A stretch of 64,000 nucleotides of DNA from positions 200,085 to 264,084 of the forward strand of contig JALFCF010000003.1 in the NCBI GenBank assembly GCA_022771205.1. The letters run 5' to 3'. Position 1 is the first letter of the stretch; the number at the start of each line of letters is the position of its first letter. The notes under the pieces were generated by a model. That model did not search any database. It was not told the origin of the DNA and saw only the letters and a list, made by a program, of their open reading frames with translations. This document shows, piece after piece, positions 1 to 64,000 of the stretch. The position numbers and the translations under genes are program-made. The stretch is from Mycoplasmatota bacterium (GTDB lineage Bacteria; Bacillota_I; Bacilli_A; RF39; UBA660).

Positions 1-1
1 T

Positions 2-814
2 GAACAAGTAATGAAAGACAAGTACATTCCAAATGATATAATAATGGATAAAACTACTGATATATTATTGATTACTGGACCCAACATGGCCGGAAAATCA
101 ACATATATGAGACAATGTGCAATTACAGTAATTATGGCTCAAATGGGATGCTTTGTTCCATGCAAAAGCTGTATAATACCAATCTTTGACAAAATATTTA
201 CAAGAATAGGTGCAAGTGATGACTTAGTAAGTGGCGAATCTACTTTTATGGTAGAAATGAAAGAAGCAAATAATGCCATCAGTGAAGCCACAGAAAATAG
301 TCTAATATTATTTGATGAACTAGGTAGAGGTACAGCAACATATGATGGAATGAGCCTAGCCCAAGCGATATTGGAATATATTCATGATAAAATAAAAGCT
401 AAGACTATGTTCTCAACTCATTACCATGAATTAACATCTTTAGAAAAAGATTTAAAACATCTAAAAAACGTACATGTATCAGCAATAGAAAAAGAAGGAC
501 AAATTACTTTCTTACACAAAGTTAAAAATGGAGCAGTAGATAAAAGTTATGGTATTCATGTTGCAAGTCTTGCACATCTACCAGAATCTCTAATTAAAAG
601 AGCTGATGAGATATTAAATATCTATGAAAAGAAAAATATAAAAAAAGAAACATTTACTCAAACTTCTTTATTTGAATTAACAGAAAGTGAAATTGAGCCA
701 AAGAAAAACGAAATAGAAGAAAAAATAAAATCAATTAATCCATTAGAAATGACTCCGATGGAAGCTTTAAACTATCTATATGAATTAAAAAAAGAGGCAA
801 ATAGAAAGGAATAA
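2..814 (+). CDS. mutS: DNA mismatch repair protein MutS, C-terminal part (5' end outside window)
   Basis: Walker [44 protein letters not shown]; frame is open to the window edge. Confidence 0.97.
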
Positions 815-818
815 AATT

Positions 819-1220
819 ATGAAAAATAGAAGTGAATTAAGAGAAGTAATTATGAAAGTAATTTATCAAACATACATATTAGATAAAACAAAAAATAACT
901 ATGATGTTGATGAATTAATAAAAGAACAATTAGAAGTAGAAAATGATTATGTAAATACTTGCGTTAAAGGAATTATTGCAAATCAAAAAGAAATTAATAA
1001 ATTAGCTAATAAGCATATGAATAATTGGACTATTGATCGCTTAAATAAAGTAGATCAAGCTATTATTTCATTAGGAATATATGAACTTGTTTATACAGAT
1101 ACACCAAGCATTGTTGCAATTAACGAAGCAATTGAACTTTCTAAAAAATATTCAGAAGAAGCTGTAACTAAAATGATAAATGGTATATTAGACAAGATCT
1201 ATCATGAAGAAGAAAAGTAG
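819..1220 (+). CDS. nusB: transcription antitermination factor NusB
   Basis: NRSELRE N-terminus, NWTIDRL, AINEAIELSKKY, INGILDKI. Confidence 0.95.
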   Translation: MKNRSELREVIMKVIYQTYILDKTKNNYDVDELIKEQLEVENDYVNTCVKGIIANQKEINKLANKHMNNWTIDRLNKVDQAIISLGIYELVYTDTPSIVAINEAIELSKKYSEEAVTKMINGILDKIYHEEEK

Positions 1221-1232
1221 AAGGGAATTATT

Positions 1233-2486
1233 ATGAACGATAAATATATCACAGTAACTCAATTAACACGATATATTAAATATAAAATAGATAATGATGT
1301 TAACTTAAACGAAGTGTTTTTAAAAGGAGAAATATCTAATTTTAAAGCACATAGTAGAGGACATTTCTACTTCACTTTAAAAGATGAAGGTTCAAGAATA
1401 AATGCCATCATGTTTGCATCTAGTACCAAGAAAATAAAATTCACTCCTCAAGATGGAATGAAAGTATTGGTAACAGGGAAAATAAGTGTTTTTGAAGCAA
1501 ACGGTGGTTATCAAATATATGTAAATGATATGTTAGAAGATGGAGTAGGGAATTTATATATTGCGTTTGAACAGTTAAAAAAGAAATTAGAACAAGAAGG
1601 CCTATTTAAAAAAGAATATAAAAAAGAAATTCCTAAAATTCCAACAAGAGTTGGAGTAGTAACAGCACCAACTGGAGCTGCTATTAAAGATATCATATCA
1701 ACTATAAAAAGAAGATGGCCACTGGCTGAAGTTATTCTTTTCCCATCTCTTGTGCAAGGAGAAAACGCAAAAGAAGATATTGTAAAACAAATTGAAAGAG
1801 CAAAAGATTATGATTTAGATACATTGATAGTAGGTCGTGGTGGAGGATCAATCGAAGATTTATGGCCATTTAATGAAGAAATGGTTGCTAGAAGTATATT
1901 TGCATGTGACATACCCGTAATTAGTGCTGTAGGGCATGAAATCGACTTTACAATTGCGGATTTCGTTGCCGACTTACGTGCACCAACACCTACAGGAGCA
2001 GCAGAATTAGCCGTTCCACAAAAAGCAGATGTCGAGAACTATTTAAATCAATTGAAAATACGATTAAATAAAGCTATGCAACATAAAATTAATATTAATA
2101 CTCAAAAATTAGAAGAAATAAAAAGTAGATATATTTTTCAAAATCCTATTGCCATATACCAAGCAAAAGAATTACAGTTTGATAGCATCTTAGATAGATT
2201 AAAATATACTGGCAAAAATATAATAGCTCAAAAAGAAAAGAAATATATATCTATTATGAGTTCTTATATTTTTCAAAATCCTAAAAAACTGACAGAAATA
2301 AAGCAAAACAAATATTTACAACTAATTTCAAAACTAGAAACACTAAGTCCATTACTAACAATCCAAAGAGGATATTCTATGACAAAAAAGAATGGTAAAG
2401 TAATAACTAGTACAAAAGAATTAAAAGCAAAAGATAAAATAGAACTCACTTTAAAAGATGGAACCATCAATGCAGAAGTGATTTAA
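1233..2486 (+). CDS. xseA: exodeoxyribonuclease VII large subunit
   Basis: GEISNFK..SRGHFYFTLKD, GRGGGSIEDLWPFN, SAVGHEIDFT, RAPTPTGAAE. Confidence 0.97.
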   Translation: MNDKYITVTQLTRYIKYKIDNDVNLNEVFLKGEISNFKAHSRGHFYFTLKDEGSRINAIMFASSTKKIKFTPQDGMKVLVTGKISVFEANGGYQIYVNDMLEDGVGNLYIAFEQLKKKLEQEGLFKKEYKKEIPKIPTRVGVVTAPTGAAIKDIISTIKRRWPLAEVILFPSLVQGENAKEDIVKQIERAKDYDLDTLIVGRGGGSIEDLWPFNEEMVARSIFACDIPVISAVGHEIDFTIADFVADLRAPTPTGAAELAVPQKADVENYLNQLKIRLNKAMQHKININTQKLEEIKSRYIFQNPIAIYQAKELQFDSILDRLKYTGKNIIAQKEKKYISIMSSYIFQNPKKLTEIKQNKYLQLISKLETLSPLLTIQRGYSMTKKNGKVITSTKELKAKDKIELTLKDGTINAEVI

Positions 2487-2502
2487 AGAAGGAGAAATAA
2501 AA

Positions 2503-2736
2503 ATGGCAAAAACAGAAGAAAAAGAATTAACTTTTGAAGAAAGCTTAGAAAAATTAGAAAATATTGTAAAGAAACTAGAAAGTGGAGAAGTTCCATTAGA
2601 TGACGCAATTAATGAATTTAATACAGCTATGAAACTTGCAAAAAGCTGTGATGAAAAATTAAAATCTGCTGAAGAGGCTATTACTAAAATTGTAGCAGAT
2701 GATGGATCACTATCCAATTTTAATGTAGAAGAATAA
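2503..2736 (+). CDS. xseB: exodeoxyribonuclease VII small subunit
   Basis: TFEESLEKLENIVKKLESGEVPLDDAI; follows xseA; AAGGAG RBS. Confidence 0.96.
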   Translation: MAKTEEKELTFEESLEKLENIVKKLESGEVPLDDAINEFNTAMKLAKSCDEKLKSAEEAITKIVADDGSLSNFNVEE

Positions 2737-2757
2737 AAATAGAAAGTATAAAAACAT

Positions 2758-3234
2758 ATGGAAATCAATTATATAAATCTTGCAGGAGCAACACTTTATG
2801 GTATACCGCAAAAAAAGATAAATAAAATTAAAGAAAAAGCAAAGAAAACTTTTCCCAATCTAGATATTCCAAATATATATCAAGATGGTAGAAATGCAAT
2901 TGCAGCCATTAGTAAAAGTAGAGTAGTAGGCTGGATTGATTTTGAAACTAATTCAATGGTAGATCAAATTAACTCCATTGACATTTCACCAAACTTTTTA
3001 AATGAAAATATAATAGGAGACTTATTAGCTCAAGCCATTTATGAGTTAAAGAATGAAAAACCTATAATTAGTCTTCCATTAAATATGATAGAATATTTTC
3101 AACCAAGTATAGAAAAATATAATTGGGATTATACTTCTTACACTATATATCCAAACAACGAATACTATCGTAGTTATAACGAACATTCTTTACATAATAT
3201 AAAAGGAACACAAAAAAGCAAATCAAATAACTGA
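2758..3234 (+). CDS. hypothetical protein, possibly a degenerate GNAT fold
   Basis: 158-aa ORF; VVGWIDF..INSIDISPNF...IGDLLAQAI loosely resembles GNAT motif A. Confidence 0.55.
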   Translation: MEINYINLAGATLYGIPQKKINKIKEKAKKTFPNLDIPNIYQDGRNAIAAISKSRVVGWIDFETNSMVDQINSIDISPNFLNENIIGDLLAQAIYELKNEKPIISLPLNMIEYFQPSIEKYNWDYTSYTIYPNNEYYRSYNEHSLHNIKGTQKSKSNN

Positions 3235-3245
3235 TTTGCTTTTTT
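3212..3245. terminator. bidirectional intrinsic terminator
   Basis: AAAAAAGCAAATCA-AATAAC-TGATTTGCTTTTTT, perfect 14-bp inverted repeat between convergent ORFs. Confidence 0.85.
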
Positions 3246-3255
3246 ATTATTAAAT

Positions 3256-3480
3256 TTAACTTTCTTCAGTTTCTAATTTCATTTTTGTAAGCAATAACAA
3301 GGCTTTTTCAAACTCCTCATCATCTTCCAAAGGAAGTAATAAATCAGGATCATTAATATCTTCTTTACGAATCATCATATCACGTGGATCTTTTTCATTA
3401 GAAAGATACAAGTAAGAATCTATTTTAGTAACTAAAACATAATCTTTATTATCAAAAGAATAAATTTCTACTTCTTCCAT
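3256..3480 (-). CDS. small acidic protein, DUF1292-like
   Basis: FDNKDYVL..., LLPLEDDEEFEKAL C-terminal pattern. Confidence 0.6.
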   Translation of the reverse strand: MEEVEIYSFDNKDYVLVTKIDSYLYLSNEKDPRDMMIRKEDINDPDLLLPLEDDEEFEKALLLLTKMKLETEES

Positions 3481-4253
3481 TACTTACCACCCATACCTTT
3501 CACATCAGAATCTGTATTTACAGAACTAAAGTTAAACATTTCTTCAAGTTGATTATTAGTATCAATATTTTTACGAGCAATCTCTGCTTCAGTTTGTTGA
3601 ATAATATAATTTCTCACGTCTGACTTAAAGTCAGGATCTTGAATACCTTCCTCATATCTTTCTGGATTTAAACTCTGTACTAACTTATCAGGATCTTGGC
3701 CGAAAGAGTGTTCAACAATAGCAGCTAAATCATCTTGTGCATACGACTGATCCAATCTTGTTGCTAAAGTACCTAACACAATAGCAGAATCCCCACCATT
3801 TTCTAATATATTATCAATATCGTTGGCAACACCATATGTATCTATTTGCCAATTCTGTAAATCATCCGTTCTGGAAATATGATTAGAAACAGCCTGATTA
3901 GTAGCTACTACAACAGGATTTTGATCTAACATATCAATTTCATGATAAGCATCACCCAACGCTTGTGCTCCCGCAAATAATGCAGCACCTAATCCCATAG
4001 TAACAACTAATCCTTTCCAATGCCTTTTCAAAACACCAGATAAACTATTATCAACTTTCTTCCTACGCCTAGTTGCTTGAATTCTTTTAGAATTTAAAGA
4101 ATTTCTTCTAGCCATATTAATAAATACATCTTCATCATCACGAATTGTAGTTGATGAACGTTTACCATACACTGAAGAGTTCCTATAAGTAGATGTCTTT
4201 TGCATAAAATCAGAAATACCTAAACGTTCTTCATTATTATATGCCATATCCAT
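3480..4253 (-). CDS. hypothetical single-pass membrane protein
   Basis: GAGGTG RBS before ATG at 4253; basic N-terminal region, one hydrophobic helix, acidic C-terminal domain. Confidence 0.8.
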   Translation of the reverse strand: MDMAYNNEERLGISDFMQKTSTYRNSSVYGKRSSTTIRDDEDVFINMARRNSLNSKRIQATRRRKKVDNSLSGVLKRHWKGLVVTMGLGAALFAGAQALGDAYHEIDMLDQNPVVVATNQAVSNHISRTDDLQNWQIDTYGVANDIDNILENGGDSAIVLGTLATRLDQSYAQDDLAAIVEHSFGQDPDKLVQSLNPERYEEGIQDPDFKSDVRNYIIQQTEAEIARKNIDTNNQLEEMFNFSSVNTDSDVKGMGGK

Positions 4254-4389
4254 ATTCACCTCTAGTATAACTATAACAAACAATATTCAAAAAATCAAAA
4301 AAAATGTAAATTTTTAGTGTAAATGGTAAAAACTATTTAACATAATAAAAGTTAAAAAAATCAAACTATTAATGTAGTAAAGAAAAGAG

Positions 4390-5385
4390 GTGATTTTTTT
4401 GAAAATAAAAAACAAATTACTACTAACAATTCTTTTTCTAACAATAACTATTGTGCCCATAAACACCTTTGCTTATTCAAACTACGTAATAGCATCAGGT
4501 GAAACAATAGGAATAGAAGTAAATTCTAGTGGTGTATTAGTGGTAGGTTTTTATGAAGTTGATAATACTTACCTAGCAAAAGAAACAGGTTTTGAAATAG
4601 GAGATAAAATAATTAAAGTTAATGATACAAAAGTAAATAACATTTCTGAAATGGTCCAAGCTTTAAAGCAAAAATCCACACAAAAAAACACTTTTTCAGT
4701 CATAAGAAACAACAAGGAGCAAACATTAAAAATGGAGTTAAAAGAAGACGAAAATAAAATCTTAAAAACAGGTCTCTACGTTAAAGATCAAATCAATGGA
4801 ATCGGAACATTGACTTATATTGATCCAGAAACAAAAAGATTTGGAGCATTAGGACACGAAATAATAGAAACTACCACTGCTCAAAAATTTGAAATAAAAG
4901 ATGGTAAAATATTTCAAGCAAGTGTTTCAAACATTAAGAAAAGTAGAGATGGTGCAGCTGGAGAAAAAAATGCCACATATGACAAAACTACATCTGAGGG
5001 AGCAATAGATAATAATGATATAACGGGAATATATGGAACATATCAAGAAGAAATAAGTCATATGGAAACCTTAGAAGTAGGAACAGAAAAAGACATAAAA
5101 ACAGGTACAGCAACTATCAAAACAGTAATAGAAAATAACCAAGTAGAAGAATTTAATATTAATATAATCGCCATAGATCCCAACAGTAAGACTAAAAATA
5201 TTCTTTTTGAAATAACCGATGAAAGATTATTAAGTAAAACTGGGGGAGTAGTTCAAGGTATGAGTGGTTCTCCAATTATACAAAACAACAAAATAATTGG
5301 TGCTGTAAACTACGTTATAGTTAATGATACTAAAAAAGGCTATGGAATCTTTATTACCACAATGTTAGAAGAAGGTGAAAAATAA
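4390..5385 (+). CDS. spoIVB: stage IV sporulation protein B, S55 serine peptidase with PDZ domain
   Basis: GETIGI, GIGTLTYIDP...FGALGH, GGVVQGMSGSPIIQ catalytic Ser motif, GAVNYV, GYGIFI. Confidence 0.92.
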   Translation: MIFLKIKNKLLLTILFLTITIVPINTFAYSNYVIASGETIGIEVNSSGVLVVGFYEVDNTYLAKETGFEIGDKIIKVNDTKVNNISEMVQALKQKSTQKNTFSVIRNNKEQTLKMELKEDENKILKTGLYVKDQINGIGTLTYIDPETKRFGALGHEIIETTTAQKFEIKDGKIFQASVSNIKKSRDGAAGEKNATYDKTTSEGAIDNNDITGIYGTYQEEISHMETLEVGTEKDIKTGTATIKTVIENNQVEEFNINIIAIDPNSKTKNILFEITDERLLSKTGGVVQGMSGSPIIQNNKIIGAVNYVIVNDTKKGYGIFITTMLEEGEK

Positions 5386-5453
5386 AGAGAACACAATCTC
5401 TTTATTTTTTTTAAAATATATGTTAAAATATATAACCAATAGGGGATGAGGAT

Positions 5454-5756
5454 ATGAAAATATGGACAAAAGTAAAACTAACAGATAAGAATAAAGATGT
5501 AGAATTAATAGCGAAATCATTAACCAATTATCTATATGGATATGGACCAATTGTAAATATCTCAAGAAAATACCAAATAAAACCAGAAGATAGAAAAATA
5601 CTAGATCAATATACTGCCAATAGAATTGCTGGTATTCTTATGTTATATTTAGTAAAAGATACTAAAAGAATTAATGACATTGTAAATAAGTACAATATTC
5701 CAGAAGGAATAGTTCAAGAAATTATACCTGAATTAGAAGGTTATATAGAAAAATAA
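5454..5756 (+). CDS. hypothetical protein
   Basis: 100-aa ORF with GAGGA RBS and a terminator directly after it. Confidence 0.75.
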   Translation: MKIWTKVKLTDKNKDVELIAKSLTNYLYGYGPIVNISRKYQIKPEDRKILDQYTANRIAGILMLYLVKDTKRINDIVNKYNIPEGIVQEIIPELEGYIEK

Positions 5757-5782
5757 AAAGTCTCATTTCAGAGACTTTTTTT
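5755..5782. terminator. bidirectional intrinsic terminator
   Basis: AAAAAGTCTC-ATTTCA-GAGACTTTTT between convergent ORFs. Confidence 0.8.
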
Positions 5783-5867
5783 ATAAATATAATAAAACAC
5801 TTAAAAAAGATATAACCATTGCCACAATTAATATAATAGAAACAACTTTAACAACATTTTTATTCAT
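5781..5867 (-). CDS. 28-aa membrane microprotein, Prli42/DUF4044-like (not in ORF track)
   Basis: GAGGTG RBS 7 nt before ATG; translates to MNKNVVKVVSIILIVAMVISFLSVLLYL*; ends at the bidirectional terminator. Confidence 0.8.
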   Translation of the reverse strand: MNKNVVKVVSIILIVAMVISFLSVLLYL

Positions 5868-5972
5868 TTTTATACACCTCAACAACAATTATAAAATATA
5901 TGTTGAAAAAAGTAAAATGAATTTTTTCATAGTAACAAAATTCCAAGAATAAAAATATACAAAGGAGATACT

Positions 5973-6569
5973 ATGAAAAAATTAATATTAGAAATAAAAC
6001 AGAACAAATTATTATTACTACTAACCATATTAGCAATCGTATTTACCATAATAGGAATATTTTTTCCAGCCATACTAACAGAAGCTAACAAAGAATTAAT
6101 TAAAAATAACATTATTAAATTCATAAATAAAATAGATAATAACGAAATAAACTATCTAAGTGCATTGTTTTACAGCTCTTGGAACAACATTTTAGTAACT
6201 TTTATCTTATGGATCCTAGGAATATCGCTAATTGGAATACCATTCATTATAATTATATATATTTTTAAATGTTTCCTAACAGGTTTTTCTTTCACGAGTA
6301 TATTAATCACATATGGAGTAAAAGGAAGTATAACAGCTATGATTTATAGTATTCCAAATACTCTAAATTCCTTCGGAAGTTTATTATTAAGTTACTATGC
6401 ATTATCATTCTCCATCACTATTTATAAATGCATTTTCAAAAGAGAAAACAAAAATTGGTCTACTATAACAAAACAATATATAAAATTAGGCATATTCTTT
6501 CTATTATATACTATCATTATATCAGTAATAGAAAGCTATATCATTCCTAATATATTAAGATTATTATAA
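5973..6569 (+). CDS. spoIIM: stage II sporulation protein M-like membrane protein
   Basis: Multi-TM; WILGISLIGIPFI..., GFSF..I...YGVKG..., IESYIIP typical of SpoIIM. Confidence 0.8.
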   Translation: MKKLILEIKQNKLLLLLTILAIVFTIIGIFFPAILTEANKELIKNNIIKFINKIDNNEINYLSALFYSSWNNILVTFILWILGISLIGIPFIIIIYIFKCFLTGFSFTSILITYGVKGSITAMIYSIPNTLNSFGSLLLSYYALSFSITIYKCIFKRENKNWSTITKQYIKLGIFFLLYTIIISVIESYIIPNILRLL

Positions 6570-6633
6570 AAGATAAGACAATTATCTTTTTTCTTTTGTA
6601 ATTCTACGATATAATAAAACAAGGTGATATTAT

Positions 6634-7668
6634 ATGGAGAAAAAAACTGTTGTTATTGGAATGAGCGGTGGAGTAGATTCCTCTGTCGCTGCATGTTTAT
6701 TAAAAGATAAAGGATATAACGTTATTGGTGCAACCTTGGAACTATTAGATAATTATGATACAAAACAAGCCATAGAAGATGCCAAAATAATATGTCAAAA
6801 AATTGGTATCCCACACTATATATTTGATTTAAAAAAAGAATTTAAAGAAGAAATTATAAAAAACTTTATATCTTCATACCAACAAGGGAAAACTCCTAAT
6901 CCTTGTGTAGTATGTAATAGACTATTTAAATTCGGATATTTTTATCAAAAAGCACTAGAATTAGGCGCTGATTATATTGCAACAGGTCACTATGCTAGAA
7001 TAGAGAATAATCATTTAATGATGAGTCTAGCAGATGGTAAAGATCAATCCTACTTCCTATGTCAAATAAAAAAAGAAATACTACCTAAAATATTATTTCC
7101 ATTAAATCAATTTGCAAATAAAGAACAAATTCGCGAACTAGCAAGAAAATACGAATTACCAGTTAGTGAAAAAAAAGACAGTCAAGAAGTATGTTTTATT
7201 CCAAATGATGATTACAAAACATTCTTAAAGAAAAATGGTCAAAAAGAAATAAAAGGCAAAATAATATTAACAAACGGAACTGTACTAGGAAATCATACTG
7301 GACTATTTAATTATACAATAGGACAAAGAAAAGGCTTAAATATATCATATAAAGAGCCATTATACGTTATCAATTTAGATACAGAAAATAACAATTTAAT
7401 TGTTGGTAATAATAATGAACTATTCAAACAAGAACTAGTAGCAATAAATATGAATTATTTAATAGAAAAAGATGAATTTTTTCAACAAAAACTTTTTGCA
7501 AAAATACGTTCACGTGGTGATTTGGAAGAAATAGCTAGTATTGCAGAAGAAGGAAATGATTTAAAAGTTCAATTTAAAAACAAATTACGAGCAATTACCC
7601 CAGGACAATTAATAGTCTTCTATAATGAAAAAAAAGAATGTTTAGGTGGTGCATATATTGAAAAGTAA
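6634..7668 (+). CDS. mnmA: tRNA 2-thiouridine(34) synthase MnmA
   Basis: GMSGGVDSS, TPNPCVVCN, ATGHYA, KDQSYFL, DSQEVCF, YTIGQRKGL, AITPGQ. Confidence 0.97.
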   Translation: MEKKTVVIGMSGGVDSSVAACLLKDKGYNVIGATLELLDNYDTKQAIEDAKIICQKIGIPHYIFDLKKEFKEEIIKNFISSYQQGKTPNPCVVCNRLFKFGYFYQKALELGADYIATGHYARIENNHLMMSLADGKDQSYFLCQIKKEILPKILFPLNQFANKEQIRELARKYELPVSEKKDSQEVCFIPNDDYKTFLKKNGQKEIKGKIILTNGTVLGNHTGLFNYTIGQRKGLNISYKEPLYVINLDTENNNLIVGNNNELFKQELVAINMNYLIEKDEFFQQKLFAKIRSRGDLEEIASIAEEGNDLKVQFKNKLRAITPGQLIVFYNEKKECLGGAYIEK

Positions 7669-7709
7669 AATAGACAGTTATTCAAATAAAAAAATGTGTC
7701 AATTTACAC

Positions 7710-7738
7710 TTGATTATTATTTTCAATATGTCTATAAT
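7710..7738 (+). promoter_or_regulatory. sigma-A promoter of the HTH gene
   Basis: TTGATT-N17-TATAAT, followed by AGGAGG RBS. Confidence 0.7.
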
Positions 7739-7761
7739 TATATTAGGAGGGTAAATGAAAG

Positions 7762-8529
7762 ATGAAAGAATTAAACGTAGTATTAACAGAACTAGGAATT
7801 AGCAAAGTCAGATTAGCCAAATATTTAGGAGTTTCAAGACAAATGCTATATAATTATTTAGCAATAGAAAACCTAAATGATTGGCCAAAAGAAAAAGCAG
7901 CCAAATTACTAAGTTTATTAAATATAGAAAATATTGAAGAATTAAAAAATATAAAAATCAATGGAGAATATATCATTGAAGTAGAAACCAGATTAAAAGA
8001 AGGAGTAAAAGACTCTTCCAATAAAGAAGTAATAGCTGATTTAAAAGGATTTAATAAAAAAGAACAAGAACTATTATCAGATATTATTAATCTATTAAAA
8101 GAAAAACTAGCAACAGATAAAACAAAAGATACCTACAATACTTATTTATATTTGCACCACTTCCTACAATCTATGGAAACAACAGAAGAATTAAAATATA
8201 TTCTAGCGTATATGTCTAAATCTTTAGGTTTTACAGATCCAATGGAATTTGCTTTCAACAGTGATAAACAATTTATTTTTGAAAGTATTATGTTCAGTGC
8301 CATGACATTATATAATAATGGGGGAGCATCAAAAAATAAGATTAGTGAAACTCATAAACGTTTTGTTCAAGACATAGAACATAAAAAGGAAGAGAAGTTA
8401 TCAAGAACCCAAGAATTAAACTCTGCAAAAGTACAAGCATTAGCAGAATTAGGATATACAGAAATTAATGAAGATAACGCTAAAGAAGTATTTGAAAAAA
8501 TAGCAGAAATTCAATCTAGAAAAGTATAG
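7762..8529 (+). CDS. N-terminal helix-turn-helix protein of unknown function
   Basis: LTELGISKVRLAKYLGVSRQMLYNYL, XRE-like HTH; helical C-terminal region. Confidence 0.8.
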   Translation: MKELNVVLTELGISKVRLAKYLGVSRQMLYNYLAIENLNDWPKEKAAKLLSLLNIENIEELKNIKINGEYIIEVETRLKEGVKDSSNKEVIADLKGFNKKEQELLSDIINLLKEKLATDKTKDTYNTYLYLHHFLQSMETTEELKYILAYMSKSLGFTDPMEFAFNSDKQFIFESIMFSAMTLYNNGGASKNKISETHKRFVQDIEHKKEEKLSRTQELNSAKVQALAELGYTEINEDNAKEVFEKIAEIQSRKV

Positions 8530-8550
8530 ATTCCTTTTTGGAATCTTTTT
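8528..8550 (+). terminator. intrinsic terminator
   Basis: AGATTCC-TTTTT-GGAATCT followed by TTTT. Confidence 0.7.
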
Positions 8551-8646
8551 ATATACAAAAGAGCAGGGGAGAGAAGAATAAAACAGCAAAAGTATTCATA
8601 TCAAATTAATAAATCTAGAAAAGAAAAAAGAGTAGAAGTACTCTCA

Positions 8647-9033
8647 TTAAATTAATAAATCTAAATAAGTTAATATTCTATTAGTAACGTATAATTTTTC
8701 ATTAGGCATATTTGTATAAAACTTAATTAATTTTATATTAGCTTGATTCAATATTTTTTCAACCTTTAAATCACGAATAATTCTATCTTTTTTTAAGTGT
8801 GAGGAATCATTAATCTCAATAGCCAACAAAAGTTTATGGAAATTCTTATCAAATATACCAAAATCAATATTTCTAAATAATTCATTTACATATTTATGTT
8901 TAATATTTTTTTCTATAACACTGGCTAAGTTAACTTGAGGCTGAACTATAACATCATAATCACGTTCAATATCTTTTAAAATATCATAAAAATACTTCTC
9001 ATAATAACTCATAAATTCCTTTTGCTCATACAT
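8647..9033 (-). CDS. DUF2726 family (PD-(D/E)xK nuclease-like) protein
   Basis: VQPQVNLASVI, IDFGIFD, LAIEINDSSH, RDLKVEKILNQANIKLIKF. Confidence 0.8.
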   Translation of the reverse strand: MYEQKEFMSYYEKYFYDILKDIERDYDVIVQPQVNLASVIEKNIKHKYVNELFRNIDFGIFDKNFHKLLLAIEINDSSHLKKDRIIRDLKVEKILNQANIKLIKFYTNMPNEKLYVTNRILTYLDLLI

Positions 9034-9131
9034 AAATAAAAAACCCCTTTAAAAATTGAAGGACATATCTTACAATAAAATTATAAATTATAAAGAGTAA
9101 AAAGAAAAGTAAAATAAAAAGCATTTTAAGA

Positions 9132-9159
9132 AGTTAACATAATATCAATTATAGGAAGT
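9132..9159 (-). other. dif: chromosomal dif site (XerC/XerD recombination site at the replication terminus)
   Basis: Minus strand reads ACTTCCTATAA-TTGATA-TTATGTTAACT; the Firmicute dif consensus is ACTTCCTA(G/T)AA-TATATA-TTATGTAAACT. It lies at the +/- gene-orientation switch. Confidence 0.92.
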
Positions 9160-9487
9160 TGAATAATAATAAAACAAATTAAAAATATTTAGAAATTTCT
9201 ACTAAATATTTCTTATACAATTTAATAAATTAATTTCCCAAGTGTTCTGCACTTATTTTTTTATAAAAAATCTGTAAAATGAAATTTAAAAATTTATACA
9301 ATATATAAATTTATTTTTAGTTTAATTTAATTAATTATATTTTATTAATTATCATATCCATATACAACCATATTATATAAATAACTATATAATAGATATA
9401 CATGAATGATGTTATAATATTATGGGTAACATATACATGTATAATAATAGGTAGTCACTACCCCTACTATTTTAGTATTAAAAAAAT

Positions 9488-9626
9488 AGGGTGTTCTAAT
9501 TTGATTTGAATTCAAAAAAGATGGGTAATTGTTCGCCTCAATTCATTTGAGAGCATTCTAAATTAAATCGAAATATTAAAAGATGGATAATTATACGTCT
9601 CGATTTATTTAAGAACATTTTAAATT
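9488..9626. repeat. degenerate tandem repeat, 62-bp period, about 2.3 units
   Basis: 9520-9564 vs 9582-9626 match at 36/45 positions, with 8 of 9 mismatches being transitions; weaker match 9488-9519 vs 9550-9581. Confidence 0.75.
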
Positions 9627-9726
9627 GAAGATATATAGTTATCTATACAATTTATTTAATAAATTTTTAATATATGTGTATAAATATTAATTATCTGAAA
9701 ACACTAAGTTTATAGGAGGAGAAATA

Positions 9727-9891
9727 ATGAACAAAGGAACAATAAAATGTGATGTAGAAACATGCAAACATAACAATTGTGAAAATGGTTGTTGTGAATT
9801 AGATGAAATAAAAATCAGTTGTACATGCAATAACAATTGTTGTAAAAAAACAGAAGAAACAATCTGTCAAAGTTTTAAAAAAGCAAAGTAG
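9727..9891 (+). CDS. DUF1540-like cysteine-rich small protein (not in ORF track)
   Basis: AGGAGGAG RBS; MNKGTIKCDVETCKHNNCENGCCELDEIKISCTCNNNCCKKTEETICQSFKKAK*; IxCxVxxCxHN...C...I.I...T.C.SF pattern. Confidence 0.88.
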   Translation: MNKGTIKCDVETCKHNNCENGCCELDEIKISCTCNNNCCKKTEETICQSFKKAK

Positions 9892-9902
9892 GGGGGAGAC
9901 AA

Positions 9903-9931
9903 AAAAACTATGGAAAAAAACCATAGTTTTT
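9903..9931. terminator. bidirectional intrinsic terminator
   Basis: AAAAACTATGG-A7-CCATAGTTTTT between convergent genes. Confidence 0.8.
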
Positions 9932-10925
9932 ATTTTTTTAATACACTTCCCCTACTTGTTTGGTTTGCAAATTCATAATAAGATTTCATTATATTGTCTC
10001 TAAAAGATAACTCTTCATCAACTAAAGTTCCATCAGAAAGAACTCTAGTAGCAGAACAAAATCTCTTAGATTCTGGTAACAAATTATCCATCTGATCGGC
10101 TAAATAAGACAACTCAGTATATTGATTTTGAGATACTCTTTCTGGAATATAAGCAAACAATTCCCCTTCTCTAAAAAGTAATATTGCTGTTGAAAACTCG
10201 ATAGTTTCTTGAACTATACCAATATTTTCTTCATGAACATCACGTCCAGTCATACAAGATAATAAATAGTTCAATGTCTCCTGATGACCATTTTTAGTTA
10301 CCGTAGAGCTATATCTCTCCCCTTCACTATTGACAACTACTACTCCACAATAATTATGATTAATGGGAAAAGAATAAGTGCAAGTCTCCATAAGCATCTT
10401 TTTAATATCAAACGTACGAAATTCATGAAACATTGTAGTTTCATCTTTTGATAATTGTCCGAAACTATCTTTTAAAAATAAAGAAATGGCTTCCTGAAAA
10501 GAAATTCTTTTACCAGTAATATACATAGGTGGATAACACTCATAATCAAAACCGAATGGTGTTTTTTCTTTAACATATACCAAATTATAATGACATTTTT
10601 CTTCACTAAATAAATTTTGAATTTGTTGAAACCGTTTTTGCAATAAATCCGCATTATCATAAGATATGCTATTAGGCAAAAAAACAGTTACATACTTACC
10701 AGGAACTTCCATAGCAGCACCATTACGAAACTTAATATTATTAGTAGCATGAATAATTGGAATACCCTTTTCCCAATACTCAGTATATTCGTGATGTACA
10801 AAAGGAACATGCCAAAATCCTCGTTGATAATCATAATAAATTAATCCTAAAAAATTCCCTTCAGCACTGACAGTGTATTCTGAAGGGAATTTTGAATCTA
10901 AAACATAAACTTTAGAAATATCCAT
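9930..10925 (-). CDS. hypothetical protein with an apparent internal domain duplication
   Basis: 331-aa ORF directly downstream of deoB; no family recognised. Confidence 0.75.
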   Translation of the reverse strand: MDISKVYVLDSKFPSEYTVSAEGNFLGLIYYDYQRGFWHVPFVHHEYTEYWEKGIPIIHATNNIKFRNGAAMEVPGKYVTVFLPNSISYDNADLLQKRFQQIQNLFSEEKCHYNLVYVKEKTPFGFDYECYPPMYITGKRISFQEAISLFLKDSFGQLSKDETTMFHEFRTFDIKKMLMETCTYSFPINHNYCGVVVVNSEGERYSSTVTKNGHQETLNYLLSCMTGRDVHEENIGIVQETIEFSTAILLFREGELFAYIPERVSQNQYTELSYLADQMDNLLPESKRFCSATRVLSDGTLVDEELSFRDNIMKSYYEFANQTSRGSVLKK

Positions 10926-10931
10926 ATAACA

Positions 10932-12098
10932 TTACTCCAACTCATCTAAGCAACTTTTGCCAATAGGAGGCATCTCTACTTCAAAGTTATCAGCAATAGT
11001 TGCACCAATATCAGCTAAAGTATCAAAAGCATTCAATCTTTTAGGATTTAAAAAGTCTCTACTATACATAATAACAGGAACATTTTCTCTAGTATGATCA
11101 GTTCCAGGGAATGTAGGATCATTCCCATGATCTGCAGTAATAATCAATAAATCGCCCGTATCTAATTTATTTAAAATAATAGGAATCTCAACATCTAATT
11201 CTTCTAAAGCCCTACCATAACCCTCAACATCTCTAGTATGACCATACATACTATCAAAATCTGATAAATTAACCATGCAAAGTCCCGTAAAATTTTTATC
11301 TATAATATCAGTAAATTTATTAATAGCTTCTATATTATTATTAGCTTTCATCTGTTTATTGATACCTTGACCATCAAATATATCATTAATTTTACCAATC
11401 CCAATAACATTATATTTATTTTCAAGCAAACTATCTAAGACACTTTTTTCCGGCGGTTTCACAGAGTAATCACGCCTACCACTATGAACAAATTTATAAT
11501 GTCCTGGAGTCCCAGTAAAAGGTCGAGCAATGACTCTACCAACTCTCCATTCATCCTTAAGTGTTAATGCCCGAATTCTTTCACAATATTCATATAACGT
11601 TGAAACTGGAATACAATCCTCATGTGCAGCCACCTGTAAATCAGAATCAGCAGAAGTATAAATAATTAAAGAACCATAATTTTGTTGACGTTCCCCAAGT
11701 TCTTGTAAAATGGAATCATCTTGACAACATTTATTACCAATAACTCTACGACCAGTTACCTGTTCAATTCCATTTAAAATATCAAAAGTAAATCCCTGAT
11801 TAAAAGTCTTAAATGGAATATGATTAACAATTCCCATCATCTCATAATGTCCATTCAAACTATCTTTACCGGCATTTTTAGGTTTCGCAATAGTATAATA
11901 AGCATCAACATCTGAATTATCATTCATATTTAAAGTGTCTAAAAATCCAATCTTCTTTAAATTAGGAATAAACAAATCATATTTCTCCTTTACATGGCCT
12001 AATGTATTTGCTCCAGTATCTCCATAATTGATAGCATCAATCGCTTCACCAACACCCAAAGAATCCAAAACCATTAAAAATATACGTTTAAATTTCAT
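10932..12098 (-). CDS. deoB: phosphopentomutase
   Basis: RIFLMVLDSLGVG, GKDSLNGHYEMMG, VIARPFTG, DSMYGHTRD, ITADHGNDPT, GTDHTRE; ATG overlaps the xerD stop (ATGA). Confidence 0.96.
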   Translation of the reverse strand: MKFKRIFLMVLDSLGVGEAIDAINYGDTGANTLGHVKEKYDLFIPNLKKIGFLDTLNMNDNSDVDAYYTIAKPKNAGKDSLNGHYEMMGIVNHIPFKTFNQGFTFDILNGIEQVTGRRVIGNKCCQDDSILQELGERQQNYGSLIIYTSADSDLQVAAHEDCIPVSTLYEYCERIRALTLKDEWRVGRVIARPFTGTPGHYKFVHSGRRDYSVKPPEKSVLDSLLENKYNVIGIGKINDIFDGQGINKQMKANNNIEAINKFTDIIDKNFTGLCMVNLSDFDSMYGHTRDVEGYGRALEELDVEIPIILNKLDTGDLLIITADHGNDPTFPGTDHTRENVPVIMYSRDFLNPKRLNAFDTLADIGATIADNFEVEMPPIGKSCLDELE

Positions 12099-13003
12099 TC
12101 TTTCCAATCTCCTTTATGCTCCCTAGGATGATATTTCTTATAATCTGCTTCAACTTTTTCATCACTAACATGTGTATAAATCTTAGTAGTAGAAATATCA
12201 GAATGCCCTAACATTTCCTGAATACTTCTTAAATCAGCGCCACGGCTTAATAAATGAGTTGCAAAACTATGCCGCAATGTATGTGGCGAAACATCAGGAT
12301 TTAATCCTTTATCCAAAAGCAATTGCTTTAATATCTTAAAAAAACCCTGCCTAGTTATTTGTTTTCCATGATTATTTAAAAATAAACTATCTTCTTGCCG
12401 ATTATTTTTAATTAATAATCCACGATGTTCCAAATACAACTTTAAATAATAAATTCCATACTCACCAATTGGAATTTCTCTTTCTTTTCTACCTTTACCC
12501 ATAATACGAATCATTCCATTTTCCAAATCTATTTGATTCATATTAAGACTCACTAACTCACTCACTCGAAGTCCTGCACCATACATCAATTCTAACATAG
12601 CTTTATTACGATAGTCAAATGGCGTAATTAGAGAAATATTAAGAAGCAAGTCTACATCCTCAACACTTAGAGTACGAGGAAGCCTTTTTTGCAGTTTAGG
12701 GCGAGAAATAAACATGCTAACATCATCTTTCACAATATTTTCTTTTATTAAATATCTATGAAAATTTTTAATTACAGTTAAATTATGAGCAAGAGTACTA
12801 GTACTTTCACTTTGTCCTCGTTTTTTTAAAAATTCTTTAATATTATCACTACTAATTTCTTTAACATTACTAATACCTTTAGATTTTAAAAATTGTAGAT
12901 AAATATCTAAATCATTCTGATAAGATTTAACAGTTTGATCAGTAAGTCCTTTTTCAAAAAGAGAAAACTGTATAAAATCTGTAATAGCATCTTCTATCTT
13001 CAT
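12095..13003 (-). CDS. xerD: tyrosine recombinase XerD (RipX-like)
   Basis: YRNKAMLELMYGAGLRVSEL, GKGRKER, VSPHTLRHSFATHLL.RGADLRSIQEMLGH, TTKIYTHV; ripX-drm synteny as in Bacillus. Confidence 0.92.
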   Translation of the reverse strand: MKIEDAITDFIQFSLFEKGLTDQTVKSYQNDLDIYLQFLKSKGISNVKEISSDNIKEFLKKRGQSESTSTLAHNLTVIKNFHRYLIKENIVKDDVSMFISRPKLQKRLPRTLSVEDVDLLLNISLITPFDYRNKAMLELMYGAGLRVSELVSLNMNQIDLENGMIRIMGKGRKEREIPIGEYGIYYLKLYLEHRGLLIKNNRQEDSLFLNNHGKQITRQGFFKILKQLLLDKGLNPDVSPHTLRHSFATHLLSRGADLRSIQEMLGHSDISTTKIYTHVSDEKVEADYKKYHPREHKGDWKE

Positions 13004-13129
13004 AGTACCACCTAATAATAAGTATAAGCTAAAGTGCAAAAAAAGACAACTAAGGGCATTTGAAAAACATCATAATTTATTATATAATAATTAAGCAATT
13101 ATTAAATCTTTAATAAAGTTGGTGATAAT

Positions 13130-14350
13130 ATGAATAAACCTTTAGCACAAAAACTGGCTCCAACAACATTATCTGAAGTAATAGGCCAAAAGCATCTTCT
13201 AGGTGAAGGTAAAATATTAACAAATCTAGTAAAAAATAAGAAATTATTTTCTATGATATTATATGGAAAACCAGGAATAGGAAAAACATCAATTGCAAAC
13301 GCTATTGCTAATGACTTAGGAGAACGATATCGTTTTTTAAATGCCACAGTAAATACAAAAAAAGATTTAGATATTGTAATAGAAGAAGCAAAGATGTATG
13401 ATGGCATGATTTTAATTATGGATGAAATACATAGGCTAAATAAAGATAAACAAGATATCTTATTACCACAATTAGAAAGTGGATTAATTACTTTAATTGG
13501 TATGACAACTTCAAATCCATATCATGCTATTAATCCTGCAATACGTAGTAGATGCCAACTATTTGAATTAAAAGAATTAGAAATAAATGATATTAAAGAA
13601 GGCCTTAAAAAAGCCATAAAACACCCTGATTTAAAAGGAATAGAAATTGATGATAAAAGTATCGAACTTATTGCAAAACTCTCTGGAAACGACTTAAGAT
13701 ACGCTTACAATCTATTAGAAGTAGCATACTACTCTACCGATGATAAAAAAATAACAGAAGAAAAAATAAGAAAAATAAATAATAAACCTGTATTCTTTTC
13801 AGATAAAAACGGCGAAGGGCATTACGATGTATTAAGTGGTTTACAAAAATCAATTCGTGGAAGTGACGTAAACGCTGCCCTACACTATTTAGCCAGACTA
13901 GTAGTAGAAGGAGACTTAGATTCAATTTATAGAAGATTATCAGTTATTGCCTATGAAGATATAGGATTAGCAAACCCAGCTATAGGGCCAAGACTAGATG
14001 CCGCTATTAATGCTGCAGAAAGAACTGGATTACCAGAAGCAAGAATTCCATTAGGAACTATTGTCGCAGAAATGGCACTATCACCAAAAAGTAACACTGC
14101 TCATATCGCTTTTGATGAGGCTATTGCTGATATAGAAAAAGGAAATGTAGGAACGATCCCAAAACATATAAAAACCAATTCACCTGATTACAAATATCCC
14201 CATGATTATAAAGGAGCCTACGTAGTCCAACAATACCTACCAGATAAATTAAAAAATAAAAAATATTATCACCCAAAAGATATTGGATATGAAAAAAACA
14301 TAAAAGAAATTTATGAACGTTTAGAAAAAATAAAAAACCAAGGAAAATAA
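13130..14350 (+). CDS. rarA: replication-associated recombination protein A
   Basis: GQKHL, YGKPGIGKTS, DEIHR, TTSNP, SGLQKSIRGSD, EDIGLANP, YKYPHDY. Confidence 0.96.
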   Translation: MNKPLAQKLAPTTLSEVIGQKHLLGEGKILTNLVKNKKLFSMILYGKPGIGKTSIANAIANDLGERYRFLNATVNTKKDLDIVIEEAKMYDGMILIMDEIHRLNKDKQDILLPQLESGLITLIGMTTSNPYHAINPAIRSRCQLFELKELEINDIKEGLKKAIKHPDLKGIEIDDKSIELIAKLSGNDLRYAYNLLEVAYYSTDDKKITEEKIRKINNKPVFFSDKNGEGHYDVLSGLQKSIRGSDVNAALHYLARLVVEGDLDSIYRRLSVIAYEDIGLANPAIGPRLDAAINAAERTGLPEARIPLGTIVAEMALSPKSNTAHIAFDEAIADIEKGNVGTIPKHIKTNSPDYKYPHDYKGAYVVQQYLPDKLKNKKYYHPKDIGYEKNIKEIYERLEKIKNQGK

Positions 14351-14370
14351 TCCTTGTTTTTTTTATACAA

Positions 14371-14847
14371 TTATTTAGCTTGCAATAATGCAAAAAGACT
14401 TGTAACAATAGATATAGCTAAATACAACATAATATTGATAAAAAATAATGGTATAGAAAAATCAAGATCACGAAAGAAACAAAAATAAGTAGCCAAAAAA
14501 ATAAAAGATCTAATAATAATAGTAAATATACATATCACAACAAATTTATTTAAAAAATTCTTCTTATTAGACTCTCTCAATAACAAAAATTCCAAAGAAT
14601 GATCTTTATCATTCGTAAAAAATGTATAAGTAATATATACATGACAAGATATTTGAAATAACATCCACAATATCTTAACACCATCAAAATAAGGAGGAAT
14701 ACCAACTAACTTTGTAAAAGAAGAAATATCCATAGGTAACATTACCATATATAGAAAAATCATAAAATATAAAAATAGGTAAACAATAAACAGTAAGAAA
14801 TATTGTTTTTTTATCGCTTCAAATAAACTAAAAAAATTATACTTCAC
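14371..14847 (-). CDS. membrane protein, about 4 TM (ABC permease-like)
   Basis: Hydrophobic ORF overlapping the 3' end of the ABC ATPase gene. Confidence 0.7.
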   Translation of the reverse strand: MKYNFFSLFEAIKKQYFLLFIVYLFLYFMIFLYMVMLPMDISSFTKLVGIPPYFDGVKILWMLFQISCHVYITYTFFTNDKDHSLEFLLLRESNKKNFLNKFVVICIFTIIIRSFIFLATYFCFFRDLDFSIPLFFINIMLYLAISIVTSLFALLQAK

Positions 14848-15475
14848 CTTTTCTTACTTCTCCTGCATCAAAATAATAAATAAAATCTGACAGATTATCT
14901 AAATCTTCTTTTATATGAGTAGATATAATGATAAGTTTCCCTTTTTTCTTTTCTTCTTTTAAAATCTTACTTATTTTTGTAACACTATTAGCTTCTATCC
15001 CATTAAATGGTTCATCCAAAATAATTATATCTGGATCTTCCATTAATACTTGAGCAATTCCTAATTTTTGTTTCATTCCTAATGAATATTCAGAATACTT
15101 TTTATCTTTTTCTTCGTATAAATTAACATTTTTTAATGCTTCTTCTATTTCTGCTTTACCAATTTTATTTTGAATCTTAGCTAACAACTCTAAATTCTCA
15201 TAACCAGTTAATTCTGGAAAGAAGTTTGGCTTTTCAATTAAAGCTCTCATATTTAACAAATGCAAATCATCTTTATCATACTTTTTATCATCAAATAAAA
15301 CTTCTCCACTACTAGGCTTATAAAGACCACATAAGATTTTTAAAAAGATACTTTTACCAGCGCCATTTCTACCACTTAATCCATAGATATGACCACTTTC
15401 AAAAGAAGCATCAACATCTCTTAAAACTAAATTATTTCTAAACTTTTTACTAATATTTTTAACTTCTATTTTCAT
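14837..15475 (-). CDS. ABC transporter ATP-binding protein
   Basis: GRNGAGKS Walker A, YSLGMKQKL signature, IIILDEP Walker B, STH switch. Confidence 0.95.
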   Translation of the reverse strand: MKIEVKNISKKFRNNLVLRDVDASFESGHIYGLSGRNGAGKSIFLKILCGLYKPSSGEVLFDDKKYDKDDLHLLNMRALIEKPNFFPELTGYENLELLAKIQNKIGKAEIEEALKNVNLYEEKDKKYSEYSLGMKQKLGIAQVLMEDPDIIILDEPFNGIEANSVTKISKILKEEKKKGKLIIISTHIKEDLDNLSDFIYYFDAGEVRKGEV

Positions 15476-15483
15476 AATTCCTC

Positions 15484-16383
15484 CTAATTATTAGCTTCAC
15501 ATGATATTACAAATCTCTCTTTGTTTCGGTAAGCTAAATAAACTCCTAAAAAAGATAAAAGAAGAAAACTAATATTTACAATAAATAATGCTGGAATACC
15601 AAATAAATCATTAAATCCAAAAATATCCATAATATTAAATATCATTCCAAGTTCTGTATGAAATACTCTCTGTAAAATAAGTACTCTAACAACAGTCTCC
15701 AAAAATATTTCAATTGAAAAAAATACAATATAAGATAAGATAATACAAGGAATAAATTTCTTTTGAAATCTCGCTACAATTAAAGAAATATTTACATAAA
15801 TTGTAGATACAATTAAAACATTTAATAAATAAAGGAAAATAAACAATACCGGATGATAAATTAACTTTGTACTCCACCTCATACCATAAGCAATAGAATA
15901 TTCAGGAGTAAGTGTATACGTAAATAATAAAGGAAGCATCAATATAATAGCGAGTACTGGTAATATCCAAAGATATTTATAAGCAGTAAATAACATTTTT
16001 TTAATAAAACTTTTATAACTTTCCCGTAAATTAGTATTCAAAATATATTTATTTCTTAACATTCTGCAAATTTGAATCATTGATGGAATAATAACAATTA
16101 AAAATAGAAAATAACCAAACGATTGTACATGCCATATTAATACTTCTGAAAATTCAGAATAAAAATCTGGTTCAATCACTTCATTCGTAAGTATTTCATG
16201 ACAAAATTTCTTTTCTCCTTCATCTGTAATTGTTTTTGTCTTACATCGTTCTATATAATTATTTCTAGTTTCAGCTATTCCCTGATTATTCTTTATAACC
16301 TGATAGTCACCATAAAGAAAAATAGCACCAAATACCACCAAAATTACTATTACAACAACATTACGTCTCAAAAATTTTTTCAT
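15484..16383 (-). CDS. ABC-2-type permease-like membrane protein
   Basis: N-terminal TM, external loop, about 5-6 further TMs; GAGGTG RBS before MKKFLRR. Confidence 0.75.
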   Translation of the reverse strand: MKKFLRRNVVVIVILVVFGAIFLYGDYQVIKNNQGIAETRNNYIERCKTKTITDEGEKKFCHEILTNEVIEPDFYSEFSEVLIWHVQSFGYFLFLIVIIPSMIQICRMLRNKYILNTNLRESYKSFIKKMLFTAYKYLWILPVLAIILMLPLLFTYTLTPEYSIAYGMRWSTKLIYHPVLFIFLYLLNVLIVSTIYVNISLIVARFQKKFIPCIILSYIVFFSIEIFLETVVRVLILQRVFHTELGMIFNIMDIFGFNDLFGIPALFIVNISFLLLSFLGVYLAYRNKERFVISCEANN

Positions 16384-16426
16384 AAAACACCTCATATTTA
16401 AGTAAAGAGTTTATAGAACAATTATT

Positions 16427-16831
16427 TTAATAAGTCCAAGTAAAAGATACTGTAGAAGGCAAAGCTGTAGGACCTACTCGTTTTATCTTCACATAATATC
16501 TTCCAGGAGGCATATCTGTATCCCCAGGAAAAGAACCTGTCTGGTTCATTTTCAAACGCAATCTACCTTCAGTTTTCCCCGTTTCCTCATTATGTAGTTC
16601 AAAATCAAACTCACAATTAGGACAAGGATCTGTCATTGGAGTATACGCATTTCTAATTTTAATTTTTTGTCCATCCCAACTTGTTTTATTAATAGAATTT
16701 GATCTTGTCCATGATAAAGGACTAAGATTATAATAAGTCATATCAATAGTTGCCGCATCTACAGAACAAGGAATAACTATAATTCCTAATGCAATCGCTA
16801 GAGTTAATCCAAACTTTTTAAAACTTTTCAT
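16427..16831 (-). CDS. secreted protein (Sec signal peptide), first gene of the ABC cassette
   Basis: MKSFKK + hydrophobic core + VDA|A cleavage site; about 108-aa beta-rich mature part with CPNC. Confidence 0.8.
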   Translation of the reverse strand: MKSFKKFGLTLAIALGIIVIPCSVDAATIDMTYYNLSPLSWTRSNSINKTSWDGQKIKIRNAYTPMTDPCPNCEFDFELHNEETGKTEGRLRLKMNQTGSFPGDTDMPPGRYYVKIKRVGPTALPSTVSFTWTY

Positions 16832-16900
16832 AAAAATTCATCCACATACTAATTTAAATCAAAATTTCAAACTATAAACTCTTTACAATTTCATTGTACT

Positions 16901-16963
16901 ATTATAAAAACTAAATTCTTAAAAATTCCGCGAATGATACTCCTAGCTACCACGAACAGTATA
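16901..16963 (-). promoter_or_regulatory. putative activator-dependent promoter with two direct repeats
   Basis: TATAAT at 16901-16906 with no good -35; plus-strand CCGCGAATGATA (16928) and CCACGAACAGTA (16950), 22-bp period. Confidence 0.45.
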
Positions 16964-17020
16964 CCAACTACTCTTCTATATTCATTTTATCATAAAAAGA
17001 ACTAAAGAAAAGAATAAAAA

Positions 17021-17053
17021 AGTTCATTTACAAAACACTTTGTTAAATGAACT
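17021..17053 (-). terminator. terminator after holA
   Basis: AGTTCATTTA...TAAATGAACT inverted repeat, T-tract on the minus strand. Confidence 0.7.
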
Positions 17054-17060
17054 AAAACAT

Positions 17061-17999
17061 TTATGAATTTTCTAAAATAAATAATTCTATTAAAAAATTA
17101 CCATCAACATCACTTGATTTAATTTTTAAATCCATATCCGCAAGTTTTCTTAATATTGTTCTAAGTTCTTGCTCACTATAATATCTAGTTAACTCTCTAG
17201 TCTTTTGAATTCTATATGGTTTTTCTCCCAAGATATCCGCAATTTCTTGATTTAAATTAGTTCTTTTTTCAAGTATTTTAACTTGATACATAATCAAAAA
17301 TTGACTAGCAAGTAATCCAATTAAAGGTATCGCATCAATAGAATACTCTTCTAACTCATGATACTTATCTAAAGCACCTTTTTTATCTTTAGAAGCAAGA
17401 ACCCTAACAAAATCAAATGTTAAATCTCTAGAATCTCCTAATTTTTTAATAACTAACTCATCTACATCTTGAAGAGAAATCTTTTTAGTATCTATTCGAT
17501 ATAATTTTAATTTCTCACATTCCTGATGAATTCTGCCAATATCTTCTAAAGTATAACTAACAAGAGCTCTGACAACACCATTTTCTAATGTATATCCTTG
17601 TAATTCTTGCTTTGTAAAATCTACTGCATTAGTAGTAAGACTAATATACTCTAAATTCTTTTTTAATTCCTTAGTTATCTTCTTAGTATTATTTAATTTT
17701 CTAGCAGTTACAATAACTAAAATAGTATCTAGAGGATCTTTAAAATATTTCAAAAAATGTTCAATATCTTTTTCATTACCTTCAACAGTTAGAGATTCAA
17801 TATTAGAAATAATAATAACTTTTTTTTCTGAAAACAATCCATAAGTATCCAAATCTTCTAAAGCATTTGATAGAGGAACTTCCTCCATATCATAAGAATG
17901 AACAGGAGAATCTTTAAACAAACATTTATCTATTAATTCCTCTATCTTCATAGAAACTAGATAATTATCTTCACTTTCTAATAAATAATTATTCTTCAT
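17061..17999 (-). CDS. holA: DNA polymerase III delta subunit
   Basis: YLL.SEDNYL, DLDTYGLFSEKKVII, ECEKLKLY, TFDFVR, LADMDLKIKS. Confidence 0.88.
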   Translation of the reverse strand: MKNNYLLESEDNYLVSMKIEELIDKCLFKDSPVHSYDMEEVPLSNALEDLDTYGLFSEKKVIIISNIESLTVEGNEKDIEHFLKYFKDPLDTILVIVTARKLNNTKKITKELKKNLEYISLTTNAVDFTKQELQGYTLENGVVRALVSYTLEDIGRIHQECEKLKLYRIDTKKISLQDVDELVIKKLGDSRDLTFDFVRVLASKDKKGALDKYHELEEYSIDAIPLIGLLASQFLIMYQVKILEKRTNLNQEIADILGEKPYRIQKTRELTRYYSEQELRTILRKLADMDLKIKSSDVDGNFLIELFILENS

Positions 18000-20682
18000 T
18001 TCTTAACACTTTCTCAATATGTGTATAAATCTTTGGTAAAGCATCTTTAGTTTTTCCTCCACCTTGAGCAAACGTTGGACTACCTCCACCATTACCTAAA
18101 GACGATACAGCAGCATCTTTAACAATAAGACCACTATTAGCATGACAACTACTACGAGATAAGAAATTAATACTTCCATCTTCTTTAATATTAGCAAAGA
18201 AAACAAATCCAGTACCCATCTCTTCAATCATCGCATCAGCAACACTCTTAAGTAAACTAACATCTTTATTTTCAACTGTCATAATAAGACCAAACGTACC
18301 ATTATAATCCTTAATATGTTCACGATAAATATCTAAGTTAGAAAGAACTTGTTTTTCTCTTAATTGATGATATTTCTTTTCTAAATCTCTAACCTCTTGT
18401 TGAACGTATTGTAATTCATTTCTGTTGAAAATAATATCCTTATATGATTCTGGTTTATCATGATTAATATCTACATCAAAATCCAATTGGATACCAACTT
18501 CCTTAGCTTCATCCATAATCTCTTTAGCCTTCATAAGTAATTTAATCATCTCATCATTATAAGGCTTAATAACATCAAATAAAGTACTCTCAATTTTACC
18601 ATCTGTAGTTGCTTCAATTCTATATAAATTGCTTCCTTTAGATTCATATGAATAAATAGCAAACTTTTCAATATCCTTAGTGTTAGCCGCATGAGTACCA
18701 CCACATAATTCTATAGATTTGCCAATTTTAACAACTCTAACAATATCTCCATATTTTTCATTAAATAATGCCATAGCACCAATTTGTTTAGCTTTATCAA
18801 TCGGCATAACCTCTGTAGAAATAATAATACGTTTATTAATCATATCATTAACAAAGTTTTCAACTTCAATAATCTTATCATCAGTCATCTTACCAGAATA
18901 AGTAAAATCAAAACGAAGTTTATCACCATCTACATAACTTCCAGCTTGTCTTATTTGACTTGATACACATTGTTGTAGGGCATATTGTAACATATGTACA
19001 CTAGAGTGATTACTTTCAGTTCTCTTACGACGATCTTTATCCAGTACAATTTCACACTCATCGTTAGCACTAATATATCCATCTAATAATTTTACTTTAT
19101 GAATATGTTGTCTATTAGGCGCTTTAAAACAATCAAGTAAACGAGCTTTGAAATTTTTACCAATAATCATACCAGTATCACTAACTTGTCCACCAGACTC
19201 AGCATAGCAACAAGTTCTCTTTAAAGCAATATAACAATCATGATCAATTCTATCAGCAATACTATCTTTAGAAAAAATCGCTAAAACATTAGTTTTCAAA
19301 CGATAAATACCATAAACAAATTGACTATCTTCTTTAAAATCTAATAATACTTTCTTTTGACTAGCCATAGCAGATTTATTTTTGGCATTCTTTTTAGCAA
19401 GTTCTTTTTGAGCATCCATATATTTATCAAATTCTTCTTTAGAGACTTTATATCCTAATTCTGTTAAATACTCCTCAGTAAGTTCAAATGGAAAACCATA
19501 AGTATCATATAATCTAAAAGCATCTTCACCACTAATAGTTCCATCCATAGATTCTTCTACTAACTCTTTTAAACGACGTTCTCCAGCTTCTAATGTTTTT
19601 AAAAACAATTTTTCTTCTTCCAAAACCAAAGTTTCAACTTTTACCCAATTTTCAGTTAAATAAGGATAAGCCTCTTTCATAGTCTCTACTACTTCTGAAA
19701 CCAATTTATAAAGAAATGGTCCTTCCAAACCTAAATTCTTACCATAGCGAACACTACGACGTAGTAATCTACGAAGTACATAACCACGACCATTATTATC
19801 AAAGAATGCACCATCTGCTAATGCAAAAGTGATTGCTCTAATATGATCAGCAATAATTTTAAATTCTTTTTGACCATCATACTCAAAACCAACTAATTCT
19901 TCAATATGTTTAATAATCGGTTGAAATAAATCTGTTTCAAAGTTACTATCTACATTTTGAAAAATACAGCACCATCTTTCAAGACCAGCACCAGTATCTA
20001 TATTTTTACTAGGAAGTTCTTTATACTCACTTCTTGAAACTCCAGCTTTAGCATTAAATTGACTAAAAACATTATTCCATATTTCAACAAATCTTTCTTG
20101 TTCTTCATCTTTTCTAAATTTTTCTAAAGCATCATGATTAGGATCATATTTCTCACCACGATCAAAGAATATTTCAGAATCAGGTCCACATGGTCCTTCG
20201 CCAATCTCCCAGAAATTTTCTTCTAATTTTACTAAATGACTTTCATCAAGACCAACTTCAACCCATTTTTGATATGCTTCATGGTCATCTGGATAAACCG
20301 TAACATAAAGTAAATCTTTAGGAATAGCAAACCATTCTTCTCCAGTTAGTAATTCAAATGCATATTCAATGGCTTGTTCTTTAAAATAATCTCCCACAGA
20401 AAAATTACCCATCATCTCAAAAAACGTTTGATGTCTTTTAGTAATACCAACATTTTCAATATCATTTGTACGAATACATTTTTGAATATTAACAAGTCTT
20501 CTACACTCAGGTACTTCTCTTCCATCAAAATATTTCTTTAAAGGTGTAACTCCCGCATTAATCCATAACAAACTATCATCATTAATAGGAACAAGAGACG
20601 CACTATCTACTTTTTTATGTCCTTTACTTTCAAAAAATCGAAACCACGTATTTCGAATATCATCATGACTCATATATTTCAT
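17989..20682 (-). CDS. alaS: alanine--tRNA ligase
   Basis: INAGVTPLK, QKCIRTNDI, HQTFFEMMGNFS, GPCGPDSEIF, IDTGAGLER, GYVLRRLLRR, YAESGGQV, ELCGGTH, GGGSPTFAQGG. Confidence 0.98.
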   Translation of the reverse strand: MKYMSHDDIRNTWFRFFESKGHKKVDSASLVPINDDSLLWINAGVTPLKKYFDGREVPECRRLVNIQKCIRTNDIENVGITKRHQTFFEMMGNFSVGDYFKEQAIEYAFELLTGEEWFAIPKDLLYVTVYPDDHEAYQKWVEVGLDESHLVKLEENFWEIGEGPCGPDSEIFFDRGEKYDPNHDALEKFRKDEEQERFVEIWNNVFSQFNAKAGVSRSEYKELPSKNIDTGAGLERWCCIFQNVDSNFETDLFQPIIKHIEELVGFEYDGQKEFKIIADHIRAITFALADGAFFDNNGRGYVLRRLLRRSVRYGKNLGLEGPFLYKLVSEVVETMKEAYPYLTENWVKVETLVLEEEKLFLKTLEAGERRLKELVEESMDGTISGEDAFRLYDTYGFPFELTEEYLTELGYKVSKEEFDKYMDAQKELAKKNAKNKSAMASQKKVLLDFKEDSQFVYGIYRLKTNVLAIFSKDSIADRIDHDCYIALKRTCCYAESGGQVSDTGMIIGKNFKARLLDCFKAPNRQHIHKVKLLDGYISANDECEIVLDKDRRKRTESNHSSVHMLQYALQQCVSSQIRQAGSYVDGDKLRFDFTYSGKMTDDKIIEVENFVNDMINKRIIISTEVMPIDKAKQIGAMALFNEKYGDIVRVVKIGKSIELCGGTHAANTKDIEKFAIYSYESKGSNLYRIEATTDGKIESTLFDVIKPYNDEMIKLLMKAKEIMDEAKEVGIQLDFDVDINHDKPESYKDIIFNRNELQYVQQEVRDLEKKYHQLREKQVLSNLDIYREHIKDYNGTFGLIMTVENKDVSLLKSVADAMIEEMGTGFVFFANIKEDGSINFLSRSSCHANSGLIVKDAAVSSLGNGGGSPTFAQGGGKTKDALPKIYTHIEKVLRNEE

Positions 20683-20683
20683 A

Positions 20684-21250
20684 CTACTTATCTCCTTCTT
20701 GTTTTTCAATATCTTCTAGTATCTCTATTAACCTCTTTTTATAATTTTCTAAACTTCCATTGTTAAATAAGAAATAATCCGCATAAGCAATAGGTCCACC
20801 CTTAGCCAAATTTTCGATTTCAGCCACATCTCGATAAATAATGTCTTCTCGAGAAAAAGGTCTTTCTATTCGACTACCAACACGTTTATAACGTAACTCT
20901 TTATCAACAACCACACAAATAAGTTTAAGTTCAGGAAAACGTTCAATCAAATATTTATACTCATACCAAGAATATAAACCATCTAGAACAACATTACCTT
21001 TTTCCAAAGCTTCTCTTATATCTGGTTCTAAGAACTTAGCATAACATTCAGGCCCATGTTCACGTCTTAAATTTTCACGAAACTCCTTTTCACTTTTACC
21101 GTCTGGCGTTCTTTCAATACCAGCTTCAGCCATAAGTTTATAAGTAATTCCACCAAAATATAATTTAGTCCAACCTTTACCTTCTAAATAATCAGTAGCA
21201 ATACTTTTACCACTACCACTCATTCCAACAACAGCAACTAATTTATTCAT
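20684..21250 (-). CDS. P-loop NMP-kinase-fold protein (archaeal/CPR-type dephospho-CoA-kinase-like, UPF0200-like)
   Basis: VGMSGSGKS, VVLDGLYSWYE, RYKR..SR..RP, ADYFLFNNGS. Confidence 0.75.
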   Translation of the reverse strand: MNKLVAVVGMSGSGKSIATDYLEGKGWTKLYFGGITYKLMAEAGIERTPDGKSEKEFRENLRREHGPECYAKFLEPDIREALEKGNVVLDGLYSWYEYKYLIERFPELKLICVVVDKELRYKRVGSRIERPFSREDIIYRDVAEIENLAKGGPIAYADYFLFNNGSLENYKKRLIEILEDIEKQEGDK

Positions 21251-21801
21251 ATAATCTCTCCTTCCTCTTGCTTTTCTAACGCTATAATCTTATCAGCCTC
21301 TGAAAACAATCTTTCCTTAGACGTATTACGAACAATATAATCGTAATTTTTATATTGTTCCATTTCTGTTTCCGTAATATGTTGCTTTTCAGCATCAGTA
21401 AGTTTATTATCATAATCCTCACGAATAACATGGACAATTTTAGTACCAGGAAATCTACGCTTTAATTCTTCAAATTCAAATAATAACCTACCATCAGCTA
21501 TAATAAATACATCAAAAAAGTTTTTCAAAATATCAATATCTTCAGTAAGTCTATCAAGCAAAAAATATTTTTTTCCTAATTTTTTTTGAATAACTTCAAT
21601 TCCCATCTCCTGTAAAAATTCACGAGGCTTTTCAGCCATATTTCCATTCCAACTAAAATAATTTTTAGCATATTCATACAAAGGAGTTGTTATATGTAAA
21701 ATACAAGCGTTATGTCCTTGAAAGTCATATTGTGTTTTCATATATCTCCCCATTAAATCTTTACCGCTCCCCGCTTTTCCAGCTAATAAATATATTTTCA
21801 T
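21247..21801 (-). CDS. P-loop NMP-kinase-fold protein (dNMP kinase / phosphomevalonate kinase-like)
   Basis: AGKAGSGKD, PREFLQEMG, IIADGR..FE, QHITETEM, YDYIVRN. Confidence 0.7.
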   Translation of the reverse strand: MKIYLLAGKAGSGKDLMGRYMKTQYDFQGHNACILHITTPLYEYAKNYFSWNGNMAEKPREFLQEMGIEVIQKKLGKKYFLLDRLTEDIDILKNFFDVFIIADGRLLFEFEELKRRFPGTKIVHVIREDYDNKLTDAEKQHITETEMEQYKNYDYIVRNTSKERLFSEADKIIALEKQEEGEII

Positions 21802-21819
21802 AATTCCTCCTAAATACAA

Positions 21820-21995
21820 ATAAAAGACCTAACTAGGAGTGCATAATACACGGTACCATCCTAGTTTGGTCTTAATTTAGATAACGGCAAGGCCGATAAA
21901 ACTCATAAAGTAGCTTCTTAAAGAATAAGCAAACTATTTTCACCATCCATAGTCTCTCTAAACACTTTAATTCTTTAATACTTATCTTTAATCCT
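21820..21995 (-). ncRNA. T-box riboswitch, Ala specifier (GCU)
   Basis: Minus strand shows stem I with AGAGA and GGTGA boxes, TTAAAGAAT/ATTCTTTAA helix, specifier loop GAA-GCT-A (21912-21914), T-box bulge TGGTACC (21852-21858), and terminator AAGACC..CTAGGA/TCCTAG..GGTCTT with T-tract; alaS is downstream. Confidence 0.92.
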
Positions 21996-22002
21996 CGTTT
22001 TA

Positions 22003-23169
22003 TTATTCTTTTATTTCATCCCCTGTAACTTTACCAATAACATCGATTTTTTCATTAATAAATGTTATAACAATTTTTAATGCTGCAATAACAGGAGTTG
22101 CAACAATCATACCTATAATACCAAAGAAATGTTGGAAAATCAATAGTCCTAACATAATTGTTACTGGATGTAACTTCATCGTATGACTCATAATCAAAGG
22201 TTGATAAAAATTATTTTCTAAAAGTTGAACTACTATAATAGAAATAACACAACAAATTCCAACAATTGGATCAGTCATAAATCCTACTAGTACTATTGGA
22301 ACAGCCCCTATATAAGGACCAAAATAAGGAATAACATCAGTTAATGCACAAAAGAAAGCAAAAACTAAAGGAGCTTGTAAACCGCTGATAGTAAGTCCAA
22401 TGGCTTGAGTAATAAACACCAATGTCATAACAAGCAAAATACCCTGTACATAGCTACGTAAAGATTCATTCAAGCGAACACTAAGTTCACTAGCACCTTT
22501 CTTCCAACTTCTAGGAAGTAGAGAAATAATTCCACGATTAATTTTATCAAAATCAAATAACATATAAAAACCAATCATAAGTCCTAAGAAGAAAGAAACA
22601 CCTCCACTAACAATTCCAGATACAAAACTAATAGCCATATCAGGAATGCGAGTAGAAAGATTTACTCCAAACGTTTCTACAGAATGATATAAATGGTCCT
22701 TTACACTAGAAAGATCATAATCAAAAGTACGTGACAAATCTGCAATAATATTATTAAAGAAATCTTTAGAATCATTAACTAAATCCGGAATGTTTCCAAT
22801 AAAATCTTTAACTTGACTTCCCATAGCTGGAAAAAGTAAAGCAACTATTAAAAATAACACTACAATAAACAATAAATAAACCAAAATACAAGCTAAAATT
22901 CTTGGTACTTTCTTTCCTTGTAAAATTTTAACTAAAGGATCTAAAAGCCAAGCAATAATTAATCCAATAAAAATAGGCGAAATAACTGCTAAAAACTCTC
23001 CAACAAATTGTAGCACTTGCCACTCTTTAATAAGATATGTAACAAGTAACACTAAAGCAATAATGGCCATTACATAACCAATTTGCACTAATTTTTTACC
23101 AGTAGATAAAATATCATTTAAACTACTAATATCCACTTCTTTATCTTTTATTTTTCGAAACAGCACCAA
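22003..23169 (-). CDS. AI-2E family transporter
   Basis: IAWLLDPLV, YMLFDFDKI, IPYFGPYIG, QLLENNFYQP, LHPVTI; probable TTG start after GGGAG. Confidence 0.88.
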   Translation of the reverse strand: MVLFRKIKDKEVDISSLNDILSTGKKLVQIGYVMAIIALVLLVTYLIKEWQVLQFVGEFLAVISPIFIGLIIAWLLDPLVKILQGKKVPRILACILVYLLFIVVLFLIVALLFPAMGSQVKDFIGNIPDLVNDSKDFFNNIIADLSRTFDYDLSSVKDHLYHSVETFGVNLSTRIPDMAISFVSGIVSGGVSFFLGLMIGFYMLFDFDKINRGIISLLPRSWKKGASELSVRLNESLRSYVQGILLVMTLVFITQAIGLTISGLQAPLVFAFFCALTDVIPYFGPYIGAVPIVLVGFMTDPIVGICCVISIIVVQLLENNFYQPLIMSHTMKLHPVTIMLGLLIFQHFFGIIGMIVATPVIAALKIVITFINEKIDVIGKVTGDEIKE

Positions 23170-23342
23170 TATCAACTCCCTAATACTACCATATTCTTTA
23201 ATTATTATATCATATAAATTAGAAAAACGAATATGAAAACAATAAAATAATCTATCATTTACATCCAATAAAACTACAAAAATTGACAAAGAAAAAAAAT
23301 AATAATAATATAATAAAGAAAACTAACGAAAAAGGTGTATAC

Positions 23343-23927
23343 ATGAAAACCATAAAAGAAAATTCAAATAATGAAATAATCATCAAAAATTCTAGATTTA
23401 TTACATTACTCTTTAAAATAAAAGAAAAAGAAGATATTGAAATAATCCTAAAAGAAAGTAAACAAAAATACCCAAAAGCAACTCACTATTGTTATGCATA
23501 TAAAATAGGCGAAAATATAAAAAAAGCATCAGATGATGGTGAACCTGGTGGAACTGCCGGTATGCCGATGTTAAATATTCTAGATAAAGAAGATATTACT
23601 AATATTTTAGCAATAACTATCCGCTATTTTGGAGGTATCAAATTAGGAGCTGGAGGATTAATTAGAGCATATTCAAAATCTGTAAAAGAAGCTCTTAACA
23701 ATATAGAAAAAATTGAATTAATTAAAGGCGTTAAATGCAAAATAAGTTTTCCCTATACTAAAGAAAAAGAAATATTACAACAAATATCACATGAAAACAT
23801 TATCTCTAAAACCTATTTAGAAAAAATCACATATACTGTCTTATTACCCGCAGATTCTCCTATTTTAAATCAAGAAAACGTTACAATCTTAGAAAAAAAA
23901 TACATAGAAAAAGAGACCGCTAACTAG
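23343..23927 (+). CDS. yigZ: YigZ/IMPACT family protein
   Basis: IKNSRFI, ATHYCYAY, SDDGEPGGTAG.PML, IRYFGGIKLGAGGLIRAY. Confidence 0.93.
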   Translation: MKTIKENSNNEIIIKNSRFITLLFKIKEKEDIEIILKESKQKYPKATHYCYAYKIGENIKKASDDGEPGGTAGMPMLNILDKEDITNILAITIRYFGGIKLGAGGLIRAYSKSVKEALNNIEKIELIKGVKCKISFPYTKEKEILQQISHENIISKTYLEKITYTVLLPADSPILNQENVTILEKKYIEKETAN

Positions 23928-23935
23928 TCTCTTTT

Positions 23936-24508
23936 TTATATTCTTCCACTCTCTTTTAATTTCTTATATTGTATTAACTTTCGATAATAACATTTAGGAC
24001 AAACAGCCTCATAAGTAACTCCCTCTTCTTTTAAAATCTTCTCACCAGAAAAGGTTATCTTCCCATCCTTCTTACGAATACTAAATAAAGCTTCTCTACC
24101 ACAAGAACAATAGGTTTTCTTAGATATTAAAACTTGAGCAATTTCTAATAGCCTTTTTGCTCCAGAAAAACCACTAGTTCTAAAATCAGTTCGAAGTCCT
24201 AAACATAAAACTGCTATATCTAAATTAATTGCCACTTGTAATAATTGATCAACCTGTATTTCAGACAACAAATGAGCATCATCTATAACTAATAATTGCA
24301 AATTAGGAAATTGCCGTTTAATAGTTAAGAAAAGATTCTCCTCTTTTCCTATCAAATAATCATAATTAGAAATATCACTTTTATGAGTAACTATAGGAGC
24401 CATAATCATAACAGATAAATGATACTTTAAAAATCTCTTTTTTAAAAAGAAAACTTTTTCACTTTTAAAAGCATGAACCGTACCATATTGAAAAGCTAAC
24501 CGAGCCAT
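23936..24508 (-). CDS. thymidine kinase homologue with a degenerate active site
   Basis: GLRTDFR...F.GAKRLL, CSCG and CPKC Zn ligands; Walker A reads GTVHAFKS and the DEAQF motif reads DDAHL. Confidence 0.75.
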   Translation of the reverse strand: MARLAFQYGTVHAFKSEKVFFLKKRFLKYHLSVMIMAPIVTHKSDISNYDYLIGKEENLFLTIKRQFPNLQLLVIDDAHLLSEIQVDQLLQVAINLDIAVLCLGLRTDFRTSGFSGAKRLLEIAQVLISKKTYCSCGREALFSIRKKDGKITFSGEKILKEEGVTYEAVCPKCYYRKLIQYKKLKESGRI

Positions 24509-24510
24509 AC

Positions 24511-27500
24511 TTATCCTTGCCTCTTCAAATATGTATAACTAAAAATACTGAGTCCAGAAAATAATAGAAGAAATCCAATAAACCAAAATAGCAAAGTATT
24601 TTTAGAAGTATTAGGAACTTCCACTTCCATTGCATTAAACATACTGACTACCTGAACATCACTTGTTTCGAAAACCTTAAAAGTTAAAGGAGCAGAAGAT
24701 AACTGATAACCATTTGGAGCTTTAACTTCACTTAATGTATAAGTTCCTGGATTTAAACGATTAATTACTTTAGAAGTTGATGTAGAATCCCATTCTTCAA
24801 CTACATCTCCCTTAGCATCCCGCAAAATGAAATGACCACCAGCAAGTTGTTCACCACCAACCATTGCTTTTTTATCAAACTGAACTTTAGTATAATCATT
24901 TGTAAATAATACAACATCATTAATATTACTATCAGATATAGTAAAAGTATAAGGATTAGAGTTCAAAATCATTCCATCTGGAACTTTAGATTGGATTAAT
25001 AAATAAGTACCATCAGTTAAAGTATCAGAAACAAATTCATTTTTTGAAACCTTATAAGTATCAATCAATTGATTATCTGTAGATAATAATTGAAATTCAT
25101 ATCCAGATACCCCATTAGTATCAATATGTAATTGTTTATTCTGAACAGAAATAGAAATAAATTCACTCTTTAACGCTACATTTTTAGTATTACCTGCAGC
25201 ATCGATATCAAAAGTAATGTTAGAATCATTGCCAACATAACCAGCTGGTGCACTTATTTCTTCCAAAATATAACTTCCAGCAGCAAGTCCACGAAAAACA
25301 GTAGCTTTATCCTCACTAATAAAGGTAATATCTTCCATACCACCGTCTACTCTAGACAGTTTAAGTGTCGCACCTGCAATATATTTTCCTGTAGATACAT
25401 CAACTTTTCCAAGTTTAACAACAGTTTTTTTATTTTTAAAGGAAACTTCAACATTTGGATTTTCCTCATCAATAGTAAAACTTTCTAAAGAATCATTAAT
25501 AACATAACCAGCTGGTGCTGACACTTCTTTTATATAATAGATTCCTTCATCTAAATCATTAAACATTTGATAATCATTTCCAGTTGTCCAAGTATCAACA
25601 ACTTCATAATTAGAATTTAACAGTTCCAAGGTTGCACCAGAAACAAATTCTTTAGTATCAGCATCTACTTTAGCAATCTTTACAGAAATTTTTTTATTCT
25701 TTAAAGTATAAGTTGACACAGTAGTATTATCATTAACTACTACCTTAACTCTTTCAGAACTGGTAACATAACCGGCTGGAGCTGATACTTCTTCTAAATA
25801 ATAAGTACCATTATCAAGCCCAGAAATCATATATAGATCATTGGAACTAATCCATTTTTCAACCACATCACCATCAGAATCAACCAACTGTAATTCTGCA
25901 CCCGAAATATAGTTCCCTGTATCAGCATCTATTTTGCCAAAATATAAAGCTTTTTTAGTATTCTTTAATGCAACAGATAGGTTTTTAGTATCTTTTTTTA
26001 TTTCAAAAGATACTGGATTAGGATTAAGTTGATATCCAGCAGGAGCTTCAACTTCTTTTGCAGTATAATGCCCAACCGCTAATTTTTCAATAACTATAGG
26101 AGTTGATTTAGAAACAAACTCTTTAACTTTATTACCATCTTCATTATAAATAACAATCTTAGCACCAGCTAAAAGTTTACCTGCTTCATCTATTTTTGAA
26201 ATCATAACTTCACTCTTCGTATTAGAAAACTTAATAGTAACTTTCTTAGACTGAGTATTAGAAATAGTAAATGGCATAGTATTAGTCTGTTGAACATATC
26301 CCTCTGGTGCACTCACTTCTTCTACTTGATAATTACCAGCAGGTAATCCTGTAAATATCTTCGCTTCGTCTGTAGTTAACCAACTAGCAATTTCCTCTTT
26401 AGTATCAGTATTAACAAGGCGAAGAACAGCTCCTGAAAGAACATCACCAGACTCTTCATCTACTTTTAAAATTTCCACTTGGTTCTTCATATCTTTCATA
26501 GTAATAGAAAGTTCCGTTGTTTCTTCTGTAATAGAAAAATCATAAGGTTCTGTATTCAAATAATAGCCATCTGGTGCCTGAACCTCTATAGCTTGATATT
26601 TACCAACAGATAAATTTGGTATAGTAACATAACCATCAGTAGAAGTAAAACGATACACCTCTTTACCTGCCTCGTCCACCACTTTAATAACTGCTCCAGC
26701 TAAAGATTCATTAGTATCAGAATCAACTTTACGAATCTGAACTGTAATTGGTGTATTAACAAGTCTAAAATCAGCATTCAAATCATCAGTATCCAAAATA
26801 ATTGATTGACTATCTGACTGCACCAAATAACCACTTGGAGCACTTTTTTCGACAACTGTATATTTCCCAGGAATAAGATCAGTAAGTGTTGTAGCCTCAG
26901 TAGTAGAATCAAAACTATGAACCAATTTCCTATCACTACCGATTTCTCGATAAACTTCTATTTTTGCACCAGCTAATAACTGATTAGTATTACCAGCAAT
27001 TTTTTCAATACGCAAACTTCCAGTAGGAAGAATAAGATTAGTAGAAGCAGAAGCTTGTTTAGAAGTAGCTTCAACAGCAGCGGCAATGGATAACTGCATA
27101 GCATCTTGATGACTAGTTGGACGATATTGATATGCCTCATATTCTTGATAATCCATAATAACATCAACTTGCAAAGATAATTTATCAGAAGATAATTTAT
27201 CTAAAGGTATTCTAATCTTAAAAGGCTCACCAGCAGCAATACTATCACCAGCCTGTACTACGTTACCACTTTTATTAATTAATTGAGCATCAGCCATACT
27301 TAAAGCAACTTTATAAGATGAATAATATATATTAGACGTTACTGAAATAAAATCAGTCTCTAAATATGAAAAAGTTGAATCTAAATGAAAATCACTAGAC
27401 GAAATAGAAAATTGAGGTTTTATATTTTCATATATTTCTTTTTGCTTTAAAGCATTAGTAACCAAATCATTAATAATAGAATAATATTTACTTGAAATAA

Positions 27501-28014
27501 TAGCTTTTTTCTGATTTGCTGTTAAAGAACCGCTTACATCATCGCTGACACCAGCAGAACGATCTTGATATAACCATATTGCTACCTGTGTCAAATAAGA
27601 ATCAACCCAATCCCCTTCATTACTCAATTTTTTTTCAGGATAACCATTCATCATAATATATGCATAACCAGCATCTAATTTTTCTGCTTTAACAATAGTA
27701 GTATCATTGTACCAATCTTTAGTTCTTTCCAAACAATACATATGATAAGTAGTATCTCCCTCAGTGGCAACAAAAGGCGTAAGTGAAATAATATCATCCC
27801 CACTAAGTTCAGGGAACAAATTAACTCGATAACCATCATCCGAATATAAAGTATTAGTAAGTAATTTTTCTGGTAAACTAGTACTAGCAGCAAAACTAAT
27901 TCCTAATATACTTCCAATCACAATAGAAAAGACAAATAACATAACAGCTATCGTGCTAAGTATTTTACTAGATTTACTCTCTTTTTTCCACCAACTCTTA
28001 ATCTTCTGAATCAT
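24511..28014 (-). CDS. thioester-domain adhesin with SpaA-like isopeptide Ig repeats and a sortase-type C-terminus
   Basis: Signal peptide; YCLE...TQVAIW thioester motifs; about 9 repeats of K(V/I)D...L.GA...E..AP.GY; VPNTS + TM + KRQG. Confidence 0.88.
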   Translation of the reverse strand: MIQKIKSWWKKESKSSKILSTIAVMLFVFSIVIGSILGISFAASTSLPEKLLTNTLYSDDGYRVNLFPELSGDDIISLTPFVATEGDTTYHMYCLERTKDWYNDTTIVKAEKLDAGYAYIMMNGYPEKKLSNEGDWVDSYLTQVAIWLYQDRSAGVSDDVSGSLTANQKKAIISSKYYSIINDLVTNALKQKEIYENIKPQFSISSSDFHLDSTFSYLETDFISVTSNIYYSSYKVALSMADAQLINKSGNVVQAGDSIAAGEPFKIRIPLDKLSSDKLSLQVDVIMDYQEYEAYQYRPTSHQDAMQLSIAAAVEATSKQASASTNLILPTGSLRIEKIAGNTNQLLAGAKIEVYREIGSDRKLVHSFDSTTEATTLTDLIPGKYTVVEKSAPSGYLVQSDSQSIILDTDDLNADFRLVNTPITVQIRKVDSDTNESLAGAVIKVVDEAGKEVYRFTSTDGYVTIPNLSVGKYQAIEVQAPDGYYLNTEPYDFSITEETTELSITMKDMKNQVEILKVDEESGDVLSGAVLRLVNTDTKEEIASWLTTDEAKIFTGLPAGNYQVEEVSAPEGYVQQTNTMPFTISNTQSKKVTIKFSNTKSEVMISKIDEAGKLLAGAKIVIYNEDGNKVKEFVSKSTPIVIEKLAVGHYTAKEVEAPAGYQLNPNPVSFEIKKDTKNLSVALKNTKKALYFGKIDADTGNYISGAELQLVDSDGDVVEKWISSNDLYMISGLDNGTYYLEEVSAPAGYVTSSERVKVVVNDNTTVSTYTLKNKKISVKIAKVDADTKEFVSGATLELLNSNYEVVDTWTTGNDYQMFNDLDEGIYYIKEVSAPAGYVINDSLESFTIDEENPNVEVSFKNKKTVVKLGKVDVSTGKYIAGATLKLSRVDGGMEDITFISEDKATVFRGLAAGSYILEEISAPAGYVGNDSNITFDIDAAGNTKNVALKSEFISISVQNKQLHIDTNGVSGYEFQLLSTDNQLIDTYKVSKNEFVSDTLTDGTYLLIQSKVPDGMILNSNPYTFTISDSNINDVVLFTNDYTKVQFDKKAMVGGEQLAGGHFILRDAKGDVVEEWDSTSTSKVINRLNPGTYTLSEVKAPNGYQLSSAPLTFKVFETSDVQVVSMFNAMEVEVPNTSKNTLLFWFIGFLLLFSGLSIFSYTYLKRQG

Positions 28015-28079
28015 AACTCTCACCCTACCTTGCATTAACTAAAGTATAGCATAAGAAAAAAAGCAAGTAAACGTTAAAA

Positions 28080-28772
28080 CTAAAAATTACCTACAACAGT
28101 TCTTAAACGTTTAATTACTTTTTTCTCTATTCTAGAAATATATGATTGAGAAATACCAAGTTTTTCTGCGACCTCTTTTTGTGTTAATTCATCATGACCT
28201 AATAACCCATATCGTAAAACTATAATATCTCTATCCCTTGGTTTTAATTTCATTACTTCTTGAAGCATTATTTTTTTATCACTTGCTTGTTCTATTTCCT
28301 TAGTAACAATATCAGCATCAGTTCCTAATACATCTTCTAAATGAAGTTCATTACCTTCACCATCTAAAGATAAAGATGCATCTATACTAACTTCCGTTTT
28401 TGTTTTTTTATTCTTTCTAAGATGCATTAATATTTCATTATCAATACAACGGGAAGCATAAGTAGCAAGTTTTATATTTTTTCCACTTTGAAACGTTTGA
28501 ATTCCTTTAATGAGTCCAATTGTACCAATACTTACTAAATCTTCTAAATCAACCCCTGTATTCTCATACTTTTTAGCTAAAAAAACAACTAATCTTAAAT
28601 TATGTTCAATCAACATATCTTTTGCAGAACTATCTCCACGCTGCATTCTTTCAATATATAATTCTTCCATTTCTTTTGATAAAGGTTCTGGAAGCATATC
28701 TGTTGCTCCTACATAAAAAATACTAGTAACTCTAAAAAACAAAGACTTAAACCAAGTAATAAATTTTCTCAT
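28080..28772 (-). CDS. sigE: sporulation sigma factor pro-sigma-E
   Basis: Pro-sequence, LPEPLS, NLRLVV..AKKYENTG, KLATYASRCI.NEILM, LGISQSYISRIEKK; downstream of spoIIGA. Confidence 0.93.
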   Translation of the reverse strand: MRKFITWFKSLFFRVTSIFYVGATDMLPEPLSKEMEELYIERMQRGDSSAKDMLIEHNLRLVVFLAKKYENTGVDLEDLVSIGTIGLIKGIQTFQSGKNIKLATYASRCIDNEILMHLRKNKKTKTEVSIDASLSLDGEGNELHLEDVLGTDADIVTKEIEQASDKKIMLQEVMKLKPRDRDIIVLRYGLLGHDELTQKEVAEKLGISQSYISRIEKKVIKRLRTVVGNF

Positions 28773-29539
28773 AAATCCTCCTTAAAAACACTAGGTAAAA
28801 TACAATCAACACTCCCTAAAGCAAACTTATCATTACTAAATCCTATTAGGCATTTAGAAAACTCCACATTGCAAATTTTTACCAGTTCAACCTTTGAACA
28901 TCGAATCACTCCTTCTGTATTTAATGCCTTATATGGAACATAAAAATAATTAGAAATAGGAATATCTACATTAGCATTGAGTAAAATTACACTTTTACCC
29001 GTAGTAGGATCCCTAAGTTGATTACCAGTATCTAACATTCCCCTTAATCGATATACCTTTTCATCTTTATAAATTTCTACAGTATACAATAAAGAATTTT
29101 GCAATTTAGTTTTTTTAGAGTTTTTCACATAAAAACATAAAAATATAGGAGAAAGAATCAAAACGGCAACTAAATTAAGACCCAATCCTGAACCATAAAA
29201 TAAAACACCTTTATTTTGATAAGTAAAATTAATATCTAATAAATATAAAAATCCTCCTAAAATAATACTAATTAAGTAAAAATAAAGAAAGTCAGAAAAA
29301 AAGTTATTTTTCCCAAAAGTAATTAATACAATTAATATACTGATAATCACTTTACATATAAACAATATAAAATTTGAGAGTGATAGAAATAAAAGAAAAA
29401 TAGTGAGACTTCCAAAAAAACTACCTAAAACAATTCTTTTAATAGAAGTTGTTTCTTTTAAAACCAATTTAGTTGCATATAAAATTAAGAAATCAAAGAA
29501 AAAATTAATGAAAAAGACCAAATCCAAATACACTTTCAT
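28769..29539 (-). CDS. spoIIGA: sigma-E processing peptidase SpoIIGA
   Basis: VYLDLVFFINFFFDFLIL N-terminus, 5 TMs, GMLDTGNQLRDP aspartic protease motif. Confidence 0.93.
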   Translation of the reverse strand: MKVYLDLVFFINFFFDFLILYATKLVLKETTSIKRIVLGSFFGSLTIFLLFLSLSNFILFICKVIISILIVLITFGKNNFFSDFLYFYLISIILGGFLYLLDINFTYQNKGVLFYGSGLGLNLVAVLILSPIFLCFYVKNSKKTKLQNSLLYTVEIYKDEKVYRLRGMLDTGNQLRDPTTGKSVILLNANVDIPISNYFYVPYKALNTEGVIRCSKVELVKICNVEFSKCLIGFSNDKFALGSVDCILPSVFKEDL

Positions 29540-29555
29540 CTCTATCACCAAAATA

Positions 29556-29591
29556 AGTATAAAAAAAAGAAATGACTAAACTTGTCATTTC
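29556..29591 (-). promoter_or_regulatory. spoIIG-type long-spacer promoter overlapping an intrinsic terminator
   Basis: Minus strand ATGACA-N21-TATACT; the same bases form GAAATGAC-N7-GTCATTTC followed by T8. Confidence 0.55.
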
Positions 29592-29602
29592 TTGAACCTA
29601 CT

Positions 29603-29917
29603 TTAAATTTTTTTCTTATGAATAAATATTTTAATAATATAACTTAAGAAAATACACATTAAAATTACAAATACCCACTGTAAAATAGTATTAATAATAC
29701 CATTACAATATTTATCAATAATAGCAGGTATACTAGCAGGAATGTACTTACCAATTAATGCACTAACATCGGGTAACCCAATATTATTTTTTATGAATGT
29801 TAAAATTCTAAGCAAAATATCAACAATTGCCATAAAAAAGACAAAAGAAGAAAAACGCTTAAAAAACATAATAACAATAATCATCAAAATAACTAAAACA
29901 ACAACATCTATATACAT
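29603..29917 (-). CDS. hypothetical membrane protein
   Basis: 104 aa, 2-3 hydrophobic helices, AGGAG RBS. Confidence 0.75.
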   Translation of the reverse strand: MYIDVVVLVILMIIVIMFFKRFSSFVFFMAIVDILLRILTFIKNNIGLPDVSALIGKYIPASIPAIIDKYCNGIINTILQWVFVILMCIFLSYIIKIFIHKKKI

Positions 29918-29928
29918 ACAAGAACTCC

Positions 29929-30456
29929 TTAACTTAAATATGGATTATGAGTAAGTTCATAATCTAATGTAGTAACTTCCCCATGACCAGGGTATAAAGT
30001 AATTTCCTTAGAATATTTTTTTAATCTTTCAAGACTATTTTTCATTTCTATTTCGCTTCCCCCTGGTAAATCACATCTACCAATAGATTCCTGAAAAATA
30101 AAATCTCCTACAAACATTTTATTCTCTTCTGGAAAATAAAAACTAATAGAATCTTTAGAATGACCAGGAGTAAAAATAACTTGAAATTTAAAATCTCCTA
30201 CAGTAACCATTTCATCATCAGAAACACTACTCTTTTTAAAGATTTTAATACTTCTTTTAGTTAAAAAATTTCGTAAAGCTCCAATATGATCAAAATGGGA
30301 ATGAGTAAGTAATACAGCTAACACTTTATCATCACCAACAACATCCTTAATTTTTTGATAATCATCTCCTGGATCTATAACTAAGCAAGTATTATCTTTT
30401 TTTATTACATAACAATTTTCATCAAGTAATCCTGTAACAATCTTTTCTATTTTCAT
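29929..30456 (-). CDS. MBL-fold metallo-hydrolase (glyoxalase II-like)
   Basis: IDPG, LTHSHFDHIG, TPGHS, VGDFIF, PGHG. Confidence 0.93.
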   Translation of the reverse strand: MKIEKIVTGLLDENCYVIKKDNTCLVIDPGDDYQKIKDVVGDDKVLAVLLTHSHFDHIGALRNFLTKRSIKIFKKSSVSDDEMVTVGDFKFQVIFTPGHSKDSISFYFPEENKMFVGDFIFQESIGRCDLPGGSEIEMKNSLERLKKYSKEITLYPGHGEVTTLDYELTHNPYLS

Positions 30457-30485
30457 CTTTTATCACCTATTCCAATATAACATAA

Positions 30486-31577
30486 TTAAGATGCCTGTTC
30501 AAGCGTACGACTAATATAGGCATAATGATAATGATTATCCAACTTAAAAGTATAAACATAAATTCCACTCTTTAAACTATCAGGCACACTAGTTTGAGCA
30601 CTGTAATAACGAACCTTTTCTCTTAAAGTAATAGTATCTCCTTGAACTGAAGCAGATACCAATTCTTTATCAGCATTATACGTAGTCGTAGGAACTTGAC
30701 CACAATACCCTTTTACATATTCACCACGATCAGCAATATACTGATATCCACCAAAACAGCTATTACCCAAAACTATGTTTTGATTTTCTATAGTCACACT
30801 CTCACCAAATAATTTTCTAACCTCTTCCTGTAAAGTATCTTCTGAAAAAGCCAGTGGAACAAAATTAGTAGCACCAGAACAAGTAAAATTTGACATAGAA
30901 TTTTCATTAAACAAATTACAGTTAGACTCATAAATTTCAGAATTTGGTATTTGTCTAAAAGCTAAATATAACTTCAATGTATCATCAAAGGTATTATAAG
31001 CCAAATCCTCGCGAACAGTCGTTTTAACTTTATTGTATAACTCTTGTACAATAGAAGAGTCCAAACTTAATTCTCTTAAACTATTATCACTTGCTACTAA
31101 AGGACTACATTCACCACGAGCTTGATCTTTCTGATAGTCCATATAAATATAAGCACCCATTCCTATAATAATCACAATAAGTAAAAATATCAAAGTACCT
31201 CTACCCTTGCGAGATTTTTTAGAAGGTACTGTAGAAGCAGGTAATGGGTTAGGAGTTTCCACTGCTGGAGGAGGAGTAACACTAGTAGCTGAGGTAACCT
31301 CAACTCTAGGAGTCACCACCGTAGGATTAATCAAAGGTGCTTTAGTCTGTTGTACCAGATTTGGTGTAGCAACTCCAGTATTATTAGTAGCTACATTAAC
31401 TCTTCCTTTATCAGCCGCACTAGCATCACGAGCACCTTCCGTTACTGGAGCAATCACAATTCCCGGACTACCAGCTAACATTCTATTATCACTTGCATTT
31501 AAAGTACTATTAACAGTAGAAGCAGTACTTGCTTCCCCAGTTGTAGAAGTAACTGTTTTGTTTTCCTCTTGATTCAT
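30486..31577 (-). CDS. hypothetical single-pass membrane protein with a Thr/Pro-rich N-terminus
   Basis: About 125-aa low-complexity region, KKSRKGR + TM, Cys-containing external domain. Confidence 0.8.
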   Translation of the reverse strand: MNQEENKTVTSTTGEASTASTVNSTLNASDNRMLAGSPGIVIAPVTEGARDASAADKGRVNVATNNTGVATPNLVQQTKAPLINPTVVTPRVEVTSATSVTPPPAVETPNPLPASTVPSKKSRKGRGTLIFLLIVIIIGMGAYIYMDYQKDQARGECSPLVASDNSLRELSLDSSIVQELYNKVKTTVREDLAYNTFDDTLKLYLAFRQIPNSEIYESNCNLFNENSMSNFTCSGATNFVPLAFSEDTLQEEVRKLFGESVTIENQNIVLGNSCFGGYQYIADRGEYVKGYCGQVPTTTYNADKELVSASVQGDTITLREKVRYYSAQTSVPDSLKSGIYVYTFKLDNHYHYAYISRTLEQAS

Positions 31578-31580
31578 AAA

Positions 31581-32474
31581 TTATCTCCCCTTTTTTAACA
31601 TTCCAATTTTTCTATGACCCACATGCTGTGTTGATTTAATATGATTACCAATAATATCAGAGACTTCCAAAATAGTAATAAATGCACTTTCATCCATCTC
31701 TTCTGCAATATGACGAAGTTCATATATTTCAATTCTAGTAAGTACACAATATAAAACTTCTTTATCACCACTAATTAAACCTTTTCCACGAATAGTAGTA
31801 ACAGTACGACCAAGTCTTTTATAAATTTCTTTCGCCATATCAGTACCTTTTTCAGTAACAATTAAAGCTGCTTTAACTTGCTCAAACCCTTCAGAAACTA
31901 GATCAATTACTTTAAATGTAATAAAATAAGTAAGTAAAGAATACATCGCACGATCAATTCCAAAAATAAGTCCTGCCACACTATAAATAACCAAATTAAA
32001 AAGTAAAACAACCTGTCCTACAGATAATGTAGTCTTTTTGCTAACAACTAAGGCAACAGATTCAGTACCATCAACACACCCACCAAAATGTATAACAATA
32101 CCAACACCAATACCAAGTAATACACCACCATAAACCGTTGCTAAAAGCATCTGTTCAGTAATAGGCTCAAAATATTGAAAAACAGATAAACTACAAGAAA
32201 AAAGTATCATACTGTAAATAGCCCTAACTAAAAAGCCACGTCCTAAATTCTTATAACCAACATAAATAAATGGAATATTCAGAACTAATACCAGCAAACT
32301 GACTGGTAACGTTGTTAATTTAGAAACAATAATAGAAACACCTGTAACTCCTCCATCTAAAATAGTGTTAGGAATCAAAAAGTTTTCTAATGCAAAAGCG
32401 GCCAAAACAGAACCCAAAGTAAGCATAATAAAAGAAAAAGTTGTTTTAGCTTTTTGTGCTTTAACCTTTAACAA
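31581..32474 (-). CDS. YitT family membrane protein
   Basis: ILDGGVTGVSII, LNIPFIY.GYK.LG, GGCVDGTE, DESAFITI.EV. Confidence 0.9.
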   Translation of the reverse strand: MLKVKAQKAKTTFSFIMLTLGSVLAAFALENFLIPNTILDGGVTGVSIIVSKLTTLPVSLLVLVLNIPFIYVGYKNLGRGFLVRAIYSMILFSCSLSVFQYFEPITEQMLLATVYGGVLLGIGVGIVIHFGGCVDGTESVALVVSKKTTLSVGQVVLLFNLVIYSVAGLIFGIDRAMYSLLTYFITFKVIDLVSEGFEQVKAALIVTEKGTDMAKEIYKRLGRTVTTIRGKGLISGDKEVLYCVLTRIEIYELRHIAEEMDESAFITILEVSDIIGNHIKSTQHVGHRKIGMLKKGR

Positions 32475-32564
32475 CTACACCACTCCCTATCTTATATAAT
32501 TATATACTGAATTAAAAAATCTCTCAATAAAAATTTATAAAAAAAATACAAAAGAAAAAGGAGA

Positions 32565-34397
32565 TTACTCTCCCACTTCTTCAAACTGTGAATTATATAA
32601 ATTAGCATAGAAGCCATTTTTCTTAAGCAATTCATCATGAGTTCCTTGTTCAATAATATCTCCATCGTTCATAACCAAAATCAAATCAGCATTTTTAATA
32701 GTACTTAAACGGTGAGCAATAATAAAACTAGTTCTTCCTTCCATAAGCCTATCCATAGCTTTTTGAATTAATTCTTCTGTACGAGTATCAACACTACTTG
32801 TAGCCTCATCTAAAATCAATATTTTAGGATCCGCTAAAATGACACGAGCAATAGTAAGCAATTGCTTTTGTCCACCAGATACATTATCTGCTTCTTCATT
32901 TAAAACCATATTATACCCATCAGGTAAGGTTTTAATAAAGTGATCAACACTAGCAGTATGGCATGCCTCTTTTACTTCAGTATCTGTTGCATCTAGCTTT
33001 CCATACTTAATGTTGTCTTTAATTGTACCATTAAATAACCAAGTATCTTGTAAAACCATACCAAACATACGACGAATATCACTACGATTAAATTCTGTCA
33101 TATCATGACCATCAATCAAAATACGACCACCATTTAATTCATAAAAACGCATAAGTAATTTAACAATAGTTGTTTTACCTGCCCCGGTAGGACCAACAAT
33201 AGCAATTTTTTGACCATCCTTAACCTTAGCACAGAAATCATGAATAATAATTTTATTTTTATTATATCCAAAAGTAACATGATCGAATTCAATATTGCCA
33301 TGTAAGCCTTCTGTAGATAATGGATTATCAATCTCTTGTACTTCTTCTTTCAAAGCCAAGAAATCAAATATTCTCTCACTAGCAGCAACAGCTGATTGAA
33401 CAGTATTCATAACTTGCGATAATTGATTGATTTGTTGAGTAAAGTTACGTACATACTGAGTAAATGATAAAATATCTCCAACCTCAATACGATCTTTAAT
33501 AACCATATATCCACCTAAGATTGAAATAACAACATATCCTAAGTTACCAATAAATTGCATAATAGGATGCATAGTAGTAGATAAGAACTGACTCTTCCAT
33601 GCACTACGATATAATGTTTTATTAATTTCATCAAACTTTTCAATTGCTTTTTCTTCTCCATTAAAAGCCTTAACAATATCATGACCACCATAAATTTCTT
33701 CTACGTGACCATTAATATGCCCTAAATAATCTTGCTGCATAGCAAAATACTTTTGACTCTTCTTAACAACGATATTTAACACAAACATACAAATAGGAAT
33801 AATCAACACAGCAGCAATAGTCATTGGAATATTAATAGATATCATCATTATAAAAATTCCGATAATAGTAGCTATACTAGTAATAATTGTAGTAATAGAT
33901 TGATTTAATGCTTGTGATAAAGTATCAATATCATTAGTAACAATAGATAATACTTCACCATGAGTCTTTGTATCAAAATACTTCATAGGAAGTTTATTAA
34001 TTTTTTCACTCAAAGAATTACGCAAACGATACGAAATATCATTAGATATCCCTGTCATAACAACTCCTTGAATACCAGAAAATAATGCACTAACAATATA
34101 TAAACCAATTAAAACAATAACAGTATGGTTAATAAAATCAAAATCAACACCACCAGTATTAGAGATTTTTCTCATTAATCCATTAAATATCTCTGTCGTA
34201 ATATTTCCTAAAATTTTAGGCCCAACAATAGTAAGGACGGTAGAACCAATTGCAAATACCACAACGAAAAACATTGCAAGCTTATAATCTTTTAAATAAG
34301 ATAGAAGTTTCTTTAATGTTTTTCCAAAATTCTTTACTTTTTCTGGAGCACCATTTCCACCAGGACCACCTGGACCACCATGACCAAAACTAGGCAT
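32565..34397 (-). CDS. ABC exporter, fused permease/ATPase (consensus-site half)
   Basis: GPTGAGKT, VSGGQKQ, LILDEATSS, IAHRLST. Confidence 0.95.
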   Translation of the reverse strand: MPSFGHGGPGGPGGNGAPEKVKNFGKTLKKLLSYLKDYKLAMFFVVVFAIGSTVLTIVGPKILGNITTEIFNGLMRKISNTGGVDFDFINHTVIVLIGLYIVSALFSGIQGVVMTGISNDISYRLRNSLSEKINKLPMKYFDTKTHGEVLSIVTNDIDTLSQALNQSITTIITSIATIIGIFIMMISINIPMTIAAVLIIPICMFVLNIVVKKSQKYFAMQQDYLGHINGHVEEIYGGHDIVKAFNGEEKAIEKFDEINKTLYRSAWKSQFLSTTMHPIMQFIGNLGYVVISILGGYMVIKDRIEVGDILSFTQYVRNFTQQINQLSQVMNTVQSAVAASERIFDFLALKEEVQEIDNPLSTEGLHGNIEFDHVTFGYNKNKIIIHDFCAKVKDGQKIAIVGPTGAGKTTIVKLLMRFYELNGGRILIDGHDMTEFNRSDIRRMFGMVLQDTWLFNGTIKDNIKYGKLDATDTEVKEACHTASVDHFIKTLPDGYNMVLNEEADNVSGGQKQLLTIARVILADPKILILDEATSSVDTRTEELIQKAMDRLMEGRTSFIIAHRLSTIKNADLILVMNDGDIIEQGTHDELLKKNGFYANLYNSQFEEVGE

Positions 34398-36564
34398 TCT
34401 CTAACTCCTCCTTACTTAACTGTGATAAAGCTATTTCTTTATACACATTACAATTTTTCATCAACTCTTTGTGAGTTCCGATACCAACAACACGTCCTTC
34501 ATCTAAAACAACAATTTTATCTGCATTCATAATAGTAGAAATACGTTGTGCAACAATTAAAACTGTTTTATTCTTTGTAATTTTAGAAAGTTCACCACGA
34601 AGTTTAGCATCTGTTTTAAAATCTAATGCTGAAAAACTATCATCAAACACATAAATATCCGGATTTTTAGCAATCGCTCTCGCTATAGATAAACGTTGCT
34701 TTTGACCACCAGAAACATTAGTACCACCCTGACTAATGTCATAGTCTACTCCACCTTTAAGTTTTGAAACAAACTCTGTTGCCTGACTAACATCCAAAGC
34801 CTTTTCAACATCTTCATCTGTAATATGTTCATTACCATATTTAATATTATCTTTAATAGTACCAGTAAATAAAACTCCTTTTTGAGGAACAAAACCGATT
34901 TTATCACGAAGTTCATGTAAATCAACATCCTTGATGTTAACACCATCAACTAAAAGTTCACCATCAGTAACATCATAAAATCTTGGTATTAGATTAATTA
35001 AAGTAGATTTACCACTACCAGTAGATCCAATAAAAGCAGTTGTTTCACCTGGATTTGCAACTAAATCAATATCAGTAATAACATCATAATCAGCATCTGG
35101 ATAACGGAAACTTACATTCTTAAATTCAATTTTTCCCTTTTTATCAGGATCAAACTTTACTAAATTTTTACTATTATAAATAGTATCTGGAGTTTCTATT
35201 ATTTCCATAATACGTTTAGCAGAAACATTAGCACGTGGCAACATAATAGACATCATAGAAATCATTAAAAAAGCCATAATAATTTGCATTGTATACTGAA
35301 TATAAGCCATAATATCTCCTACTTGCATAGCACCAGTATCTACACCCTTAGCTCCTTGATATACAATTACTAAACATACAAGATTCATAACTAACATCAT
35401 AACAGGCATCATAAAGCTCATTGCTCTATTAATAAATAAGTTAACTTTTGTAAGTCTTTTATTTGCTTCTTCGAATCTTTCTTCCTCATGTTTTTCATTA
35501 GAAAAAGCACGAATAACTGGTAAACCAGATAGAATTTCACGAGTAACAAGATTTAATTTATCTATTAATTTTTGTACTCTATTAAATTTAGGCATAGCAA
35601 TACAAAACAAAGTGATAACAACAGCTAAAATAGCAGCCACTGCAACACCAATAATATATGTCATATCAGCATTTGTGTTCATAGCTTTCATAACTCCACC
35701 AATACCAATAATTGGCGCATAAAAAACAACACGTAGTAAGAAGACAACAACCATCTGAACTTGTTGAACATCATTTGTTGTTCTAGTAATCAATGAAGAT
35801 TGACCATAAGTTTTGATTTCATTTTTAGAAAAACCAACAACTTTAGTAAATACTTTATGTCTAAGAGTTTTAGCAAGTCTTGCAGCCATACGAGAACCAA
35901 TAAATACAATTAAAATACCTACTGCCATAGCAGCAAACGCAATACTTAACATAATAAATCCAACTTTTAAGATATACATAGTTTGAATATGATCAGTATC
36001 AACACCAATTCTTTCATATTCAGATTTAACATAACTAACAGCGGCTTGATCAATAATAGTATCTGGAATATCTTCTATTTTTTTATCAATTTGTTTTAAC
36101 ATAGCACTACGCTCTGTATCATTCATTAAACTAAGCGCTTGTGAAAGAGTCATCTCCTCTGGCAAATCAAAAGAAACAGAACTATCCGAATCAGAACTAT
36201 TTTCTTGTGAAGCATAAGACAAAATCATCATTGGTTCAGCCATAATAGAACTAACTTTATTAATATCACTATCTTCTTTTAGTTCATAAATTGCTTCACC
36301 CTTATATGTATCTGATTTTTCATAGTGATTAATAATATACTTTTGATCTTCCTTATCCATAAGTAAAACTAAAGTATTAAGGGTATCTTCACCAATCTTC
36401 TCAATTGCAGCATTTTCAATACCACCTTGTTGTACACCAACATTAACTATCTTAGATGTGTAATCAGGTAATGTTAAATCTAAGTATGCTTGTACAAACA
36501 ACAATAACACAACCGCAATAACTGAAAATATAGAACTTTTCAAATACTTAAAGACTTTTAACAT
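34390..36564 (-). CDS. ABC exporter, fused permease/ATPase (degenerate-site half) with an enlarged external loop
   Basis: GSTGSGKS, VSGGQKQR, FDDSFSALD and VAQRIST (degenerate Walker B and switch). Confidence 0.95.
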   Translation of the reverse strand: MLKVFKYLKSSIFSVIAVVLLLFVQAYLDLTLPDYTSKIVNVGVQQGGIENAAIEKIGEDTLNTLVLLMDKEDQKYIINHYEKSDTYKGEAIYELKEDSDINKVSSIMAEPMMILSYASQENSSDSDSSVSFDLPEEMTLSQALSLMNDTERSAMLKQIDKKIEDIPDTIIDQAAVSYVKSEYERIGVDTDHIQTMYILKVGFIMLSIAFAAMAVGILIVFIGSRMAARLAKTLRHKVFTKVVGFSKNEIKTYGQSSLITRTTNDVQQVQMVVVFLLRVVFYAPIIGIGGVMKAMNTNADMTYIIGVAVAAILAVVITLFCIAMPKFNRVQKLIDKLNLVTREILSGLPVIRAFSNEKHEEERFEEANKRLTKVNLFINRAMSFMMPVMMLVMNLVCLVIVYQGAKGVDTGAMQVGDIMAYIQYTMQIIMAFLMISMMSIMLPRANVSAKRIMEIIETPDTIYNSKNLVKFDPDKKGKIEFKNVSFRYPDADYDVITDIDLVANPGETTAFIGSTGSGKSTLINLIPRFYDVTDGELLVDGVNIKDVDLHELRDKIGFVPQKGVLFTGTIKDNIKYGNEHITDEDVEKALDVSQATEFVSKLKGGVDYDISQGGTNVSGGQKQRLSIARAIAKNPDIYVFDDSFSALDFKTDAKLRGELSKITKNKTVLIVAQRISTIMNADKIVVLDEGRVVGIGTHKELMKNCNVYKEIALSQLSKEELENA

Positions 36565-37154
36565 TATTTTTCCTCCTTATAAATTCCATAACATAATATA
36601 TCAACTTTACCCCTATACTGTTCTCTAACAATAGGAATATTAGTGGATTTAACTGCTTCTGTAATTCCAAATAATAAGTTATGCATAAACAAATGGAAAA
36701 CAAATTCCAAATCACTAGATTTTAAACTTTCTAGTGAAATAACATCTTTTACATACAAAAACAAATCATGACCAGGTCTTTCAAACTTTTCTTTATAAAT
36801 AGAAAAATATAAAAATATATTTTTCAAAAAGCGTGATAACTGGTACTCTTCAATCCTTTGCACAAGCATATCAAACAATTGTAAAAAAGATTCTCTCATA
36901 TCCCCATTGCAAGAAACAATAACTTCCCTAGTCATTTCATTTAACACTTTTTTATTCAACTCTAAAATATAGGAAAATAAATCATTCTTATCAATAAAAT
37001 AAGTATAAAAACTACCCCTAGAAATTTCAGCAGCCTGAGTAATTTTATTAATTGAAACTTCTGTATATGGAACAGTACAAAACTCTCTTTTTGCCACTTC
37101 CAATAATTTTTGTTGTTTACTAATATCTAAATTTAAAAAAGTTTGACTAGGCAT
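36564..37154 (-). CDS. TetR/AcrR family regulator
   Basis: VSINKIT.AAEISRGSFYTYF.DK.DL HTH; first gene of the ABC operon. Confidence 0.92.
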   Translation of the reverse strand: MPSQTFLNLDISKQQKLLEVAKREFCTVPYTEVSINKITQAAEISRGSFYTYFIDKNDLFSYILELNKKVLNEMTREVIVSCNGDMRESFLQLFDMLVQRIEEYQLSRFLKNIFLYFSIYKEKFERPGHDLFLYVKDVISLESLKSSDLEFVFHLFMHNLLFGITEAVKSTNIPIVREQYRGKVDILCYGIYKEEK

Positions 37155-37178
37155 CTATATCACCTCTAAACACTCACC

Positions 37179-37234
37179 GTATGACAAGGTGTCATACAAT
37201 TAAACATTATAACTGACAGCTTGTCATTTGTCAA
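37179..37234 (-). promoter_or_regulatory. consensus sigma-A promoter with two TGACA-N3-TGTCA operators
   Basis: TTGACA(37229-34)-N17-TATAAT(37206-11); palindromes at 37214-37226 (in the spacer) and GTATGACA-AGG-TGTCATAC at 37179-37197. Confidence 0.85.
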
Positions 37235-37364
37235 CGAAATAATATAGTTTTATATTAATTATTTTAAATCGATTTATATAAAATACTATCTACATAAATT
37301 ATAATAAAAAAGCTTAAAAATATACAAAAAATCGTTTGAAATTAATCAAACGATTTATACATAA

Positions 37365-37994
37365 CTATTTAACTGTTCTTTTTTTCTTTTTACTACGGAA
37401 ACTACAAAAATAAAATAAAAATATAATCAAAGCTAAAATCAATAAAATTAATACAATATGAGAATATTGATTCATAATATATAAGATATCTTTCCAGTTA
37501 TTCCCTACTCGATTACCAATAATTAACAAAACTGTATTCCAAATACTAGATCCAGCAAAAGTATATAATAAAAACTTACTCATAGACATTTCACTCATTC
37601 CAGCTGGAATAGAAATCAAACTTCTAACAACAGGAATAAAACGACAAAAAAATACAGTCTTATTTCCTTTTGTATCAAACCAGCAAACTGCTTTCTCAAT
37701 ATCATTTACTTTAAGTCTTAAAACTTTACCAATCTTGCCAGCAACAATTTTTTTCAATCTATCTTTATTTAAAATCTTACCAATGTAATATAATACAATA
37801 GCACCAGCAACACTACCCAAGGTAGAAAATAAAACCATAAATGTTACTGATAATTTAGAATATGTAGTCATAAAGCCACCAAATAAAAGTACAACTTCAG
37901 AAGGTATTGGTGGAAATATATTTTCAACAAAAATTAAAAAGAAAATCCCAAAATAACCATATTGATTCATAATAGAAATAACAAACTGCTCCAT
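37365..37994 (-). CDS. DedA family protein
   Basis: ENIFPPIPSEVVL, FFCRFIPVVRSLISIPAG. Confidence 0.93.
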   Translation of the reverse strand: MEQFVISIMNQYGYFGIFFLIFVENIFPPIPSEVVLLFGGFMTTYSKLSVTFMVLFSTLGSVAGAIVLYYIGKILNKDRLKKIVAGKIGKVLRLKVNDIEKAVCWFDTKGNKTVFFCRFIPVVRSLISIPAGMSEMSMSKFLLYTFAGSSIWNTVLLIIGNRVGNNWKDILYIMNQYSHIVLILLILALIIFLFYFCSFRSKKKKRTVK

Positions 37995-38137
37995 AGACCC
38001 TCCAAAATAAAACATAACATAATTAATTATAACATATTTTTACTACAGAGAAAAATGATCAACAACTAATCAAATAGAAACAAAAAACCAATCATTAGAT
38101 TGGTCTATATAAACTTGAAAAATCAAGTAATTACAAA

Positions 38138-38214
38138 TGGTAGCCTGTACGGAATTCGAATCCGTGAATGCTGCCTTGAGAGGGCAGTGTGTTAAGCCAC
38201 TTCACCAACAGGCC
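38138..38214 (-). tRNA. tRNA-Glu (anticodon CUC)
   Basis: GGCCTGT...CTGCC-CT CTC AA-GGCAG...GGATTCGAATTCC..ACAGGCT-A-CCA cloverleaf; CCA is encoded. Confidence 0.95.
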
Positions 38215-38276
38215 ATATGTCAACAACAGTATAACTATATCATAAATAATCGCTGTTGGCAAGAAAAAAAAGAGAA

Positions 38277-38927
38277 CTATCTCTTTTTCTTATTAGAATC
38301 AAATCTTAATACCTTACTATAATAAGTATTGCTATCTTCTAAAGTTTCCAAAGTTCTACTATCAACAGTATCACATTTCTCTAGTGCCTTATCATACAAT
38401 AATCGGATAAGTAATTCATCGCTAACATTTTCAGAATAACAAATGGCTTCTTGTTGTAACATAGATCTTAAATAATCATCATTCATAGCATCTTTAACAT
38501 CAAATATTACGCTAGCTGGTCGATAAGATTTCATAGGAGCTGGCTTATTCTTAGATAAGTACCCATTAAATGGATATTCAACTGTCGAAATAGAATTCGT
38601 TTCTAAAAAATGTTTTTCTAACGAAAGTAACATATAACAAACCAACTCTGCATATTCGCTATCAATAGCAATGCTAGGGCCCTCTAAAAAAATATCCCCA
38701 CACGTTCTTTTAGTTGCTAAAGAAATACGATAAAACTCTTTGCCTTCATCATCCTGTTCTAAATGAGCCTCAGTTGTTAATTGAAAGGAATAACGATTTC
38801 CTTTATTACTAGAACATATACGATTCATAATACGATAAGAATCTTTATACTGTTGCAACCAGGCAGAACAACAAGCTGCCAAGTTGATATTTGGTGCAAA
38901 AGAAACAGCTTCTTTTGACAAACTCAT
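38277..38927 (-). CDS. hypothetical protein
   Basis: About 216-aa ORF with GGGAGAG RBS; no family recognised. Confidence 0.7.
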   Translation of the reverse strand: MSLSKEAVSFAPNINLAACCSAWLQQYKDSYRIMNRICSSNKGNRYSFQLTTEAHLEQDDEGKEFYRISLATKRTCGDIFLEGPSIAIDSEYAELVCYMLLSLEKHFLETNSISTVEYPFNGYLSKNKPAPMKSYRPASVIFDVKDAMNDDYLRSMLQQEAICYSENVSDELLIRLLYDKALEKCDTVDSRTLETLEDSNTYYSKVLRFDSNKKKR

Positions 38928-39063
38928 AATTTCACTCTCCCGGTGCATATTATATCATAAAATTAAAAAAATAAAAAGAAAAATGTCATATTTTGTAAAA
39001 AAGCAAAACAAAATACAGTACAATTCTAAGAACGTGATACACTTAATATAGGAGGATAATAAA

Positions 39064-40008
39064 ATGAAAGATTATTATGGATACAAAAATAAAATATGTA
39101 TAGTTACAGGTGCTGCTTCAGGTATTGGTAAAGCAACAGTAGAATTATTAATAGATTTAAATGCTGAAGTATATGCATTAGATATTAATAGAATAGAATT
39201 ACCAGGTATCAAAAAATTTATAGAAGTAGATTTAAATAACAAAGAATCAATAGATAAAGCCATGCAAGAAGTTCCCAGTCACATTGATTCATTCTTTGGT
39301 GTTGCTGGATTATCAGGTGCCACCACAAATTATTACAAAACATTTACAGTAAATTACATTGCCAACAAATATATTACTGAAGAATACTTAAAGAAAAGAA
39401 TGTCCTATGGAGGAACAATAGCGTATGTAACTTCAACTGGTGGACTATATTGGGATAAATACAAAGATGAATTTGAAAAATTTACTAATGCCAAAACATG
39501 GAATGAAATGATAGATATTCTACATAATCAAGCAAAAGAAGATACTTTAGGAATAATGGCCTACCCTCTTTCAAAAAGAGCATTAAACTACTATATGGCA
39601 AAACTAGCAATAGAATTAGGTCCAAAAAAAATAAGAGTTAATTCCTTATTACCAGGCAGTACAAATACAGGTATGAAAAAGGAATTTGAAGCAGAAGCTG
39701 GTGGGATGGAATCCCTAATCGCCGAAACTGGTACAGCACAACGTTTAGCAACTCCAGAAGAAATAGCAAAACCATTAATATTTTTAAATAGTGATATGGC
39801 TTCCTTCATTACTGGGCTACCGCTAATTGTCGATTCAGGAGCAAATACTATGGTAATATTAAAACAAAAGAAAGATAGAATGAATATGAAGGTTGGTTCC
39901 AAAATATTTAATTTAGGAATCATACAAAAACAATTAGCAAAACAATTGATGCCCCTACAACAAGATTCTCAAAAAGAAAGCACACAAGAAGAAACCGAAA
40001 TATTATAA
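39064..40008 (+). CDS. SDR oxidoreductase, 3-alpha-hydroxysteroid/coniferyl alcohol dehydrogenase-like
   Basis: TGAASGIG, ALDIN, VAGL, TVNY, YPLSK (YxxxK), RVNSLLPG.T.T. Confidence 0.88.
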   Translation: MKDYYGYKNKICIVTGAASGIGKATVELLIDLNAEVYALDINRIELPGIKKFIEVDLNNKESIDKAMQEVPSHIDSFFGVAGLSGATTNYYKTFTVNYIANKYITEEYLKKRMSYGGTIAYVTSTGGLYWDKYKDEFEKFTNAKTWNEMIDILHNQAKEDTLGIMAYPLSKRALNYYMAKLAIELGPKKIRVNSLLPGSTNTGMKKEFEAEAGGMESLIAETGTAQRLATPEEIAKPLIFLNSDMASFITGLPLIVDSGANTMVILKQKKDRMNMKVGSKIFNLGIIQKQLAKQLMPLQQDSQKESTQEETEIL

Positions 40009-40041
40009 AAAAAAAAACAATTAGATAATATTCTAATTGTT

Positions 40042-40464
40042 TTATTTTCCTAACATATTAAGTAAATTAATTTTAAACATATCTTTTTCTGGATGAGTTT
40101 TAGAAATCATAACACCTTTATAAGTAGATAACTCTGCACGATGACCTTCATCTAAAATTTCTTCAGGAGTAATATTAGTTAATAAAATAATATGCTTCTC
40201 TAAATATACTGTATAATGTAATATAATTTCCCCATGTACTTTAGCAAATAATTCATCAGTTGGTAATTTTAATTCATAAGTAACTGTATTAGTTTTATTA
40301 TCTCTACCAACTTCTTTACCCAAGAAATTTCCTTTTCTTAACTCTGGATAATAATTAAAAGTTAACTTTTTATAAGCAAGCATATTGTACTTACGAACAG
40401 AACGTTCTTTCTTTCTAAAATCATTTTCATCTAAATATTCAAATATATAACTTTTATTTTCCAT
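40042..40464 (-). CDS. hypothetical protein, possible RelE/ParE-like fold
   Basis: 140 aa with strong promoter and GGAGG RBS; YIFEY...YELKL...ILHYTV...IILLTNI strand pattern. Confidence 0.7.
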   Translation of the reverse strand: MENKSYIFEYLDENDFRKKERSVRKYNMLAYKKLTFNYYPELRKGNFLGKEVGRDNKTNTVTYELKLPTDELFAKVHGEIILHYTVYLEKHIILLTNITPEEILDEGHRAELSTYKGVMISKTHPEKDMFKINLLNMLGK

Positions 40465-40530
40465 AATATATTCAACCTCCCTAACTATAATACGCTTCAG
40501 TTAGAACCCCTCTATCCTTGAAGTAAACAC

Positions 40531-40559
40531 ATTATAACACAATATCTAAAAAAAGTCAA
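40531..40559 (-). promoter_or_regulatory. sigma-A promoter with extended -10
   Basis: TTGACT-N17-TATAAT with TGn immediately upstream of the -10. Confidence 0.8.
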
Positions 40560-40598
40560 ATTTTTATAAAAAATAAAAAAATAAGGAGAAATTTCTCC

Positions 40599-43046
40599 TT
40601 ATTTAGTATAAACAAATACTTCTTCCTCAGCAGTAGGATTTAAAACCATATTTTCAACTATTGCATCAGCAATTTCTTCATTAGTAGTATAAGTTTCTGC
40701 AGTAGGTTCTTCATATTCAATAAATGTCTGTCCATCTGCTTCTCCTGCAGTAAAGGTACCATCTGGTTGATTACTATAATCTGGTTGATTTTTATCAAAT
40801 TCAGCACCCGTCTCATTTTGATCAGGTAAATCTTCACCAGCACCATTTCCATCAGTAGTTACATTACCAACACTATCATTTAAATCTCCCTGACTGTTAG
40901 AATGTTCATCATCAAAATCGCTACCATGACCTAAATCATCCTCATTAACAGTACCACCTTGATTAATAGTATCATTAGCATCTTCTATTTTATCTTGGAA
41001 ATCTTGATCATCTTTAGCGATTTCATCACGTATTTCTTCAGCATTCTTATCTGCTTCTTCTTGCATATGTTGTTGATTCTTTGCTGCTTCTTCCTCTCCC
41101 TTTGCTTTATTAGCTTCATTTTCTGTATCAAATTGCTTGTTAACCGCATCTTCTGCCTGTTTTACAGCATCTTCTCCTGCCATAGCCACAGCTTTATTAC
41201 GATCAGAAATTTCAGTTTTTGTTGTTTCCGTACGATAAGTAGTACTAGATGTAGAATATGTATCTACTACTTCTGTAACAATTTCTGAAATACTACCACT
41301 TGTAACAAAATTACCATTCTTATCTAGATTAAAATGACCATTAACCCATTTTTGGAATAAATCATATTGACTAATATCACGTTTTTCATCACTAACAAAA
41401 TAAATATTATCATCAGTCAATTCTTTTACTTTAGCATCCATAAATTGTTTGTAAGTTGGGATACTCTTATCATCATCTGCTAATAAGGTGATCTGTTCAG
41501 CACGTTCAAATTCTCCTTGAGCAAATTCACATAAACCTAAATCATTAAAATAAGTAACACCCTTATTAGATAAAGTATAATCTACTTCTAAATTCTGGAA
41601 CATCATCTCTGCAGCAGCAACCATAGGAGTAACTGATAATTTATAAGATTCAATATCATCACGAGATTGAGAATGAGATATTCCTACCTCCCTAACTTCA
41701 GAACTAATAGGAAAATCTTTATATAATTCTTGATAAAAAGCCTGAACAGCATTCAATTGTTCTTGACCAGTTGTCTCTTTGCATCTTAAAAATAGTTCAT
41801 TATATTTTTGATAAAACTTTCTTCCTTCTTCAGTATTTAATAAAGAATCCAACTTAACAGGAGCATCACGAGTTTCTAAAACAAATGCACCCATCAACTG
41901 CAATGTAGCTTCTTTATAACTACTAGTAAAATCTGCTGAACTAAGTTCTTCACCATTAAACATTGCTCTAATTTCTTCTTTAGAAAAATCATTATAGGCT
42001 AAATTAATAGCATTAACTTCTTCCCAAGTAAGTGCTGCACGCACTGTGGCATGATTTGATTCAAGATATTTATTAGCAAAAGTTCCATTAAAATAATCTA
42101 AATACTTACCAACTTTAGTCATCTCAGATTGCTGAATTTCATTATTTGTAACTTGTAATAACTGATCATAAGTTAAATTATCTAATAAATCATTTTTAAT
42201 TTGTCCAGACACAAGCATTTCTTTAACTTGTTCCAAAGAAAATTCACCAGAATTAATCATATTTAAAAGCTCTTGATCAGTTAACTCTTGTAACTCATCT
42301 TGTGTCAATTGCACTTGTTCTGGTTGTGCATTTTTAGAAGCATCAGGATTTGCACAACTACCTAATCCTAAAGCAAGTGTGAACGCAGTAACAGCCGCTG
42401 CAACTCTTTTAGCAAATCCTCTTCTAATTTTAGATTTTTTCCTTTTCTTATTATTTTTTCTATCTGCTACATTCTGTTTAATATACTCCTTAGTGCTTTC
42501 TTTAGCAGACTTAGCAGTAGAAGCTACCTTATCCTTTATAGATTTTTTGTCTTTCTTTTTATCAAACTTACGAACAACATGTACAGTAAGCCAATCAGCA
42601 AGTTGTTCAATTTTACCATAAGCTCCCATAGTAATACCACCAAAAATACCAACAACTAAACCTACTGTTTTCCCAAATATTCCTTTTTCCTTCTTTTTCT
42701 TTTTCTTCTTTCTATTAAAGATAGATTTAATAGTAAATTTTTTATCTTTCTCATCTTCTTCAGAAGATGATGTAGTTGAAGAACTAGTTTTTTCTTTCTT
42801 TCTTTTTTGACCAGCATCATATTCAAATACTTTACGATAATTTTCTAAATTCTTGCTTAACATTTCTGGAGTAGTTGTGGTAATCTTAACACCTGCTCGC
42901 TTAGCTTTTTTAATAGCGTCAGGAACAGAAACTATTCGCATACGTCCATCTTCATAGAAAACAGCCGCTACTTCCCAATCAGTAGTATGATTACCAACTC
43001 GATCTCTAACAGTAAATTTAACAACATTTAAAATTTTTGAATCCAT
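40599..43046 (-). CDS. large hypothetical membrane-anchored protein
   Basis: 815 aa; Lys-rich N-terminal 210 aa, hydrophobic helix ending LGLGSC, very acidic C-terminus. Confidence 0.85.
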   Translation of the reverse strand: MDSKILNVVKFTVRDRVGNHTTDWEVAAVFYEDGRMRIVSVPDAIKKAKRAGVKITTTTPEMLSKNLENYRKVFEYDAGQKRKKEKTSSSTTSSSEEDEKDKKFTIKSIFNRKKKKKKKEKGIFGKTVGLVVGIFGGITMGAYGKIEQLADWLTVHVVRKFDKKKDKKSIKDKVASTAKSAKESTKEYIKQNVADRKNNKKRKKSKIRRGFAKRVAAAVTAFTLALGLGSCANPDASKNAQPEQVQLTQDELQELTDQELLNMINSGEFSLEQVKEMLVSGQIKNDLLDNLTYDQLLQVTNNEIQQSEMTKVGKYLDYFNGTFANKYLESNHATVRAALTWEEVNAINLAYNDFSKEEIRAMFNGEELSSADFTSSYKEATLQLMGAFVLETRDAPVKLDSLLNTEEGRKFYQKYNELFLRCKETTGQEQLNAVQAFYQELYKDFPISSEVREVGISHSQSRDDIESYKLSVTPMVAAAEMMFQNLEVDYTLSNKGVTYFNDLGLCEFAQGEFERAEQITLLADDDKSIPTYKQFMDAKVKELTDDNIYFVSDEKRDISQYDLFQKWVNGHFNLDKNGNFVTSGSISEIVTEVVDTYSTSSTTYRTETTKTEISDRNKAVAMAGEDAVKQAEDAVNKQFDTENEANKAKGEEEAAKNQQHMQEEADKNAEEIRDEIAKDDQDFQDKIEDANDTINQGGTVNEDDLGHGSDFDDEHSNSQGDLNDSVGNVTTDGNGAGEDLPDQNETGAEFDKNQPDYSNQPDGTFTAGEADGQTFIEYEEPTAETYTTNEEIADAIVENMVLNPTAEEEVFVYTK

Positions 43047-43058
43047 ATTTTATCCCCC

Positions 43059-44558
43059 TTACTTTATAGGCTTTTTATAACCAGTGTAATACCAACCGTT
43101 ATTCAACAAATCAGTATCATTATATTTACTCCACTTAGTCATAGTCTTACCAGAATCTAATAATTTTCTAGTTTTAGTACTTTGATAGCAAACTGTTCCA
43201 TATAAAGGCTCATTTCTAGTTGCAATTTCAGATTCAGTAATATAACCATAAATCGGAATTGTTTTAGTAACAATTTCTCCGCAAGAAGCTGAAACAGAAG
43301 TAGAGCTATCAGAAGAAGTATCACTGGAACTACCACCTGGGACAGTTGTAGTACTTGTCACAGAAGATAATCCGCCAGTTCCCTTCCATACATAAGAATC
43401 ATAATAATAATCAGGCAATGTTGTACAAGTTTCTTCACAATAACTATAATTAGCACCAACAAATTTATATTGAGTAGTAGCAGTATCCCTTGGAGGATTT
43501 TTATAACTTGCTCTACCATTATATACCCATCCGCCGCTAGATTGACCATTAGAAGTAATCACTTGTTGAACAACTTTATATGTTGTAGTCGTAGTTGTAG
43601 CATAAGTAGTATTATTAATAATAACATAATTATATTTAGAACATGATTTTTGAGTATAAGAACCAGTTTGTTTTAAAACCTGACGCTTTTTCTCATATTT
43701 TTTTACATAAGTACCAATTTGTTCTTTCCGATCATATCTTTGTAATTTTTCTAAACATTTAGGATCTTTATCATTACAATTATGCTCTGGTGTAGAACAA
43801 CTTGTTTTAGTCCAATTAGACCAACTTGTCCATTGAGTAAATTTAGCATCCTGATTTTTCTGATATTCATACAAATAACCTTTTATTTTCTCTGGAGGTT
43901 CAGGTTTTTCATCTCCTGGATCTGGAAGTTCAGAATCAGGATTATCAGGAGTTGTACTATTATTATTATCATCGCCATAAACAGTATCATCAACTCCATC
44001 TTTAATAGGAACAGATGACGTAGGTTTACTTAGACTACTAGAAACTCCAGTAGATTTCTTTTCACAAATATAAGTATCACAATATGTATAGCAACCTAAA
44101 TGTACTAAAATATAATCTTCTTTTTCACTGTCTTTTAAGTTAACTTTTAATAGATATTCATTTTCCATCTTTGTGATTTTAACGTAACTCTTATCCACAT
44201 CACAAGCTTTATTATTTTTATCTACTAAAGCAACAATTAATTTCTTACCAATCATATCGCTCAAAGTCATAGTATCTGACTCTCCAACTTCCTTAGGAAG
44301 TCTTTCATCTGTATAATAAGAAATAGCAGCTTCTTTCATCCTATCCAAATTATCAGCAAATATTTGAGAAGTAAGTGGTGATAAATCAACATTAGCTTCT
44401 TTCGCATTAGTGATAACCGCCGGTTGAACAAATTTAGGCAATAACCAAGCAAACAAAAAAGCAAAGACAATCACCAAAATTAACTTTATAAAAAAATCTT
44501 TAAATGGTAACCCTCTTTTTTCATACTGTTCATTATACATATTATACAAATCCCCCAT
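43059..44558 (-). CDS. hypothetical surface protein (N-terminal TM, pilin-like helix, Ser/Thr/Cys/Trp-rich C-terminus)
   Basis: TM at aa 21-42; DNLDRMKEAAISYY; WTSWSNW..C motif. Confidence 0.8.
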   Translation of the reverse strand: MGDLYNMYNEQYEKRGLPFKDFFIKLILVIVFAFLFAWLLPKFVQPAVITNAKEANVDLSPLTSQIFADNLDRMKEAAISYYTDERLPKEVGESDTMTLSDMIGKKLIVALVDKNNKACDVDKSYVKITKMENEYLLKVNLKDSEKEDYILVHLGCYTYCDTYICEKKSTGVSSSLSKPTSSVPIKDGVDDTVYGDDNNNSTTPDNPDSELPDPGDEKPEPPEKIKGYLYEYQKNQDAKFTQWTSWSNWTKTSCSTPEHNCNDKDPKCLEKLQRYDRKEQIGTYVKKYEKKRQVLKQTGSYTQKSCSKYNYVIINNTTYATTTTTTYKVVQQVITSNGQSSGGWVYNGRASYKNPPRDTATTQYKFVGANYSYCEETCTTLPDYYYDSYVWKGTGGLSSVTSTTTVPGGSSSDTSSDSSTSVSASCGEIVTKTIPIYGYITESEIATRNEPLYGTVCYQSTKTRKLLDSGKTMTKWSKYNDTDLLNNGWYYTGYKKPIK

Positions 44559-44607
44559 CCAATATATCTGACTTTATGCTAACACTTAACCGATACAAAG
44601 TCAAGGT

Positions 44608-44865
44608 TTAGTGTTCTTTCAAATCAACAATTGTTTGACCACCATTAAAAATATCAAGTCGAGCATCTAAAACATAATTATTATGCTTTAAAACTTGTTG
44701 AGTAGTCTTTCTTAATATACCACTTCCAACACCATGGATAATAATTACTCTTTTTTCTTTCATAATATAACAATCACGAATAAAATCATTTATCATAATC
44801 CTAGCATAATCACGATCAAAACCATGTAAATCTAAAGTAGGACACCTACTATATAAGTTCATCAT
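44608..44865 (-). CDS. stand-alone Smr domain protein
   Basis: TLDLHG, IIHGVGSGILR, NGGQTIV. Confidence 0.9.
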   Translation of the reverse strand: MMNLYSRCPTLDLHGFDRDYARIMINDFIRDCYIMKEKRVIIIHGVGSGILRKTTQQVLKHNNYVLDARLDIFNGGQTIVDLKEH

Positions 44866-45742
44866 AACTTAACACTTCCCAAAGTTCAGGAATAGAAAAT
44901 CTTGCACCTACCCTAGTAACAGAAATAGCTGAAGTAATAGAAGCATAATGAATAGTATCACGTAGCGAATATCCATTCCCTATAAAATATGTAAATGCCC
45001 CATGAAATATATCACCAGCTCCAGTAGAATCAACTGCTTGTACTTTTACAGTAGGCAAAATTTCATAGTCTTCGATTTTTGTAAAACTTCCTTTATCCTC
45101 TAATGTAATTACTACTGTATTTTGAAAATATTCATGTAATTTTTCATAACAATAAATCAAACTATCCCTATCATTAACGTCTATTTTTCTATTAGCAAAT
45201 TCTTCAGCAAAAGTCTTAGAACAAACAACATATTTCACTAACTTTCCAAGACGCTTAGTATCATCAGTAAGCCTACCAGCATCTATTACACTAATAGCAT
45301 CAGGATTAGCCTTTAAAACAGCTTCAGCAGTTTCTGGATGTTCTCCATCTATTAAAATTAAATCAGCATGTATATCACCACTATGATTTAATCTACGAAT
45401 AGGATCTTTTTTCGATGTAATAATGGTTCTACTACCATTAGATCTATTAGCAATAATATAACTACTAGAAGTCATATGATTAGTATGTATTTCAATGCAA
45501 TCAGTAACAGCACCAACTTCTTGAAATTCTTTTACTATTTGCTGCCCATAATAATCGTCTCCAACAGCAGACATAATTGTAGTATCCATTCCCCACTTCG
45601 CCAATAAATAAGCCCCATTAGAAGCAGGGCCACCACCACACTCAATATGATTATTTATTCTATACTTTAAATTTTCAGTAGGATAAGAATCCATAGGTAA
45701 AGTTGTATCATAAGTAGAATGACCAACACACACAGCCTTCAT
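44849..45742 (-). CDS. PfkB family carbohydrate kinase
   Basis: GGGPASN, AVGDDYYG, VDSTGAGDIFHGAF. Confidence 0.92.
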   Translation of the reverse strand: MKAVCVGHSTYDTTLPMDSYPTENLKYRINNHIECGGGPASNGAYLLAKWGMDTTIMSAVGDDYYGQQIVKEFQEVGAVTDCIEIHTNHMTSSSYIIANRSNGSRTIITSKKDPIRRLNHSGDIHADLILIDGEHPETAEAVLKANPDAISVIDAGRLTDDTKRLGKLVKYVVCSKTFAEEFANRKIDVNDRDSLIYCYEKLHEYFQNTVVITLEDKGSFTKIEDYEILPTVKVQAVDSTGAGDIFHGAFTYFIGNGYSLRDTIHYASITSAISVTRVGARFSIPELWEVLSYDELI

Positions 45743-45924
45743 AAAATCACCTCAATATTCTATAAATATTATAGCAAAAAGATATCTACTTTTCAAAAAA
45801 AATATCCTATTTAATTAAAATATAAAAATTTATAATTTTATACTTTAATAAACAAAAAGAAAATTTCATTTACACAATGAAATTTTTCTACATTTATTAC
45901 AACTAATTTCCTATTAATCACTTT

Positions 45925-47361
45925 CTATCTTTTGATATACTTTGTATGTAATAAATCTTTTGCTAAAGGGCTTCCCACACCTTTAAAGAATTTTTCATAA
46001 ATAGAAATAATATCTGGGTTATCATGACTACATCTAATTTTAGAATTATTATCTCTCTCATATAAGTTTTTAATTCTTTTCTCTTTTAACATTTTTTCAT
46101 CTTCTAAAAACACCTTTGGTTGTCCTCCACCACCAATACAACCACCTTCACAATTCATCACTTCAATAAAATGATATTTACATGTATTATTTCTAATATC
46201 TTCAATTATATTCTTTACATTAGTGATGCCATGAACAACCGCAACATTTAAAGTTATATCACCAATATGAATAGTTGCTTCTTTAAAATTTTCATATCCT
46301 CTAACATCATTAAAAACTACTGTATCAAGATTTTCTTTTGTAATCATATGATAAGCTGTTCTTAAAGCAGCTTCCATAACTCCACCAGTATTCCCAAAAA
46401 TAATACCAGCACCACTGCCTTCTCCAAGAACACTATCATAATCAGATTCTGGTATATCTTCATATTTTATATTCTTTTCCTTAATTATTTTAGCTAATTC
46501 TGATACTGTAATAACTAAATCTGTTCCGTTTATTTCTTCACGTGCAATTTCAAATTTTTTAGCAGTACATGGAGTAATAGCAACAGTATATGAATTATCT
46601 ATATTATTACTTTTACAAAAATACTCTTTAACAACTTTTCCCATCATTCCTATTGGACTCTTACAACTAGAAATATTGTCTAAAATATCAGGATAAAATT
46701 GTTCTGCATATTTAATCCAAGCTGGACAACAAGATGTAAACATTGGCAATTTCCCATTATTCTTCACCCTATTTACTAATTCATTAGCTTCTTCCATAAT
46801 AGTTAAATCTGCAGCAAAAGTAGTATCAAATACATATTTAAATCCTAACATTCTTAAGAATCCTATTAATTTTCTTTGTGAAAAAGTTCCAACTTCCATA
46901 CCAAAACATTCAGCAAAGGAAACTCTTACAGCAGGTGAAGTATACGCAATAGTAACTTTATTTCCTTCTAAAGCCTCATATAGCTCTTTTCTATTATCTT
47001 TAGGAATTAAAGCATTAACTGGACAAGTCTGAATACATTGCCCACAGTTAACACACAACTCACTATCTTTATCAAAAGTCATCCCTTCTTTTTTAGTACA
47101 AGTACTAACACACAAACCACAATTAATACAATTAGAATTAATTCTTTCTATAGAAACATTATTTTGACTTATTTTAACAGCGTTAGGAAATAAATCGTCA
47201 TCTTCTTTTTTATTCTCTACTTCGTCTTCCACTAATTCAAACATATCCTTACCAACTCCACACAATGGACAAGTCCAATCATCAGATAAATCCGCAAATT
47301 TAATTTCTTCTTTTTCATCATCATCATATATATATCCACATAGCATACATTTATACTTCAT
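45925..47361 (-). CDS. [FeFe]-hydrogenase (group A) with N-terminal rubredoxin and 2[4Fe-4S] ferredoxin domain
   Basis: CMLCGYIYD...WTCPLCG rubredoxin; CINCGLC and CVNCGQC; H-cluster motifs TSCCPAW, TPCTAKKFE, EVMNCEGGCIGGGGQP. Confidence 0.93.
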   Translation of the reverse strand: MKYKCMLCGYIYDDDEKEEIKFADLSDDWTCPLCGVGKDMFELVEDEVENKKEDDDLFPNAVKISQNNVSIERINSNCINCGLCVSTCTKKEGMTFDKDSELCVNCGQCIQTCPVNALIPKDNRKELYEALEGNKVTIAYTSPAVRVSFAECFGMEVGTFSQRKLIGFLRMLGFKYVFDTTFAADLTIMEEANELVNRVKNNGKLPMFTSCCPAWIKYAEQFYPDILDNISSCKSPIGMMGKVVKEYFCKSNNIDNSYTVAITPCTAKKFEIAREEINGTDLVITVSELAKIIKEKNIKYEDIPESDYDSVLGEGSGAGIIFGNTGGVMEAALRTAYHMITKENLDTVVFNDVRGYENFKEATIHIGDITLNVAVVHGITNVKNIIEDIRNNTCKYHFIEVMNCEGGCIGGGGQPKVFLEDEKMLKEKRIKNLYERDNNSKIRCSHDNPDIISIYEKFFKGVGSPLAKDLLHTKYIKR

Positions 47362-47437
47362 ATAACAACCTCCTAAATAACTTTTCTAAATATTTTTTTC
47401 AAATAAATACTTACCTATATCTATTGTATAATAAAAC

Positions 47438-47463
47438 AAAGACTAAATCAATTTGATTTAGTT
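47438..47463. repeat. hairpin element, copy 1
   Basis: AAAGACTAAATCA-ATT-TGATTTAGTT; equals the reverse complement of 48027-48051 apart from one indel. Confidence 0.8.
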
Positions 47464-47495
47464 GAAACATAGACTTTTTTTAATAACAAGCTGAC

Positions 47496-47970
47496 CTATA
47501 CTTCAAAAAAGTTTTCTAATTTATTAATGTTTGATTTGATTTCAAAAATAATCTTCTTATAATTATCAATAGTAATATCTAAACTTATTGGTATCCTAAT
47601 AAGATAATCATTTTTATTTGGATCTGAGCAAATTTCAAACGGACATTTAGTTTTGCAAAGATCCATATAATAATCATTTTGAATTTTTTTATTATAATCA
47701 GACAACCATACTTCAAACATAAAAGTTTTACGAATAAATATCACTTGAAGTTTTAAACCCATTTTCTTCCATTTTTTATTGGTCATTTGAAAATATGTAA
47801 AATTCATTTTATTTTCAATGATCCTATTCATAAAATTATAAGTAGTGAAATCTTTTTCAAGCCCATTGAAACATATTGTATAAATTTCAAAACACGTTGA
47901 TAGCATTCTTGAATATTCGTATTTTTGATCAAACTTTTATATTCAACAAATAATTCTTTATTAAAACCAT
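47496..47970 (-). pseudogene. frameshifted gene (DUF7000-like), two single-base deletions in homopolymer runs
   Basis: AAGGTG RBS + ATG at 47970; adding one base at 47963-66 and one at 47853-57 gives MVFNKELFVEYKSLIKNTNIQECYQRVLKFI...KDFTTY...FEVWLSDYNKKIQ. Confidence 0.65.
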
Positions 47971-48026
47971 TTTAACACCTTCGACTAAACACATTATTAT
48001 TTATTAATGACATTATAGCATAAAAA

Positions 48027-48051
48027 AACTAAATCAAATGATTTAGTCTTT
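48027..48051. repeat. hairpin element, copy 2 (ppdK terminator)
   Basis: AACTAAATCA-AA-TGATTTAGTCTTT; T7 tract follows on the minus strand. Confidence 0.8.
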
Positions 48052-48066
48052 TATGTTATCAATCTA

Positions 48067-50688
48067 TTATTTGTTTCTAATAGCAGCTTGAGCAGCAGCA
48101 AGTCTTGCAACTGGTACTCTGAATGGAGAACAAGATACATAATTTAGTCCTACTCTATGACAGAAGTCAATTGTCTTAGGATCCCCACCATGTTCACCAC
48201 AAATTCCAAGTTCCAAATCACTTCTAGTTTTTCTACCAAGAGTTGAAGCCATATCAATAAGTTTTCCAACTCCATCTTGATCAACAGTAGCAAATGGATC
48301 TTGATCTAAAATACCTTTTTGATAATAATCACTCAAATATTTAGAAGCATCATCTCTAGAGAATCCAAATGTCATTTGAGTTAAATCGTTTGTACCAAAA
48401 CTAAAGAACTCAGCTTCTTCTGCAATCTTATCAGCTAAAAGAGCTGCCCTTGGAATTTCAATCATTGTACCAACTTTATAATCAACGGTAACTCCTGCTT
48501 TATCCATAACTTCCTTAGCAGTGTCAACAACTACTTTTTTAACAAATTGTAACTCTTTCAAAATGCCAACCAACGGAATCATAATTTCAGGATGCACTTC
48601 AATTCCTTCTTTTTTAACATTAATAGCAGCTTCAATAACAGCTCTAGTTTGCATTTTAGCAATTTCTGGATAAGTAATAGCTAAACGACATCCACGATGT
48701 CCCATCATAGGGTTAAATTCTTTTAATGAATCCACTCTATTTTTTAAAGTTTCATAAGTAATTCCTAAACTATCAGCAAGAGGTCTCATCTCTTCTTCAG
48801 TCTTAGGTAAAAATTCATGTAGTGGTGGATCTAAGAAACGAATAATAACACATTTATCGTCCATAGCTCTAAATAATCCCTCAAAATCATCTCTTTGATA
48901 AGGTAATATCTTTTCTAGTGCTGCTTTTCTAGACTCTAAATCAGTAGCAGTAATCATCTTACGGAAATTAAAGATTCTTTCTTCATCAAAGAACATATGC
49001 TCTGTACGGCAAAGACCAATTCCTTCAGCGCCAAACTTTTTAGCTTGTAATGCATCTCTAGGAGTATCAGCATTAGTATAAACTTCTAATGTACGGTATT
49101 GATCTGCCCACTCCATAAATGTTTCGAAATTTCCAGTAATACTAGCTTCAACAGTTTTAACTTGTTCAGCATACACTTTACCAGTACTACCATCCAAACT
49201 AATATAGTCTCCTTCTTTTAAAATACGTCCATCTTTTAATGTTAAAGTCTTTTTCTCCTCATCAATAACTAGACCACTGCATCCAGATACACAGCAAGTT
49301 CCCATACCACGAGCAACTACAGCAGCATGACTTGTCATACCACCACGAAGAGTTAAAACCCCATGAGCAAGGTTCATTCCTTCAATATCTTCAGGTGAAG
49401 TTTCTAAACGAACTAAAATAATATCCTCTACTCCATCTTTATGCATGCGAATAACATCATCTGCAGTAAATGCAATATGACCAGTAGCAGCTCCAGGAGA
49501 AGCAGCAAGTCCTTCAGCAACGCATTCTGCGGCTTTTAAACTAGCATCATCAAACATAGGATGAAGTAATTGATCAAGTTGCTTTGGATCAACCATCAAC
49601 AATGCTTGTTCTTTTGTAATCATTCCTTCATTAACCATATCAACAGCAATTTTTAATGCTGCAGTAGCAGTACGTTTACCATTTCTAGTTTGAAGCATAA
49701 AAAGTTTTCCATCTTCAATAGTAAACTCCATATCTTGCATATCTTTATAATGTTCTTCAAGAATCTTACAAATTTTACTAAATTCATCATAACATTCTGG
49801 CATTACTTCTTTTAATGTATCAATAGATTGAGGCGTTCTAATACCAGCAACAACATCTTCACCTTGAGCATTCATTAAATACTCACCAAACAAATGATTT
49901 TCTCCAGTAGCAGGATTTCTAGTAAATGCAACTCCTGTACCAGAAGTTTCTCCGCGGTTTCCATAAACCATTTCTTGAACATTAACAGCAGTACCCCAAC
50001 TACTTGGAATATCATTTAAGCGACGATAAGTAATTGCTCTATCATTCATCCAACTTCTAAATACAGCTTTAACAGCAGCCATTAATTGTTCTCTTGGATC
50101 CTGTGGAAAATCACATCCAGCAAGTTTTTTATATTCTTCTTTATAAATAGTAACAACTTCTTCTAAATCTTCGGCTGTAAGTTCAGTATCAAGTTCTACT
50201 CCCTTTTCTTCTTTTATAGCATCAAACTTTCTTTCAAAAGAAGACTTTGGAAATTCCATAACAACATCTGCAAACATTTGAATAAAACGACGATATGAAT
50301 CATAAACAAAACGTTTATTATTCGTAACTTCACTAAATCCTACTGCAACCTCATCATTCATTCCAAGATTCAAGATAGTATCCATCATACCAGGCATACT
50401 AGCACGTGCTCCACTACGAACAGACACTAACAAAGGATTCTTTTTATCTCCAAATGTTTTACCAGTAATCTCTTCTAATTGATGAATTTTTTCATCAATT
50501 TGATCTGTGATTTCATCAGTTAACTTACGATTGTTTTCATAATAACTAGTACAAGCTTCAGTAGTTACGGTAAAACCACGAGGTACTGGTAATCCTATAT
50601 TAGTCATTTCTGCTAAATTAGCACCTTTTCCTCCTAATAGATTTCTCATATCTTTACTGCCTTCAGTAAATAAATAGACGTATTTCAT
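48067..50688 (-). CDS. ppdK: pyruvate, phosphate dikinase
   Basis: LGGKGANLAEM, SVRSGARASMPGMMDT, GGMTSHAAVVARG, GIGLCRTEHMF, FSFGTNDLTQ, GICGEHGGDP. Confidence 0.98.
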   Translation of the reverse strand: MKYVYLFTEGSKDMRNLLGGKGANLAEMTNIGLPVPRGFTVTTEACTSYYENNRKLTDEITDQIDEKIHQLEEITGKTFGDKKNPLLVSVRSGARASMPGMMDTILNLGMNDEVAVGFSEVTNNKRFVYDSYRRFIQMFADVVMEFPKSSFERKFDAIKEEKGVELDTELTAEDLEEVVTIYKEEYKKLAGCDFPQDPREQLMAAVKAVFRSWMNDRAITYRRLNDIPSSWGTAVNVQEMVYGNRGETSGTGVAFTRNPATGENHLFGEYLMNAQGEDVVAGIRTPQSIDTLKEVMPECYDEFSKICKILEEHYKDMQDMEFTIEDGKLFMLQTRNGKRTATAALKIAVDMVNEGMITKEQALLMVDPKQLDQLLHPMFDDASLKAAECVAEGLAASPGAATGHIAFTADDVIRMHKDGVEDIILVRLETSPEDIEGMNLAHGVLTLRGGMTSHAAVVARGMGTCCVSGCSGLVIDEEKKTLTLKDGRILKEGDYISLDGSTGKVYAEQVKTVEASITGNFETFMEWADQYRTLEVYTNADTPRDALQAKKFGAEGIGLCRTEHMFFDEERIFNFRKMITATDLESRKAALEKILPYQRDDFEGLFRAMDDKCVIIRFLDPPLHEFLPKTEEEMRPLADSLGITYETLKNRVDSLKEFNPMMGHRGCRLAITYPEIAKMQTRAVIEAAINVKKEGIEVHPEIMIPLVGILKELQFVKKVVVDTAKEVMDKAGVTVDYKVGTMIEIPRAALLADKIAEEAEFFSFGTNDLTQMTFGFSRDDASKYLSDYYQKGILDQDPFATVDQDGVGKLIDMASTLGRKTRSDLELGICGEHGGDPKTIDFCHRVGLNYVSCSPFRVPVARLAAAQAAIRNK

Positions 50689-50780
50689 TTATTGCCTCCT
50701 ATTCTCTATTTACAACTTAAGTATAGCATATAAACAAAAAAAAGAAATAGATTTTTGTCTTTACAAAAAAAGAAAAAGAG

Positions 50781-51077
50781 TTATTTTACAAACTCTTTTA
50801 ATTCTTCTTCATCCATAAACCCAACATTCTTTTTTACTTCTTCACCTTTAGAAAAAACCACAACTGTTGGAATTGACATAATACCATAACGTCTAGCAAC
50901 ATCTTCCACATCATCAACATTAACTTTATAAGTATTCAAGTTCATTTCTTTAGTAACTTTATCTAAAATTGGACTTAACATTTGGCATGGACCACACCAC
51001 TCAGCATAAAAGTCAACAATAACTTTGTCTTTCATAATCACTTCATCAAATTCTTTTTCACTTTTAATATAATTCAT
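50781..51077 (-). CDS. trxA: thioredoxin
   Basis: DFYAEWCGPC, IMSIPT. Confidence 0.95.
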   Translation of the reverse strand: MNYIKSEKEFDEVIMKDKVIVDFYAEWCGPCQMLSPILDKVTKEMNLNTYKVNVDDVEDVARRYGIMSIPTVVVFSKGEEVKKNVGFMDEEELKEFVK

Positions 51078-51138
51078 ATAAATCCTCCTTTAATAATAAT
51101 TATTTTACCACAAATTTATCAAACTATAAAACATTGTT

Positions 51139-51855
51139 TTATTCATACTTTTCAATAACCTTATCTAATCCAGAAATACCATCTAATTTATCTAAAATAA
51201 TTAACTGTCTAGCTGTTTTTGGACTGACAATTTTATATTTCAATAATACATCCATAGTCTCAACATTAGCTTCATTTTTACTAATATTTCCTTTAGATAA
51301 ATCTTCACCCAAACTATAAATTTCATTAATAGAAGTACTAATATTTTCAGAACTACTAGCAAGTATTGGTGTTTCAAAAACAATATAATTTGCAAACTTA
51401 CTATTTATAAAAACATCTGTATTCTTTAGTGGAATAAGAAGCGCAAGTAATACAACAAAAATCATAACATAACCAGTAATAAAAGCAACTATTGCACCAA
51501 TTACTTTAGAAGGCAACCATAAAATAATTGTCATGTGAACAATCTTTTGAACAACCCCAGATATTTTAACAATTATCATATAAACACTAAACAATAAACT
51601 ATATATAATCAAAAACGCAATTACTTGATAAAGTAAAATATTTAAAACTTTTACCCCTTCTAAACTTCCTGTAAAGTTGAAAAACGGTAACCATTTACAT
51701 AAAACATTACCTAAAACCCCTTTAAAAGCAAAAGCTAAAATTAAAACAACAATAATTCCAACAAGAGACACAATTTCTTTTATAGCTCCCCTTTTAAAGC
51801 CAATAATTGCACTCATGATTAAAACTAAAATAATTGCAATATCTAAAATATTCAT
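51139..51855 (-). CDS. CvpA family membrane protein
   Basis: NILDIAII...IIGFKRGAIKEI; divergent from rnhC as yshB is in Bacillus. Confidence 0.88.
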   Translation of the reverse strand: MNILDIAIILVLIMSAIIGFKRGAIKEIVSLVGIIVVLILAFAFKGVLGNVLCKWLPFFNFTGSLEGVKVLNILLYQVIAFLIIYSLLFSVYMIIVKISGVVQKIVHMTIILWLPSKVIGAIVAFITGYVMIFVVLLALLIPLKNTDVFINSKFANYIVFETPILASSSENISTSINEIYSLGEDLSKGNISKNEANVETMDVLLKYKIVSPKTARQLIILDKLDGISGLDKVIEKYE

Positions 51856-51927
51856 AACATCAACTCCTTACTATTTTATTATAAACGTTTTTCATGTTTT
51901 ATGCTATAATAATTTTGAGGTGGAACA

Positions 51928-52839
51928 ATGAATATTGTTATTAAAGTAAATGAAGAAACTAAACAAAAAATGATTGAATATTATAAAGATAAAGTAAGAG
52001 ATAAAAAAATTCCCTATGCTATTTTTCAAGCCCAAGAAGAAGATACTGTAATTACATTATATGAATCAGGTAAAGCAATGTTTCAAGGAACTAGTGCAGA
52101 TGTAGATGCTGCTATGTGGGGAACAGTATTAGATAATACTAAAGAAAAACAAGAAGAGCAAAAGAAAAAAGATCAAAAGTATCATAACTGCTCTTCAGTA
52201 GGATCAGATGAAGTTGGAACTGGAGACTATTTTGGGCCTATCGTTGTAACAGCAGCCTATGTAAAAAAAGAAGATGTTGAAAAACTAGAAAAATTAGGTG
52301 TCGGTGATTCCAAAAAAATAACAGATGAAAAAATAAAAAAAATAACTCCAGAACTAATAAAAATAGTCAAATATAGAAGTATGATTTTAACAAATAAAGA
52401 ATATAACGAAAAATATACAAAAGACATCAACATGAATAAAATTAAAGCTATTTTACATAATAAAGTATTATACCAACTTATGACTGAAGAAAAACCAAAT
52501 ATAGATTATATTATCGTAGATGAATTTGCTAGAGAAAATAGATATTATGAATACTTAAATGGTATACCAACCATTCAACGAAATATCACTTTCATGACTA
52601 AGGCAGAAGATAAAAATCTAGCCGTTGCTTCTGCATCAATCATTAGTAGATATATATTCTTAAAAGAATTTGATAAACTCTCAGATTCACTTCATATTCC
52701 TCTACCAAAAGGAGCAGGACGAGACGTTGACACAATTGGTGAAGAAATAGTTGAAAAATATGGCGAAGAAAAGCTACAAGAAATTGCTAAAGTTAATTTT
52801 AAAAATACAGATAGAATTTTACATACTTTAATATATTAA
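51928..52839 (+). CDS. rnhC: ribonuclease HIII
   Basis: N-terminal TBP-like domain, VGSDEVGTGDYFGP, GDSKK, VDEF, KAEDK..AVASASIISR. Confidence 0.95.
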   Translation: MNIVIKVNEETKQKMIEYYKDKVRDKKIPYAIFQAQEEDTVITLYESGKAMFQGTSADVDAAMWGTVLDNTKEKQEEQKKKDQKYHNCSSVGSDEVGTGDYFGPIVVTAAYVKKEDVEKLEKLGVGDSKKITDEKIKKITPELIKIVKYRSMILTNKEYNEKYTKDINMNKIKAILHNKVLYQLMTEEKPNIDYIIVDEFARENRYYEYLNGIPTIQRNITFMTKAEDKNLAVASASIISRYIFLKEFDKLSDSLHIPLPKGAGRDVDTIGEEIVEKYGEEKLQEIAKVNFKNTDRILHTLIY

Positions 52840-52840
52840 A

Positions 52841-52862
52841 AAAAGAGACTTAAGTCTCTTTT
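52841..52862. terminator. bidirectional terminator between rnhC and folA
   Basis: AAAAGAGAC-TTAA-GTCTCTTTT. Confidence 0.85.
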
Positions 52863-53349
52863 ATTTTTTTCTAGTGTAAACCAAATGTTTATAAGATATA
52901 CCTTTCTCTTCTTGTACTCCAAGAACACTACTATTCCATTCTCCTTTCGAAAAGCTCGGAAAATAAGCATCTGCATCAGCACATTCCGCATTTACTTCTG
53001 TAAGCAACATGGTATCAGAATAAGGTAACATCTGTTTATAAATAGTAGCTCCACCAATAACCATAAACTCTTCTCTTTGTTGTTCAATATATGAAAGTAA
53101 TTCTTCCATAGAATGCATTACTAACACACTATCAGGATAATCTAACTGACTACTAGTTAACACAATATGTTGCCTTTCAGGTAATAATCCTGGTAAAGAC
53201 TCTAAAGTTTTTCTCCCCATAATAATTGGTTTATGAAGTGTATGTTCTCTAAAGAATCTCATATCTCCTTTAAAATGCCAAATTAAATCATTGTCCTTTC
53301 CTAACTCTAAATTTTTTCCAACAGCAGCAATTATTGTAATATTTTTCAT
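52861..53349 (-). CDS. folA: dihydrofolate reductase
   Basis: IIAAVG.N..LG..NDLIWH..GDM.FFR, IMGRKT.ESLP..LP.R, VIGGA.IY, ADAYFP. Confidence 0.95.
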   Translation of the reverse strand: MKNITIIAAVGKNLELGKDNDLIWHFKGDMRFFREHTLHKPIIMGRKTLESLPGLLPERQHIVLTSSQLDYPDSVLVMHSMEELLSYIEQQREEFMVIGGATIYKQMLPYSDTMLLTEVNAECADADAYFPSFSKGEWNSSVLGVQEEKGISYKHLVYTRKK

Positions 53350-53351
53350 AA

Positions 53352-54383
53352 TTATATTCCCTTATCAAACTTCAATTGTGGATTTTTTGTTTTTATTAAT
53401 TCTCTTGGATAATTCTTAATATGAATATCATCCATAGTAAAATCATAGAAATCACTAATTCCGGGATTTAAAGATAAATATGGTTCTGTATAATCATCTT
53501 CAATACAATTAACAGGTTCCCTGTTTAGTAATTCAACCGCTTGTTTAATATGCCTATCATAGATTTGTATATTTTGTACATCCCAAGTAAATTTACCAGG
53601 TACATACCCAGTAGCCTGACTAACCATCAACATAAGTGCCACATATTGCATTTGATTAATACATCCAGCAACTAAAAAATCACTAGATCGTTGAATCAAT
53701 TTCATATCTAAATAATCAACACCATCTCGACCATGTCGAACATTCCAAACTGTAGAATAAGCACAAGGTTTTAAACCATGTGGTTTTTTAAACTCTTCTA
53801 ATTGCCACAAATCAATAATATGTCTCCTACTATCCGGAGTTTCTCTTAGTTCAACAAGTAAATTTTTCATCTGATCATAATCTGCAACAGTTGTTCCATA
53901 AGGAGAACCAATGTTTCTTTTCTTGTTACCATGTTCATCTACCAAATCCCATTCATCCCACCAAGTAACACCATATTTATCTTTTAACAAATTTAAATCA
54001 GTAGACGCATCTTGATAAATCCAAAGAACTTCACCAATACTTTTTTTCACCGCAATAGGTCTCAATGTAATCATAGGAGACTCTCCTTCAGAAATATCAT
54101 AACTAATATGCACTGCATTATTAAGAGACAACGTATTAGCTGGTTTTCCATCACTTTCATAACGCGGTCTAACATTTTTATCATAACATCCTTCAGTTAA
54201 TATTTTATCCATAATTACTTTGGTATACATATCTCCTTTAGTACCAATAGGATTGCCATTAGAATCTACCAAATAACTTCCATTTGTTACTACATCAGGA
54301 TAATTTAAATCCTTTAATTTTAAAGGTTCATCACCCTTTTCAAGTAACGGTGTATTTATATAATCTATATCTATTTTTCCCAT
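53352..54383 (-). CDS. thyA: thymidylate synthase (divergent ThyA) with an N-terminal extension
   Basis: PDSRRHI..LW, LKPC catalytic Cys, QRSSD, IN..QY, IYDRH; directly upstream of folA. Confidence 0.88.
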   Translation of the reverse strand: MGKIDIDYINTPLLEKGDEPLKLKDLNYPDVVTNGSYLVDSNGNPIGTKGDMYTKVIMDKILTEGCYDKNVRPRYESDGKPANTLSLNNAVHISYDISEGESPMITLRPIAVKKSIGEVLWIYQDASTDLNLLKDKYGVTWWDEWDLVDEHGNKKRNIGSPYGTTVADYDQMKNLLVELRETPDSRRHIIDLWQLEEFKKPHGLKPCAYSTVWNVRHGRDGVDYLDMKLIQRSSDFLVAGCINQMQYVALMLMVSQATGYVPGKFTWDVQNIQIYDRHIKQAVELLNREPVNCIEDDYTEPYLSLNPGISDFYDFTMDDIHIKNYPRELIKTKNPQLKFDKGI

Positions 54384-54502
54384 ATCTTATTACCTCCTAC
54401 TATATTATACTAAAGAGTAACAAAATAACATGTTGCAAAAGCAACAATAAATAAAAAAAAAGAAAAGAAAAGTCTAAACTTTTCTTTAATTAATATAATA
54501 TT

Positions 54503-55876
54503 TTATTGATATTGCTTATTATAATTTTCTTTAAGTTTTTCTATATTATTTTTACTAGAAGTAATGGTCATAGAAACAGTACCCAACTTATCATAGGTAT
54601 ATAATTTATTTTTCTTTAGATTATTAATAATACTATCAGTAACTTCATTTATCCTAATAGAATTAATAGTATCATAATTAATAAAAATCTCATTATCTTC
54701 TTTTTCTAGTTCTGCAGCAGTATAATCAGGATAATAATCTATTCTAACTCTAATTTGATTAGTCATAGACTCATCTTCAACAAATTTAATATAATTCCAT
54801 CCATATTGAATAAGTAGCTCGTCATTCATCATATATACTTCTTCTTGTGTTTCTTGTTTAAAATTGTTAGGAACATCATTTACAACATTCAAATTAAGAA
54901 AATACCAAATAGAAAGTCCAAGTCCAACAGCACTAACTACAACAGAAGAAATAATTGTAATAATAACTCTTCTTCTACTAAATCTCAAATTAAATATAAA
55001 ATCTAAAATTAATTCTATAACAATTAAACAAAAAACTGTAATCCCTAATGCAATAAAAATTGGTCCAACTAAAAATAATCCTCTAAAAATCAAAATCACT
55101 AATAAAACAAATGCAATAATTAACATAATAACACCAATAATAGCAGGTATTAATAAAAATAACAAAAACACTTTCAAGCAAAGAGTAATAGCTTTAGAAA
55201 GTAAATCCAATAAACTAAATCCTTCCGTACGCTTTACTTTAATAACCTTTTTCTTTTTATTATCTTTAACAGTATCTTGAGAATTATCGTCATCAATAGT
55301 ATCAAGAGACTCATTGACCTCTTCAATAACAATCTCTTCTCCATCTAAAAACTTCACTTTAAAAATATACAAGAAAGTTGCAATAGCTAAAATACCATAA
55401 CTTGCATTAAAAATAAAATTCCAAAATCTAGAAAAGAAAATACTAAACCAGTTATCTCCAGTATAAAATAAACTAACAACCATCTCTTTAAATAACATAA
55501 ATGGAATAGAAAAACATAACATAACGCAAATAATTATCATCACTTGAGCAATCATTTTAATAATATCCTTAAAACTTTGATGTTCAAATAAGTAAATTGT
55601 TTTCTTTATATAATCAGCAATATTTTTAAATCCTACTTTAACAACTTTACTTGCATCTTTCTTATCTCTTTCTTCTGTAATATCTTTATTAATTAATACA
55701 TCCATATCACAATGAAAAATATTACATATCGCAACAATTTTATCCATCTCTGGATAACTAGCACTCGATTCCCACTTAGAAACAGATTGCCTAGTTACTC
55801 CCAATTGTTCAGCCAATTGTTCTTGAGAAATTCCTCTCTCTTTCCTCAATTTTTGTAAGTTTTCACCAAACTTCAC
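54503..55876 (-). CDS. XRE-family HTH fused to a multi-pass membrane domain
   Basis: FGENLQKLRKERGISQEQLAEQLGVTRQSVSKWE, followed by about 5 TMs and an external domain. Confidence 0.88.
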   Translation of the reverse strand: MKFGENLQKLRKERGISQEQLAEQLGVTRQSVSKWESSASYPEMDKIVAICNIFHCDMDVLINKDITEERDKKDASKVVKVGFKNIADYIKKTIYLFEHQSFKDIIKMIAQVMIIICVMLCFSIPFMLFKEMVVSLFYTGDNWFSIFFSRFWNFIFNASYGILAIATFLYIFKVKFLDGEEIVIEEVNESLDTIDDDNSQDTVKDNKKKKVIKVKRTEGFSLLDLLSKAITLCLKVFLLFLLIPAIIGVIMLIIAFVLLVILIFRGLFLVGPIFIALGITVFCLIVIELILDFIFNLRFSRRRVIITIISSVVVSAVGLGLSIWYFLNLNVVNDVPNNFKQETQEEVYMMNDELLIQYGWNYIKFVEDESMTNQIRVRIDYYPDYTAAELEKEDNEIFINYDTINSIRINEVTDSIINNLKKNKLYTYDKLGTVSMTITSSKNNIEKLKENYNKQYQ

Positions 55877-55909
55877 TTTTCATCACCTCGAAAAAATCTT
55901 ACTATGTTA

Positions 55910-55960
55910 ATCGGTTGCGCACTACCAATTTTTAGTTGTTTTTTGTAAAATATCAGTTGC
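55910..55960. promoter_or_regulatory. three direct repeats with 21-bp period upstream of the XRE-TM gene
   Basis: ATCGGTTGC (55910), TTTAGTTGT (55931), ATCAGTTGC (55952). Confidence 0.45.
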
Positions 55961-55963
55961 TTT

Positions 55964-56452
55964 TTACTTTTTGACATTTCCTAGAAAAGAATGTAACAAT
56001 TCTTTATCTCCTTCCACAAAGCCATCATTAACAAATAATATAGCAACTTTATCCTTTGTATATAAGCAAAAAGCATCTTTAACATATCTAATCTTCTTAA
56101 CACTATCTAAAGAATAAACCTCTCTTTTTTTAATACCTTTATATTCAATAATAATATTTTTAGAATCAACGCTAACTTTTACATGTATATCTTTATCTCC
56201 AACTTGAGCCAAAAATCTTTTATACGCAGTCTTAGCTAAAAGCAAAGGAAGTAAAAAATAATAAAGACAACCTAACACAAAAATAAATAAACTAAAAACA
56301 CCAAAGGAAATATCATTTTCTAAAAAAGAAGAAATGGTAGAAATTAAAACTAATAATAATAAAACTAAATAAGATTTTGTTTGTAAATTTATTCGATAAA
56401 ACTTCTGTAACATTGAATAATCAAAAACATATTCGTTAACAATTTTTTTCAT
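55964..56452 (-). CDS. YcxB-like membrane protein
   Basis: Two TMs, then a PH-like tail ...VKDAFCLY......ILF..DGF.EGD..LL.FL; AGGTGA RBS. Confidence 0.75.
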   Translation of the reverse strand: MKKIVNEYVFDYSMLQKFYRINLQTKSYLVLLLLVLISTISSFLENDISFGVFSLFIFVLGCLYYFLLPLLLAKTAYKRFLAQVGDKDIHVKVSVDSKNIIIEYKGIKKREVYSLDSVKKIRYVKDAFCLYTKDKVAILFVNDGFVEGDKELLHSFLGNVKK

Positions 56453-56498
56453 AAAATCACCTAATATAATTATATCAAAAAAAGAGGTATAATTACCT

Positions 56499-57650
56499 CT
56501 AATCATTATTTTTAACAAATTTATTAAACTCTTTAATTTCAGGAGTATCCATTTCTGTTTTAGCAAGTTTTTCAATTAAGCTTTTTTGTTCACGAGAAAG
56601 TTTCTTTGGAGTATAAACTTTAAAGATAACATACATATCACCTTTAGTCTTATGATACTTATTATCTACTCCTTTACCACGAATACGTTGTTTATCTCCA
56701 CTATTAGTACCAGGAGCAATATTAATCTTAACATTTCCATAAAGTGTTGGAATATCTTTCTTGCAACCAATAATTGCTTCTGTCAACGTAAGTGGTACTT
56801 CAACATAAATATCATCTTCCTGCCTAATAAAAACATCATGTTCTTCTACAACAAACTCCAAATATAAATCTCCATTTTCTCCGCCGTTAGAACCAGGATT
56901 TCCCTTGCCACTAACACGCAAACGATCTCCAGTGTTTATACCAGCAGGAATACTGATTGTAAGATTTTTATTCTTCTTAACTTTTCCTTTTCCTTTACAA
57001 TTAGTACATTTTCTTTTGAATGTATGACCAGTACCACCACAATCAGGACATGTACTCTTAGATAAGAAAGAGCCTAACATAGTATGTTGTTCAGATGTAA
57101 CAGTACCACTTCCATGACATGTAGAACATTGTTCTTCTCCGAAGCCACCTTTACCATCACATTCATCACAATCTTCAACAACGTCTAAATTAAATTTCTT
57201 TTCGCACCCAAGAACAGCCTCACCAAAATCTAAATCCATTCTCATTAATACATCGCTTCCACGACGAGCTCTATTACTTCGACCGGTAGAATTTCCTCCA
57301 CCAAAACCAAAACCAGAAAAACCACTTCCACCACCAAAGATGGAATCAAAGATATCTCCAAAATCAAAATCAGAAGCATCAAAACCTTGATAAGAATATC
57401 CTCCAGCACCTCGAGGACCATTACCTACTCCTGCATGACCATATTGATCATACATTTTTCGTTTAGATTCATCTGATAATACAGAATATGCTTCCTGTGC
57501 TTCCTTAAATTTCTCCGCCGCATCAGGATTATCTTTATTTAAATCTGGATGATATTGCTTTGCTTTTTTACGAAAGGCACTTTTAATTTCATCTTGTGAA
57601 GCATTTTTACTAACACCAAGCACCTCATAATAATCTCGTTTATCCGCCAT
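56499..57650 (-). CDS. dnaJ: chaperone DnaJ
   Basis: J domain with HPD, G/F region, four CxxCxGxG repeats. Confidence 0.98.
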
Positions 57651-57706
57651 ATCTACACCTCATCTCATTTTATGATAGACAAGAAAGTAGCATTACGCTA
57701 CTTTTC

Positions 57707-59554
<1,848 letters not shown>

Positions 59555-59573
59555 TCATCTCTCCTTTATTTAA

Positions 59574-60188
59574 CTATTTACTATTAACTTTTACTGAAGC
59601 AGGACGAATCACCCTACCATTTAATTTATAACCTTTTAATAACACTTCAATAACAACATCGTCATCCATCTCGTCAACGCAATCTGTCATTAAAGCTTGT
59701 TCTTGACTTGGATCAAAGACTTCTCCAACACGATTAATTTCTTCAACACCAAATTTTTTCAAAATTTCCATTAAATTCGCATATATCATCTTAAATCCAT
59801 CTAAAAACTTAGATAACTCATCAGTCAAATCATTATCATCAAGTTTAATTGCTCTTTCAAAATTATCAACAACGTTAATTAATTCAGTAAGCAAATCCTG
59901 ATTAGCAAATTTTAGCATATTAGCAGTTTCTTCATCTTTTCTTTTGCGATAATTAACAAGCTCTGCTTGTGTTAATTTTACTTTATCAATCAAACTTTGA
60001 TTATCTACTTGTAATTGTTGTATTTGTTCAAGCAACTTCTCATTTTCCTCTTTTAACTTAGAGTCTTTTTTATTTTTTTTCTCTTTTTTTTGTTTTTTAT
60101 CTTCACTTATTCCTTCAGGAATAGGTGTTTGTTCCTCAAGTACTTCTACTTGTGTATTCTTTTCTTCTAATTTTTCTTCATTATCCAT
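59574..60188 (-). CDS. grpE: nucleotide exchange factor GrpE
   Basis: AELVNYRKR, FDP, KGYKL.GRVIRPASVKV. Confidence 0.96.
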   Translation of the reverse strand: MDNEEKLEEKNTQVEVLEEQTPIPEGISEDKKQKKEKKNKKDSKLKEENEKLLEQIQQLQVDNQSLIDKVKLTQAELVNYRKRKDEETANMLKFANQDLLTELINVVDNFERAIKLDDNDLTDELSKFLDGFKMIYANLMEILKKFGVEEINRVGEVFDPSQEQALMTDCVDEMDDDVVIEVLLKGYKLNGRVIRPASVKVNSK

Positions 60189-60195
60189 AAAAGAC

Positions 60196-61182
60196 CTACC
60201 TTTCTATATTTTCCTTCATGTATTCAAGAAAGGAAACAACACGATCATATTCCATTCTTTTAGGACCAATAATTGCAAGAGTTCCTTCTTGATTACCATT
60301 TTTAAATCTAGTTTTTATAACAGTAACATCATCATCGATTTTACTTTCACTTCCAATATAAACTTTAATATTATTGTCATCATCTTCTTCTATACTATGA
60401 ATAAGTTCTGGACTTTCCAATTTATTAAACACAGTACGTATCTTATCAATATTACTAAATTCTGGTTGACTCAAGAATTTATTTTTTCCTACAATATTTA
60501 CTTCCTGATTAGTAAAATCACTAAATACATGATAGAAGGCATTATATAGTTGTTCATGCTGTTTTACATATTTACCAATAATAGGTTTTACTTCATACTC
60601 TAGCTTTGCACTAACTTCATCAATAGGAGTACCAGCAATTAAATTATTAATTAAATTAACTGTCTTCTTTACTTCTTCCAAAGATACATCCTGTAAACGA
60701 ATATTTTTATGTTCAACATGACCTCTATCAGTAATTACAATTACAATCATACTAACATCATCAATTGGAACTACTTCTATTTGTTTAAGAAGGTTCTCAT
60801 GAGAAGTACTACCAAGTACTACTGTAGTATAATTAGTCATATCAGAAATTACCTGTAAACTCTTTACTATAACATCTGATAAAGCAAGCTGTTGGTTATG
60901 AAATACCGTTTGAAGTTTTAACATATCTTCACCAGTCATTTTTTTAGGTTCCATTAAATGATCAACATAATAGCGATATCCATCTTCACTTGGAACTCTT
61001 CCTGATGAAGTATGCGTTTTCTCCAAAAGTCCTGCTTCTTCTAAAGCAGACATTTCATTACGAACAGTCGCACTAGAACATTTCAATGTTTTAGATATAG
61101 TCTTAGAGCCAACTGGAATTGGATCTTTAATATATTTTTCAACAATCAACTTTAAGACTTTACATTGCCTATCCGTTAACAT
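60196..61182 (-). CDS. hrcA: heat-inducible transcription repressor HrcA
   Basis: LTDRQ..VL..IV..YI, SSATVRNEM..LE..GLL...HTSSGRVPS..GYRYYV, IGPKRM.Y. Confidence 0.97.
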   Translation of the reverse strand: MLTDRQCKVLKLIVEKYIKDPIPVGSKTISKTLKCSSATVRNEMSALEEAGLLEKTHTSSGRVPSEDGYRYYVDHLMEPKKMTGEDMLKLQTVFHNQQLALSDVIVKSLQVISDMTNYTTVVLGSTSHENLLKQIEVVPIDDVSMIVIVITDRGHVEHKNIRLQDVSLEEVKKTVNLINNLIAGTPIDEVSAKLEYEVKPIIGKYVKQHEQLYNAFYHVFSDFTNQEVNIVGKNKFLSQPEFSNIDKIRTVFNKLESPELIHSIEEDDDNNIKVYIGSESKIDDDVTVIKTRFKNGNQEGTLAIIGPKRMEYDRVVSFLEYMKENIER

Positions 61183-61200
61183 GACTTACGCCTCCTACTA

Positions 61201-61227
61201 CTAGCACTATTATTCTACGAGTGCTAA
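61201..61227. promoter_or_regulatory. CIRCE element 1
   Basis: CTAGCACTA-N9-GAGTGCTAA vs consensus TTAGCACTC-N9-GAGTGCTAA. Confidence 0.9.
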
Positions 61228-61231
61228 TTGT

Positions 61232-61273
61232 ATTATATGACAACCTTTAGCACTTGTCAACGATTTGTGCTAA
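61232..61273 (-). promoter_or_regulatory. sigma-A promoter overlapped by CIRCE element 2 (61247-61273)
   Basis: TTGACA(61255-60)-N17-TATAAT(61232-37); TTAGCACTT-N9-TTGTGCTAA spans the -35. Confidence 0.85.
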
Positions 61274-61297
61274 TTTTTTTATAAAAAAAAGCAAGTT

Positions 61298-63043
61298 TTA
61301 ATAACTTGCCACAACAAACTTCCACCTTTGAAAATGATTACTAGAAGAAGTCAAACTATAAAGTGCGGTAGATGTAGCACTTGTATACCCAACCCTAATA
61401 TTACTCGTACCAACTGGAGATATAGTATAATAACCATTTCCTAATGGATTAATTGTAAGATTTTGAATATTTGCTGAGAAATCCGGATCATTTAAATAAA
61501 CCAAAGAGGTATTAGAATCGAATACAATAAAATCTTTCTGAGCTTGTGTATTTTGAATATGGTAATAGCTACCATTCTTATAAACTCTCCACATTTGACT
61601 ATCTTCACCAGTAAACAACTCTAACGTAACAACATAAGTGTCACCTTCCTGTTTCAAAGTTAAAACCTTATTATCACTCGCAGAAGAGAAAATATAATAA
61701 TTCCCCTCTGGTAGAGCTCCTGTAGAATCATACTGAAAAGTATTATACCGTATTCCATCACTCGTTTCATATTCATTCTGCTGACCAGTAGACGAAGTGT
61801 CTGTACTAACTTTACGTAGCGGAACCCAGCTACTATTATTAGAACTTACAGACAGTTCATGTCCTGTAACTCTGGAAGAAGTACTAGTATAAGAATAATT
61901 GTGCCATACAGCAATTTCATCTAAATTCATAGTAGAATCCAATCTATAAGTAACACACTTTTTGCCACTACCATTAATCGTAGCATACGTACCTGGAACA
62001 TCAGCCTTTCCATCATTAATAATAGAACGTTTATCACTAGCAAGAGTACCACCACTTGTACCAACATAAGTAAGTGTCTGTCTTACTCCGTCTTTGATTG
62101 CCTGAATTTCTAACCAATTCGCAACATTAGTTCCACTACTAGAACCTGTAACACAATCACGAATATACCTAACATTATTTAAAGCTGGATTACTTCCTCT
62201 TCTAGGAGGATTACTAATATCGTTATTAGATACCTTTGTAATCTTAAACTTACCAGCACCAGAATTCACTCCAGCAATCATCATACCATTATAGATAACT
62301 GGAGTAAATGTTTCCAATTTCATTGAACCATCAGCATTATATTCACCACGATGAATTGTAAATGATTTTGATGTCTGCCCTGTAGAAGACCGAACACCAG
62401 CATATCCTGCAATGTAAGAAGAACCTCCACCAGTACTAGTAGAGCCATCATATCCTCCTCCACCAGTAGAACTTGCATTACCTACTGTCTGTGTCCCTGG
62501 GCTACTACCTTGACCAGCAATAGCTCCACCATTACCAGCAGAGCCTCCGCCACCGGCCACCATGATGCGAGAATTCTTAGAATCTGTATCATTCCAATCA
62601 CCAGAAATAAGACGTACATCAGTAGCACCACCACCTTTAGTAGTGCCACTATTAAACGCTGTACCAGAAGACTTTCCCTGTTCTCCAACATAGAAATAAA
62701 GATAATCATTATCTTCTAAAAAAATAATTCCTGAAACATAAGCCCCCTTACCGCCACTAGAACCATAACCAGCTGCGCCCCATAATTCTATTTTATACCA
62801 ACCACTTTCCGGAGCAATATATTCTCTACCTTGAGCATCCACTTCACCACCAGTATGACCACCTTCCGTATTAGTAACGCTCAATCGGTTAAGTTCATCT
62901 TCCACTTTATCTACAAAGGTAACAGTATTGTGACGATTAGTACTCAAATTTCCAAATAAAGCCAAAACAACTAATAAAGACATTATCATAAGTCCATACA
63001 ATAATGTCGAAATAGCAAAACCACGATTATTTAACTTTCTCAT
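61298..63043 (-). CDS. prepilin-like N-terminus + Gly-rich domain + discoidin-like + ricin-B-like domains
   Basis: MRKLNNRG|FAISTLL + TM; GWYKIELWGAAG...GGGATDVR...VAGGGG; LDEIAVWH; QMW and QRW lectin motifs. Confidence 0.75.
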   Translation of the reverse strand: MRKLNNRGFAISTLLYGLMIMSLLVVLALFGNLSTNRHNTVTFVDKVEDELNRLSVTNTEGGHTGGEVDAQGREYIAPESGWYKIELWGAAGYGSSGGKGAYVSGIIFLEDNDYLYFYVGEQGKSSGTAFNSGTTKGGGATDVRLISGDWNDTDSKNSRIMVAGGGGSAGNGGAIAGQGSSPGTQTVGNASSTGGGGYDGSTSTGGGSSYIAGYAGVRSSTGQTSKSFTIHRGEYNADGSMKLETFTPVIYNGMMIAGVNSGAGKFKITKVSNNDISNPPRRGSNPALNNVRYIRDCVTGSSSGTNVANWLEIQAIKDGVRQTLTYVGTSGGTLASDKRSIINDGKADVPGTYATINGSGKKCVTYRLDSTMNLDEIAVWHNYSYTSTSSRVTGHELSVSSNNSSWVPLRKVSTDTSSTGQQNEYETSDGIRYNTFQYDSTGALPEGNYYIFSSASDNKVLTLKQEGDTYVVTLELFTGEDSQMWRVYKNGSYYHIQNTQAQKDFIVFDSNTSLVYLNDPDFSANIQNLTINPLGNGYYTISPVGTSNIRVGYTSATSTALYSLTSSSNHFQRWKFVVASY

Positions 63044-63070
63044 ATAATCACCTATCTTACGATTATTTTA

Positions 63071-63616
63071 TCACACTCGTCGCAAGATAGCTACCCATTT
63101 ATCACCATATTTTTTGCTCTTGACAATTTCCAAAGTGGAAGGATAAATAATTTTTTCCAACTTGTCACTTTCAGCAACAATAATTCCACTAGAGCTCAAA
63201 AGATGAAAGTCCATAATATCAATAATGCTTTTTGCTACAAAATCAGTTTGATAAGGAGGATCAAGAAAAATAATATCAAAAGTAAGACCAGCATCAGAAA
63301 ATTCATTTAAAGCCCTTCGATAATCCATACAACAAACAGAAACATCGCAGGCTCCCAAATTACTAATATTATTCTGAATAACACGATAAGCCTTTCGATT
63401 TTTATCAACCAAATAAGCATATTTTGCCCCTTGACTTAAAGCTTCTATTCCCAAATTACCGCTACCAGCAAATAAATCCAAAACAACAGCATCATTAAGC
63501 CAAGTCTGAATCATGGCAAATAAACTTTCTTTCACCCTATCCATAGTCGGTCTAGTACCAATAATGTCAAATCCTTGTAAATTACGTCCCTTATATTTTC
63601 CACTAATAATTTTCAT
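63071..63616 (-). CDS. rsmD: 16S rRNA m2G966 methyltransferase RsmD
   Basis: MKIISGKYKGR, TRPTMDRVKESLF, LDLFAGSG.LGIEALS.GA, FLDPPY. Confidence 0.95.
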   Translation of the reverse strand: MKIISGKYKGRNLQGFDIIGTRPTMDRVKESLFAMIQTWLNDAVVLDLFAGSGNLGIEALSQGAKYAYLVDKNRKAYRVIQNNISNLGACDVSVCCMDYRRALNEFSDAGLTFDIIFLDPPYQTDFVAKSIIDIMDFHLLSSSGIIVAESDKLEKIIYPSTLEIVKSKKYGDKWVAILRRV

Positions 63617-63620
63617 GCTA

Positions 63621-63908
63621 TCACTCTTTCTTACAATCAAACTCACCACGAAGAATTTTAAATTTCTGATTAATACCAAGGATTAACAAATTAACATTAG
63701 TTTCTTGCTCTTTATACGCCAAAAAAGAAGGCGAACTTTCAATCTCCTCTTTTACTTTCTCCGAAGGATATTGTTTATAACTTTCTATTTTAGAAATAAG
63801 ACTTATATCATTAAAAATATTTTCCTTTTCTTTTAAATATTGAACAACAACATCTTCTTTTGATATTTCCCTTTTTAATTGTTCTAATTTTTCAATTAAC
63901 TCTTCCAT
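63621..63908 (-). CDS. YlbF/YmcA family (Com_YlbF) protein
   Basis: Helical protein with L...I......V..Y...KE..., AYKEQE..VN.LI..IN and C-terminal Cys. Confidence 0.7.
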   Translation of the reverse strand: MEELIEKLEQLKREISKEDVVVQYLKEKENIFNDISLISKIESYKQYPSEKVKEEIESSPSFLAYKEQETNVNLLILGINQKFKILRGEFDCKKE

Positions 63909-63929
63909 ACCACTATTTTATCATAAAAT

Positions 63930-64000
63930 CTATTTTAATACATCTATAAAAGAAGAAAGCATTTCAATATTTCCTACAAACCTTTCTAATCGATCTGGAA
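63930..64000 (-). CDS. 3' end of a CDS truncated by the window edge
   Basis: Open frame PDRLERFVGNIEMLSSFIDVLK* ending at TAG 63930-63932. Confidence 0.45.
   Translation of the reverse strand, partial: PDRLERFVGNIEMLSSFIDVLK

Follow-up and report, generated by a model that had tools for sequence, protein, structure and literature searches.

The chromosomal dif sites that stand closest to the one described here are those of Bacillus subtilis (ACTTCCTAGAATATATATTATGTAAACT, the site of CodV and RipX) and Staphylococcus aureus (ACTTCCTATAATATATATTATGTAAACT, a predicted site), both listed by Kono et al. (2011) among their supplementary data. A review of the known cases describes two other kinds of system, XerS/difSL of streptococci and lactococci and XerH/difH of Helicobacter and Campylobacter, with atypical sites (31 bp in the case of difSL) and one dedicated recombinase beside the site. 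There are also elements without an integrase that borrow the host Xer (IMEX), such as the phages CTXphi, VGJphi, and TLCphi at dif1 of Vibrio cholerae, and this way of integrating has so far been elucidated for Vibrio, Neisseria, and Enterobacter.

The window (the whole stretch of DNA that was analyzed, 64 kb) holds a 28-mer that we read, with a probability of about 0.87, as a genuine chromosomal dif that is a target for Xer dimer resolution and a phage attachment site, and that lies in the terminus zone away from the skew shift point. As the first-pass annotation had supposed, the lineage is little characterized, its host being known from metagenome-assembled genomes only, and the site would provide a terminus-zone landmark and an Xer target for a very prevalent uncultured gut lineage. 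Taken on its own, the dif is an ordinary kind of site and its annotation is routine, and the interest lies mainly in the population data around it, namely the phages found at dif and the occurrence of dif in either orientation (see below).

Sequence and Layout of the Site

The site and its parts are as follows:

9132..9159, minus strand: dif site, 28 bp (from its sequence, its conservation, and the prophage junctions in the same-species loci L010 and L180)
9159 to 9149, minus strand: ACTTCCTATAA, XerC-type arm, so labelled by analogy
9148 to 9143, minus strand: TTGATA, the 6-bp core
9142 to 9132, minus strand: TTATGTTAACT, XerD-type arm, so labelled by analogy
9125..9131, minus strand: extension outside the XerD-type arm, TCTTAAA here and TCTATAT in the family consensus, with TCT only common to both

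The plus strand at 9132-9159 is AGTTAACATAATATCAATTATAGGAAGT and its reverse complement is ACTTCCTATAA-TTGATA-TTATGTTAACT, letter by letter what had been reported for the minus strand, that is, two 11-bp arms with partial dyad symmetry about a 6-bp core, the layout of classical XerCD/dif sites. The first-pass annotation had also stated that the arms differ by zero to one change from those of S. aureus and B. subtilis and that the core differs from their TATATA, and this agrees with the sequences that Kono et al. (2011) list in their supplement. Compared with S. aureus, the left arm shows no change and the right arm one (21 of 22 arm positions identical), while B. subtilis shows one change per arm (20 of 22), both sites being likewise 28 bp long and divided 11-6-11. 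The core of the site in the window (TTGATA) differs from theirs (TATATA). The right arm agrees at 10 of 11 positions with TTATGTTAAAT, the XerD arm of Escherichia coli. A TTGATA core is also found in the predicted dif of Burkholderia mallei chromosome I (Kono et al., 2011, supplement), the arms of which (AATGTCGATAA and TTATGTCAAAT) differ from those of the window; the phylum is unrelated and the common core is probably a coincidence. The literature searched contained no paper with this TTGATA-core site, which is not proof of novelty.

The proposed uniqueness of the site was borne out within the 64-kb window, where the 28-mer occurs a single time even with up to three mismatches allowed, and none of 100 dinucleotide-preserving shuffles of the sequence produced a match. 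A degenerate dif pattern with three mismatches gave three further matches in the window, which is the chance level, and no second half-site with two or fewer mismatches was found anywhere in it. Same-species contigs likewise carry one dif each, except where a prophage adds a hybrid copy. Since more than 20 independent same-species metagenome contigs run colinearly through the site with 99.3-100% identity, the window is not chimeric at dif, a possibility that the first-pass annotation had raised against itself. Outside the XerD-type arm, the major base of the extension reaches frequencies of 67-88% over its seven positions (51 contexts). Either TCT or TCC also directly follows the phage-borne copies of the site, and this extension falls within the 21-nt direct repeat that bounds the L010 prophage (see below).

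Neighboring Genes and the Linked XerD

The GC content is 25-35% over the window and 23-25% in the region around the site, which is surrounded by these genes:

left of the site, plus strand: nusB and xseA (ORF map and Pfam)
4390-5385, plus strand: spoIVB
5973-6569, plus strand: spoIIM
6634-7668, plus strand: mnmA
7762..8529, plus strand: HTH255, a 255-aa helix-turn-helix protein
8530..9929: convergence zone of gene orientation, between the end of the last plus-strand gene (8529) and the start of the minus-strand block (9930)
8647-9033, minus strand: DUF2726 gene (Pfam)
9727-9891, plus strand: small DUF1540 gene (Pfam)
right of the site, between the DUF1540 gene and deoB: gene for 331 aa, without annotation
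10932-12098, minus strand: deoB
12095..13003, minus strand: xerD, tyrosine recombinase of 302 aa from the ATG at 13003 (TIGR02225 and Pfam)

The convergence zone contains the DUF2726 and DUF1540 genes. The xerD reading frame as listed extends to a TTG at 13039, and the protein is called with 302 aa in same-species contigs. It scores as XerD (TIGR02225 recomb_XerD, 333.5 bits against a cut-off of 329.6) and has the Pfam domains Phage_integrase and Phage_int_SAM_1. Therefore the lineage encodes a XerD/RipX ortholog as B. subtilis does, although, unlike in B. subtilis and S. aureus, the gene is located just 3 kb from dif. Among the matches listed in the exact-arm scan described below, 24 of 36 related species have xerD at 2-5 kb from dif. 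No other tyrosine recombinase gene or xerC was detected within the 64-kb window, nor any rRNA.

The HTH255 gene is the constant neighbor of dif on its side. The protein has no match in Pfam, NCBIfam, or PDB, and its family comprises 6131 clusters, with 53-96% identity across the clade; the structure model (mean pLDDT 63) is confident only for about 80 N-terminal residues and too weak for a fold search. The exact MnmA, HTH255, and XerD proteins of the window are present on about 450-480 contigs. Two other features of the surroundings can be mentioned. The AT-rich spacer from dif to the DUF1540 gene holds two tandem copies of a 62-nt unit (9494-9617, 74% identical), and a minus-strand gene block with alaS (17989-20709) is preceded by a T-box leader (21832-22004, minus strand, 93.7 bits at a gathering score of 93).

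Conservation in Related Loci

A first scan of species-representative genomes, with the exact arms and any core, gave at least 120 stretches in Bacilli, Mollicutes-like MAGs, Omnitrophota, Planctomycetes, and others. At least 36 low-GC gut MAG species among the matches listed (the species of the window not being one of them) had the same 28-mer, TTGATA core included, and in most of these 36 it is found between the HTH255 homolog and deoB-xerD. Because such a scan selects for the arms and thus biases the estimate, conservation was measured again on a set independent of the site, 80 metagenome loci gathered by HTH255 homology alone, 49 of them with at least 1.5 kb downstream. A dif-like site follows the HTH255 stop codon in 41 of these 49 loci, mostly within 31-700 bp, and a hybrid junction is found in two more. 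Over 51 distinct contexts found through HTH255, identity to the window was 94% within the 28-mer vs. 38-40% in the 60-nt flanks, with arm positions 3-5, 8-11, and 18-23 invariant. The same site thus appears between the same housekeeping genes (mnmA/HTH255 on one side, deoB/xerD on the other) in dozens of species.

Several of the low-GC loci bear the label Muribaculaceae and look mis-binned. In one MAG so labelled (L090, 3250-3432) there are two identical dif copies 155 bp apart, which we set aside as a probable scaffolding artifact, the copies flanking a run of N.

Filamentous Prophages Inserted at dif

The dif of the window is unoccupied, as it is in most same-species contigs. In other contigs small inoviruses are inserted at exactly this place:

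L010, 12121-17779: prophage, a 5,631-bp insert between the DUF2726 and DUF1540 genes
L180, 9693-15271: prophage of 5.55 kb, a different inovirus, in the species of the window
L171, L177, and L179, about 11060-16170: inoviruses at dif
L187, L192, and L045: further cases of inoviruses at dif

The L010 contig is 99.4-99.7% identical to the window. Its insert encodes a small HTH regulator, a 69-aa coat-like membrane protein, a Zot/pI-type ATPase, a putative adsorption protein of 527 aa, and a rolling-circle Rep. The left junction reads AGTTAACATAA-TATCAA-GTAAAAAAACT, so that the XerD-type arm and the core are retained and the other arm is replaced, and the right junction is an intact dif overlapping the last codons of Rep; L180 has junctions of the same type. 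In a sister species (HTH255 86% identical), seven of ten distinct arrangements are empty and three carry different inoviruses of 4.6-5.1 kb, with a left junction made of ACTTCCTATAA-TTGATA followed by divergent sequence and a right junction that is again an intact dif. Overall, the prophages at dif are 4.6-5.6 kb long and encode Zot and a Rep of the REP_ORF2-G2P or Rep_OBD type, several different phages using the same site. In each, one junction is hybrid and the other intact, with the end of the Rep reading frame passing through the intact dif, and no recombinase was found among their ORFs. This combination of an integrase-less element with a hybrid and an intact dif, typical of IMEX attachment sites, was seen in L010, L180, L171, L177, L179, L187, and L192. 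Because one and the same species has both occupied and empty alleles, with the crossover confined to one arm plus the core, natural Xer recombination takes place at this site, evidence that is indirect but specific. One further observation concerns L045 (4440-4560), where a second dif-like half-site (GACATA-TTATGTTAAAC) lies five bases upstream of an intact dif with a TATATA core, inside the end of the inovirus Rep gene; this locus stops short of the other prophage junction.

The resemblance to dif1 of V. cholerae is close, since there too the integrated elements are small filamentous phages that have Zot and a rolling-circle Rep but no integrase, they leave one hybrid junction and one regenerated intact dif, and occupied and empty alleles coexist. 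Unlike that case, the hosts here are low-GC Bacilli of the Gram-positive type and the Rep gene overlaps the attachment site with its 3' end. In the literature searched, IMEX elements were not described for Gram-positive hosts or outside Proteobacteria, which again is not proof of novelty, and IMG/VR contained neither relatives of the L010 phage Rep nor free circular attachment-site junctions. These data indicate that Xer-exploiting phage integration also operates in low-GC gut bacteria of the Gram-positive type, and that it uses both half-site polarities.

Orientation of dif and Half-Site Polarity

Between the same flanking genes, dif occurs in either orientation depending on the species. Among the matches listed of the pattern-selected loci, 16 have the orientation of the window and about 36 the inverted one, and in the set found through HTH255 there are 28 sites one way and 13 the other. 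Comparison of L013-L129 and L180-L259 with the window indicates that what moves is limited to the 28-mer with a few bases beside it (about 31-35 nt). The order of the phages relative to the flanks is constant (HTH255, hybrid junction, phage genes ending in Rep, intact dif, deoB side), and on the phage coding strand the core always comes after the conserved arm. From this constant orientation it follows that a window-like dif has XerD-arm phages and an opposite dif XerC-arm phages. The phages of the window's species indeed retain the XerD-type arm and the core while the XerC-type arm diverges, and those of the sister species with the opposite dif orientation are of the XerC-arm type. According to the review of known cases, TLCphi, GGI, and EludIMEX-1 keep the XerC arm and the core, the opposite arm from that kept in the window's species, where the XerD-arm type would be unusual, provided that the arm assignment is right. 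We lean, if only slightly, toward the view that the dif of this clade is a frequent attachment site for diverse integrase-less inoviruses with XerD- or XerC-type half-sites according to the direction of dif. The presence of dif in either orientation across species agrees with phages using either half-site.

Alternative Explanations of the Site

The region has a GC content of only 23-25% and TTGATA resembles a -35 box, so the 28-mer could be thought of as an AT-rich near-palindrome arising by chance or as a promoter-like sequence, but the shuffled sequences, the conservation within the 28-mer as against its flanks, and recombination junctions located exactly at the core leave this reading with almost no weight; the conservation and junction data already refute it. 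It is also very improbable that the 28-mer, instead of being the chromosomal dif, belongs to a mobile element as its Xer site or was left behind as a prophage junction. Mobile elements do make dif a hot spot in the relatives, and a poorly characterized DUF2726 gene adjoins the 28-mer, but the window has no hybrid half-site nearby, the flanks are the same housekeeping genes in dozens of species, and the arrangement is empty in most same-species contigs. More substance can be found in the idea of a single recombinase, the linked XerD-like protein, acting at dif as in XerS/difSL or XerH/difH, where the gene is linked to the site as it is in the window. The proximity of xerD across the clade, the lack of a second recombinase gene within 64 kb, and the retention of either half-site by the phages would all fit, but the arms are not alike, and they correspond to the canonical XerC and XerD arms of two species that work with two recombinases, B. 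subtilis and S. aureus. Moreover, the protein falls far under the cut-off of the XerS model (127.8 bits against 267). In contrast to those systems, the site has the canonical 28 bp with a 6-bp core and not the 31 bp of difSL, the linked protein is a XerD equivalog, and neither an atypical site nor an adjacent XerS or XerH gene is found here. The deoB-xerD-spoIIM neighborhood is the ancestral gene order in Bacilli, and thus the linkage of xerD and dif may be incidental. On these grounds we regard a single-recombinase system as quite unlikely.

Judging from its arms, the nearby xerD, its conservation, and the prophage junctions, the 28-mer is very likely a functional dif of the XerCD type. In the mechanism that we favor, the host Xer tyrosine recombinases would add a crossover at dif so that chromosome dimers become monomers before division, with XerD coming from the gene 3 kb away and a XerC/CodV partner presumably encoded elsewhere. 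In the population dif acts, in addition, as the attachment site of small filamentous phages that lack an integrase and borrow the host Xer. We infer the pairing of each protein with its arm, a dependence on a translocase of the FtsK/SpoIIIE type, and the dimer-resolution function at dif.

Position Relative to the Replication Terminus

The first-pass annotation had taken dif as the mark of the replication terminus inside the window, with converging genes and, as a prediction, a GC-skew inversion near 9.1 kb. The convergence stands: among ORFs of at least 100 aa there are nine on the plus strand and three on the minus strand to the left of the site, and four and 43, respectively, to the right, the orientation being as described and the change falling at 8.5-9.9 kb. 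To examine the skew over a longer left arm, this was extended by 9.2 kb with L166 (1-9182), giving 18.3 kb left of the site. The raw GC skew is then +0.04 to the left (18.3 kb) and -0.27 to the right, with a slope change near 9.8 kb, which again favors a terminus that coincides with dif. The third codon positions speak against it. On the plus strand the GC3 skew is negative for both gene orientations and on both sides, with -0.255 for left plus-strand genes (n = 15), -0.465 for left minus-strand ORFs (n = 6), -0.538 for right minus-strand genes (n = 43), and -0.36 for right plus-strand genes (n = 4). The AT skew agrees, the plus strand being A-rich on both sides of dif, and neither GC3 nor AT3 skew inverts between -18 and +55 kb, the polarity being the same across the 73 kb analyzed. 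The raw inversion is an effect of gene orientation, because the purine-rich coding strand switches sides there. A dif that coincides with the replication terminus and with the skew inversion at about 9.1 kb is therefore unlikely, although it is less improbable than any of the alternatives weighed above, and of the earlier claim the gene convergence and the raw slope change remain while the inversion does not. The locus illustrates clearly how raw GC skew and gene convergence can point to a terminus for which the skew resolved by codon position gives no confirmation.

By composition, forks moving from right to left would pass dif and continue for at least 18 kb, which would place the long-term fork-meeting point at least 18 kb to the left and dif within the terminus zone, not at the skew shift point. 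Likewise, the dif of B. subtilis is situated several degrees away from terC, the fork-arrest site. On the left arm (window 1-9131 and L166 1-9182), the orientation of the genes does not agree with the mutational skew for at least 18 kb. There, 15 of 21 genes are on the plus strand, head-on to replication by composition, and these plus-strand genes have a lagging-strand type of third-codon composition (GC3 skew -0.255 on the coding strand, each single gene being about zero or below).

Related species with the same gene order have skews that are negative on both sides, positive on both sides, or inverted at dif, and none of them presents an origin-like skew pattern at dif. Averaged over the two sides, the GC3 skew extends from about -0.44 to +0.37 among these species, many of which have values near zero. 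A local sign that varies is what a terminus zone should show if its fork-meeting point drifts, and it agrees with the conclusion of Kono et al. that termination occurs near dif and not at dif. With regard to motifs that could guide toward dif, GAAGAAG points to it in a ratio of 29:5 right of the site and 4:1 left of it, numbers that are confounded with the coding strand and inseparable from gene orientation, and the SRS of B. subtilis and the KOPS of E. coli are almost absent from the window. The most strand-skewed 7- and 8-mers were discarded as candidates, being dominated by coding bias.

Other dif-Like Elements

A scan of IMG/VR with the core and the XerD arm retrieved 35 contigs, 23 of them from one family of tailed phages (L131-L165, 24-32% GC) that encode a tail fiber, an endolysin, Erf, a DnaD-like initiator, and DnaB. 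Their site has the form ACTTCTTGAAA-TTGATA-TTATGTTAACT, is located just upstream of a cro-like gene and the DnaD-like initiator, and is bracketed by an inverted repeat of 7-8 bp with compensatory changes (e.g., L133, 11275-11330). When relatives were collected by protein search, two of 32 had a dif-like site, and no tailed phage of this family was seen integrated at dif among the loci examined. By a back-of-envelope estimate, tens of chance occurrences of the bare 17-mer are plausible in a collection of the size of IMG/VR, and we treat the dif-like site of these phages as a lead only.

A different case is a 1.8-kb element beside dif in L129 (1805-3700), which includes part of a phage DnaD-like gene. 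Direct repeats of about 75 bp, ending at the XerC arm plus core, enclose it, and the second copy of the site reads ACTTCCTATAA-TTGATA-TAAATGATATT. Its appearance is that of an Xer-dependent element, either tandem or decayed.

Follow-up and report, generated by a model that had tools for sequence, protein, structure and literature searches.

A predicted secreted jelly-roll protein encoded with a LanFEG-like transporter: a candidate bacteriocin and immunity cassette of uncultured gut Bacilli

We describe a four-gene cassette (A-B-C-D; 14371-16831, minus strand) in a window of 64,000 nucleotides, the window being the whole stretch of DNA that was analysed. We tentatively propose, giving the idea a little under an even chance, that it encodes a new Sec-dependent protein bacteriocin together with a LanFEG-like immunity transporter, in an arrangement analogous to the lactococcin 972 loci without belonging to them. 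A bolder proposal, to be taken with slightly more reserve, is that gene A founds a hitherto unrecognised, widespread family of Sec-dependent unmodified bacteriocins, each tied to a cognate LanFEG-like ABC-2 immunity complex, and that uncultured gut Bacilli exchange these pairs whole, as a kin-discrimination system made of families that are unnamed today.

All four open reading frames were confirmed on the minus strand. They form one transcription unit between holA (17061-17999; DNA_pol3_delta match) and the convergent rarA/mgsA (13130-14350; MgsA_C match), so that the packed operon described in an earlier note on this DNA stands, as does its remark that no modifying enzyme or peptidase is encoded in it: the operon consists of A, B, C and D alone. 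A scan with Rfam models brought up no riboswitch or leader RNA in the operon or its leader, and no lanthipeptide biosynthesis genes lie near the cassette, whose neighbours in the window are holA, alaS, rarA and xerC/D-like and deoB-like genes. An intrinsic terminator of holA, a hairpin followed by a U-run (17021..17053, minus strand; -11.8 kcal/mol, z = -3.6 against shuffles), is kept in loci L011 and L018-L021 and sets the cassette apart from the alaS-holA operon. Between this hairpin and gene A, a consensus scan revealed a candidate sigma-70 promoter (TTAAGA-18 nt-TACAAT; 16893..16922, minus strand; 9/12 matches). It sits within a conserved block, TTTTATAATAGTACAATG, that is retained in relatives, even in those with gene A deleted. 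At the other end, the terminator scan of both strands found a terminator-like bidirectional hairpin (14339..14356) common to the cassette and the convergent rarA. Orthologues of all four genes are present in many assemblies with dN/dS values of 0.09-0.28; the genes are under purifying selection and are therefore genuine genes, not chance open reading frames. A second copy of the module inside the window and a reading of the cassette as a defence system were both considered and rejected.

Gene A (16427-16831, minus strand) encodes a 134-aa precursor whose Sec signal peptide (residues 1-26; 16754-16831, minus strand) can be read from the sequence: the N-terminus, MKSFKKFGLTLAIALGIIVIPCSVDA followed across the cleavage site by ATID, combines a basic n-region with a hydrophobic core and a V-D-A cleavage site, and cleavage there leaves a mature part of about 108 aa. 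The AlphaFold model (pLDDT 83.8) shows only beta structure beyond the signal helix, and mature A is predicted to be an eight-stranded jelly-roll beta-sandwich. It carries a CxxC motif (CPNC, residues 70-73; 16613-16624, minus strand) that is invariant in the family. The Sec-type, unmodified, beta-rich protein with CPNC that the earlier note had described is thus recovered in all these features.

The family profile gathers about 130 clusters (at 50% identity) of secreted proteins of 130-150 aa that share only about 20% identity; the CxxC motif is 100% conserved, and K49, T64, R118 and W132 are nearly invariant. A signal-like N-terminus is present in 122 of 129 members, a lipobox-like motif in five of the 129, and an LPxTG motif or a transmembrane segment in the mature part in none. 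The protein of the window itself has no lipobox (it reads I-P-C at this site, with a Cys that is not conserved). Since A has no lipid, sortase or membrane anchor, it presumably leaves the cell as a soluble jelly-roll protein. Its mature part is not consistently cationic (pI 5 to 9.7 over the family). The source names of the A-family clusters are uninformative, one member being labelled ‘lipoprotein.’ A c-type cytochrome or Ccm-related function, considered for the CxxC motif and the CcmA-like score of the ATPase, was rejected: the CxxCH haem motif is absent, the residue after the second Cys being E, Q, K, I or V, and there is no conserved His.

The earlier note could not match the first protein to a family, and neither could we. 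Searches of Pfam, NCBIfam, PADLOC and PHROGs, with single sequences or whole alignments, gave no match for A, B, D or the additional protein D1 of some relatives (see below); A had no Pfam match at E≤1, and the Lactococcin_972 Pfam model matched none of 72 A-family members. The A family profile had no match among all PDB sequences at E≤10, and the A and B profiles returned nothing meaningful from the same sequences. Foldseek against the PDB and viral structures, a check that had been suggested for this protein, retrieved only generic jelly-rolls (TM≤0.6, identity 6-17%), including the lambda tail-tip protein, PirA, nucleoplasmin, Ena pilins, GOLD domains and TNF-like lectins. These matches are non-specific, and we draw no function for A from them. 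Similarity to a known bacteriocin or toxin was not found in the family, PDB sequence or fold searches. A scan of viral contigs found no relative of A, which makes a phage origin unlikely, and a metagenome scan with a narrower A alignment gave only six loci.

Gene B (15484-16383, minus strand) encodes a membrane protein of 299 aa that has six TM helices and a predicted ABC-2/type V permease fold. The open reading frame list gives 15484-16395; the ATG at 16383 was chosen for its GAGGTG ribosome-binding site and the MKKF/MKRF starts of the homologues. Between TM1 and TM2, B has a helical extracellular insert of about 55 aa, presumably stapled by two invariant Cys (C47, 16243-16245; C61, 16201-16203; both minus strand). 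The helices were taken from hydropathy, the Cys from the alignment and the fold from an AlphaFold model (pLDDT 82.8), whose best Foldseek matches are the membrane domains of NosY, PmtD, ABCG and ABCA, all of type V, with a probability of about 1 but weak E-values (0.07-1) and TM scores of 0.45-0.55.

Gene C (14837-15475, minus strand) encodes a 212-aa ABC ATPase without a C-terminal extension (Pfam ABC_tran, 4.4e-31) and with intact Walker A (GRNGAGKS; 15350-15373), signature (YSLGMKQK) and Walker B (IIILDEP) motifs. The Gln of the Q-loop is replaced by Glu81 (15233-15235, minus strand), 40 residues past the Walker A Lys. Such an E-loop is a feature of LanFEG ATPases (bioRxiv 10.1101/2025.10.09.681468); its motif ‘ALIEKP’ is invariant in 26 distinct homologues (‘IEKP’), its position having been assigned by motif spacing and not by alignment to NisF. 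The best NCBIfam match out of 190 models is the lantibiotic-protection ATPase TIGR03740 (186.5 bits, under the cut-off of 309.75); TIGR03608 (106.9 bits; cut-off 254.85) and CcmA (116.1 bits; cut-off 131.6) also remain under their cut-offs. The nearest solved ATPase domains are those of ABCA1/3/4/7, NosF and PmtC (1e-25 to 1e-34). Judged by these motifs and scores, C is a LanF-like ATPase with an E-loop.

Gene D (14371-14847, minus strand) starts with a GTG, shares its first 11 nt with the end of C and encodes a 158-aa membrane protein with four to five hydrophobic segments and a conserved loop after TM2 (‘E.D.S.E..LLRES.KK’). A homologue of D is present in every cassette. Five-gene variants encode an extra six-TM protein, D1, followed by a longer D (163-212 aa). 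Profile-profile comparison gave no significant match among B, D1 and D, and the three align only on a ‘RESYK..F.KK’-like motif after TM2, which may be a coupling helix. Models of LanE and LanG matched neither B nor D. On the basis of the modeled fold, the six TM helices, the insert after TM1 and the ABCA-like ATPase, B and C are predicted to form a type V (ABC-2) exporter. A short ATPase with two very hydrophobic membrane proteins, for which immunity or a receptor role had been suggested as more likely, is thus what the locus encodes, and the type V fold of B and the LanF-like C place it with transporters of the exporter or immunity type.

In every context read (the window, L001-8, L013-17 and L022-39; more than 12 genomic contexts), an A-family gene is followed by B-C-(D1)-D. 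The neighboring genes differ in almost every context. A two-component system (OmpR-type response regulator plus kinase) directly upstream was seen in L025 only. Some contexts are envelope-related, with an MraY/WecA-like glycosyltransferase and FtsW in L009 and FtsEX in L029-31. B-C-D is found without A in L009/10, L011 and L018-21, with C broken in L011. In L021 a 3′ remnant of A precedes an intact B-C-D, and in L020 A has been removed by a deletion of about 380 nt, the flanks being 98% identical to those of the A-positive L005 of the same species. Furthermore, A has an in-frame stop in L016 and is split into fragments in two clusters. In these examples it is A that decays, and B-C-D stays intact. 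Among the B homologues, the largest clade shows about 49% identity to B of the window, and its single member with a context read (L009/L010) has no A. The first gene is therefore always of the A family or absent; cassettes with variable first genes, for which a survey had been suggested, were not found. What the survey did return is a bacteriocin/immunity-type pattern, with A always accompanied by B-C-D, B-C-D also without A, deletion of A within a species and cassette replacement. The same loss of the first gene, with the remaining genes kept, is known from the lactococcin 972-like streptococcin B locus (PMC11796350).

Whole cassettes have also been replaced. Between L026 and L027, which belong to the same species, the flanks are 97-99% identical, whereas identity is 37% for A, 34% for B, 32% for D and 65% for C; the cassette has four genes at one of the two loci and five at the other. 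Between the window and L011, identity reaches 95% for AlaS and 90% for HolA, but drops to 51% for B and 35% for D. For L015, dS between its cassette and that of the window is 0.16-0.21, far under that of the flanking genes (0.52-1.02), indicating a recent transfer of the cassette. The divergence of A and B co-varies between cassettes, the cassette holds a conserved chromosomal position, and A evolves no faster than HolA. As read from these comparisons, cassette swapping and the frequent loss of A alone appear to point to bacterial warfare, and the locus seems to behave like a competition locus.

In the proposed mechanism, the cassette would be a self-contained producer/immunity module with its own candidate promoter and a terminator common with rarA. 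Mature A, in which the CxxC motif probably forms a disulfide, would act as a putative unmodified bacteriocin that hits the envelope of related bacteria without the matching transporter. A C2-B-D complex, with D as the constant small membrane partner of B and C, would shield the producer in the manner of LanFEG by removing or blocking the agent on the external face of the membrane. This protection would be specific to the cassette type, strains that have lost A while keeping B-C-D would be immune non-producers, and exchange of whole cassettes would create new toxin/immunity specificities.

Several findings favor this reading. Among them are the constant company of B-C-D wherever A was read, the loss of A next to a retained B-C-D, the replacement of whole cassettes between near-identical flanks, the recent transfer indicated by dS and the purifying selection on all four genes. 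The missing anchor makes A diffusible, and a diffusible product suits a toxin better than a cell-bound protector. The E-loop of C with its best match to TIGR03740 and the PmtD-like type V fold of B both favor an immunity transporter; PmtD exports membrane-active peptides. Against a bacteriocin stand the generic fold of A and its lack of similarity to known bacteriocins and toxins, the inconsistent charge of its mature part, the conserved chromosomal position and ordinary rate of evolution, and the lack of an attached quorum-sensing regulator, a neighboring two-component system being present in L025 only. In addition, B-C-D is common without A, so the transporter may have a function of its own. 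We should note that every evolutionary pattern cited also fits an accessory role for A, which could instead be an accessory part of a resistance or export transporter.

The first such alternative, which we regard as unlikely, is that B-C-D is an orphan LanFEG/CprABC-type resistance transporter against foreign antimicrobial peptides, with A as an extracellular helper (a LanI/NukH-like binder or decoy) that would catch the peptide or hand it to the transporter. It would account for the LanF-like C with its E-loop, for the many genomes that have B-C-D without A and for the response regulator and kinase upstream in L025, as in many peptide-resistance modules, and the order of helper and transporter mirrors nisI-nisFEG and spaI-FEG (PMC5786555). 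LanI proteins, however, are lipid-anchored, whereas 124 of the 129 A-family members have no anchor, and a free binder would protect the producing cell poorly; A as a lipoprotein homologue of LanI was rejected on the lipobox counts given above. Moreover, conserved polar residues and an invariant CxxC in a family of such low identity suggest a single conserved partner rather than a variety of foreign peptides, and A was seen only together with B-C-D, whereas proteins of the LanI type can act by themselves.

A similar doubt, slightly stronger, attaches to the idea that B-C-D exports or flips a hydrophobic or lipid-linked component of the envelope, as a housekeeping or conditionally useful function, and that A docks on the helical insert of B or serves there as an acceptor. 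A parallel is offered by NosD/NosL on NosFY, an ABC-2 complex that powers an extracytoplasmic process, and NosY and other type V exporters are indeed the best structural matches of B. The invariant extracellular Cys in both B and A, the co-varying divergence of the two proteins and the envelope-related genes in some contexts are consistent with it, but a housekeeping pathway would not usually show such deep replacement of alleles inside a species, loss of A several times over, a broken C (L011) and recent horizontal exchange. The neighboring genes also vary in almost every context. It is improbable that A serves as a secreted signal, in kin recognition, or as an adhesin or lectin on host or neighbor surfaces, with B-C-D as sensor, receptor or co-regulated genes. 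A is diffusible, small and stable-looking, its fold matches include jelly-roll lectins, PirA and the C-terminal domain of Clostridium perfringens enterotoxin, and the polymorphism of the cassette would suit a recognition system; these matches are non-specific, however, the conserved module has no kinase or transcription factor, and ABC-2 complexes with LanF-like ATPases have no known role as protein receptors. The case allowed for in the earlier note, that A is a substrate-binding protein of an ABC importer, is very remote: A is extracellular and encoded beside an ABC system, but it is a 108-aa all-beta protein without a lipobox instead of a two-lobed alpha/beta protein of at least 250 aa, B has an exporter fold and C groups with the exporter ATPases ABCA, NosF, PmtC and LanF.

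If A is antibacterial, it would represent a class of unmodified protein bacteriocins with a new structure, and B-C-D a new branch of LanFEG-like immunity transporters, in gut Bacilli/‘Tenericutes’-like lineages that still have no cultured member and an ecology that is hardly known. If the kin-discrimination reading is true, producer, immune non-producer and sensitive types would exist inside a single species. The module of four or five genes is compact and needs only Sec and no modification enzymes, making it easy to test in a surrogate host, and the natural A-positive, A-deleted and cassette-swapped strains are ready-made controls. Even if A is no toxin, the locus ties three unnamed protein families to one function and shows allelic replacement of a cassette whose chromosomal site is conserved.

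Among known systems, the lactococcin 972-type loci have genes for a putative immunity membrane protein and an ABC ATPase after the first gene (PMC4055356; PMC11796350). Like the cassette, these loci (lcn972-orf2-orf3; scbABC) begin, in a short operon, with a Sec-secreted unmodified beta-sandwich protein, and natural strains drop this first gene while retaining the transporter genes. The parallel drawn in the earlier note does not extend to membership. Lipid II binding and inhibition of septum formation mark the lactococcin 972 family, and difficulties in cloning the lcn972 cluster have been reported. Lcn972 has 66 aa and no cysteine, whereas mature A has about 108 aa, a predicted eight-stranded jelly-roll and an invariant CxxC, and it matches neither the Lactococcin_972 model nor PDB sequences (a set that should include Lcn972). 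C remains under the TIGR03608 cut-off, and its partners are an ABC-2-like protein of 299 aa and a D of 158 aa instead of one large 7-TM protein. The solved type V complexes NosDFY(L) and PmtCD provide the nearest solved folds for B and, with NosF and PmtC, some of the nearest for C. NosFY works with an extracytoplasmic partner protein, while PmtCD exports membrane-damaging peptides and protects the producer. The identity is only 10-12% with TM scores of 0.45-0.55, however; a beta-helix NosD and a copper-chaperone motif are missing, and A is Sec-exported and no PSM-like peptide. LanFEG/CprABC shares with the cassette a short E-loop ATPase, this family being the best family-level match of C, and non-identical ABC-2/type V membrane subunits related to PmtCD; where LanI or LanH is present, an extracellular beta-rich protein is likewise encoded just upstream. 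Differences are the score of C under the curated TIGR03740 cut-off, the lack of LanE/LanG matches for B and D, the Cys-containing helical insert of B, the short D with its four to five TM segments, the missing lanthipeptide genes (LanFEG lies inside a lanthipeptide biosynthesis cluster), a two-component system in L025 only (Cpr-type resistance operons have a dedicated one), and the non-lipoprotein nature of A compared with LanI. The two different LanFEG subunits (LanE, LanG) have six TM helices each; B has six, D four to five hydrophobic segments and D1 six TM helices. Even so, the transporter of the cassette resembles LanFEG more closely than it does the Lcn972 transporter.

Between holA (17061-17999) and the convergent rarA/mgsA gene (13130-14350), ORF calling identified four closely packed open reading frames on the minus strand: A (16427-16831, 134 aa), a secreted protein; B (15484-16383, 299 aa), a permease; C (14837-15475, 212 aa), an ABC ATPase; and D (14371-14847, 158 aa), a small membrane protein with a GTG start that overlaps the end of C. 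The start of B is placed at the ATG at 16383, which follows a GAGGTG ribosome-binding site and agrees with the starts of homologues (the longer ORF call began at 16395). Re-reading of the ORFs, their order and their flanks bore out the cassette described in the earlier note in all details that could be checked. The cassette is a predicted independent operon, since a stable hairpin followed by a U-run (17021-17053, z = -3.6) marks the end of holA, the conserved block that precedes A contains a sigma-70-like promoter (16893-16922), the unit is bounded at its other end by a bidirectional terminator-like hairpin (14339-14356) and no terminator was found in the 43 nt that separate A from B. A search of the window yielded one copy of the module only. 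In the flank, alaS (about 897-906 aa; stop codon 17989-17991) shares 11 nt (17989-17999) with holA in the window and all relatives, which indicates a putative translational coupling of the alanyl-tRNA synthetase and DNA polymerase III delta subunit genes. A T-box leader (21832-22004, minus strand) scores 93.7 bits, barely over the gathering score of 93; it precedes the minus-strand genes leading into alaS-holA and presumably controls the operon with the alanyl-tRNA synthetase gene according to tRNA charging.

The window has a G+C content of about 30%, and its closest genomes are uncultured gut MAGs labeled ‘Bacilli’, ‘Tenericutes’ or ‘Mycoplasmatota’, including the human-gut MAG UMGS1700. All cassette relatives (loci with L numbers, each with its own coordinates) were assembled from metagenomes, and an isolated frameshift or stop (L016, L011, L029) may therefore reflect an error of assembly.

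Protein A has an N-terminal Sec signal of classic type: MKSFKK, then a hydrophobic core and VDA|A. Its AlphaFold model, built on 18 homologues (pLDDT 83.8), folds as a beta-sandwich of eight strands, for which Foldseek returned only generic jelly-rolls among PDB and viral models. There were no matches in Pfam, NCBIfam, PADLOC, PHROG or PDB sequences, and a word-indexed search recovered close relatives only. The upstream ORF in L013 is an A homologue (40% identical); seeding with this protein, followed by a full profile search of 1.84 billion representatives, gathered a family of 130 clusters, nearly all single-domain proteins of 130-150 aa with a signal peptide. Across 129 family proteins, conservation reaches 100% for the CxxC motif, 95-99% for K49, T64 and R118 and 94% for W132, and most mature proteins contain exactly two cysteines. 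Their mature pI ranges from 5 to 9.7 (median 8.3). Because a lipobox-like motif occurs in only five of the 129 proteins, and an LPxTG motif or a membrane segment in the mature part in none, A is predicted to be a soluble protein released from the cell. No A relatives were found on viral contigs; a phage link of the cassette is not supported by these sequences.

B has six TM helices and, behind TM1, a helical extracellular insert of about 55 aa with two invariant cysteines. The best Foldseek matches of its model (pLDDT 82.8) are NosY, the membrane domains of ABCG and ABCA, and PmtD, an exporter of membrane-active peptides. These matches agree with one another, yet they are weak (probability ~1, E 0.07-1, TM 0.45-0.55), and the assignment of B as a predicted ABC-2/type V exporter domain thus stands on weak structural E-values. 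C is a complete ATPase with ABCA1/3/4/7, NosF and PmtC as nearest solved relatives, and its best curated family is TIGR03740 (lantibiotic-protection ATPase; 186.5 bits, under the cut-off of 309.75). A Glu at the Q-loop position (‘ALIEKP’, E81), located by motif spacing and not by alignment to NisF, is invariant in 26 distinct homologues; LanF proteins, the ATPases of lantibiotic immunity transporters, are characterized by such a conserved E-loop (bioRxiv 10.1101/2025.10.09.681468). The LanF-like C with its E-loop, together with the type V fold of B related to PmtD, makes the transporter half by prediction exporter- or immunity-like. D has four to five hydrophobic segments and a conserved loop (‘E.D.S.E..LLRES.KK’). 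Numerous cassettes have a fifth gene directly after C, which encodes an additional six-TM protein of 244-255 aa (D1), and the D that follows it is longer (163-212 aa). B, D1 and D have a single short basic motif after TM2 in common, possibly a coupling helix; none of the profile comparisons between them was significant. In L029 (9022-9528), D1 is only 168 aa long, versus 244 aa in L030 (9022-9756), through a deletion of about 46 nt that may be an assembly error. As A is intact there, D1 may be dispensable, as the four-gene form of the window likewise suggests.

B-C-(D1)-D lies downstream of every A gene with readable surroundings, amid mutually unrelated wider contexts: holA/rarA, rpoC, a two-component system with a C39-like peptidase, tRNA genes with a metallo-beta-lactamase-fold gene, ftsEX with sporulation genes, and a Tad pilus operon. 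In the last case (L032 9475-13405, L033 3682-7615) a five-gene cassette is immediately upstream of the Flp/Tad operon (Flp, TadE, CpaE-like ATPase, T2SSE, T2SSF), through either coincidence or co-regulation. In the contexts read, the diffusible A was never seen without the transporter, while the transporter outlasts loss of A. L009 and L010 encode B-C-D without A in another genomic context, and L011 has the holA synteny of the window with A absent and C split in two. The same A-less cassette of this close relative (AlaS 95% identical) is found in two independent assemblies (L011 6923-7569, L012 995-1641), with the ATPase gene as ORFs of 88 and 119 aa, which suggests real transporter decay after loss of A, although the split in L011 may be an assembly error. 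A is likewise absent from L018-L021, where L021 retains the promoter and a decayed 3' remnant, and L019 and L020 the promoter and a stub. Two protein clusters contain split A fragments on single contigs, and A of L016 has an in-frame stop that may be an assembly error. L005, which has A, and L020, which lacks it, share 98.1-98.3% identity across about 6 kb on either side and differ by a deletion of about 380 nt removing A. The losses of A are secondary, and the latter pair is a within-species presence/absence polymorphism.

Entire cassettes are replaced as well. The flanking proteins of L026 and L027 are 97-99% identical, while identity between their cassettes, one of four and one of five genes, falls to 37% for A, 34% for B, 65% for C and 32% for D; DNA homology stops exactly at the cassette borders, beside tRNA-Arg and tRNA-Thr. 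Between the window and L011, HolA is 90% identical, B only 51% and D 35%. Between the window and L015, dS is 0.16-0.21 for the cassette genes and 0.52-1.02 for alaS, holA and rarA, a three- to fivefold difference, which indicates that the cassette alone was recently exchanged horizontally between these lineages, later than the genomes diverged. Judging from dN/dS (A 0.17-0.20, B 0.15-0.18, C about 0.09-0.15, D 0.24-0.28), all four genes are maintained by selection. Near the cassette, one sister-species assembly (L003 6076-7316) has an IS3-family element (HTH_Tnp_1 and rve transposase ORFs) between D and rarA, absent from the window and the other loci. An Amidoligase_2 gene lies between rarA and a xerC/D-like recombinase gene in L001/L002 (11722-12669), is missing in the window (about 90 nt, 13040-13129) and also adjoins the cassette of L023 in an unrelated context.

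The constant company of A and the transporter in the contexts read, the persistence of the transporter after loss of A, cassette replacement and horizontal exchange together match the population signature of a toxin/immunity locus. With this signature and the parallels to lactococcin 972-type loci, we tentatively rank first the reading of A as an unmodified protein bacteriocin exported by Sec and of B-C-D as its cognate LanFEG-like ABC-2 immunity complex; A would then be toxic to other cells through a putative target, and B-C-D would protect the producer. It is unlikely that A assists an orphan transporter for peptide resistance from outside the cell, as LanI or NukH do for theirs, since A has no anchor and its surface residues are strongly conserved. 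Somewhat less likely still, A may be the docking partner of an envelope exporter, like NosD/NosL with NosFY; such a partnership is favored by the parallel divergence of A and B and by the invariant extracellular cysteines that each of them carries, and it fits poorly with the strain-level polymorphism. A role of A as signal, lectin or adhesin is improbable. The earlier note had set a substrate-binding role of A against its own proposal, and fold, size and transporter type exclude that role.

The bacteriocin and immunity reading has parallels in described loci. Streptococcin B, which is lactococcin 972-like and Sec-dependent, is encoded in an operon of three genes, and one in four pneumococcal strains has lost the bacteriocin gene and kept those downstream (PMC11796350), the same picture of a lost first gene as in our cassette. 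The lcn972 cluster follows the same gene logic of a secreted product and then ABC genes, as its structural gene precedes two genes for putative ABC immunity (PMC4055356). The comparison with lactococcin 972 drawn in the earlier note thus holds for layout and logic and fails for family membership: none of 72 A-family members matched Lactococcin_972, the ATPase belongs to another subfamily and the large 7-TM partner is absent. By analogy, the cassette probably works like a lactococcin 972 locus outside that family. By its E-loop and best model match (TIGR03740), it appears closest to LanFEG; unlike LanFEG, C scores under the model cut-off, the membrane subunits have no family match, no lanthipeptide cluster surrounds the cassette and A, the first gene, does not encode a lipoprotein. 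A, B and D represent three protein families described in none of the libraries searched, here in a putative arrangement of a known kind, a secreted bacteriocin with ABC immunity.

Follow-up and report, generated by a model that had tools for sequence, protein, structure and literature searches.

The 64-kb stretch of DNA analysed here (the window), which comes from a pig-gut bacterium, carries at positions 45925–47361 of its minus strand a complete gene for an [FeFe]-hydrogenase (478 amino acids plus stop in the ORF listing) in which a rubredoxin (Rd) is joined through a linker to two [4Fe-4S] clusters and an H-cluster domain. As suggested by its active-site residues and by the genes that accompany its relatives, this protein (Rd-HydA) is probably an H2:rubredoxin oxidoreductase feeding a rubrerythrin-type defence, that is, a split variant of the clostridial HydR chimera with its rubredoxin at the N-terminus.

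All features described below lie, like the gene, on the minus strand; the plus strand of the same interval is broken by many stops. Pfam recognizes a rubredoxin (PF00301; residues 2–41, E 1e-9, scoring 38.7 bits where the cutoff is 23), a pair of Fer4 motifs (residues 76–118), the large hydrogenase domain (Fe_hyd_lg_C, PF02906; residues 136–412, E 1e-92) and the small-subunit domain (Fe_hyd_SSU, PF02256; residues 426–478, E 1e-19). The AF2 model of the whole protein has a pLDDT of 87.7 and a pTM of 0.84, and Foldseek superimposes its fold on that of CpI with a TM score of 0.82 at 40% identity. The F-domain (46987..47181, residues 61–125, delimited through its Fer4 matches) holds two [4Fe-4S] clusters, ligated by cysteines 78, 81, 84 and 88 and by cysteines 103, 106, 109 and 113, which map to the FS4A and FS4B ligands of CpI and are kept in 119 of 120 homologs. 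It is followed by the H-cluster catalytic domain (46126..46956, residues 136–412, placed by PF02906 and residue mapping) and by a C-terminal small-subunit-like segment (45928..46086, residues 426–478). The protein scores 436.4 bits against the TIGR02512 cutoff of 405.95 (NCBIfam, group A). It is best explained as an M2-type [FeFe]-hydrogenase of group A that is monomeric and lengthened at its distal end by a canonical rubredoxin on a flexible, acidic tether.

The rubredoxin module (47230..47361, residues 1–44, from PF00301 and alignment to PDB rubredoxins) aligns without gaps to the solved 45-residue rubredoxins 6NW0 and 6RXN (E ~1e-12) and displays both knuckles (C5xxC8G and C31PxC34G) together with the aromatic core, so that C5, C8, C31 and C34 are by sequence the ligands of an Fe(Cys)4 centre; the AF2 pLDDT of the module is 73–89. 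Its tether is the acidic, flexible linker EDEVENKKEDDDLFPN (47182..47229, residues 45–60), with pLDDT values below 50 at residues 46–53 and around 60 up to residue 60. In the homologs, the last rubredoxin cysteine and the first F-cluster cysteine stand 31–84 residues apart, mostly 31–52. Rubredoxin potentials range from about -80 to +50 mV, some 350–450 mV above the H+/H2 couple, and electrons that pass through the rubredoxin can hence flow only outward from H2.

Catalytic residues were mapped onto the CpI sequence, itself checked against PDB 1FEH (573 of 574 residues identical). All four cysteine ligands of the H-cluster are present (C212, C265, C404 and C408), and the proton pathway is complete, with C211, E191, E194, R198 and S231 at the positions of CpI C299, E279, E282, R286 and S319. 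These pathway residues and K268, the counterpart of CpI K358, are invariant or nearly so among the 120 homologs. The Pfam matches and this mapping together bear out the preliminary description, which had recognized an N-terminal rubredoxin, a 2[4Fe-4S] domain and every H-cluster cysteine including the proton-transfer one. The three signatures of group A, namely L1 TSCCPxW, L2 (M/T)PCxxKxxE and L3 ExMxCxxGCxxGGGQP, are all found. The L1 motif, TSCCPAW (46717..46737, residues 209–215), contains the proton-transfer cysteine C211 and the [4Fe-4S]H ligand C212 and is preceded by Phe208 (FTSCCPAW); L2, TPCTAKKFE (46549..46575, residues 263–271), places Thr263 at CpI M353 and Ala267 at CpI S357; and L3, EVMNCEGGCIGGGGQP (46117..46164, residues 400–415), provides ligands C404 and C408 and features, at the position of CpI A498, a clade-specific Asn403. 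Two further motifs differ from CpI: SPAVR (46924..46938, residues 142–146), with Ser142 at the position of CpI A230, as in CpII, and Ser at this position in 112 of the 120 clade members; and KSPIG (46648..46662, residues 234–238), whose Ile-Gly replaces CpI Gln325-Gln326, constitutes a signature of the clade (119 of 120 members) and is common to the HydR-type chimera.

Assignment to other classes of [FeFe]-hydrogenase was considered and rejected. The group B model (TIGR04105) gives the protein 187.8 bits, with its cutoff at 450. Sensory, HydS-type enzymes of group C are marked by loss of the proton-transfer cysteine and by an extra C-terminal cluster or PAS domain (PMC6984386), whereas Rd-HydA keeps C211 and has neither a C-terminal extension nor a PAS domain. 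An assignment to the bifurcating A3 enzymes was likewise set aside. HydDB separates A1 from A2, A3 and A4 by their partner subunits; no NuoE/NuoF-like, GltD-like or formate dehydrogenase gene adjoins the hydrogenase gene, which is compatible with subgroup A1. CpI, a group A1 enzyme of M3 type, has ligands and proton pathway in common with Rd-HydA, but it carries two additional N-terminal cluster domains and differs at Ala230, Ile268, Gln325-Gln326, Met353, Ser357 and Ala498, which are Ser, Thr, Ile-Gly, Thr, Ala and Asn in Rd-HydA.

Several of these substitutions are those of CpII. The replacement of MPC by TPC and of APxVR by SPAVR, noticed in the preliminary description, is confirmed by the CpI mapping, and its statement that such Thr and Ser residues occur in CpII proved correct: CpI A230, I268 and M353 correspond to S99, T137 and T223 of CpII (PMC5506873), and these in turn to S142, T180 and T263 of Rd-HydA. 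CpII also has the two-[4Fe-4S] M2 layout and, in a comparison of published motifs, the L2 sequence TPCTAKK(Y/F)E with Ala at the position of CpI S357, so that Rd-HydA carries the complete CpII-like motif set (Ser/Thr/Thr plus TPCTAKK(Y/F)E). Beyond motifs, the CpII-like subclass is marked by properties of purified enzymes: an H2-oxidation bias, a low-frequency bridging-CO band and a high-potential F-cluster. The F-cluster environment of CpII includes a -140 mV cluster, and the enzyme retains H2 evolution at low potential; it differs from Rd-HydA in having no rubredoxin, working instead with ferredoxin and recapturing the H2 of nitrogenase. By its residues, which correlate with bias in just two characterised enzymes, Rd-HydA would be of the uptake type.

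The closest characterised analogue of Rd-HydA is CperHydR, a HydA-Rd-rubrerythrin-Rd chimera of Clostridium perfringens, which Taylor et al. (2025; PMC11926857) characterised as an H2-dependent H2O2 reductase. It reduces H2O2 with H2 and operates in H2 uptake only, with no H2-evolution current, and it is O2-sensitive, being degraded by O2 without entering an Hinact-type protected state (PMC11926857). Like Rd-HydA, HydR combines an M2 HydA core and a rubredoxin Fe(Cys)4 centre in one polypeptide, and its published L2 motif, TPCTAKKFE, is identical to that of Rd-HydA. The HydR homolog of Paraclostridium bifermentans (WP_021429872.1; HydA-Rd-Rbr-Rd) shows 49% identity to Rd-HydA across the catalytic region and has SPAVR, KSPIG and TPCTAKKFE in common with it. 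The two architectures nonetheless differ, since the rubredoxins of HydR are C-terminal and flank a split rubrerythrin (Rbr), whereas Rd-HydA has a single canonical rubredoxin at its N-terminus, and L3 reads MTC in HydR and MNC here. The rubrerythrin domain of the P. bifermentans homolog, a diiron four-helix bundle (PF02915), has no match in Rd-HydA, which is therefore not a HydR, though its function may correspond to one half of such a chimera.

The tie to rubrerythrin that HydR embodies in a single chain appears, in the relatives of Rd-HydA, both as operons and as fusions. Relatives were drawn from the best 80 species-representative genomes, nearly all of them metagenome-assembled genomes (MAGs) of uncultured gut Bacilli or Erysipelotrichales-like bacteria, and yielded 79 genes, 62 of which carry an N-terminal rubredoxin, scored as CxxC...CxxC ahead of the first ferredoxin motif. 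The fusion, which the preliminary description had implied to be unusual, is thus a large and widespread family in the databases, though one without a characterised member; the literature searched, which left most subscription-journal papers outside, contained no N-terminal rubredoxin-hydrogenase fusion, and an earlier bioinformatic mention is possible. In three further genes the rubredoxin is C-terminal, a placement seen in Anaerorhabdus and Traorella, and this variable position indicates a modular element, as expected of an electron-transfer plug-in. Rubrerythrin accompanies about 30% of the N-terminal-rubredoxin loci (19 of 62), as an adjacent, co-directional gene no more than about 120 bp away in 15 and as an Rd-HydA-Rbr fusion with a PF02915 domain in four (L041, L047, L049 and L053). 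Three of these fusions were recovered by tblastn, ORF clustering having merged their Rbr into the hydrogenase ORF, and the triple fusion of the L041 type was seen again on several independent contigs. None of the 17 loci lacking the N-terminal module has such linkage (Fisher P = 0.005), and the adjacency of rbr departs from random adjacency with P < 1e-19; the rubrerythrin assignment itself, at 258 bits, clears the NCBIfam equivalog threshold of 200 bits.

Furthermore, a Fur-family gene lies directly upstream in 12 of the rbr-linked loci; its best matches are PerR models, with scores under the NCBIfam cutoffs that make it PerR-like and no more. The linkage extends to the subclade of Rd-HydA itself: rbr adjoins the hydrogenase gene in each of the nearest outgroups (L007, L037 and L017), and relatives at 65% and 62% identity, on two contigs beyond the 15 loci, possess tight Fur-Rbr-RdHydA operons, one of which has the stop codon of rbr overlapping the start of hydA. 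The split perR-rbr-RdhydA arrangement is hence present in 15 related loci and on two contigs; it is absent from the window, and linkage to rbr was not found in the closest relatives of Rd-HydA (85–89% and 72% identity).

The locus itself indicates a real gene that is transcribed in gut samples, with a strong Shine-Dalgarno sequence and a terminator hairpin. Direct reading of the sequence places AGGAGG (47369..47374) 7 nt 5' of the ATG, and directly 3' of the stop codon an AT-rich hairpin with a U-run (45846..45899) forms a likely intrinsic terminator, which the terminator scan did not pick up and folding did (-13.1 kcal/mol, z = -5.65, 0 of 200 shuffles equally stable). With this hairpin right behind the stop, the gene is here probably monocistronic. 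A weak promoter-like site, TTGATT-17-TACAAT (47423..47451), came from a sigma-70 scan whose yield in this 29% GC DNA was not above chance (23 sites against 18.5 +/- 4.7 in shuffles); RNA contig depth falls upstream of it. Contigs from four gut (meta)transcriptome runs, one of which may contain DNA, cover the gene. By eye, no convincing PerR-box-like palindrome was found upstream of it, and its neighbours are housekeeping genes, with pyruvate phosphate dikinase adjoining. The reported absence of hydEFG from the window was corroborated by tblastn, in which Paraclostridium queries gave no match to hydE, hydG or hydF at E<=1 and positive controls worked, and by an ORF scan that found no radical-SAM CxxxCxxC ORF of fitting size in the 64 kb; in a Paraclostridium member of the clade, the hydrogenase gene is followed by hydE, hydG and hydF. 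Rubrerythrin, Fur/PerR, flavodiiron protein and superoxide reductase genes were likewise not found within the 64 kb, and the partner and maturases of this genome are therefore assumed.

In the mechanism that we propose, H2 would be split at an H-cluster with a second coordination sphere of the uptake-biased CpII/HydR type, and electrons would run via both F-clusters to the Fe(Cys)4 centre of the tethered rubredoxin. The rubredoxin would then pass single electrons to rubrerythrin, which would convert H2O2 to water, and it may also serve further rubredoxin-dependent enzymes for O2 and ROS detoxification encoded elsewhere in the genome. Ambient gut H2 would in this way substitute for NAD(P)H as the reductant of oxidative-stress defence. 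The preliminary description had proposed that the enzyme consumes H2 and is coupled to protection against oxidative stress; this idea gains from the CpII-type residues, the L2 motif shared with CperHydR and the rbr linkage and fusions, but the linkage comes from relatives, the window contains neither the protective partners nor the maturases, and the bias is read from residues.

On the other hand, Rd-HydA could be an ordinary fermentative, ferredoxin-dependent H2-evolving hydrogenase in which the distal cluster is the docking site for reduced ferredoxin, as it is in other M2 enzymes, and the rubredoxin is a side branch, or safety valve, through which electrons occasionally bleed to O2/ROS defence. 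H2 producers have the same group A M2 architecture and intact proton pathway, CpII-type enzymes keep H2-evolution activity, most rubredoxin-bearing relatives have no adjacent Rbr, the gene sits among housekeeping genes beside pyruvate phosphate dikinase, and hydrogenases may be scarce in gut Bacilli with small genomes. We nevertheless consider this unlikely. The linkage to Rbr and PerR-like genes, and the fusions, are confined to rubredoxin-bearing members; the L2 motif is that of an uptake-only enzyme; and a tethered high-potential centre near the distal cluster would pull electrons away from H+ reduction. Moreover, at least one MAG encodes a rubredoxin-bearing and a rubredoxin-less paralog (L008 and L028), which implies distinct roles for the two forms.

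The direction from H2 to rubredoxin might also be right and the acceptor in this genome be something other than rubrerythrin, with flavodiiron O2/NO reductase, superoxide reductase and hybrid-cluster (hydroxylamine) reductase among the candidates. Several such enzymes in clostridia, of the flavodiiron, superoxide reductase and hybrid-cluster types, are served by rubredoxin, a solved hydroxylamine reductase (7E0L/7WSX) starts with a rubredoxin of its own, to which residues 1–55 of Rd-HydA align, and rbr is missing from the window and from the closest relatives. Genes of this kind, however, recur beside none of the 80 related loci, where rubrerythrin is the sole recurrent redox neighbour, and a different acceptor is accordingly quite improbable.

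A self-protecting hydrogenase was the other suggestion of the preliminary description. The enzyme would then owe an O2 tolerance of its own to the rubredoxin, which would supply electrons for O2 reduction on the H-cluster or close to it, or else stabilise a state protected from O2. Such a role would suit a gut habitat with O2 gradients and a high-potential centre joined to the relay, but it found no support and is very unlikely, since CperHydR, with rubredoxin centres and rubrerythrin alike, is still destroyed by O2, and the genomic linkage indicates an external peroxidase partner. Phe208 before TSCCP likewise matches O2-sensitive CpI. Lastly, it is scarcely credible that the N-terminal module takes no part in redox chemistry and serves as a structural Zn-ribbon that aids dimerisation or folding. 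Shortened "mini" modules with 11–16 residues between knuckles do occur in many relatives, and CbA5H has an accessory domain, SLBB, that dimerises the enzyme and binds Zn. The module of Rd-HydA, however, is a full canonical rubredoxin with its aromatic core, about 60% identical over aligned residues (judged by eye) to C. pasteurianum rubredoxin; the mini versions are matched by PF21349, the rubredoxin-like, Fe-binding domain found in rubrerythrin; and an electron-transfer role is favoured by the linkage to rubrerythrin.

The proposed H2:rubredoxin oxidoreductase has functional parallels in known systems. Clostridia defend themselves through a PerR-controlled pathway from NADH:rubredoxin oxidoreductase (NROR) to rubredoxin and on to (reverse) rubrerythrin, flavodiiron protein or desulfoferrodoxin, and Desulfovibrio vulgaris has a perR-rbr-rdl operon. 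As in the relatives of Rd-HydA, these systems have a PerR-like regulator beside rbr, with rubredoxin as the hub carrier, but their reductant is NAD(P)H, delivered by NROR, which the hydrogenase would here replace. The same physiology, from H2 through rubredoxin to antioxidant enzymes, has been proposed for FrhAGB of Thermococcus onnurineus, a [NiFe]-hydrogenase that mediates H2-dependent rubredoxin reduction for oxidative-stress defence (PMC13333549); it belongs to an unrelated enzyme class, and its rubredoxin is a separate protein rather than a fused domain.

If this reading holds, the H2-driven peroxide detoxification of the clostridial chimera described in 2025 would be a widespread strategy among uncultured gut anaerobes, built modularly with the rubredoxin at either terminus and the rubrerythrin separate or fused. 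It would also represent an additional sink for gut H2, one that present surveys presumably count as H2-producing group A1, and models of gut H2 cycling and of commensal oxygen tolerance would be affected. A bolder extension, which we hold tentatively and would not yet lean on, is that Rd-HydA might act on its own as an H2:rubredoxin oxidoreductase "hub" across hundreds of species, for the most part uncultured, of Bacilli or Erysipelotrichales-like bacteria of the gut and of some Clostridia, where intestinal H2 could directly reduce the whole rubredoxin-dependent O2/ROS network under PerR-like control, making gut H2 an antioxidant currency of strict anaerobes; as part of the same proposal, the clade-specific Asn (CpI A498) and Ile-Gly (CpI Q325-Q326) may be further, undescribed determinants of bias. 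For enzymology, the family offers a small, monomeric [FeFe]-hydrogenase, putatively of natural uptake type, with a rubredoxin as built-in optical redox reporter and a second sphere whose conserved replacements (Ser, Thr, Ile-Gly, Thr, Ala and Asn) allow the origin of catalytic bias to be probed. Among solved structures, its best match (E 5e-111) is HydA2 of the hydrogen-dependent CO2 reductase of Thermoanaerobacter kivui (PDB 7QV7), likewise an M2-type group A enzyme in which H2 is the reductant for a partner catalytic module, but one that has MPC and APAIR, carries no rubredoxin and is embedded with formate dehydrogenase in a filamentous multi-subunit complex.

The hydrogenase gene is a single minus-strand ORF of 478 aa at 45925-47361; the plus strand of this interval, read in translation, has stops throughout. 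In Pfam, residues 2-41 match rubredoxin (Rd; E 1e-9), residues 76-118 two 4Fe-4S motifs, residues 136-412 Fe_hyd_lg_C (E 1e-92) and residues 426-478 Fe_hyd_SSU, bearing out the rubredoxin-[FeFe]-hydrogenase fusion (Rd-HydA) of the preliminary description. The NCBIfam models assign the protein to group A (TIGR02512: 436 bits, cutoff 406) and rule out group B (188 bits, cutoff 450). Among solved structures, HydA2 of the H2-dependent CO2 reductase matches best (7QV7, E 5e-111), ahead of the bifurcating HydA1 enzymes, CbA5H, DdH and CpI of Clostridium pasteurianum. The AlphaFold2 model, based on 52 homologs, is confident (pLDDT 87.7, pTM 0.84), superposes on CpI with a TM of 0.82, and predicts a folded rubredoxin module (pLDDT 73-89) and a disordered acidic linker at residues 46-53. 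The rubredoxin is canonical, with two knuckles and an aromatic core, and its alignment to 6NW0 and 6RXN, rubredoxins of 45 residues, is free of gaps. A solved 'hydroxylamine reductase' (7E0L/7WSX) also has an N-terminal rubredoxin, aligning to residues 1-55, into the linker start, which shows that such plug-ins recur on other redox enzymes.

CpI numbering, from a reference sequence checked against PDB 1FEH/3C8Y (573/574 identical), was transferred by alignment to Rd-HydA and 120 homologs. All eight F-cluster and four H-cluster cysteines are retained, as are the proton-transfer cysteine (C211, CpI C299), the other proton-pathway residues E191, E194, R198 and S231, and Lys268, in agreement with the 2[4Fe-4S] domain and complete cysteine set read earlier from the sequence. 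Seven substitutions relative to CpI (A230S, I268T, Q325I, Q326G, M353T, S357A and A498N) are clade-wide, with Thr at M353 in 120/120 homologs, and Ile-Gly at Q325-Q326 and Asn at A498 in 119/120 each. A230S and M353T are the SPAVR and TPC-for-MPC changes of the preliminary description, and the resemblance to CpII that it proposed holds, CpI A230, I268 and M353 being S99, T137 and T223 in CpII (PMC5506873). The L2 motif reads MPCTSKKFE in CpI, TPCTAKKYE in CpII and TPCTAKKFE in CperHydR, the C. perfringens member of the HydA-Rd-rubrerythrin-Rd chimeras (HydR; PMC11926857), and that of Rd-HydA is identical to the last. Asn403, at the A498 position (46117-46164, minus strand; E[IV]MNCxGGC), and Ile237-Gly238, at Q325-Q326 (46648-46662, minus strand; KSPIG), are clade-wide substitutions without a described role.

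In a large protein database clustered at 90% identity, over 100 clusters have the Rd-HydA architecture (54-99% identical to the query), and a scan of one genome per species with the clade motifs ITPCTAKK and [YF]IE[IV]MNCxG identified at least 562 relatives. The best 80 of these, from which 79 hydrogenase genes were recovered, were compared in detail; nearly all are uncultured gut MAGs (human, pig, rabbit, goat, deer, chicken), labelled Bacilli, Erysipelotrichaceae, Tenericutes/Mollicutes, Candidatus Coprovivens, Candidatus Ventrenecus and some Clostridia. The nearest match, at 89% identity, is from an uncultured Bacilli bacterium, and the exact gene is found chiefly in pig-gut and faecal metagenomes. 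An N-terminal CxxC...CxxC module is present in 62/79 genes; its knuckles are separated by 20-21 residues in the canonical form, which the query has, and by 11-16 in a mini form of rubrerythrin type. Three Erysipelotrichaceae genes (L059, L066 and L082; Anaerorhabdus and Traorella MAGs) have a C-terminal rubredoxin of canonical type, three (L052, L055 and L065) have an extra 2x[4Fe-4S] domain in the rubredoxin position of the others, and 11, including Paraclostridium and Acidaminococcus, have no extra module. Since the Rd-less Paraclostridium gene is directly followed by hydE and hydG (loci L080 and L084), with a hydF-like GTPase gene at L084, the clade comprises genuine maturase-dependent enzymes. 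The representative search also returned, from outside the window, a predicted protein of 4122 aa with seven hydrogenase-like stretches (P0121, 1778 bits), which could be genuine, a giant multi-hydrogenase protein, or could stem from an error in gene calling or assembly.

Clustering the neighbouring ORFs of all 80 loci into families revealed only two that recur beside the hydrogenase gene: rubrerythrin (Pfam PF02915 and PF21349; NCBIfam equivalog, 258 against a cutoff of 200) and a Fur-family regulator whose top matches are PerR models, at scores under their cutoffs. Rubrerythrin lies in the same direction within ~120 bp, up- or downstream, at 15 loci, and in four further species (L041, L047, L049 and L053) it forms the C-terminus of a single Rd-HydA-rubrerythrin ORF of about 700 aa (L041:3992-6118), preceded by a Fur-family gene. 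An assembly artefact is ruled out for the L041-type fusion because several independent contigs encode it, as proteins of 700-708 aa; its architecture differs from that of the published HydA-Rd-rubrerythrin-Rd chimera. The linkage exceeds random adjacency (P < 1e-19), and all linked or fused loci (19/19) bear the N-terminal Rd, against 0/17 linked among loci without an N-terminal module (Fisher P = 0.005). Rd-HydA clusters with L005 and L006 in a catalytic-domain distance tree. A rubrerythrin gene (rbr) adjoins the hydrogenase gene in each of its nearest outgroups (L007, L037 and L017), together with a Fur gene in L007, and in two metagenomic relatives, 65% and 62% identical, Fur, rubrerythrin and Rd-HydA form a tight operon, with the rbr stop overlapping the hydA start in one; the query lineage has therefore lost an adjacency kept by its sister lineages. 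No rbr lies near the gene in four other sampled relatives, including one at 72% identity. ORF inspection of the 64-kb window found no HydE/HydG-like radical-SAM or rubrerythrin-like ORF, and tblastn with Paraclostridium hydE/hydG/hydF, with a rubrerythrin and with a Fur-family protein, which recovered its positive controls, gave no match there at E<=1, as the preliminary description had stated for hydEFG.

A rubredoxin centre lies ~350-450 mV above the H+/H2 couple, so that thermodynamics permits electron transfer only from H2 to rubredoxin. Rd-HydA would probably oxidise H2 at its CpII/HydR-type H-cluster, with the proximal and distal [4Fe-4S] clusters relaying the electrons to the rubredoxin on its tether. 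From there they would probably reach rubrerythrin, and perhaps further detoxifying enzymes that depend on rubredoxin and have their genes elsewhere in the genome, where the maturases are presumably encoded as well. This bears on the H2-consuming, stress-protective role proposed in the preliminary description: linkage in relatives and experimental precedent support it, and nothing in the window itself does. CperHydR is an H2-dependent H2O2 reductase with undetectable H2-evolution current and CpII-like spectroscopy (Taylor et al., PMC11926857), CpII is an M2 enzyme with one F-cluster of unusually high potential (-140 mV), and in a 2026 report a [NiFe] hydrogenase uses H2 to reduce free rubredoxin for oxidative-stress defence (PMC13333549). 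The main rival reading, that Rd-HydA serves the cell also, or chiefly, in ferredoxin-dependent H2 production and that the rubredoxin is a side branch, we consider unlikely. The 'self-protecting' hydrogenase of the preliminary description finds no support, because CperHydR is O2-sensitive.

Transfer from H2 to a rubrerythrin partner would plausibly make Rd-HydA resemble the hydrogenase half of a split HydR system. HydR has a diiron domain, and Rd-HydA, which failed the test for one, is therefore not a HydR. The exhaustive representative search yielded a protein of CperHydR type, P0127 (686 aa; HydA, Rd, diiron region, Rd), whose 90% cluster is annotated '[FeFe] hydrogenase, group A / rubrerythrin' (Paraclostridium bifermentans and P. 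dentum). P0127 and residues 62-478 of Rd-HydA are 49% identical and have TSPAVR, KSPIG and TPCTAKKFE in common, but L3 reads MTC in P0127 and MNC in Rd-HydA. Both this chimera and the Rd-less member are encoded within Paraclostridium, possibly in different species or genomes. The sub-class screen of Land et al. includes only a C-terminal Rd-rubrerythrin-Rd form, and the literature searched, whose scope excluded key subscription-journal surveys, holds no description of an N-terminal-Rd class, of which an earlier bioinformatic mention is possible. The class is widespread and the concept was already demonstrated in 2025; its breadth in gut Bacilli, the modular rubredoxin placement, the PerR-like operons and the conserved Asn and Ile-Gly are new, directly testable leads.

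A Shine-Dalgarno AGGAGG lies 7 nt 5' of the ATG. The gene looks monocistronic in the window, judging from an AT-rich, terminator-like hairpin and U-run 3' of the stop codon (-13.1 kcal/mol, z = -5.65 against shuffles), which a consensus terminator scan did not pick up. It is transcribed in vivo: contigs of four gut (meta)transcriptome runs span it, at a depth similar to that of its neighbours, and coverage of the DUF7000 ORF directly 5' (47496-47906, minus strand) is far lower. One metatranscriptome contig (run X25) joins 50499 to 47381 via 14 unmatched letters (GAATCCTCCCTTTC); it is chimeric or else comes from a strain in which the DUF7000 ORF and most of the pyruvate phosphate dikinase gene are missing. 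A 3-nt in-frame deletion at 47315 in one RNA run lies in the rubredoxin module, in its acidic loop, and agrees with P0001, a 477-aa variant at 99% identity. The window has a GC content of 29% and contains housekeeping and sporulation genes; sigma-factor-like and SpoIIGA-like ORFs recognized by eye at 28080-29551 (minus strand) suggest a spore-former, although the closest genomes bear only the label 'Bacilli'. Two large minus-strand ORFs at 40599-44558 (815 and 499 aa), without Pfam match and kept in every contig carrying the hydrogenase gene, are of low complexity, rich in Lys/Glu and Ser/Thr, have hydrophobic segments near their N-termini and may be surface or secreted proteins.
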